Part shown: piece after piece, positions 1 to 37,169 of the stretch
Numbering within the stretch: the stretch's first letter is position 1
Layout: each line of letters begins with the position of its first letter
DNA from: Schizochytrium sp. TIO01
Lineage: Eukaryota; Protista; Bigyra: Labyrinthulomycetes
NCBI GenBank assembly: GCA_004764695.1
Contig: SMSO01000031.1
Span: 1 to 37,169 of the forward strand
Direction of reading: 5' to 3'
Length of the DNA stretch: 37,169 nucleotides
Program-made: the position numbers and the translations under genes
Notes under the pieces: generated by a model
What the model saw: only the letters and a program-made list of their open reading frames with translations
Databases searched by the model: none
What the model was told of the DNA's origin: nothing

Positions 1-116
1 CATGAAAAACAATGTGTTATTTATTTAGTTGCTTTTTTCAATTAATTTAATTTAATTTAATTAAAAAAAATTAAGGGAACAAAACGCAAAAAAAAAAAAA
101 AAAAAAAAAAACAATC

Positions 117-225
117 GGCGCGAAGGGGGAATCGAACCCCCGACCTCCTCCAACTCCTATGAGGTTACAGATGTTACTCTGCTTGGTCCACCCGAAGAGG
201 AATCATGCCACTAGACCATTCGCGC
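117..225 (-). tRNA. tRNA-Pro(CGG) with ~38-nt intron after position 37, copy 1
   Basis: Reverse complement: GCGCGAA TGGTCTAGTGGCATGATT CCTC TT CGG G [intron] T GGAGG AGGTC GGGGG TTCGATT CCCCC TTCGCGC C. Acceptor stem, D-arm and T-arm are typical of tRNA-Pro. The 5' anticodon stem is one C short of copy 2 (read error or defect). A long T run (A run at 88-111 on +) follows as a Pol III terminator. Confidence 0.88.
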
Positions 226-308
226 ATTGAATGGGTGGAACGAGAATTTGCTACGTCCCATCTTGAACAGAGTATTAAGAAGAAAAAAAATGTGAAAAAA
301 AGTTAATC

Positions 309-420
309 GGCGCGAAGGGGGAATCGAACCCCCGACCTCCTCCAATTCCTATGAGGTTACAGGTATTTACTCTGCTTGGTCCACCCGAAGGAGGAATCAT
401 TGCCACTAGACCATTCGCGC
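309..420 (-). tRNA. tRNA-Pro(CGG) with intron, copy 2 (tandem duplicate, 192 bp offset)
   Basis: Same cloverleaf with a full CCTCC/GGAGG anticodon stem, CGG anticodon and GGTTCGATTCC B-box. Intron nearly identical to copy 1. T-run terminator at ~295-301. Confidence 0.92.
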
Positions 421-637
421 ATTGAATGAACTGGCAGGTGAAGATGACTTGTAATATATATACTTATAAAAAAAGAATATAAGCAGCGGTGGAATTTTAA
501 TATCCGATGAAAAGAGAAGAGAGACAGAGGCACAGAGGCTTTAAAAATTTTCAAAAGGACCTTGTGAAAGCAATTGCAAAAGACTAGGTCCGAAGATCAT
601 ATTCGCACATCAGTCGGACAAGTTTGTACTGGATACG

Positions 638-1072
638 ATGGCGAGCACGATGGTGGCACTCTACAGAAGTGGCTTCACAGCAGTACGCGGCCAGCGCCTC
701 AACGCGCCTCTGCAAGGCCTGCTAGCAAAATCTGGAAGACGTGCTTTCTCTGGCGATGTAGTGGAGCAAGTCCAGCGTGAACTTGAGGCCAACCAAGGCG
801 TACTCGTGTACGGTAAGAGCTGGTGTTCTTTCTCCATGGGAGCGAAGCATATTTTAGAGTCTAAAGGTATTGATTACACTGCTCATGAGCTCGACCTTGA
901 ACCTCAGGGAGATAAGATTCAGGCCGCACTCTTCAAGATTACTGGGCAACGAACTGTCCCTAACATTTTCATCGGCGACGCGCACGTTGGCGGCTACTCA
1001 GACCTTGTTGCAGGCATGCAAGATGGTCATGTAAAAGAGTTGCTCGAAGCAGTCAATATTGAAATGAAGTAA
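638..1072 (+). CDS. Glutaredoxin, class I-like monothiol (CSFS), with probable N-terminal organellar (mitochondrial) presequence
   Basis: Motifs YGKSWCSFS, QRTVPNIFI (cis-Pro TVP) and HVGGYSDL. The first ~36 aa are Arg/Ser/Ala-rich, lack acidic residues and end RRAFS. Confidence 0.92.
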   Translation: MASTMVALYRSGFTAVRGQRLNAPLQGLLAKSGRRAFSGDVVEQVQRELEANQGVLVYGKSWCSFSMGAKHILESKGIDYTAHELDLEPQGDKIQAALFKITGQRTVPNIFIGDAHVGGYSDLVAGMQDGHVKELLEAVNIEMK

Positions 1073-2634
1073 CTATAATATGTGCTGGTTTCAAAGCCAT
1101 AAGGCCACCTCCACTATACCTGAGGTGCAGATTGTATTTTGGAGCCCTGTATTGTGACTTTATCTTCGTCATGTGATTAAGTTGTTCATAATACGAGAAA
1201 AAACAGTCTAACATCAGTGATACCGAATAACTCATCATTCTCAAATCTCTTTTGGGTCATTTTTAGAGTCGAGCTATCCTTTGTTGCTATCCTTTGTTAG
1301 ACGCCCCATTAGGCCTTTTTGAATCTTCTAGGATTATTTTCTGTTTTTTTATTCTCAATCTTTGAAACCTCTCTTCATGTAATAGTGAGTAGTATGACTA
1401 CTGAGCTTGATACCTTGTTCTTAGCTTTTATGCAAATAAAAATATAGGATAATCAACAATTAACAATTCATGGTTTTCACCGATCAGACATTCCTGGGAG
1501 ACAGCATGACAAGATGACCATCCAGCATCTGAGTTTCATTATTCTCGACCTCAGCACCAGAAATACTGCGAAATAACCACCTAGTGTCACAGTATATATT
1601 CCCTCGTACTAGATATATTAGACAATCCCTAACCTTGATAGTGATTCGGAGCTGGCAATTTTTAAACTTTCAGTAGTGAAGATCCCGGCCTGGACGAGAG
1701 CACTAGACACAATCGCAATCTATAGAGGATGAATTTTTCTTTCCTGATAGCATGTATATAACTTATTGACCGAGGAAGCCGTTCCAATATTTTCCACTCG
1801 TCATTTCTACACCTATCAATTCAATAAACCTTCCGAACACCATTTCGGTTGGCTGGCCTAGGAGTTTCACTGGTCTTCTGGCTGACCATTTGCTCTGTTC
1901 CAATTTTACGGTTCACAGTGCTTAAATATCATTCAAAGGGACTTCACATTTTTGTTGTTCTTACTTGATGCGTCATAGGTGTTGCCTCTCTGCAATTGAG
2001 TTGCCCCTCATGGAACTGTCCTTGAGGCCAGGCTTATGCATCGCATCCCTTCCTTGCTGAGAGTTTTTAACATTTCACTAAGAACCATGTTCTTTGCCTC
2101 GTGGTAGGCCTTATAATTATATTTTTTTTCAAACAAACAAAATGCAAAACAAGTATTATGATTGCCACCGTGATGTAATCACTAGTTGGAACCACACAAG
2201 CAAACTATGTCTCAACTTCCTCAATGTAGGTATAGTTTTCTTTTCGCTAATCACATCAGTCTCAACCAAACCAATTTGGATCAAAACAGCTAGAAACTAC
2301 ATGTGTGCGTAAAAATCAATGGAATCCAACCAGAAATGTTTCAGAAACAAGGATGCAAGAATTCCATTCCCTTGACAAAATTAGGATGCAGGAAAGATTC
2401 CTGCGTGTCCTTGCACCTGAAAATACACTTTGTAATGAAATATATTGCTCACGATCATTCAACCAAATCAACAGTTTTGTTTTGCAAGTTTATGCAAGAG
2501 TTTGTTTGTCTCAAAAAGCACAATGAGAATAAAGGAGAAATGAACCTTGAAAGAGTAAAATGAGGTTCAACTGTTTTCAACTGACGAACGGAGTTGATAC
2601 TATCTAAATCTACTTTTTGTAATGATCAAACCAC

Positions 2635-2935
2635 ACCAGAAAGCAAGCTTGAGATCAAATTTAATAGACAGATGCGTTCTGGAAAAAAGAAAGAAAAAGA
2701 AAAAAGAGGAACTGCTTGAACAGATGTTCCGTGAGTCTTGATGTATTCATGTTGTAAGCGACGCACTTTCTCTGCCGTTTTAAGAGAAAAATATGCTTCC
2801 CTTACTTGCAGCAGTTGGAAACTGAGTCTGAATCAAGTATATATTACTGAACAAAATAGAAAGCTCGATAGATTGGAAGCTGCAAGTATTGCCTTTATAA
2901 GATCATTGGAACTGTTGGGGCCTTATTATTTTGAA
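2635..2935 (+). pseudogene. Decayed paralogue of the terminal exon of the LRR genes at 15145-15466 / 23489-23810
   Basis: cttgaacagatgttccgtgagtcttgatgtattcatgttgtaagcg aligns with cttgaacaggtagctcgtgagcttcgttgcatccatgccgtgaacg. Peptide EQNRKLDRLEAASIAFIRSLELLGPY matches EQKLEVSRLEAANSVLTASLGLLGTY. Contains an in-frame TGA. Confidence 0.7.
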
Positions 2936-3772
2936 TCGAATATCCTTTTCTTTGCCCTGTTGTCCTTATGCAAAAGTACATTATTCTTTTATTTTGAAGA
3001 TTTCAATCATAATGTACTAGGGAATATTCATCATCCAAACATAGAGCGTGTTGGCATTTTTCATTGAGAAGCATATATAATGATAGCTGAAAATCGGAGG
3101 AGTGAATATGCAAGAGTCATAGACCATCCTTCGTAAGACGTTAGAGTACAATGCATAATCATTAACCAGATAAGCGATAGAATTGATGGCTTTCAAGATG
3201 CAAAGCAAGAGGGTGCCTCAATTCCTCAGATACCACATAGACATCATACTAATGACCATAACTAATCTTACATTAACTGAAGTGGTGACGATGACCTTGG
3301 AGTTCCTTTTCACAAGACTAGATGCTGAAAGGTGATACTGATTAGCGTGAAGTTGACTGTAAAGATGAAGGTAGAAGGCTTGATGAAGGCTATACGAAGG
3401 TTGATTTAAGAGTTAGCGATCTGCTGTCCTGAGGAATGAATACCAGGACAGATGGATTCATGTAGTAATTAGGAAGATTAAGACATTCTTGAATATGGTT
3501 AGAGATAATCGATGAGGTTGGATTATCCAACCTTCTTCACCATCGATCCAAGTTAAACCAAGCTTGGGTGTCGGTGATGTGTATTCACACTTCTAGATCT
3601 TGACTTCAGCAGCCACGTCAGTCTGGCTGCTTATTCTTGTTCTAATGTAAACCTTATTCCTAATGGGTTTTACAAAGGGACACCAAGAACTCTAGCAATG
3701 TCTTGTTCATTTGTTCCTTCGATTGGAGATCTCAGCAATCACAAACTACACAAAATTTGAATTCGCCGAGGA

Positions 3773-4010
3773 AAGTTTCTTAGCTGTAACATTTCTTAGT
3801 CCCCTCAAGCCAAAGCTTGCTGAGAAGCATGCTACATGACTTTTCTAGATCTCTTAAGGCCAACTTGCATAAATTGTTTCTTCTCTTAGAGCCAAACCTT
3901 ATTCAGGAGCTTTTTTACATAACCTTTCTAGACCTCTCAGGGCCAATCTGCCCAACGTTTTTCTTATCTTAGGGCCAAACCTTGCTCAGGTGCTTTTGCA
4001 TAGCATCTGC
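3773..4010. repeat. Degenerate tandem repeat, ~83-bp period, ~2.7 copies
   Basis: tttctagatctcttaaggccaa (3842) recurs as tttctagacctctcagggccaa (3925). tcttagagccaaacctt recurs as tcttagggccaaacctt. Confidence 0.55.
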
Positions 4011-4260
4011 CTTATTACTGAAGGCCTGTCATCTGACAGACCCTGAGAAAGTGGCTCAAAACCCTACTTCCACATGCGTGTCAACCGACAGGCCCTAAGA
4101 GAGCGACCTTGTAAGACTAAAATTAGGTCTTTCTTGTGATTTAAGTTCTCCAATGTCAGCTGACAGGCCTTAGAAGAGTAATTTCTCCTCACAAAATTGA
4201 ACTTGTACTTACGGCTTACCCACCGTCAGACCGAACTTCTGGCCAATTATTAATTAAGCC

Positions 4261-4452
4261 TATTGCAGATTAGCTTAGCGCGCAGAGGTAGTTTAACAAT
4301 GATGATATATATGTTATTGAAATTTCGGATCTTTTTGGATACAGGCAAGATGAATGTATCATGTTGAATCCAGTAGAGTGTTGGACAGAAGATTTAGGTT
4401 AAGTTAAGTTAAGTTAGGTTAGTTTAGCACCTAGCTGTATGTTACGTCAATA
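4261..4452 (-). mobile_element. Solo LTR related to the copia element at 15493-20900, with 5-bp TSD AAGCC
   Basis: Begins tattgcaga and ends tagctgtatgttacgtcaata like the intact LTRs. Contains degenerate TTAGG/TTAAG repeats. Flanked by aagcc at 4256-4260 and 4453-4457. Confidence 0.88.
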
Positions 4453-4991
4453 AAGCCTAAGCAGGGGCTAGCAGTGGGTATGAAGATCAGTTGACACTCA
4501 GTGCAAATGAGGTGTTGTTATTTGCATTATTTGCGTGGTCGAATGTACTTTGGAAAGGATATATGATGCCTTTATAAATATTAGTTTGATTGTGAGATAC
4601 TAGTTAGTTCTATGACTAGGTAGTCCTATGAGATGGTGCTAGTGGAACCTCTGGAGCAAACATTACTGGAAAAGATCTTCTACCGAACAAGTGATAATAG
4701 GACTTGCAAGGAAGGACGCCAGCATGGCTTGTTAGGTAGAGTTAGGATCAAGTTAGTAAAATACCTTTTTATTTCAAGAGCACTAAGTAACATCTGTATC
4801 TTAAGGAAAACCATAGCAACTCATTGAGCCAGCACGTGTGCACGCCACCTTGCAACCCTGTCATGGCCTTGCAGCTTCACATCCAGCAGGTTCGAAACCT
4901 TCTGCGACGACTGGGACTGTGCCACGAGCTTCGCTGAGAGCGTACACGCACGCGCCCGCTGGTTGAAGTCTAGATCTTTCCTTACTGCACG

Positions 4992-7900
4992 ATGTCAGAC
5001 CACCCAGATGTTGTCGATGCCCTTGAGCAGCTTCGGAATGGCGCTACAACATTGGAGTAAGTTAACATGGTAGTCTCGTTCGCTCGGTCGCTCGCTTGCT
5101 TGCTTGCTTGCTTTATTTGCACGGTGTTGCTTTTGTTGTTATTGTTTTGCAAGTTTATGCGATGGCTGGTTTGTTTGTTTGTTTGTTTGATGGATAGGCG
5201 GATGGATGAATGGATAAGTTGTCTGTTTGAGTGAGTATACATCCATCGAACAAAGAGCAAAATGACAACACAACAAAGATAAATGCTGAAAGCCAACCTA
5301 GATCACTCACGTCCATGCATGCATGCGTGCATCTATTGTAATATGTAACGTGTAATGTATTGCTTGCCATCATTCAATCAAATCGACAGTCTTGAAGGCA
5401 ACAAAATCGGCTCAGAGGGCGCCAAGGCAGTGGCTGCGGCGCTGAAAGAGAACCGGTCGCTGACATCACTATCGTAAGTTGTCTACGCGACACCGCAGCT
5501 CGTGGACTTGTTTGTACATGATGTTTGGTTTGTTGTTTGGTGGGTGAGTCGGTGTTGTTTTGCATCTTTATGCAATCGCTTGTTTGTTTGATGGATGTAT
5601 AAGTGGCCTGTTTGACTTGAGTATGCATCCATCGAACAAAGAGCAAAATGACAACACAACATAGACGAAATCCTGAAAGTCAACCTAGATCACTCACGTC
5701 TATGCATGCATGCGTGCATCTGTTGTAACATGTAACGTGTAATGTATTGCTTGCCATCATTCAATCAAATCGACAGTCTTAGAGGCAACCAGATCGGCTC
5801 ACAGGGCGCCAACGCAGTGGCTGCGGCGCTGAAAGAGAACCGGTCGCTGACATCACTTGAGTAAGTTGTCTACGCAAGACCGCAGCTCGTGGACTTGTTT
5901 GTACATGATGCTTGGTTTGTTGTTTGGTGGGTGGGTCGGTGTTGTTTTGCAAGTTTATGCAATCGCTTGTTTGTTTGATGGATGGATGAGTTGTATGTTT
6001 GAGTGAGTATACATCCATCCAACAAAGAGCAAAATGACAACACAACAAAGATAAATGCTGAAAGCCAACCTAGATCACTCACGTCCATGCATGCATGCGT
6101 GCATCTATTGTAATATGTAATATGTAACGTGTAATGTATTGCTTGCCATCATTCAATCAAATCGACAGTCTTTCGGGCAACAATATAGGCAATGAGGGCG
6201 GCAAGGCAGTGGCTGCGGCGCTGAAAGAGAACCGGTCGCTGACATCACTTGAGTAAGTTGTCTACGCAACACCGCAGCTCGTGGACTTGTTTGGACATGA
6301 TGCTTGGTTTGTTGTTTGGTGGGTGGGTCGTTGTTGTTTTGCAAGTTTATGCAATCGCTTGTTTGTTTGATGGATGGATGAGTTGTCTGTTTGAGTGAGT
6401 ATACATCCATCCAACAAAGAGCAAAATGACAACACAACAAAGATAAATGCTGAAAGCCAACCTAGATCACTCACGTCCATGCATCTAATGTAATGTGTCA
6501 TGTGTAATGTATTGCTTGCCATCATTCAATCAAATCGACAGTCTTTCAGTAAACGGAATCGGCTTAGAGGGCGGCAACGCAGTGGCTGCGGCGCTGAAAG
6601 AGAACCGGTCGCTGACATCACTTGAGTAAGTTGTCTACGCAACACCGCAGCTCGTGGACTTGTTTGTACATGATGCTTGGTTTGTTGTTTGGTGGGTGGG
6701 TCGGTGTTGTTTTGCAAGTTTATGCAATCGCTTGTTTGTTTGATGGATGGATGAGTTGTCTGTTTGAGTGAGTATACATCCATCAAACAAAGAGCAAAAT
6801 GACAACACAACAAAGATAAATGCTGAAAGCCAACCTAGATCACTCACGTCCATGCATGCATGCGTGCATCTATTGTAATATGTAATATGTAACGTGTAAT
6901 GTATTGCTTGCCATCATTCAATCAAATCGACAGTCTTCGATACAACGATATCGGCGACGAGGGCGCCAAGGCAGTGATAGCGGCGCTGAAAGAGAACCGG
7001 TCGCTGACATCACTCAAGTAAGTTGTCTACGCAACACCGCCGCTCGTGGACTTGTTTGTACATGATGCTTGGTTTGTTGTTTGGTGGGTGGGTCGGTGTT
7101 GTTTTGCAAGTTTATGCAATCGCTTGTTTGTTTGTTCGTTAGGTTGGTTGGTTGTTCGATGGATGGATGGATGAGTTGTCTGTTTGAGTGAGTACACATC
7201 CATCAAACAAAGAGCAAAATGACAACACAATAAAGATAAATGCTGAAAGCCAACCTAGATCACTCACGTCCATGCATGCATGCGTGCATCTATTGTAATA
7301 TGTAACGTGTAATGTATTGCTTGTCATCATTCAATCAAATCGACAGTCTTAGAAACAACCGCATCGGCTCAGAGGGCGCCAAGGCAGTGGCTGCGGCGCT
7401 GAAAGAGAACCAGTCGCTGACATCACTTGAGTAAGTTGTCTACGCAACACCGCAGCTCGTGGACTTGTTTGGACATGATGCTTGGTTTGTTGTTTGGTGG
7501 GTGGGTCGGTGTTGTTTTGCAAGTTTATGCAATCGCTTGTTTGTTTGATGGATGGATGAGTTGTCTGTTTGAGTGAGTATACATCCATCAAACAAAGAGC
7601 AAAATGACAACACAACAAAGATAAATGCTGAAAGCCAACCTAGATCACTCACGTCCATGCATGCATGCGTGCATCTATTGTAATATGTAACGTGTAATGT
7701 ATTGCTTGCCATCATTCAATCAAAACGACAGTCTTTATAACAACGATATCGGCTCAGAGGGCGCCAAGGCAGTGGTCGCGGCGCTGAAAGAGAACCGGTC
7801 GCTGACATCACTTGAGTAAGTTGTCTACGCAACACCGCAGCTCGTGGACTTGTTTGGACATGATGCTTGGTTTGTTGTTTGGTGAGTGGGTCGGTGTTGT

Positions 7901-10900
7901 TTTGCAAGTTTATGCAATCGCTTGTTTGTTTGATGGATGGATGAGTTGTCTGTTTGAGTGAGTATACATCCATCGAACAAAGAGCAAAATGACAACACAA
8001 CAAAGATAAATGCTGAAAGCCAACCTAGATCACTCACGTCCATGCATCTAATGTAATGTGTCATGTGTAATGTATTGCTTGCCATCATTCAATCAAATCG
8101 ACAGTCTTGGATACAACAGTATCGGCTCAGAGGGTGCTAAGGCAGTGGCTGCGGCGCTGAAAGAGAACCGGTCGCTAACATCACTATCGTAAGTTGTCTA
8201 CGCAACACCGCAGCTCGTGGACTTGTTTGTACATGATGCTTGGTTTGTTGTTTGGTGGGTGGGTCGTTGTTGTTTTGCAAGTTTATGCAATCGCTTGTAT
8301 GTTTGATGGATGGATAAGTTGTCTGTTTGAGTGAGTATACATCCATCCAACAAAGAGCAAAATGACAACACAACAAAGATAAATGCTGAAAGCCAACCTA
8401 GATCACTCACGTCCATGCATGCATGCGTGCATCTATTGTAATATGTAACGTGTAATGTATTGCTTGCCATCATTCAATCAAATCGACAGTCTTCGATACA
8501 ACGATATCGGCGACGAGGGCGCCAAGGCAGTGGTCGCGGCGCTGAAAGAGAACCGGTCGCTGACATCACTTGAGTAAGTTGTCTACGCAACACCGCAGCT
8601 CGTGGACTTGTTTGTACATGATGCTTGGTTTGTTGTTTGGTGGGTGGGTCGGTAATGTTTTGCAAGTTTATGCAATCGCTTGTTTGTTTGATGGATGGAT
8701 GAGTTGTCTGTTTGAGTGAGTATACATCCATCAAACAAAGAGCAAAATGACAACACAACAAAGATAAATGCTGAAAGCCAACCTAGATCACTCACGTCCA
8801 TGCATGCATGCGTGCATCTATTGTAATATGTAACGTGTAATGTATTGCTTGCCATCATTCAATCAAATCGACAGTCTTCGATTCAACTATATCAGCTCAG
8901 AGGGCGCCAAGGCAGTGGCTGCGGCGCTGAAAGAGAACCAGTCGCTGACATCACTTGAGTAAGTTGTCTACGCAACACCGCAGCTCGTGGACTTGTTTGT
9001 ACATGATGCTTGGTTTGTTGTTTGGTGGGTGGGTCGGTGTTGTTTTGCAAGTTTATGCAATCGCTTGTTTGTTTGATGGATGGATGAGTTGTCTGTTTGA
9101 GTGAGTATACATCCATCCAACAAAGAGCAAAATGACAACACAACAAAGATAAATGCTGAAAGCCAACCTAGATCACTCACGTCCATGCATGCATGCGTGC
9201 ATCTATTGTAATATGTAATATGTAACGTGTAATGTATTGCTTGCCATCATTCAATCAAATCGACAGTCTTGAAGGCAACAAAATCGGCTCAGAGGGCGCC
9301 AAGGCAGTGGCTGCGGCGCTAAAAGAGAACCGGTTGCTGACATCACTATAGTAAGTTGTCTACGCAACACCGCAGCTCGTGGACTTGTTTGGACATGATG
9401 CTTGGTTTGTTGTTTGGTGGGTGGGTCGGTAATGTTTTGCAAGTTTATGCAATCGCTTGTTTGTTTGATGGATGGATGAGTTGTCTGTTTGAGTGAGTAT
9501 ACATCCATCAAACAAAGAGCAAAATGACAACACAACAAAGATAAATGCTGAAAGCCAACCTAGATCACTCACGTCCATGCATCTAATGTAATGTGTCATG
9601 TGTAATGTATTGCTTGCCATCATTTAATCAAATCGACAGTCTTAAATACAACGATATCGGCGACGAGGGCGCCAACGCAGTGGCTGCGGCGCTGAAAGAG
9701 AACCGGTCGCTGACATCACTTGAGTAAGTTGTCTACGCAACACCGCAGCTCGTGGACTTGTTTGTACATGATGCTTGGTTTGTTGTTTGGTGGGTGGGTC
9801 GGTGTTGTTTTGCAAGTTTATGCAATCGCTTGTTTGTTTGATGGATGGATGAGTTGTCTGTTTGAGTGAGTATACATCCATCCAACAAAGAGCAAAATGA
9901 CAACACAACAAAGATAAATGCTGAAAGCCAACCTAGATCACTCACGTCCATGCATGCATGCGTGCATCTATTGTAATATGTAACGTGTAATGTATTGCTT
10001 GCCATCATTCAATCAAATCGACAGTCTTTCAGTGAACGGAATCGGCTCAGAGGGCGCCAAGGCAGTGGCTGCGGCGCTGGATGAAAATCATGTTCTTCAG
10101 GAAATATAGTGAGTTTGTCCAAATTAAAGAGATTTAATCGAATGCTTGAGTTATAAGAAATGAAGCTTTGAGATGGTTTAAACTAACAAATTAGGGTTGT
10201 ATACCTTGGCAGTTTTGATTATTCTGATATCTCTCAAGACGTGATAGATCATATTGGTGACCGCTTAAAGCTAGCTAAAGATATAGTTGACGAATTCACA
10301 AAGTCTGCATTGAATGGTTTTTCAAAAGATGAAAAAGTGCGATGGGGCCGGGCGAAACTGATGGTAGTTGGGAAGGGGGGCGCTGGCAAGACATCAACTA
10401 TTCGCACGTTACTCGGTCAAGCATTCGTAGCGGAGCATGACTCGACCATTGGTGTAGAACTCAAGGTGATTCGCACGAAGGACTGGAAAGAAGACCCCAT
10501 GGGCATTCATTCTGCTGACCTCCATGAGGCTCTCGCAAAACATCAATTATTTCAAGGGCAAGACAATCTCGCTGCAAGATCTTCGCAGGCTCTTCTCTCG
10601 AACGATGTTCCTGTAAAGAAGCGCCGGGTTTCAGAGTCAAGCATTTCTGCACTTCGATCAGATGATATTCCTAAGCTAAAGATTGATTCTAAGGAAGTGA
10701 TAAGATCTTACAGGGCAGATGTGAAGGTTCAACTGGAAGAGAGAGGTCACAAAATTGTTGAAACTGATATCAGTTTTTCTATTTGGGATTACGGTGGGCA
10801 GGAGGTTTTCTACGCTTTGCATCACCTTTTCCTAACTAATTACGGGGTGTATGTGGTCGTTTTCGATATGCGAGAAGTGATTGGAAAAGATAATTTCCAG

Positions 10901-12790
10901 GACTGTTCTGACTATGCGTTAATGGAGGACAGCGAGACGGCACTAAACACGATTCGATTCTGGCTAGACTCGATACGCTTACATGCGAATGGAGCCAAGG
11001 TTATTCTTGTGGGAACATATCTCGACGCCCTGCAGGATACTAAGGAAGATCTAAATCTCGTTGACACTGAGTTGGAAGTGCTTCTAGCTCAGGCCAACGG
11101 CCTCCATCATGTGAGAAACAAAACAGAGAATCTGAATTTTTACCCTCTGGACAACACCGAACGAAGGGAGCCATTTCGTTGTGAGCTTCTTCGTGAGATT
11201 CTCATGACTACAGCTGCCAAGGAAGAATATGTAAAAGAGAAGGTACCACTGCGGTGGTCTCTCTGTTTCGATCGTATGTTCAGAACTAATAAAGACTACA
11301 TGGAGCTCGATGCTGTGTATGAGCTTGCAAAGGGATCCTGTGGCATTTCAAAAGATGACGCTACAAAGATGCTAGAGTTCATGCACGAGCTGGGGGTAAT
11401 TGTGCATCTCACCTCTACGCCTGCTTTAGCAAACTATGTGATCCTGCAACCTCAATGGCTGCTGGGCAACTTGTCACGAGTAATTTGTGATCCAATGCAT
11501 ATGAAGGCGCATGTGAAAAAAATGAAAGAAGCAGTTACAGAGGTTGAGATACCAACAGATTGGTATGCTGACTTAGAGACTTGGAAGAAACGCGGGGTTG
11601 CAAGTCAATTATTTCTGTCAATGTTATGGGGTCGACCTTTTTTAGTGAAGTACTTTTCTGAACTCATGACAGAAATGCTTCTGGCTAGCAGAAGCCCATG
11701 GATAGGAGACTTGGACGCAGAGGGAGCTTTGTTAATTCCCAGTTTACTAGAGAATATCTCTGAGGATGGGCTCGATGATTTCTTTTCGGAATTTGAAGGC
11801 GCCGCTTTAGTGTATATCGAGTTTGACTTTTTCCCCAAAGGAGTATTTCAACGCTTCGTTGCGAGTATGGTGTCAAATTTCCCTGCAGGGCTCGTTGAGG
11901 TTCAGCAGGTGTACGCAAATGCGGCAAGCATCATATTTGATGGCACTTCTGTCCTCCTGGTTCGGGATGATACTCGACGTCGTATTATCATGTATTTAGA
12001 AAATGATGAAGAAGACGAAAGCAGCGATTTACAGAGACCAATAACAGACATTGTACAACTACTGCACACTCAACTGCAATCAATAGATGAAGCTTTCATG
12101 AAACAGAAATTGAATCCAAGGTTGTTTTTGAGCTGTGACGGTACGACAAATGATGAAAGTTGTGCCTCTATTAGTGTTCTGGCAAAGCGACAGCGCGGTA
12201 AGGTCTTGTCTGTTGGGCTCAAGAAGAAAAAATTGAGGCTGTCATCCTTTCGGTTGTTTTTTGCCAACAGAGATGAGGCCGAAGGGTTGGAATCGAAGGT
12301 AACAGCACGACGAGAGAAGAAGTATGACGTCTTTTTGTCACACGCTTGGGGCGAAGATAAGAAAGTGCATAGGCTTGTATGCCGTGTAAGTGATGAGTTG
12401 CAGAACAATCATGGTATATCATGTTGGCTCGATCGGAACGAGGTGCAGCACGGCGAGATTACTCGTATAATGACTCAGGGTATCGATGATTCCAAAGTGG
12501 GCGTTGTCTTTGTTACACGGGAATACATGGAGAAGGTGAACTCTGACCCTGCGAGGGAAGATTACTGTCGTTATGAGTTTGAGTACCTGGTAAAGAGAAA
12601 GTCCCGAGTTCGCATGATTCCAGTTGTACTTGAGCAAGCTATGACTGGTACAAGCAAGTGGGAAGGCGTTTTTGGCGGTTCGTGGGGAATTAATCCTCTT
12701 TATGTTAACATGACGAGTGGTGGATCTCCAAGTGAGGTTAAGGAGCTCCACGATATGGTTCGTCACGTTCTTAGTGAAATTGAAAAATAA
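4992..12790 (+). CDS. ROCO-family LRR-Roc-COR-TIR protein, 15 exons, predicted 1244 aa
   Basis: Manual GT-AG model, all introns phase 2. Exon 1: 4992-5056 (MSDHPDVVDALEQLRNGATTL). LRR exons: 5390-5473, 5777-5860, 6169-6252, 6542-6625, 6934-7017, 7347-7430, 7732-7815, 8105-8188, 8490-8573, 8875-8958, 9267-9350, 9640-9723, 10025-10108. Last exon: 10213-12790. Total 3735 nt with no stops. Roc motifs GKGGAGKTS, STIG, WDYGGQEVFY, LVGTYLD. COR motif LEFMHELGVIVH..ILQPQWL. TIR motifs YDVFLSH..ISCWLD..SKVGVVFVTREY..YCRYE. Confidence 0.92.
5057..10108 (+). repeat. Tandem array of 13 intron+exon units (373-413 bp), each with one 84-nt, 28-aa ribonuclease-inhibitor-type LRR exon
   Basis: Acceptor caaatcgacag|T CTT and donor |gtaagttgtctacgc recur in the units. 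Consensus xLxxNxIGxEGAKAVAAALKENRSLTSL. Spacings: 387, 392, 373, 392, 413, 385, 373, 385, 385, 392, 373, 385. Confidence 0.97.
12320..12790 (+). other. C-terminal TIR (TIR_2-like) domain of the ROCO protein
   Basis: KYDVFLSHAW, GISCWLD, IDDSKVGVVFVTREYM, YCRYEF with Glu codon at 12575-12577, MIPVVLE. Confidence 0.88.
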
Positions 12791-13530
12791 CGATTATCCT
12801 AAGTTTGAGCAATTGATGTTTCATATATGTTAGTGTTTGCTCTTGCACAACATTGTTTCTCATTCGAAACATTCTACTGCTATTGTGTGAGGCTTTGCTC
12901 CAATTGAACACGGGGTTTGTTTTCTTTTTAAAATTTTATCAAGTAACTTCATTCGATTTTTGTTTTTATTCTTATAATAGGTCTAATTGTCATTTTGAGA
13001 GCAACGATACCCTTTTTAGTGGTAAATCTACTACGAGAAACAGTGTAAATACTTTATATCTTAACCTATAGTACTATGCCGAGCTAGTGAAAACTAGGCC
13101 AATGGATGTTGGCACTACAAACCTGAACCCATTTATCAACTCACACATATACCAGGGCCACTCCTTTCTTATTTCGTGTCTACGTCTCTATACTCATATT
13201 ATCCACGCTTCTCTTCATCAGACCCACTGATGAAGGCTAAATTTCAACTATGTCGTGTATATTATCAAACTCGATTTTCAAAATGTAATTGAACTGAAAG
13301 ACCTGCCAACCCTTTTGACTGTTTGACCAAGGAAGAGAGAGACAGTGCTGAAGGCGATTCGTCACGAGACACTTGTATATGATTACGGTGTGGTCTTGTC
13401 GGGTTATACCTCGAAGTGATGCGCAATTCAAAGGAAGGTTTTATGTTCAATAGGACAAAGTTGAGGAGTGGCTTGCTTCAGGTTAAAGGTCTAGCCTTTG
13501 TAAGTAACTATTGAGTATTCATGTGTCTGT

Positions 13531-15491
13531 AAAATGGTGAACATGTGGGGCACAAGGAGAGGTTTTGCCTTGATCTTTTTAAAATTAAAAACGCATGGTG
13601 AGAAATGTTTGAGCAAGGTGGCTGATGTTCAAACTGGAGTGAAATCACTTTTAATTTTTCATTGTCAATTGTGGACCAGCAGGCTGGGGAACAACAATAT
13701 TGACAACAAAGGTTGCGCAGCGTTGGCGGATGCACTCAAGACAAACCATACGTTGACCATGCTAGAGTGAGTTGACTGTTATACCCTTTGCATGCATGCA
13801 ACAAGAGGGTTAATCATATGATATACTGACAGGAAGCATTGGAATGATTACGATTCTGAGAACAAGTTGTTGTCTTTGGCCGAGTACGGATGCGCAGCCT
13901 TACATCTAACAAAATCAACGACGAAGGATGGGTGGGCTTGGCGGAAGTACTGAAGGAGAACAAGACGGTGGAAACGTTGCTGTGAGTTAGACTAGCAATT
14001 TATCAGGCTATTGCCGGTACGAGAAGTTACCCATTGTAGCTTCTTTTGCAGAGAGATAACTGACTTTGGTATGAATTGACGCATTTTTCTTTTTCAACAG
14101 GATGAATGGAAGCATTGTTGGCGATAAAGGTTGTGCGACGTTTGCTGAGGTACTCCAGAAAAACCATTCGCTGAAAAACCTAGGGTGAGTTGAGCAATCT
14201 ATGTGTCAGACCATTCTGAGAATACACGGGCCTTTGTTCAAATTCTTGGCTGTTTCGAGTGAATATTGAAAGTTTAGAAGCATAGAGTTGCACTTAGAGT
14301 GGCTCCGTACTGATTGTGCAGGAAGACTATTTGTTAAGATAACTGACTTTGATGTATAAATGGAAACAAATGAAATGATTTGCTATTTCGTTTTTGACTA
14401 ATAGTCTGGGTACAAAGTACTTTGATATCACAGGCTTTCGCGCTTTTATGGATGTACTCAAGGAAAACCAGGTTTTGAAAGCGCTATTGTGAGTTGAATG
14501 ATTTTGTTTTTTGGGGGGGGTCTCTGACTGATGCAGAAATGATCAGAGGATCGAAAGAAGTTGTGTAATTACGTGTTTAATTCAAGCAAGTAGAAGGGAG
14601 CGATGCTTGCTTTTTGAAACCATGAGGAAGCCATTCGTGACGCTGTCAGAGGACTAACATTGGGTTGGAACGGGTTATGCCACGCAACAACGTTTTCATT
14701 TTATTGCTAACTGCAATCTAACAGCTTGAGCGCAATGAGCATTGACGACAAGTTTGGTGTGGCTTTGGGTGAGGTGTTGAAGAAGAACAAGGTTCTGACA
14801 GCATTATCGTGAGTTAAACAAGTTATTTTTGGGCACAAAAGTGGTAAGGGTCAAAATCATTGGTGTACACTACTGCGGTTGATAAATATGGAACACTCGG
14901 AAGATATAAGAGAAAATATGGCAATGTCCTTGAAAATTGCAGTTCGATAGCAGAGATCTAACTCTATTCATTATTTGTAAATCGTGTTATAGTATCAATG
15001 GGAAGGACAGGAGCAGCACAAAAGGTCGTGTGGCGGTGATTGAAGGACTTCAGGCGAACCGCAGTATCACAATCTTTGAGTACGTTGAAGAAAAACATGA
15101 AGAATGGGAATTGTTGGCTAACACAATGATTTGTTGATTGATAGACACCCCTGGCGAGGTGATAAAAGCATCCAAAGTGAGCTTGACCTGAATAATCAGA
15201 TTTATGCTGAACAGGAAAGGAAGAAAAATCTTGAACAGGTAGCTCGTGAGCTTCGTTGCATCCATGCCGTGAACGGGACCCTAGCTATGCCGCTTGCAGG
15301 GAAACGTGGCAAACAAATTGTGCAGAGTAGTTTAACTAGCAACACGACCAATGTAGGAGGTAAACAGCAATGCTTTGATGAACAGAAGCTGGAAGTTAGT
15401 CGTTTAGAAGCTGCAAACAGTGTCCTAACGGCTTCATTGGGATTGCTGGGCACGTATCTTTGCTAACCAGATAAATCATTTTCCAATCTAG
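13531..15491 (+). repeat. Segmental duplication copy 1 (~1.96 kb), paired with 21865-23835
   Basis: Colinear, highly similar sequence from aaaatggtgaacatgtggggcac to cattttccaatctag. The ORF translations are near-identical in both copies. Confidence 0.95.
13683..15466 (+). pseudogene. Multi-exon RI-type LRR gene, copy A (5' end not identifiable; partial gene or pseudogene)
   Basis: Phase-2 exons: 13683-13766 (LGNNNIDNKGCAALADALKTNHTLTML), 13898-13981, 14101-14184, 14405-14488, 14725-14808 (all 84 nt), 14993-15079 (87 nt), terminal 15145-15466. AG acceptors and GTGAGT/GTACGT donors. Introns are unique. Confidence 0.8.
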
Positions 15492-15492
15492 T

Positions 15493-15689
15493 TATTGCAG
15501 AGTAGCCTGAGCTGTGAAGCGTGGAGAGGTAGTCTGACAAGGATGACGAACTCAGGAGAAAGAGAAAGAGGATGATATATGAGTTATCGGGGTTTCAGGT
15601 CTGCATACAGGCAGGTTAATGTGTGGATAGGAGAGCTTGGTTAGGTTAGGTTAGGTTAGGTTAGACAGTAGCTGTATATTACTTCAATA
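15493..15689 (-). repeat. 3' LTR (197 bp), termini TATTG..CAATA
   Basis: Direct repeat of 20709-20900. Contains (TTAGG)4 TTAG on +. Confidence 0.95.
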
Positions 15690-15701
15690 CTCCCCCGCAA
15701 A

Positions 15702-18700
15702 TCACGCGTCAGCACCTGAAGCATCAAGTAAGCGACTAGCGTGTTTCCAATGAGATGGTGCTGCAAGTGGTTTGGTAAGTAAATCAGCTATATTTTCTGT
15801 GCCTTTAACATGATGTACCTTGAGTAATTGGTTTTGTCTTCGATGAATCAGTACTGCTAGTTGTACTGCGAGATAACCATTTGTACCATTAACTTCTTCC
15901 TTTTTGATTGTGTTTACTAATGCTTGACAATCTATATATACCTGTATTTCATTGATGTAAATGTTCATGTCTGCTAAAAGTTGTCGAATGGATTCTGCTC
16001 TGAGAACTCCTGCAACTGCAGCAATTAGTTCAGCTTCGTGAGTATTTCTTGCAACTGTAGACTGTTTGGTTGTTTTCCATACAACAGCACTATCATTTAT
16101 CATAACAACATATCCTGTAACACTACGACGAAGTTTGTCATGTGCCTTGCTGAAAGAAGCATCTGTATAGACGTTCAAAACAAGTTGTGCCTCTGAATCC
16201 ACGCCTTTGAGTGTTAGAACTTTGTCCTTTGTGGCCTTGACATAACGGAATGCATGTTTAAGAGCTTGCATATGTTCCGCTCCATTCTTTTGACCATGAC
16301 ATGCAAGTTGGTGTAAAGTGTATGCCATATCCGGTCGAGTTTTTAGTAAATACATTAGAGTGCCGACAAGTGGACGATAGTGTTCATTCACAGAGTCGTC
16401 AGGATGATCACTTAACTCTTTAAGGATGGATGGAGTTTTAGCTCCATTGCAGTTTTCCATATTACATCGCCTAAGGGCTTTTTCACAATACTCGCGTTGG
16501 CTGATGGTACAGACCTTTCGTGACTTGTCATAGACATGTGTATCACTAAGATAATGGCATTGTTTTTCACGATTAACTTTGACGCCGACATTTTGTTCGA
16601 GTTCTTTGACAATCGCTTTGAGTGCTTGGGGCGTGCCAAAAATTCTCATGTCATCAACATGGATAGTCATTAGAAGATCTTTGCCAATAAAGAGTGATGC
16701 GTCCGTTATAGATCGTGTTAAGCCATAATTTTCTAATATAGCCGTCAAATGATCCATCCACCTACGGGGGGCACTTTTGAGTCCATATAGACTTTTACGC
16801 AGACGATAACAATAACCTTCTGCTAAGTCAAGACCTTCAATACCTTTGATGTAGAGGAATTCGTCATCTGGAATTTGTGCTTCTAGAAAAGCGGCTGTTA
16901 CATCAACGGTGATAGCATCATAGCCTCTCGTTAAAGCAATAATTGTTGCAACACGAATGCTTTCAACATTAACTGTTGGTGAGTATATATCATAAACATG
17001 TTCAATGGCCTCATTGTAGCCTTGTACTACAACCCGTGCTTTTAACAGATTGACCGGTGGTGCCTTCTTTGTAAAGACCCATCTAGTTCCCATTACAGTC
17101 TGTCCCTGTGGTAAAGTGTGTAAGGGTACAGTTTCCAGAACACCAGCGGACTGCAGATTGTGATGTTCAGTATTCATAGCAGCGATCCATAGTTGCTGAT
17201 ATGCCTGAGGCAGTTTCCGCATTTCTTTATAAGTGTTTGGAACTACAATGTCGTCATATGGACATGGTTTTGGGACCGGTTTAGGTAATTGTTTATTATC
17301 TGTGTTGGTTTTAATAAGAAAAGCAAAATATTCCTGTTCCCTCGGATATATCGTGGGAATGATTAGTTCATGTAAGTTCTCTTCTTTTGATAGAGAATTA
17401 ATATCCGAGAAATCTAACTCTGTATTCGTCATATTACGTTTTCGTTTCAGACGATTGGTATAGTATCGGTATTTATTTGCAGCGCCTTTGGCACTGGGAC
17501 CAACATTTAGTGGTACATGAGGTTTGGGAGTCCTTTTGGATCTCCGATGACTATCGCGTGCATGGACTGAACTATGTTCTAGTTCCATGTCTTCACGAGC
17601 ATGTTCACTTTTGGATTCACGGTCATCATTATTTACCTCAGAATGACTAACGTGTTCACTATTGGATTCACGGTCATTGTGATTTAGTTCCGGATGACTA
17701 GCGTGTTCACTACTGGATTCACGGTCATTGTGATTTAGTTCCGGATGACTAGCGTGTTCACTACTGGATTCACGGTCATTATGATTTGGTTCCGGATGAC
17801 TAGCGTGTTCACTACTGGATTCACGGTCATTATGATTTGGTTCCGGATGACTAGCGTGTTCACTACTGGATTCACGGTCATTATGATTTGGTTCCGGATG
17901 ACTAGCGTGTTCACTACTGGATTCACGGTCATTATGATTGGGTTCCGGATGACTAGCGTGTTCACTACTGGATTCACGGTCATTATTATATTCTGGGGTA
18001 TTAGGAGTGAGGAAAGATTTAGTATTATTAGCTGTGGAGGATAAAGCAGGTAGATCCTGATACATTTCTCCATCAATTAGTTTATTTGATTCTTCACGTG
18101 TCCAATGAGTAATTAGATCAGGTGTCAGAGCGGTTTCTATTGACATTGCACGCTGACGAGTTTGTTCAGTCAATGCTTGATCGAAAATCTTGACTTCACG
18201 CGTTTGAAGGATGTTGGACTTGTCTTTAGGTAAGACATGTACAGTTCCATGAGTGTAACTATCAGCATATCCAAGGAAAATGCCTAGTTCACCCCTATCT
18301 CCCAACTTTTGCGGAATGGGAAACTTCTTGAACACACATGGTGCTCCAAAAATGTGGAAGTAGCTGTAGTCTGGTGCTTTGCCAAAATGTCGTTCGTACG
18401 GAGATTTCCGATTGCGACTGGAGGCTGTGCGATTCTTGACATGTACAGCATGAGATAAAGCATAGGGCCAATATTTGGCTCCGAGTAATGCAGTTTTTAG
18501 ATTGGAGCGAAGACCATTCATTAGTACTCGATTGATGCCTTCAGCAGGATTTGTAGCATGAGAGTGTGGTGCAGATAGTTTATGTTCCCACCGCATGGTG
18601 TGAAGTGATCTTGCAAACTCTCCGCCTGTAAAATATTTAGCTCCGTCTGTGCGAATGATGATGCGCGAGGTGTTTTTACCTTGGAGCCATGCTTGAGCAA

Positions 18701-19060
18701 AGGTACGAAGGGTCGTGGACACTTGATCAGTGGATTGTATAGGATAAACATATGTAAAGTCTGAGTAAAGATCTCTGTAGACTATGGCATATTTGAACTT
18801 GTTGGGGATGCCTAGAACGTGGAATGGTCCCATCACATCAGCTGTAACAGCTTGTCGAGGAGACTTAGCATATGGTGTGTGAGGTCCTTTTGTCACTGGA
18901 ATACGTTCAAAGTTGGCAACTTTACAATCCATGCATAAGAAGTCGATTTGTGATGCAGGAACTCCTATGGAGGATGCTATGCGTGGAATGGAAGCGTGAC
19001 CTAATTTAAGATGAGCTTCTAGCCAATCTATTCCTTTATAACTGAGTTTTTTGTGCTTTC
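15702..19060 (-). CDS. pol: copia Pol: integrase, repeat linker, reverse transcriptase, RNase H
   Basis: HLKLGH..CMDC zinc motif. DDE triad ADVMGP / RTDGA / PAEGINR. RT motifs KARVVVQG, VDVTAAFL, KSLYGLKSAPRRW, IHVDD. RNase H motifs YTDASF, HEAE, YIDCQ, NIADLLTK. Joined to gag-PR across a frame change near 19040-19060. Confidence 0.95.
17597..17990 (-). repeat. 51-bp coding tandem repeat (DRESSSEHASHPEPNHN) x ~7.5 in the IN-RT linker
   Basis: ggattcacggtcat recurs every 51 bp (e.g. 17664, 17715). Confidence 0.95.
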
Positions 19061-20552
19061 CGTAGTTGCAGAGCGTTAACTTTGGGTGATTTAACAGGGA
19101 TAAGCATTGGGATGTCAGATTGCTGACCGAGTGTAATAACTTCTCCATGTGGAGTGGTCATACGATCGCTATCTTGTGAGAAGAAAAATGAGAATCCTTG
19201 CTGAGTCATAATAGACGTCGACAGTAATGTGTGAGCAAGGGAAGGTGCGTAGTAGACTGTAAGTGTTAAAGGAACAATTCTACCCGACGTTGATCTTACT
19301 CGTGCCTCCACGGTACCTTTTCCTAAAATCGGAACTGAGGATCCTTGAGCTGCATCCATTGATAGTGGATTAATGTTCTCATAGTTTGAAAGTAATGCAA
19401 GATTTGGTGTGACATGCAAATTGCATCCAGAATCTAGTAGGAATCCTTCTGAGGTTGTCTCTGCTGACTTCGGTTCTGATTTTAGATGATTGATTGTCAG
19501 AAGGTTGACACTGAAATTGGCATGAAAAGGTCCTTGATCAAAAGGAGCGTTGTGTAACGCGAGACCTTTGTACGGTGGTGTTGAATTATGACGCTGACGC
19601 TTGTTGTTCGACTTTTGTTGTCGCGATGATCTACGTGGACAAACAGAGGGTCTGTGTCCAACTTGGTTACAGATAGGACAAATTGCTGTCAAGAATTTGC
19701 AGTTTGCCTCAGCATGATTTGAATAACCACAGTGTGAGCATTTATTCCTTTGAGGAAAGGGTTGTTGTGCTCCCCCGGAATTGTTGTTTTGAGATGTAGG
19801 TCGTTTTTGACGCTTGAACTTGTTCCGGGAAGGGTGAAAGGAGTTTGCTTGTAGATGTGTGGGTTCAGGGTTCCCAGCAGAATAGACACTTTTGCCTTTA
19901 AGTGTGCATTGTTGTGCAACTTCCCGTTCCGTGTTTCGTAACTCTTGAAACAATTCTTTACTATACTCTTTGAGTTTAATTGCTTTGCCATAGATCGCAG
20001 TTGTTTGTGGACCCATGTAACGAATACGTGGTAAAAGGTTAAGGATAAACATGTAATCATGTAACATCATGCCAGTAGCTAGCACGTCTAACTGAGTGTT
20101 GTGCAGTTTCAGAAACCATGTCATGACTTCGTCTTCTGACATGTTCTCAAAAGAATTGTTAAGGTATTGCTGAAAACATTGTACGAGTGCTGAAACCTTG
20201 TTGATGTTGATTTCACCAGGCTGTTTCTTAAATGCGATTTGAAGTTGTGCCCAGGCAGCACGTCCTTCACCGCCACGGTGAGATTTACCATATTGTTGTA
20301 GTCGTTCGTCAAAATCTGTGCCAGCTTGATTGCTGAGTAAGGAAGGCGTAAAGTGCACTGTCAAGTAGACGTTGTCTCTTAGGGTCAGTGCAAGCTTCAA
20401 TCTACTGCTAGCTTTTCTTTAAGCTTTCGTAGTTCTTCACGTATGTCTTCATCAGAGTCGGGACTCTGTTTCTTGATGTTCGCCGCTTGGTCCGCAGCTT
20501 CTTGTTTCTTCTTGAGCTTATTGCTCTTCTTGCTGCCTCCAGGAGTCATCAT
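19036..20552 (-). CDS. gag: copia Gag-protease (apparent frameshift near 20415)
   Basis: Two CCHC knuckles (CSHCGYSNHAEANC, CPICNQVGHRPSVC) and protease motif FLLDSGCNLH. Likely ATG at 20552 (MMTPGGSKK..EELRKLKE) is out of frame with the 454-aa ORF at an A-run. Confidence 0.85.
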
Positions 20553-20696
20553 GTTGACTTGCTTGAGGGCTGAGTATAGTTTTCCGTAGGAAGTCTTATT
20601 TCGAAAAAGTTTACTCTATCTCTGATGTTGAGCTCGTCTGATCTTCAAGATGTCTAGGAAACGAGTTGTTACGCTCGAGTCTTCCTGGCGTATCTT

Positions 20697-20708
20697 GGGC
20701 CCATAACC
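20697..20708 (-). promoter_or_regulatory. Primer binding site GGTTATGGGCCC (internal initiator tRNA-Met / half-tRNA type)
   Basis: Immediately inside the 5' LTR. Same sequence type as the Drosophila copia PBS. Confidence 0.85.
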
Positions 20709-20900
20709 TATTGCAGAGTAGCCTGTGCTGTGAAGCGTGGAGAGGTAGTCTGACAAGGATGACGAACTCAGGAGAAAGAGAAAGAGGATGATATATGAGT
20801 TATCGGGGTTTCAGGTCTGCATACAGGCAGGTTAATGTGTGGATAGGAGAGCTTGGTTAGGTTAGGTTAGGTTAGACAGTAGCTGTATATTACTTCAATA
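20709..20900 (-). repeat. 5' LTR (192 bp), termini TATTG..CAATA
   Basis: Direct repeat of 15493-15689. Contains (TTAGG)3 TTAG on +. Confidence 0.95.
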
Positions 20901-34670: not shown

Positions 34671-37169
34671 ATGTCATTAACCACTAAAGATATTAATGTT
34701 TCACAAGTATCATCAGAAAGCTGCTGAAATTTGCAACAGGGTAAATGTGTTTTTTCAGAAAAGCAATACTTTAACATGTGTTTTTACTGACCTTTGAAAG
34801 TTATTTCTTGATCTCTCATATTATTAATAGGGGGAGGGAAACGAGTTTAGTAGTGTTGTAACTCTATGCATATAATAGATAGAACTTTGCTAGAAGCATC
34901 GTCGGATAGCTGAATAATAGTTAAAGTGGGTGCATTTGATTTATGAGAGAAACGTTTCTTTCAAGCCTGAGAAAAGAAGCTCTAAGTTGGCACTCTATTT
35001 GTGAGCAGAAAAATGATTAGTATAAGGTTCATTTTCTCAACAACGGGAAAAGATATTACTCATCAGGTGGTACCGTTGGAAAGCTGTTAAAATTTACAAC
35101 AGGCTAGATGTGTTTGCTCAGGCGAAATGTTTTTAAAATTTATTTTTACTGACCTTTGAAAGTTATTTCTTAGTCGCCCATATCATTAATAGGGAGAAAG
35201 AAGTGAGTTTAGTAGTGCTCTAACTCAATGAATAGAATAGAAAGGACTTTGCTATAGGAACCTCTTGATAGAACATGAATTGCTGAGATGCCCGAATTTG
35301 ATTTGTGAGAAAAAAGACCCTGTCAAGCTTGAGAAAAGAAGCTCCAAGTTATCATTCTGTTTGTGAGCAGGACAGAGAATTAAATGGTTAGTATAAGATT
35401 CATTTTCTCAACAACGGGATAATATATTAATTATTGAAGTGTACCATTGGAAAGCTGGTTGAATTTACAACAGATTGAATGTGTTTTCTCAGAAAAAATA
35501 CTTTTAACATGCATTTTACTGACCTTTAAAAGTTATTTTTTTTGTCTCTCATATTATTAATAGGGGGAAGGAACTGGGTTAGTAGTGTTGTATCTCTATA
35601 AATACAATCGACAGAGCTTTTCTACAAACATCATTCGATAGTTTATGAAGTGTTAAGATGATTGCATTTGATTTATGAGAAAATATGTTCTTGCAAGCTG
35701 GAGAAAAAAAGCCCCAAGTTGTCATTCTATTGGTGAGCAGGATAGAGAATTGAACGGCTAGTATAAAATTCATTTTCTCAACAACGGGGAAAGATATTAA
35801 TCGTGGAGGGGTACCGTTGGAAAGCTGGGCCAATTTACAACAGGGTTGATGTGTTTGCTTAGCTGAAATATTCTTAAAATGTGTTTCTACTGACCTTTGA
35901 AAGATTATTTTTTGTGTCTCATATTATTAATAGGGGGAAGGAACCGAGTTTAGTAGTGTTTTAACTCTATGAGTAGAGTAAGCAGAACTTTTCTAGAAGA
36001 ACCACTCAATAGCGCATGAATTGTTGAGATGGCCGCGTTTGATTCATGAGAGAAAAGCTTCTTGCAAGCTTGAGAAAAGAAGCTCTAAGTTGTTACTCTA
36101 TTTGATAACAAAAGAAAGAATTAAATGATTAGTATAAGATTCATTTTCTCAATAATGAAGCAATACATTAATCATGGAGTGGTACCGCTGGAAAGCTGTT
36201 TAAATTTACAACAGGGTAAATGTGTTGGTTCAGAAAAACAAAAGTTTTATTCATGTTTTTATTGACTTTCGAAAGTTATTCTTTGGTCTCTCATATTATT
36301 AATAGGGGGAAGGAACCAAGTTTAGTAGTGGTCTAACTCTTTGAGTAGAATAAACAGAACTTTTCTACAAACACCATTCTATAGCGCATGGATTGTGGAG
36401 ATGGCCGCATTTGATTTATGAGAGAAAATCTTCTTTCAAGTTTGAGAAAAGAAGCTCTAAGTTGTTACTCTATTTGATAACAAAAGAAAGAATTAAAAGA
36501 TTTGTACAAGATTCATTTTCTCAATAATGAAGCAATATATTAATCATGGAGGGGTACCGTTGGAAAGCTGATGCAATTTACCACAGGGTAGATGTGTTTG
36601 CTCAGGTGAAATATTCTTTAAATGTGTTTTTACTGACCTTTGAAAGTTTATTTTTGGTCTCTCATATTATTAATAGGGGGAGGAACCGAGTTTAGTAGTG
36701 TTTTAACTCTATGAGTAGAGTATGCAGAACTTTTCTAGAAGAACCACTCGATAGCCCATTACTTGTTAAGATGGCCGCATTTGATTTATGAGAGAAAAAC
36801 GTTTTTTCAAGTTTGAGAAAAGAAGCTCCAAGTTGATACTCTATTTGTTGGCAGGATAAAGAATAAATGATTAGTATAAGATTCATTTTCTCAACAATGA
36901 AGCAATATATTAATCATGGAGGGGTACTGTTGGAAAGCTGATGCATTTACCACAGGGTAGATGTGTTTGCTCAGGTGAAATATTCTTAAAATGTGCTTTT
37001 ACTGACCTTGTTGAAAGATATTTCTTAGTTTTTAATATTATTAATAGGGGGAAGGAACTGGGTTTAGTAGTGTTTTAACTCTATGAGAGAGTAAATACGA
37101 ACTTTTATACAAGAACCATCGATAAGAAACTTCATTGCTAGATGCCCGCTTGATTTTATGATTGAAAAT
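34671..37169. repeat. Long tandem repeat block 3: ~7 units of 362-372 bp, running off the window
   Basis: Anchor ttaataggg at 34824, 35186, 35557, 35927, 36299, 36670, 37041. Confidence 0.93.

Follow-up and report, generated by a model that had tools for sequence, protein, structure and literature searches.

The window, by which we mean the whole 37,169-nt stretch of DNA analysed here (contig SMSO01000031.1 of Schizochytrium sp. TIO01), carries at positions 4992–12790 of the plus strand a gene of 15 exons, consisting of a start exon, 13 LRR exons and a Roc/COR/TIR exon, which is an intact, spliced gene, probably for a cytosolic LRR-Roc-COR-TIR receptor with a putative non-self-sensing and NAD+-cleaving role. 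By analogy, it is a candidate single-cell counterpart of the intracellular immune sensors of plants and animals.

Gene structure

Exon 1 (4992–5056, plus strand, 65 nt) comprises an ATG, 21 codons and 2 nt, encodes the peptide MSDHP..NGATTL and ends in phase 2 at the donor GTAAGT; a 65-nt exon 1 with the donor GTAAGTTA is conserved in 11 paralogous loci. Twelve standard LRR exons of 84 nt each, located by script, follow at 5390–9723 (plus strand; starts at 5390, 5777, 6169, 6542, 6934, 7347, 7732, 8105, 8490, 8875, 9267 and 9640), and the 13th (10025–10108, plus strand, 84 nt) has a divergent tail, ..ALDENHVLQEI, that is also kept in the paralogues and in Hondaea proteins. According to the script, all 13 LRR exons are exactly 84 nt long, in phase 2 at both ends and bordered by AG and GT, with CGACAG upstream and GTAAGT downstream (GTGAGT after the last one), while the introns between them measure 289–329 nt; TRF describes the array as 12.6 copies of a 385-bp period at 5205–10079 with 90% matches. 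A unique 104-nt GT..AG intron (10109–10212, plus strand) separates the last LRR exon from the final exon (10213–12790, plus strand, 2578 nt), which is in frame from 10214 and holds 858 codons and a TAA.

In a frame check by script, the joined reading frame of all exons was open up to the TAA at 12788–12790, giving a protein of about 1244 residues in the order N-terminal cap, 13 LRRs, Roc, COR-A, COR-B and TIR, with no evident signal peptide in the predicted product. The script-located exons, the TRF array and this open frame agree with a preliminary description, made from the sequence alone, which had proposed 13 equal-length, phase-2 LRR exons of 84 nt in frame with a Roc-COR-TIR exon. When searched exon by exon against Pfam, single LRR exons match LRR_6 at 3.9e-5 to 0.046, and the repeats are assigned to the ribonuclease-inhibitor (RI) type of 28 residues, LRR_6 class.

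A local GATGGATG/CATCCATC stem was observed in one array intron (8574–8874), the overall stability of which is unexceptional. The fold of this intron is no more stable than that of shuffled sequences (z −0.40), and on this value the idea of an intron hairpin was dropped.

Transcription and splicing

Public runs were analysed as contigs, not reads, three of them (X1, X5 and X4) being RNA-like, a label that is a guess, and one (X24) DNA-like. Contigs of X1, X5 and X4 contain the joint 10108->10213 (GT..AG), which is missing from X24, where the contig 10122–10256 runs unspliced across the boundary. A 630-nt contig from X1 shows 0 differences from the window and carries the window's variant, T at 10276, unlike a near-identical copy of the gene on another contig (C13, see below). 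LRR-to-LRR exon junctions occur in the RNA-like runs only, and intron bins lie 10–20 times below the exon bin in X1, X5 and X4 but not in X24. The window gene is transcribed, and its Roc exon is spliced to the LRR exon before it, as the preliminary description had anticipated; of its 14 junctions, only the last can be assigned to this very copy, and support for the remaining 13 is at the level of the family. In X1, a paralogue's junction of an exon-1-like sequence with LRR1 shows up as a loose end.

Domains of the final exon

Pfam matches in the final exon all exceed the curated cut-offs: Roc (6.2e-18; 65.6 bits against 27), COR-A (1.5e-11; 44.8 against 35.3), TIR_2 (7.9e-13; 49.4 against 28) and TIR (3.1e-6; 27.5 against 21.3). 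The exon was also modelled with AlphaFold (mean pLDDT 80.5). The Roc GTPase (10349–11110, plus strand, exon residues ~46–299) contains the P-loop GKGGAGKT, DYGGQ and the LRRK2-like GTYLD, the motif residues being either invariant across 31 homologues or conserved in at least 90% of them, and has an insert at exon residues 118–151 that is of low confidence in the model. It is followed by COR-A (Pfam residues 348–433) and a COR-B-like region reaching ~690, together at 11171–12283 (plus strand). Pfam COR-B gave no match at E<0.01 in the final exon; Foldseek searches with the model found LRRK1/2 and C. tepidum Roco, aligning ~690 columns with RocCOR 3dpu_A (E 6e-17, TM 0.66 on the target) and giving TM 0.72 with COR 3dpt_B. 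Neither NACHT nor NB-ARC is matched by Pfam in this exon, the only such signal being AAA_22 over the Roc P-loop at 20.2 bits (cut-off 27). With a Roc domain bearing G1, G3 and G4 motifs and a COR directly after it, the protein is classed by its sequence as a ROCO member.

The TIR domain (12320–12787, plus strand, exon residues 703–858) matches AbTIR, TcpB and Cat1 chains in a profile search. A single-sequence PDB search was less clear, as a TIR chain ranked only third; its top matches, to deoxycytidylate hydroxymethylase (E ~4e-4), were taken as chance. Residue E788 (codon 12575–12577, within YCRYEF) aligns, at weak E-values of 6e-4 to 1.4e-3, with the WTNYEL glutamate of AbTIR, an NAD+ hydrolase (8g83_A, 7uwg_A); this glutamate we take to be the catalytic residue of that enzyme. 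E788 is at least 90% conserved in the 31 homologues and is a putative TIR catalytic glutamate. For several protists, TIR domains have been found to act as NADases (bioRxiv 10.64898/2026.04.20.719644). The order of sensor (LRR), switch (Roc-COR) and effector (TIR) that had initially been suggested is upheld by Pfam, Foldseek and the TIR profile search.

Variability of the repeats

Diversity per site in the array amounts to 0.028 for introns, 0.056 for framework exon sites and 0.506 for five hypervariable codons, which puts numbers on the earlier remark that introns and framework are nearly invariant while a few codons differ radically. The hypervariable codons (exon nt 5–10, 14–16 and 23–25, and the junction codon formed by nt 83–84 and nt 1 of the next exon) lie only at x positions of the LxLxxNxIGx motif. 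One correction is needed to the preliminary description: the LRR exon begins in the middle of the beta-strand, and therefore one of the variable residues is encoded by a split junction codon (two nucleotides of the upstream exon plus an invariant T). By LRR consensus, the hypervariable codons are predicted to lie on the beta-strand/ascending-loop (concave) face. Across the family, the junction codon and codons 2, 3, 5 and 8 have entropies of 1.9–3.4 bits, all other positions 1.4 bits at most; 77 distinct four-residue combinations were counted in 102 units, SGDD being the only one common to non-duplicate loci.

The pN/pS ratio is 0.42–0.46 in the framework, and purifying selection acts outside the hypervariable codons; at the hypervariable codons the ratio is 1.0–1.5 and saturated; because of this saturation at a family-wide value of ~1, positive selection is not formally demonstrated. 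No stops occur in 115 units, where ~20 would be expected if the four saturated codons were random, and AG/GT borders are intact in 114 of 115 family units.

Repeat pairs with 0–1 differences in 180 flanking nucleotides differ at about 5–12 of 12 hypervariable bases, the differences being bimodal (0–2 or at least 5), and hypervariable distance is independent of both flank distance and intron identity, introns being 97–100% identical within the array and 98–100% identical beside unrelated hypervariable segments. Gradual divergence after duplication was rejected, since pairs with more distant flanks are no further apart at their hypervariable bases. At exon nt 82, a silent site beside the junction codon, variability matches that of the hypervariable codons, so that selection on amino acids alone is not a sufficient explanation.

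Paralogues and the near-identical copy

A genome-wide search for paralogues, as had been proposed, found at least 16, with 2 to 17 LRR exons per gene, and at least 386 repeat units, many paralogues and many units being near contig ends. The C13 copy is 99.7% identical to the window gene and carries the same set of 13 cassettes, their order unchanged; BLAST aligns the two over 9853 columns with 18 mismatches and 4 gaps (the MAFFT alignment slipped by one repeat unit, producing a spurious 385-nt gap, and the BLAST figures were used). This twin has a 1-nt deletion in an A-run, whereas the window copy is intact end to end, and shows 0 changes at 234 hypervariable-codon bases. With the same 13 cassettes in so similar a copy, nothing points to very rapid change still under way. 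The suggestion that modules can be gained, lost or swapped in frame holds for the modular, frame-neutral exons, present in varying number among the paralogues; of active or rapid swapping there is no sign, the duplicate being unchanged.

A genome-wide search with two hypervariable segments of 25 nt, from LRR5 and LRR4, found them only in the window array and its twin, with one exception, a 1-mismatch match at C34:65414. A shared pool of identical donor cassettes was rejected, since these segments are private to the array and its twin. Outside this genome, LRR-Roc-COR-TIR proteins of Hondaea fermentalgiana are 44–46% identical; a literature search covering thraustochytrid ROCO and Aurantiochytrium LRR-TIR proteins found no account of this family.

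Subtelomeric setting

An 18S-5.8S-28S unit lies at 25421–30941 of the window, downstream of the receptor gene array, and beyond the 28S gene lie arrays with units of 411 bp and 371 bp, at 31932–33563 and 34716–37124, as Groups 1 and 2 of the LORE-TEARS repeats of Aurantiochytrium limacinum do (10.1101/2023.06.15.545109). LORE-TEARS Group 0 resembles the window array in having ~385-bp tandem units upstream of 18S at a chromosome end, a likeness of period and position, the paper giving no sequence for direct identity. Group 0 repeats were reported as spacers without similarity to GenBank sequences, and LORE-TEARS repeats perhaps help to maintain chromosome ends (10.1101/2023.06.15.545109); in contrast, the window units consist of exons and introns of a gene that codes for a protein. 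No description of an LRR-Roc-COR-TIR family was found in the LORE-TEARS literature. If the correspondence and the reading as a receptor are right, a class of subtelomeric "spacer" repeats of a model thraustochytrid would make up most of a large family of receptor genes.

Proposed function and alternative explanations

An immune function, NADase activity and any special diversifying mechanism are inferences for this gene. The LRR face would bind a variable ligand of viral, bacterial or other non-self origin, and binding would alter the nucleotide or dimer state of Roc-COR, which would stand where the NB-ARC/NACHT ATPase does in NLRs; this change may let the TIR domains associate and cleave NAD+, resulting in depletion or a cADPR-type signal. 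The array would evolve in the germline, unequal crossing-over and gene conversion homogenising introns and framework while binding-face codons stay diverse, most simply by diversifying selection, and the symmetric phase-2 84-nt exons would permit in-frame gain or loss of repeats.

The same protein may, with a lower but appreciable probability, serve to recognise kin or to tell self from non-self (allorecognition, control of mating or of fusion) or respond to some other non-pathogen ligand, in the manner of the HET/NLR-like incompatibility genes of fungi, its output then being cell death driven by TIR. A large hypervariable multigene family, often near contig ends, fits such loci too, and the gene is found here without any link to a pathogen. 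The combination of a TIR domain, a switch NTPase and LRRs is, however, mostly tied to anti-pathogen sensing, and Aurantiochytrium carries persistent mirusviruses, an obvious selective agent (PMC12606086), although neither point is decisive.

It is also conceivable, though rather unlikely, that the array is a built-in diversification device with frequent conversion within arrays and between subtelomeres, in which introns and framework are kept identical so that recombination is efficient and only 15–18 binding-face bases per repeat are spared or rewritten; clonal populations would then continuously make new specificities, a receptor-side analogue of var/VSG. We regard as decidedly unlikely a dedicated or unusually fast diversification of the binding-face codons, by targeted mutation or by short-patch conversion with subtelomeric ectopic recombination, yielding variants within clonal lineages. 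The bimodal hypervariable differences between near-identical flanks, the introns 98–100% identical beside unrelated segments and the hypervariable silent site next to the junction codon would all fit it, but 0 of 234 hypervariable-codon bases are changed in the C13 twin, against 18 mismatches over 9.85 kb, which disfavours a rate above ~7 times background; moreover, for the two segments mentioned above the rest of the genome contains no identical donor, and no mutational signature was identified.

There is little to recommend the view that this is a signalling ROCO whose LRRs are a generic interaction scaffold with merely unconstrained variable codons, even if LRRK2 and Dictyostelium Rocos act in non-immune signalling (review PMC4104024 and established knowledge): unconstrained sites cannot pass the neutral level, whereas the hypervariable sites are 18 times as diverse as introns of the same array, stops are wholly avoided, and the family is expanded with varying repeat number. 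That the array is a non-coding LORE-TEARS Group 0 spacer satellite with chance frames, or a dead gene copy, is scarcely credible despite the published spacer status of 385-bp repeats (10.1101/2023.06.15.545109) and the deletion in the twin, given 13 of 13 exons in frame with canonical splice sites in an intact window copy, spliced contigs, framework pN/pS of 0.46, stop-free units and LRR_6 matches.

Should the preferred reading, an immune receptor, be true, a unicellular heterotroph would possess an NLR-like sensor in which a GTPase switch is combined with a TIR enzyme, the picture of conserved immune modules (TIR, LRR) would reach the labyrinthulomycetes, and the brown-algal idea of exon-shuffled ROCO genes would gain a second, unicellular stramenopile lineage with an identifiable effector. 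The complete decoupling of binding-face codons from flanks that are 97–100% identical is a sharp case in which to study concerted evolution and diversifying selection together. The system looks testable, and Aurantiochytrium is culturable and transformable.

Comparison with known systems

Lamprey VLR, trypanosome VSG and Plasmodium var likewise involve cassettes of LRRs or surface proteins, a subtelomeric location and mosaics that resemble conversion, but here there is no evidence for somatic assembly, silent donor cassettes or switching. With plant TIR-NB-LRR and animal NLR proteins, the window protein shares sensor-switch-effector logic, a TIR glutamate of the catalytic type and large, variable, clustered families, and the LRRs of animal NLRs are also of the RI type. 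Its switch is a Roc-COR GTPase, however, rather than a STAND NB-ARC/NACHT ATPase, and the domain order is LRR-switch-TIR instead of TIR-switch-LRR; by analogy it would be NLR-like in its proposed working, and it lies outside NLR/STAND membership.

LRRK1/LRRK2 and C. tepidum Roco have the same LRR-Roc-COR core and provide the best structural matches (8e05_A, 3dpu_A, 6hlu_A), and the G4 motif is LRRK2-like (T-x-L-D). In contrast with LRRK1/LRRK2, the window protein has no kinase, ankyrin, armadillo or WD40 domains and a TIR in the kinase's place, and its Roc differs from that of all three in an insert of ~90 residues. Chondrus crispus has a TPR-ROCO-TIR protein (PMC11378527) in which Roc-COR is followed by TIR, as here, but with TPR repeats instead of LRRs. 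The Hondaea proteins, auto-named LRRK or NOD2-like and for which we found no paper discussing them, have the whole architecture of the window gene, including the ALxxNxxLQEL last repeat, but only 3–5, more diverged LRRs.

The parallel with Ectocarpus LRR-ROCO genes drawn in the preliminary description holds. The Ectocarpus and Saccharina genes have one LRR per exon, of 72 nt and in phase 2 (PMC3341825, PMC11378527). Both are stramenopile LRR-Roc-COR genes with LRR exons of constant length and phase, repeat numbers that vary among paralogues, variable residues on the predicted concave face and clustered, duplicated loci. They differ in LRR class (84 nt, 28-residue RI-type LRR_6 here, 72 nt, 24-residue type I in brown algae), in the C-terminal TIR (brown-algal ROCOs being described as plain LRR-ROCO), in array introns homogenised to 97–100% and in the unicellular, heterotrophic host. 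Judged from its sequence, the window gene is a variant of the brown-algal exon-shuffling LRR-ROCO receptors, new in its RI-type repeats and its TIR effector.

Gene structure and transcription

The receptor gene (4992-12790, forward strand) had been described from sequence reading as 13 equal-length, 84-nt, phase-2 LRR exons in frame with a Roc-COR-TIR exon, and this was borne out by script and by Tandem Repeats Finder, which detects 12.6 copies of a 385-bp unit (5205-10079, 90% matches). One 84-nt exon lies inside each unit (sequence reading and script), with CGACAG before it and GTAAGT after it in the array. On the forward strand, the gene comprises an ATG-bearing exon 1 of 65 nt (4992-5056, donor GTAAGT), twelve 84-nt LRR exons (starting at 5390, 5777, 6169, 6542, 6934, 7347, 7732, 8105, 8490, 8875, 9267 and 9640), a 13th LRR exon starting at 10025 with a divergent tail and the donor GTGAGT, an intron of 104 nt (10109-10212) and a terminal exon of 2578 nt (10213-12790) that ends with TAA at 12788-12790. 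Every exon is in phase 2 at both ends, and when joined by script they give a frame of 1244 codons open up to this TAA. The array can not be one long exon, because unspliced read-through at any donor meets a stop at once (GAG TAA). The predicted exon 1 is supported by its conservation in paralogues, 11 of which share this 65-nt exon (MSDHP..ALEQL.NGAT.L) and a GTAAGTTA donor.

Intron lengths within 5474-10024 follow a higher-order pattern of recurring classes, an intron of 289 nt preceding LRR4, 8 and 12 and one of 308 nt preceding LRR3, 5 and 11. Introns are most alike between units i and i+8 (about 95% over 1.8 kb), where the hypervariable codons are unrelated. The idea of an intron hairpin was unsupported in the one array intron that was folded (8574-8874; z -0.40).

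For evidence of splicing, positions 9640-12790 were compared with contigs, rather than reads, from three public runs presumed to be RNA (X1, X5 and X4; 27-35 Mb) and from a DNA-like run (X24; 63 Mb, the size of the genome). The joint 10108->10213 (GT..AG, 104 nt skipped) was found in all three RNA-like runs, with a short side of 32 letters; it was absent from X24, in which a contig crosses 10122-10256 unspliced. A 630-nt contig from X1 has no differences from the window, and its T at 10276 is that of the window copy and not of the near-identical second copy on contig C13 of the same genome. Many further joints, present in the RNA-like runs only, lead from 9720-9723 to the constant part of a following LRR exon, the hypervariable letters in between being diverse; these joints represent junctions between LRR exons of the family. 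In X1, X5 and X4, intron bins lie 10-20 times below the exon bin, with no such drop in X24, and the exon-1-to-LRR1 junction of a paralogue was seen in X1. The spliced transcript called for by the preliminary description is thus visible both at the joint of LRR13 with the Roc exon and at LRR-LRR joints, the former being specific to this copy and the others holding at family level. The gene is confirmed as real, intact and spliced.

Encoded protein

The terminal exon matches the Pfam families Roc (6.2e-18), COR-A (1.5e-11) and TIR_2 (7.9e-13), all exceeding the curated cut-offs. An AlphaFold model of its product, built with 31 homologues, has a mean pLDDT of 80.5 and aligns over about 690 columns to LRRK1, LRRK2 and the Chlorobium tepidum RocCOR tandem (3dpu_A, E 6e-17; COR 3dpt_B, TM 0.72), from which it follows that a COR-B-like half is present too. 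Across homologues, the GTPase motifs GKGGAGKT, DYGGQ and GTYLD show little or no variation. In a PDB profile search, the putative catalytic glutamate of the TIR domain (E788 of the terminal exon product, in YCRYEF), conserved in at least 90% of homologues, stands opposite the glutamate of WTNYEL in the NAD+ hydrolase AbTIR, which we take to be the catalytic residue of that enzyme.

Single LRR exons match LRR_6, of the ribonuclease-inhibitor type (3.9e-5 to 0.046), the repeat reading L-x-x-N-x-I-G-x-E-G-A-K-A-V-A-A-A-L-K-E-N-R-S-L-T-S-L. As the exon border falls inside the beta-strand, the split junction codon constitutes one variable residue. The proposal of a sensor-switch-effector receptor therefore stands as regards its domains, found by Pfam and AlphaFold, and the LRR-Roc-COR-TIR product is a well-founded candidate receptor.

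Hypervariable codons

The near-invariance of introns and framework beside a few radically different codons, noted from the start, is reflected in per-site diversity within the window array: 0.028 for introns, 0.056 for the 69 framework exon sites and 0.506 for the 15 hypervariable sites (exon nt 5-10, 14-16 and 23-25 plus the junction codon). Across 102 non-identical units from 13 Roc-COR-TIR loci, codons 2, 3, 5, 8 and the junction codon have entropies of 3.4, 3.1, 2.9, 1.9 and 2.5 bits, with 8-16 residues each, all remaining codons having at most 1.4 bits, and 77 distinct four-residue combinations occur. Judged by the LRR consensus LxxLxLxxNxL, the variable codons presumably correspond to those x positions of the strand and the ascending loop that are exposed to solvent.

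Framework codons, with pN/pS of 0.42-0.46, are under purifying selection. For the hypervariable codons, positive selection is suggested, though not formally shown, because pN/pS is saturated there (1.0-1.5, with pN about 0.6). Among 115 anchored units there are no stops, although four random codons per unit should yield about 20, and AG/GT is kept in 114. Exon nt 82 (e.g., window 5471 and 5858), the silent third base of the last Leu codon, adjoins the junction codon and has a pi of 0.53-0.64, on a par with the hypervariable codons, while pi does not exceed 0.26 at other fourfold sites. This variability goes beyond what selection on residues can account for by itself and hints at a mutational or recombinational component.

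The gene family

The 64-Mb genome (37 contigs) contains at least 16 full-length Roc-COR-TIR paralogues with 55-98% identity. The 385-bp unit occurs at least 386 times, in many cases less than 100 kb from contig ends. Among paralogues with signalling modules of 73-90% identity, the number of LRR exons is 2, 3, 7, 10, 12-13, about 16 or 17, and hypervariable combinations are almost never common to them. This variation in exon number is direct evidence of in-frame gain and loss of repeats, and upholds the earlier view that modules can be added or lost without breaking the frame. The minimal members, L015 (G000:C36:4977501-4987500) and L024 (G000:C24:4063601-4073600), consist of exon 1, only 2 or 3 LRR exons and a Roc-COR-TIR exon whose identity to that of the window is 90% or 73-74%.

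Origin of the diversity

Introns are 98-100% identical beside unrelated hypervariable segments. Those that precede LRR11 and LRR13 match perfectly over 280 nt, yet the two exons differ at six of their first 25 bases, and intron identity is not significantly correlated with hypervariable similarity (rho 0.19). Simple duplication followed by divergence is excluded, since hypervariable distance among all unit pairs is about 6.5 of 12 bases at any flank distance and same-array pairs with 0-1 difference per 180 flanking nt are bimodal (seven pairs with 0-2 and ten with 5-12 differences). Two explanations are therefore left. In the first, the flanks would be homogenised by unequal crossing-over or gene conversion, the binding-face codons being kept diverse. 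It is also possible that these codons are rewritten by some faster process, as the variability of the silent nt 82 would favour; against this, the C13 copy shows no hypervariable-codon change.

This second copy (G000:C13:3998337-4011834) is 99.7-100% identical to window 1-13515, including the whole receptor gene, and has the same 13 cassettes (single LRR exons) in the same order. Over 9853 columns there are 18 mismatches and 4 gaps, with only two residue changes, both outside the hypervariable codons. Because 234 hypervariable-codon bases are unchanged, a rate above about seven times background is disfavoured over the time span of the twins, a limit valid only if they are distinct loci rather than a double assembly of one. 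In a genome-wide search, two hypervariable segments were found in this array and its twin only, and a store of identical donor cassettes is therefore absent. A special diversifying mechanism is possible, with no indication of one from the sole natural experiment, the C13 twin.

The duplicated segment, which ends exactly at the start of a dispersed 2-kb repeat, reflects a recent segmental duplication or else a single locus that entered the assembly twice. In the twin, an A-run is shorter by 1 nt (window 12227), which means either a frameshift or a homopolymer error.

Genomic surroundings

Upstream of the receptor gene, within the duplicated segment, lie a glutaredoxin-domain ORF of 144 residues (638-1072, forward strand; 3.6e-16) and an element of about 378 bp (3323-3700), which has at least 40 dispersed copies with 90-99% identity on many contigs and is possibly a solo LTR or SINE-like. 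The dispersed repeat of about 2 kb (13516-15495 and 21865-23835; at least 20 genome copies, 93-96%, often near contig ends) flanks with its two window copies a Ty1/copia-type retrotransposon (15702-20400, reverse strand; RVT_2, rve, SH3_retrovirus, Pol_BBD), whose polyprotein ORF contains an in-frame 51-bp tandem repeat of 7.6 copies (17598-17986).

The 18S-5.8S-28S rDNA (25421-30941, forward strand) is followed on its 3' side by an array of 3.9 copies of 411 bp (31932-33563) and one of 6.5 copies of 371 bp (34716-37124, 34% GC). No 5S gene was found in the window at the Rfam gathering score. By layout, the rDNA and both arrays resemble the published Group 1 and Group 2 spacers of Aurantiochytrium limacinum, which implies a telomere to the right, yet the contig continues for 9.7 Mb. 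At A. limacinum chromosome ends, the 18S gene is preceded by a 'Group 0' repeat with a period of about 385 bp, which was reported to resemble no GenBank sequence (10.1101/2023.06.15.545109). The exon-intron array of the window has this period and likewise lies upstream of the 18S gene.

Comparison with known systems

The relevance of these results lies in protist immunity and in a new reading of published spacer repeats. A literature search found no paper on this LRR-Roc-COR-TIR family in thraustochytrids. The best public match of the window protein is only 56% identical, and the family therefore seems to be missing from the public protein sets for Schizochytrium sp. TIO01. The LRR_6-Roc-COR-TIR architecture is also found, at 44-46% identity, in public proteins of the thraustochytrid Hondaea fermentalgiana, which are named automatically and have only 3-5 diverged LRRs. 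SAR species such as Schizochytrium aggregatum were described in 2024 as having at most four ROCOs, and a TPR-ROCO-TIR protein is mentioned for Chondrus (PMC11378527), while TIR domains with NADase activity have recently been described in several protists (10.64898/2026.04.20.719644). The window protein is predicted to be functionally similar to NLRs, but does not belong to them because it has a GTPase in place of a STAND ATPase as its switch. The closest known system is the LRR-ROCO family of brown algae, in which each 72-nt LRR occupies a phase-2 exon of its own and for which exon shuffling, alternative splicing and positive selection at concave-face sites are described (PMC3341825; PMC11378527).

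Follow-up and report, generated by a model that had tools for sequence, protein, structure and literature searches.

Variability concentrated in five codons per repeat of an LRR-Roc-COR-TIR gene in Schizochytrium sp. TIO01: likely concerted evolution with diversifying selection

Introduction

In the LRR-ROCO genes of brown algae (Ectocarpus, Saccharina), an N-terminal LRR array is followed by Roc-COR, each LRR is encoded by a single exon between phase-2 introns, exons are shuffled within and between loci, and four concave-face positions per repeat, the x residues of LxxLxLxxN, are positively selected (PMC3341825, PMC11378527). The gene described here, likewise from a stramenopile, a marine, thraustochytrid-like protist, shares this domain order, exon design and shuffling; three of the four selected positions correspond to its variable positions x0, x1 and x2, and it meets the brown-algal-type criterion of diversifying selection at concave-face x positions, the positions being assigned by homology. 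However, the brown-algal repeat does not belong to the ribonuclease-inhibitor (RI) type and has 24 residues, encoded by a 72-nt exon, as opposed to 28 residues and 84 nt here, and the C-terminal TIR found here is absent there. Genome-wide near-identity of introns is not reported in the relevant passages of PMC3341825 and PMC11378527, and the rDNA-adjacent placement seen here has not been described for the brown-algal genes. By analogy, the present gene may work like the brown-algal LRR-ROCO family, but with a different repeat family.

Four other systems are comparable in part. The WD40 repeats of Podospora HNWD genes (het-d/het-e) and further strongly conserved internal repeats of fungal NLRs also show concerted evolution within and between family members, with four surface positions per repeat under diversifying selection (PMC1805685, PMC13449251), and the logic proposed for them is shared, namely that a large repeat pool supplies mutations that are then reshuffled and selected. 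They differ in that their WD40, ANK or TPR units lie in one exon and contain no intron, and in that the protein centre is a NACHT/NB-ARC STAND module and not Roc-COR; moreover, fungal RIP has no known counterpart in the organism studied here. The PRDM9 zinc-finger minisatellite likewise consists of tandem 84-bp coding repeats kept near-identical by unequal exchange (PMC8925151), but its fingers bind DNA, and it is one gene without introns in the unit and without a dispersed family. The ligand-contact codons of PRDM9 are known to be hypervariable under positive selection. A further system, for which no name is given here, shares tens of thousands of fixed-length, one-repeat LRR exons separated by phase-2 introns and spread by ectopic recombination, with exons common to genes on different chromosomes; its unit has 30 residues, however, no Roc-COR-TIR effector has been described for it, and its focus is gene birth and not variability limited to a few codons. 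Finally, RI and the NOD/NLRP LRRs (PDB 1Z7X, 1A4Y, 1DFJ, 5IRM and NLRP3 entries) share the 28-residue repeat type, and RI contacts its ligands at the positions that correspond to x0-x3. NOD/NLRP proteins possess a NACHT domain, which is lacking here, whereas RI alternates 28- and 29-residue repeats, two per exon, and is not a hypervariable family. RI, too, is known to be built from exon-sized repeats.

As regards genomic setting, the Group 0 LORE-TEARS of Aurantiochytrium limacinum comprise some nine ~385-bp units upstream of 18S, followed after the 28S gene by a ~406-bp repeat (x 4) and then a ~366-bp repeat (x 6); they were viewed as spacers unlike any known sequence, with a possible role in chromosome-end maintenance (10.1101/2023.06.15.545109).

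Results

Gene organization and domain composition

The window, i.e., the whole 37,169-nucleotide stretch analysed (contig SMSO01000031.1), contains a single plus-strand gene at 4992-12790, made of a start exon, 13 LRR exons and one Roc-COR-TIR exon (Table 1). A 385-bp tandem repeat (x 12.6) at 5205-10079 represents the exon-plus-intron units of the LRR array. All 13 LRR exons are 84 nt long, are preceded by AG and followed by GTAAGT, and encode one 28-residue repeat each between phase-2 introns; the donor of exon 1, at 5057, is also GTAAGT. The tail of LRR exon 13 has its homologue in Hondaea P0003, where the LRR region ends.

In the final exon, Roc is directly followed by COR, and the product is a ROCO protein. 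A P-loop (GKGGAGKT, at about 10370-10396) and a DxxGQ switch II were found in Roc, from which GTP binding and hydrolysis are inferred, and the best PDB relatives of this exon are M. barkeri Roco, LRRK2 Roc-COR and C. tepidum Roco. The product also carries a TIR domain above Pfam thresholds, although its NADase activity and catalytic glutamate are not established. Homologues with the LRR-Roc-COR-TIR order are present in Hondaea, the best named relative. Pfam detected no NACHT or NB-ARC domain, the only such signal being a sub-threshold AAA_22 match over the Roc P-loop; lacking a central ATPase of either kind, the protein was rejected as a member of the NLR/STAND receptors.

Table 1. Features of the gene in the window. 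Cassettes give the residues at x0, x1x2, x3 and x4.
Feature	Position	Strand	Remarks
Exon 1	4992..5056	+	Start codon; 21 codons + GA (bases 1 and 2 of the codon for the first x0)
Intron 1	5057..5389	+	333 nt; most diverged of the array introns, 82-87% identity to the rest
LRR exon 1	5390..5473	+	D-EG-K-S
LRR exon 2	5777..5860	+	S-RG-Q-S
LRR exon 3	6169..6252	+	D-SG-N-N
LRR exon 4	6542..6625	+	D-SV-G-L
LRR exon 5	6934..7017	+	D-RY-D-D
LRR exon 6	7347..7430	+	N-RN-R-S
LRR exon 7	7732..7815	+	D-YN-D-S
LRR exon 8	8105..8188	+	D-GY-S-S
LRR exon 9	8490..8573	+	S-RY-D-D
LRR exon 10	8875..8958	+	D-RF-Y-S; Ser for Gly in the I-G pair
LRR exon 11	9267..9350	+	D-EG-K-S
LRR exon 12	9640..9723	+	Y-KY-D-D
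LRR exon 13	10025..10108	+	D-SV-G-S; C-terminal half diverged, runs into linker
Span of the twelve internal array introns, with LRR exons 2-12 between them	5474..10024	+	289-329 nt each; all GTAAGT...CAG, phase 2
Last intron, LRR array to effector exon	10109..10212	+	104 nt, GT..AG; frame continues across; joint 10108->10213 in contigs
Final exon	10213..12790	+	Linker, Roc GTPase, COR, TIR, stop codon; open frame; Pfam Roc, COR-A, TIR_2, TIR
Roc GTPase domain	10352..11050	+	PF08477, 5.9e-18, 65.7 bits (cut-off 27)
COR-A domain	11255..11512	+	PF16095, 1.5e-11, 44.8 bits (cut-off 35.3)
TIR domain	12320..12676	+	PF13676, 8.1e-13, 49.4 bits (cut-off 28); PF01582, 3e-06, 27.6 bits (cut-off 21.3)

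Evidence for splicing

The joint created by removal of the last intron was seen in one contig from each of four public runs, exon-exon joints within the LRR array were seen in public-run contigs, and exon-1-like sequence was found joined directly to a first LRR exon in transcript contigs. In run X2, intron-only depth bins lay about 50 times or more below exon bins. It is to be noted that these runs are only presumed to be RNA, and that the contigs cannot tie cassettes to one particular paralogue. Resting on these four runs, expression of the gene and splicing of its introns appear likely.

The same data bear on the possibility that the array only looks like exons, being either an artefact of assembly or non-coding satellite DNA. 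In favor of this, the LORE-TEARS preprint, on a likely related organism, treats repeats matching these in size and position as non-coding spacers. Against it stand the spliced junctions in contigs of four runs, including the unique joint to the Roc exon; the intact AG/GT boundaries and open frames of all 155 units read from the genome (see below); and the Hondaea homologues with the same domain order. This explanation is all but excluded.

Variability within the array

In the register x0-L-x1-x2-N-x3-I-G-x4, the five variable codons are x0, x1, x2, x3 and x4. An earlier note, made from the sequence alone, had listed 13 variable strings between 5390 and 10108 and had claimed that the interleaved CTT (Leu) and AAC (Asn) codons never change, that the x3 codons are aaa, cag, aat, gga, gat, cgc, agt and tat, and that the variable exon sites exceed the introns in diversity. 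The observation is confirmed in each respect: all 13 strings read exactly as listed, CTT and AAC are invariant in 13/13 exons, and those eight x3 codons, and no others, occur. When per-site diversity was computed across the 13 aligned units, the five codons were the highest by far (0.51), compared with 0.06 at other exon sites and 0.0195 in introns 3-13 (Mann-Whitney P = 1e-28 for variable sites against intron columns). Diversity no higher than that of introns, an outcome that would have refuted the note, was thus met neither in the window nor in the family at large. Introns 3-13 are 96-100% identical in pairs; introns 1 and 2 are less alike, intron 2 being only 91-94% identical to the other introns and intron 1 only 82-87%. 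Codons 11, 12, 15 and 22 also vary slightly, and the last Leu codon has a highly variable synonymous third base (0.67) that covaries with x0.

Position of the variable codons on the predicted LRR surface

The repeat is of the RI type, with a 28-residue period in which LxxLxLxxNxIGxxG is followed by an α-helix. A single exon used as query matched RI-like LRR proteins, RI and NLRX1, and the Hondaea homologue P0005 matched RI at 1e-35, although the Pfam LRR_6 match of one exon fell below its cut-off (19.5 vs 23.4 bits). In the canonical motif LxxLxLxxNxL, x0, x1, x2 and x3 occupy positions 5, 7, 8 and 10. Alignment with human RI placed W261, W263, W318, K320, W375, Y434, D435 and Y437, which are known as ligand-contact hot spots from the RI-RNase/angiogenin literature, exactly at x0-x3 positions. 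In the AlphaFold model of P0005 (LRR pLDDT 87-95), each repeat forms a strand, at positions 3-5, and a 13-residue helix that starts at 12-13; therefore, x0 would end the strand, x1-x3 would lie in the loop after it, and x4 would sit at the N-terminus of the helix.

The note had also held that the variable residues form the exposed strand and following loop that bind ligand. Structural mapping on the RI alignment and the P0005 model supports this for x0-x3, which probably lie on the concave face, and the other refuting outcome, a buried or convex location, was not met; both statements rest on prediction by homology to RI and the homologue model, as this protein itself was not modelled. Position x4 is mostly a Ser/Asp dimorphism and might be a helix cap instead of a contact residue. 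That the variable face binds ligand is inferred from the domains, there being no ligand, phenotype or protein evidence.

The genome-wide cassette family

The unit is present at least 395 times in the genome at 93-100% identity, in at least 20 arrays, and at least 40 similar start exons were found. Of these units, we read only 155, from 20 array stretches, in which diversity sits in the same five codons as in the window; removal of four recent duplicate arrays left a non-redundant set of 118 units in 16 arrays. In this set, diversity was 0.545 at variable bases, 0.042 in the remaining exon and 0.049 in 100 introns. Amino-acid heterozygosity reached 0.86-0.89 at x1-x3, and third-base diversity among codons sharing their first two bases was only 0.065 in variable codons against 0.031 in scaffold codons, so that the claim of non-synonymous variation held. 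The residues S, D, N, G, Y and R account for 71% at x0-x3, as the claimed Y/R/D/N/S richness had it, and hydrophobic residues 8%. No stop codon occurred in the 118 units, where about 20 were expected at x1-x3 and about 35 if x4 was included. Non-synonymous variation and missing stops make selection on the amino acids likely; because synonymous variation in the variable codons is also near background, selection would have acted on ordinary mutations. The x2 codons are mostly NNC, and Asp, Asn and Tyr at x3 are always encoded by NAT. The Ser and Asp haplotypes of x4, and those of x0, are separated by changes at each of three adjacent bases, and intermediates are few. As a separate observation, the variable patches have sharp bounds.

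A referee may ask whether the five codons are simply unconstrained surface positions under neutral drift. The positions are indeed on the surface by homology. However, neutral sites (introns, synonymous) show 0.03-0.05 as opposed to 0.55 at variable bases, and drift cannot outpace the neutral rate; homogenisation would erase neutral differences here as in neighbouring sites, and stops and hydrophobic residues are avoided. Relaxed constraint alone is very unlikely.

Recent duplicates and the question of a mutator

Three sets of arrays are recent duplicates: the window and C13, C5 and two C30 copies, and C7 and C23. In all of them the cassettes and their order are unchanged. Among 30 base differences, 1 fell at a variable base, matching the uniform expectation of 1.06; were variable sites to evolve 11 times faster, at most one such change would have a probability of 5e-4, and for a 24-fold faster rate this probability would be 2e-7. 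The single change swapped one haplotype for another at two bases, and both of these haplotypes are common in the family. There was accordingly no excess change at variable codons in the recent duplicates that would indicate ongoing hypermutation or a targeted mutator.

These results argue against programmed diversification, in which a dedicated germ-line or somatic mechanism would rewrite the binding codons, either through a codon-aimed mutator or through directed copying from effector-less donors in the style of VLR, VSG or chicken Ig pseudo-V genes. In its favor, many arrays possess a start exon yet lack a downstream Roc-COR-TIR and could therefore be donors; many adjoin rDNA, resembling the published chromosome-end layout; the one recent patch switch led from one common haplotype to another, synonymous base included; and the edges of variable patches are sharp. 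Besides the uniform rate and the identical cassettes of duplicate arrays, the absence of stops, the near-background synonymous variation and the lack of an associated enzyme in the window speak against it, and we regard it as very unlikely.

Two specific candidates were rejected separately. A diversity-generating retroelement or templated mutator did not fit, as the only reverse transcriptase in the window belongs to a Ty1/copia pol and variation is not confined to template adenines, all base types differing among units. VLR-like somatic assembly, in which an incomplete germ-line gene is filled in by copies of flanking cassettes, is not supported at the germ-line level, the gene there being complete and open.

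Exchange within and between arrays

Between the window and C13, the same variant was found at two different units, twice, which is the signature of intra-array conversion. The association of one variable codon with another fades within some 20 nt and does not reach across the intron, and where different arrays share an identical cassette, the introns beside it show about half the divergence of random pairs; exchange between cassettes is thereby supported. Among the genes that carry the arrays, the exon-1 region is 82-100% identical, the junction to Roc 73-100%, and Roc-COR-TIR 55-97% in amino acids. Since divergence in these unique flanks far exceeds that in the repeat units, homogenisation must be specific to the arrays.

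An alternative is a recent burst only, in which one unit was amplified to many loci ~5% neutral divergence ago, with episodic positive selection on point mutations altering the binding codons since, and no continuing homogenisation. Intron divergence within arrays (4.4%) about equals that between arrays (5.0%), which is star-like, and the near-background synonymous diversity and the restricted third bases at x2 and x3 fit as well. On the other hand, DNA divergence in the flanks of these genes amounts to 6-27%, with the low amino-acid identities just given; it follows that old genes must have had their arrays replaced or must have exchanged them with one another, which is inter-locus exchange itself. 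Conversion-type events are visible between recent duplicates, which show no excess of variable-codon change, and the x4 and x0 haplotypes stand three adjacent bases apart with few intermediates. A burst alone is unlikely.

The rDNA setting

In the window, the 385-bp repeat is followed by 18S (at 25421)-5.8S-28S and then by repeats of 411 bp (x 3.9) and 371 bp (x 6.5). Of the other arrays, many are found 4-6 kb upstream of an 18S copy that has the same orientation. The tandem units upstream of 18S and the subtelomeric rDNA layout resemble Group 0 LORE-TEARS, to which the window array probably corresponds, judging by layout and unit size without sequence comparison. Whereas the published repeats were treated as spacers, the units here are coding, made of spliced exons with their introns.

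A bolder reading is that the effector-less, rDNA-adjacent arrays, with a start exon only, form a silent library that feeds the few effector-linked genes by ectopic conversion between chromosome ends. We consider it unlikely; were it true, strains and even clonal lineages would differ in receptor repertoire, in a VSG- or VLR-like manner, in a free-living protist that is a known carrier of mirusviruses.

Discussion

The best explanation, which we consider likely, is an LRR-Roc-COR-TIR receptor array shaped both by concerted evolution and by diversifying selection at the binding face of the LRRs. Within arrays as well as between them, unequal crossing-over and gene conversion of short tracts would hold introns and scaffold codons about 95-100% alike, the exchange partners being mostly rDNA-adjacent arrays. 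Ordinary mutation would supply new variants, there being no sign of a local mutator; these would be re-assorted as small patches and entire exon-intron blocks are swapped, and amino-acid selection at motif positions 5, 7, 8 and 10 would keep nearly all cassettes distinct. Position 13 (x4) is variable too, selection for binding being less clear there. As in immune-type receptors, and inferred from the domains only, the variable LRR face may be the ligand binder, the Roc-COR GTPase the switch and TIR the output. The earlier note had proposed diversifying selection or targeted exchange as the cause. The data support both selection and exchange but not a mutator, and the note's interpretation is supported as a whole.

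Some observations do not fit readily. It remains possible that the low synonymous diversity in variable codons reflects a recent amplification burst followed by positive selection. Selection on the binding face also leaves unexplained the variable third base of the last Leu codon, linked to x0, and the three-base haplotypes of x0 and of x4, the latter a probable helix cap.

Overall, the pattern is that expected of an immune-type recognition receptor family, in which selection diversifies and DNA exchange homogenises the remainder. Brown-algal LRR-ROCO genes, fungal NLR repeats and PRDM9 already provide examples of this kind; its present form is new.

Architecture and transcription of the receptor gene

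The LRR part of the gene was found to be a 385-nt tandem repeat made up of 13 exons, each exactly 84 nt long, which in the window are bounded by CAG on the 5' side and GTAAGT on the 3' side and are separated by introns of 289-333 nt. Every intron is in phase 2, so that the first variable codon of the motif x0-L-x1-x2-N-x3-I-G-x4 is split, two of its bases closing an exon and a T opening the next. Roc, COR-A and TIR domains all scored above the Pfam cut-offs in the final exon, of which the closest solved structures were Roc-COR proteins, namely M. barkeri Roco, LRRK2 and C. tepidum Roco. Its best named relatives, at 44-45% identity, were LRR-Roc-COR-TIR proteins of the thraustochytrid Hondaea, which carry 3-6 LRRs of the same type as the window gene. 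It is to be noted that the frames were verified exon by exon, and that searches were run with the LRR exons and with the final exon individually, not with a joined protein. The TIR domain also contains a C-R-Y-E-F stretch that could possibly match the catalytic-glutamate motif of enzymatic TIR domains, although this is an inference.

Positions of the receptor gene and of its surroundings in the window
Feature	Position	Strand	Description
Glutaredoxin gene	638-1072	+	No introns; 144 aa, PF00462; 4 kb upstream of the receptor gene
Exon 1	4992-5056	+	Start codon and 21 codons
385-nt tandem repeat	5205-10079		13 LRR exons
Codon x4	e.g. 5412-5414		Codon 8 of each LRR exon
Codon 15	e.g. 5433-5435		On helix
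Last-Leu wobble and x0 bases	e.g. 5471-5473, 7015-7017		Exon ends
LRR exon 13 end	10108	+	Followed by a 104-nt intron
Final exon	10213-12790	+	Frame open up to the stop codon
TIR domain	12320-12676		Within the final exon
Open frame, first copy	15131-15466		111 codons
Ty1/copia retrotransposon	15702-20400	-	Open gag-like (454 aa) and pol (1148 aa; integrase, RVT_2)
51-nt tandem repeat	17598-17986		7.6 copies, within the Ty1/copia pol
Open frame, second copy	23475-23810		111 codons
18S-5.8S-28S rDNA	25421-30941		Complete
411-bp tandem repeat	31932-33563		3.9 copies; after 28S
371-bp tandem repeat	34716-37124		6.5 copies; after the 411-bp repeat

Contigs from four public sequencing runs, belonging to four studies, were placed on window positions 6900-12850; that these runs are RNA is only a guess. 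In all four, a contig ran from 10108 straight into 10213 (GT..AG), the shorter side of the joint being covered by 32-41 bases. Many contigs also passed from the end of an LRR exon to the start of another, with other variable codons as the letters between, which identifies them as spliced transcripts of paralogues. Depth in one run, X2, was 0-66 in bins holding only intron, against 1,700-12,500 in bins holding exon. The splice joints and the intron-poor depth nevertheless form a pattern that DNA would not give. Many apparent exon-skipping joints were also seen, but these are ambiguous, since the scaffold part (the codons outside x0-x4) is identical in every LRR exon and most contigs fit several places.

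Diversity is concentrated at five codons

An earlier note, made from sequence alone, had listed the variable residues of the 13 repeats, and all 13 strings indeed read as written; its interleaved CTT and AAC codons were likewise unchanged across the 13 exons. In the window array, nucleotide diversity was 0.51 for the 15 bases of the five variable codons, 0.06 for the remaining exon sites, and 0.0195 for introns 3-13, which are mutually 96-100% identical (variable sites versus intron columns, P = 1e-28). The claim that these codons are more diverse than the introns therefore held, and the refuting case, a diversity no higher than that of introns, was not met. Intron 2 was 91-94% and intron 1 82-87% identical to the others. 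As a caveat, slight variation is also present in a few of the scaffold codons, and the last Leu codon has a synonymous third base that varies with x0.

The repeat unit belongs to a dispersed family, the 64-Mb genome containing at least 395 matches of 93-100% identity, which make up no fewer than 20 arrays on no fewer than 15 contigs; many of the arrays have an 18S copy 4-6 kb downstream in the same orientation. Analysis of the family was limited to 30 loci of 2.1-3.4 kb each, from which 155 distinct units were parsed. Diversity was concentrated at the same five codons: x1 used 29 different codons, x2 used 21 and x3 used 19, and x1-x4 occurred in 96 different combinations. An artefact as the source of this variability was rejected, considering the spliced contigs in four runs and the intact AG/GT boundaries in 155 of 155 units. 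When four recent duplicate arrays were dropped, leaving 118 non-redundant units in 16 arrays, the variable bases had a diversity of 0.545, compared with 0.042 for the other exon sites and 0.049 for a set of 100 introns; neutral drift was rejected on the difference between variable bases and introns.

Placement of the variable residues

The repeat is of the RI type, and in LxxLxLxxNxIG the codons x0, x1, x2 and x3 occupy positions 5, 7, 8 and 10, while x4 is position 13. When aligned with human RI, residues W261, W263, W318, K320, W375, Y434, D435 and Y437 fell on x0-x3 positions; these eight are contact hot spots for RNases and angiogenin. A structure model was made of a natural homologue, Hondaea P0005, not of the window protein; it placed strands over positions 3-5 and helices from position 12-13 (pLDDT of the LRR part, 87-95). 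From the alignment and the model, x0-x3 are therefore predicted to form the strand end and loop on the concave rim. The exposed strand-and-loop placement proposed earlier thus held for x0-x3, by homology and by the P0005 prediction, but not for x4.

In the model, x4 is located at the helix N-terminus. Across the 30 loci it is close to a dimorphism between TCA (Ser, 80) and GAC (Asp, 60), two codons that share no base at any position; intermediates (GCC, GCA, TTA, TAC) are rare, and neither class shows synonymous variation. It is likely, then, that x4 resembles a helix cap rather than a contact residue. Positions 2 and 3 are variable in many LRR receptors; in this family they are invariant. Codon 15 is a sixth, moderately variable position, reading Ala (104), Gly (43), Val (6) or Ile (2) in the 155 units, and Ala, Val or Ile in the window.

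The last Leu codon was highly variable at its synonymous third base (diversity 0.67, in the window and the 30 loci), which was tightly linked to the two x0 bases after it, the commonest haplotypes being CTA-TC (42), CTT-GA (39) and CTC-AA (34) of 155. These three bases are positions -3 to -1 of the 5' splice site. The synonymous bases adjoining x1 and x3, unlike this wobble base, are nearly invariant. Haplotypes of x0 and of x4 each differ at three adjacent bases.

Selection on amino acids versus a mutator

A Nei-Gojobori comparison on the variable codons (pS/pN = 0.51/0.60) was discarded as a test, since multi-hit codons are saturated. In its place, third-base diversity was taken among codons alike in their first two bases and in amino acid, where the third base differed in 6.5% of pairs at variable codons versus 3.1% at scaffold codons. 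Amino-acid heterozygosity at x1-x3 was 0.86-0.89, and at x3 Asp was always GAT, Asn always AAT and Tyr always TAT. With variation non-synonymous and third-base diversity low, the hypervariability is therefore one of amino acids and not of DNA as such. No stop codon occurred at the variable codons in the 118 units, although about 20 would be expected at x1-x3, and 35 including x4, if codon positions combined freely; stops are avoided at these codons.

A mechanism that continually mutates these codons, such as a DGR-like, hypermutation or VLR-like one, would predict excess change there in recent duplicates. Over 5.3 kb, the window array and its copy on contig C13 differed by 16 base differences and two 7-nt indels, none of them within the 195 variable bases, and three further duplicate-array comparisons gave 14 substitutions, one at a variable base. 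Pooled, 1 of 30 substitutions fell in a variable base, with 1.06 expected under a uniform rate; if variable bases changed 11-fold faster, one or fewer would occur with a probability of 5e-4, and if 24-fold faster, of 2e-7. Without acceleration in recent duplicates, neither an ongoing codon-targeted mutator nor a steady, very high substitution rate is supported, and such mechanisms were rejected. Of the earlier proposal of diversifying selection or targeted exchange, selection and exchange are supported.

The C13 copy (C13:4003265-4011107) is a near-identical duplicate of the whole window gene, its LRR array having the same 12 cassettes (exon plus intron) in order at 99.7% identity. In its Roc-COR-TIR part, which gave two separate matches, there is an in-frame TGA as well as a change of frame, and the copy appears broken.

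Inferred exchange of cassettes between old genes

Among paralogues, amino acid identity of the Roc-COR-TIR exon was 55-97%, while identity was 82-100% in the exon-1 region (at least 40 loci) and 73-100% at the junction into Roc (about 12 loci). Array units of the same genes (e.g., on contigs C35 and C32) were 94-97% identical even when variable codons were counted. Since the flanks are far more diverged than the units, the cassettes must have been exchanged between, or homogenised across, otherwise old genes. Intron divergence in the 118-unit set was 4.4% within arrays and 5.0% between arrays.

The sole recent change in a variable patch was a two-base switch, ATA to CAA at an exon end, which turned one common family haplotype into another, synonymous base included. 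Twice, the same variant distinguished the window from C13 at two separate units (AA/GT; a 7-nt indel), and in most window-C13 differences the family consensus is one of the two states. Neighbouring variable codons were strongly associated (x1-x2, z = 11), the association decaying over about 20 nt; none was found between x0 and x1, neighbours in the protein whose codons are separated by the intron. Around identical cassettes in different arrays, flanking introns were about half as diverged as in random pairs, so that cassettes also move as exon-intron blocks. The best reading is likely to be that a dispersed cassette family undergoes concerted evolution and that diversifying selection acts on the predicted LRR binding face, ligand binding itself being inferred; variation would be supplied by ordinary mutation, patch exchange and block exchange.

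The start and the effector exon were not equally frequent, an exon-1-like start being found at no fewer than 40 loci and a junction into the Roc-COR-TIR exon at only about 12. In the C5 array (L021, C5:1795503-1798884), exon 1 and 11 LRR exons are followed directly by rDNA-upstream spacer, and no effector exon lies within 1.1 kb after it; the exons are open and their splice sites intact.

Chromosome-end layout

Rfam search over the window returned rRNA only. At chromosome ends of Aurantiochytrium limacinum, Group 0 (~9 x ~385 bp) lies upstream of 18S, and Group 1 (~4 x 406 bp) and then Group 2 (~6 x 366 bp) follow 28S; named LORE-TEARS, they were described as spacers without similarity to known sequences (10.1101/2023.06.15.545109). 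The window matches this order, and its 411-bp and 371-bp repeats match Groups 1 and 2 in size. Judged from layout and unit size, without sequence comparison, the Group 0 element is probably this LRR exon-intron array. In the literature searched, no other paper mentioned LORE-TEARS.

Two almost identical 111-codon open frames form a duplicated spacer segment flanking the region with the Ty1/copia element, and the C5 array has a related frame after it (L021 2546-2890); these frames are likely to be conserved rDNA-upstream spacer and not a gene. The 51-nt repeat within pol encodes a 17-residue Ser/His/Glu-rich repeat.

Parallels and implications

The same logic of repeat exchange plus selection is found in brown-algal LRR-ROCO genes (PMC3341825, PMC11378527), the WD40 repeats of Podospora het-d/het-e and other fungal NLRs (PMC1805685), PRDM9 zinc fingers, and Tetrahymena one-repeat LRR exons with phase-2 introns (PMC6564038). 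New here are the RI-type 84-nt cassette, the inferred TIR output, an intron within every unit serving as internal neutral control, a genome-wide homogeneity that is equal within and between arrays, and a location at chromosome ends that carry rDNA, from which the units had been published as non-coding spacers. With a neutral intron of its own in each cassette, the family allows concerted evolution to be compared with selection at single-codon resolution. Together with the brown-algal ROCO genes, the finding raises the question of whether one-LRR-per-exon ROCO receptors are ancestral to stramenopiles. The architecture is of immune type, with LRR sensor, GTPase switch and TIR output as inferred roles, and bears a textbook signature of diversifying selection; it would give a large, expressed LRR receptor repertoire to a group of heterotrophic stramenopiles whose immunity is almost undescribed. 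Published non-coding spacers of chromosome ends would thereby be reread as coding cassettes of that repertoire, and the homogeneity of those ends would be tied to receptor evolution.
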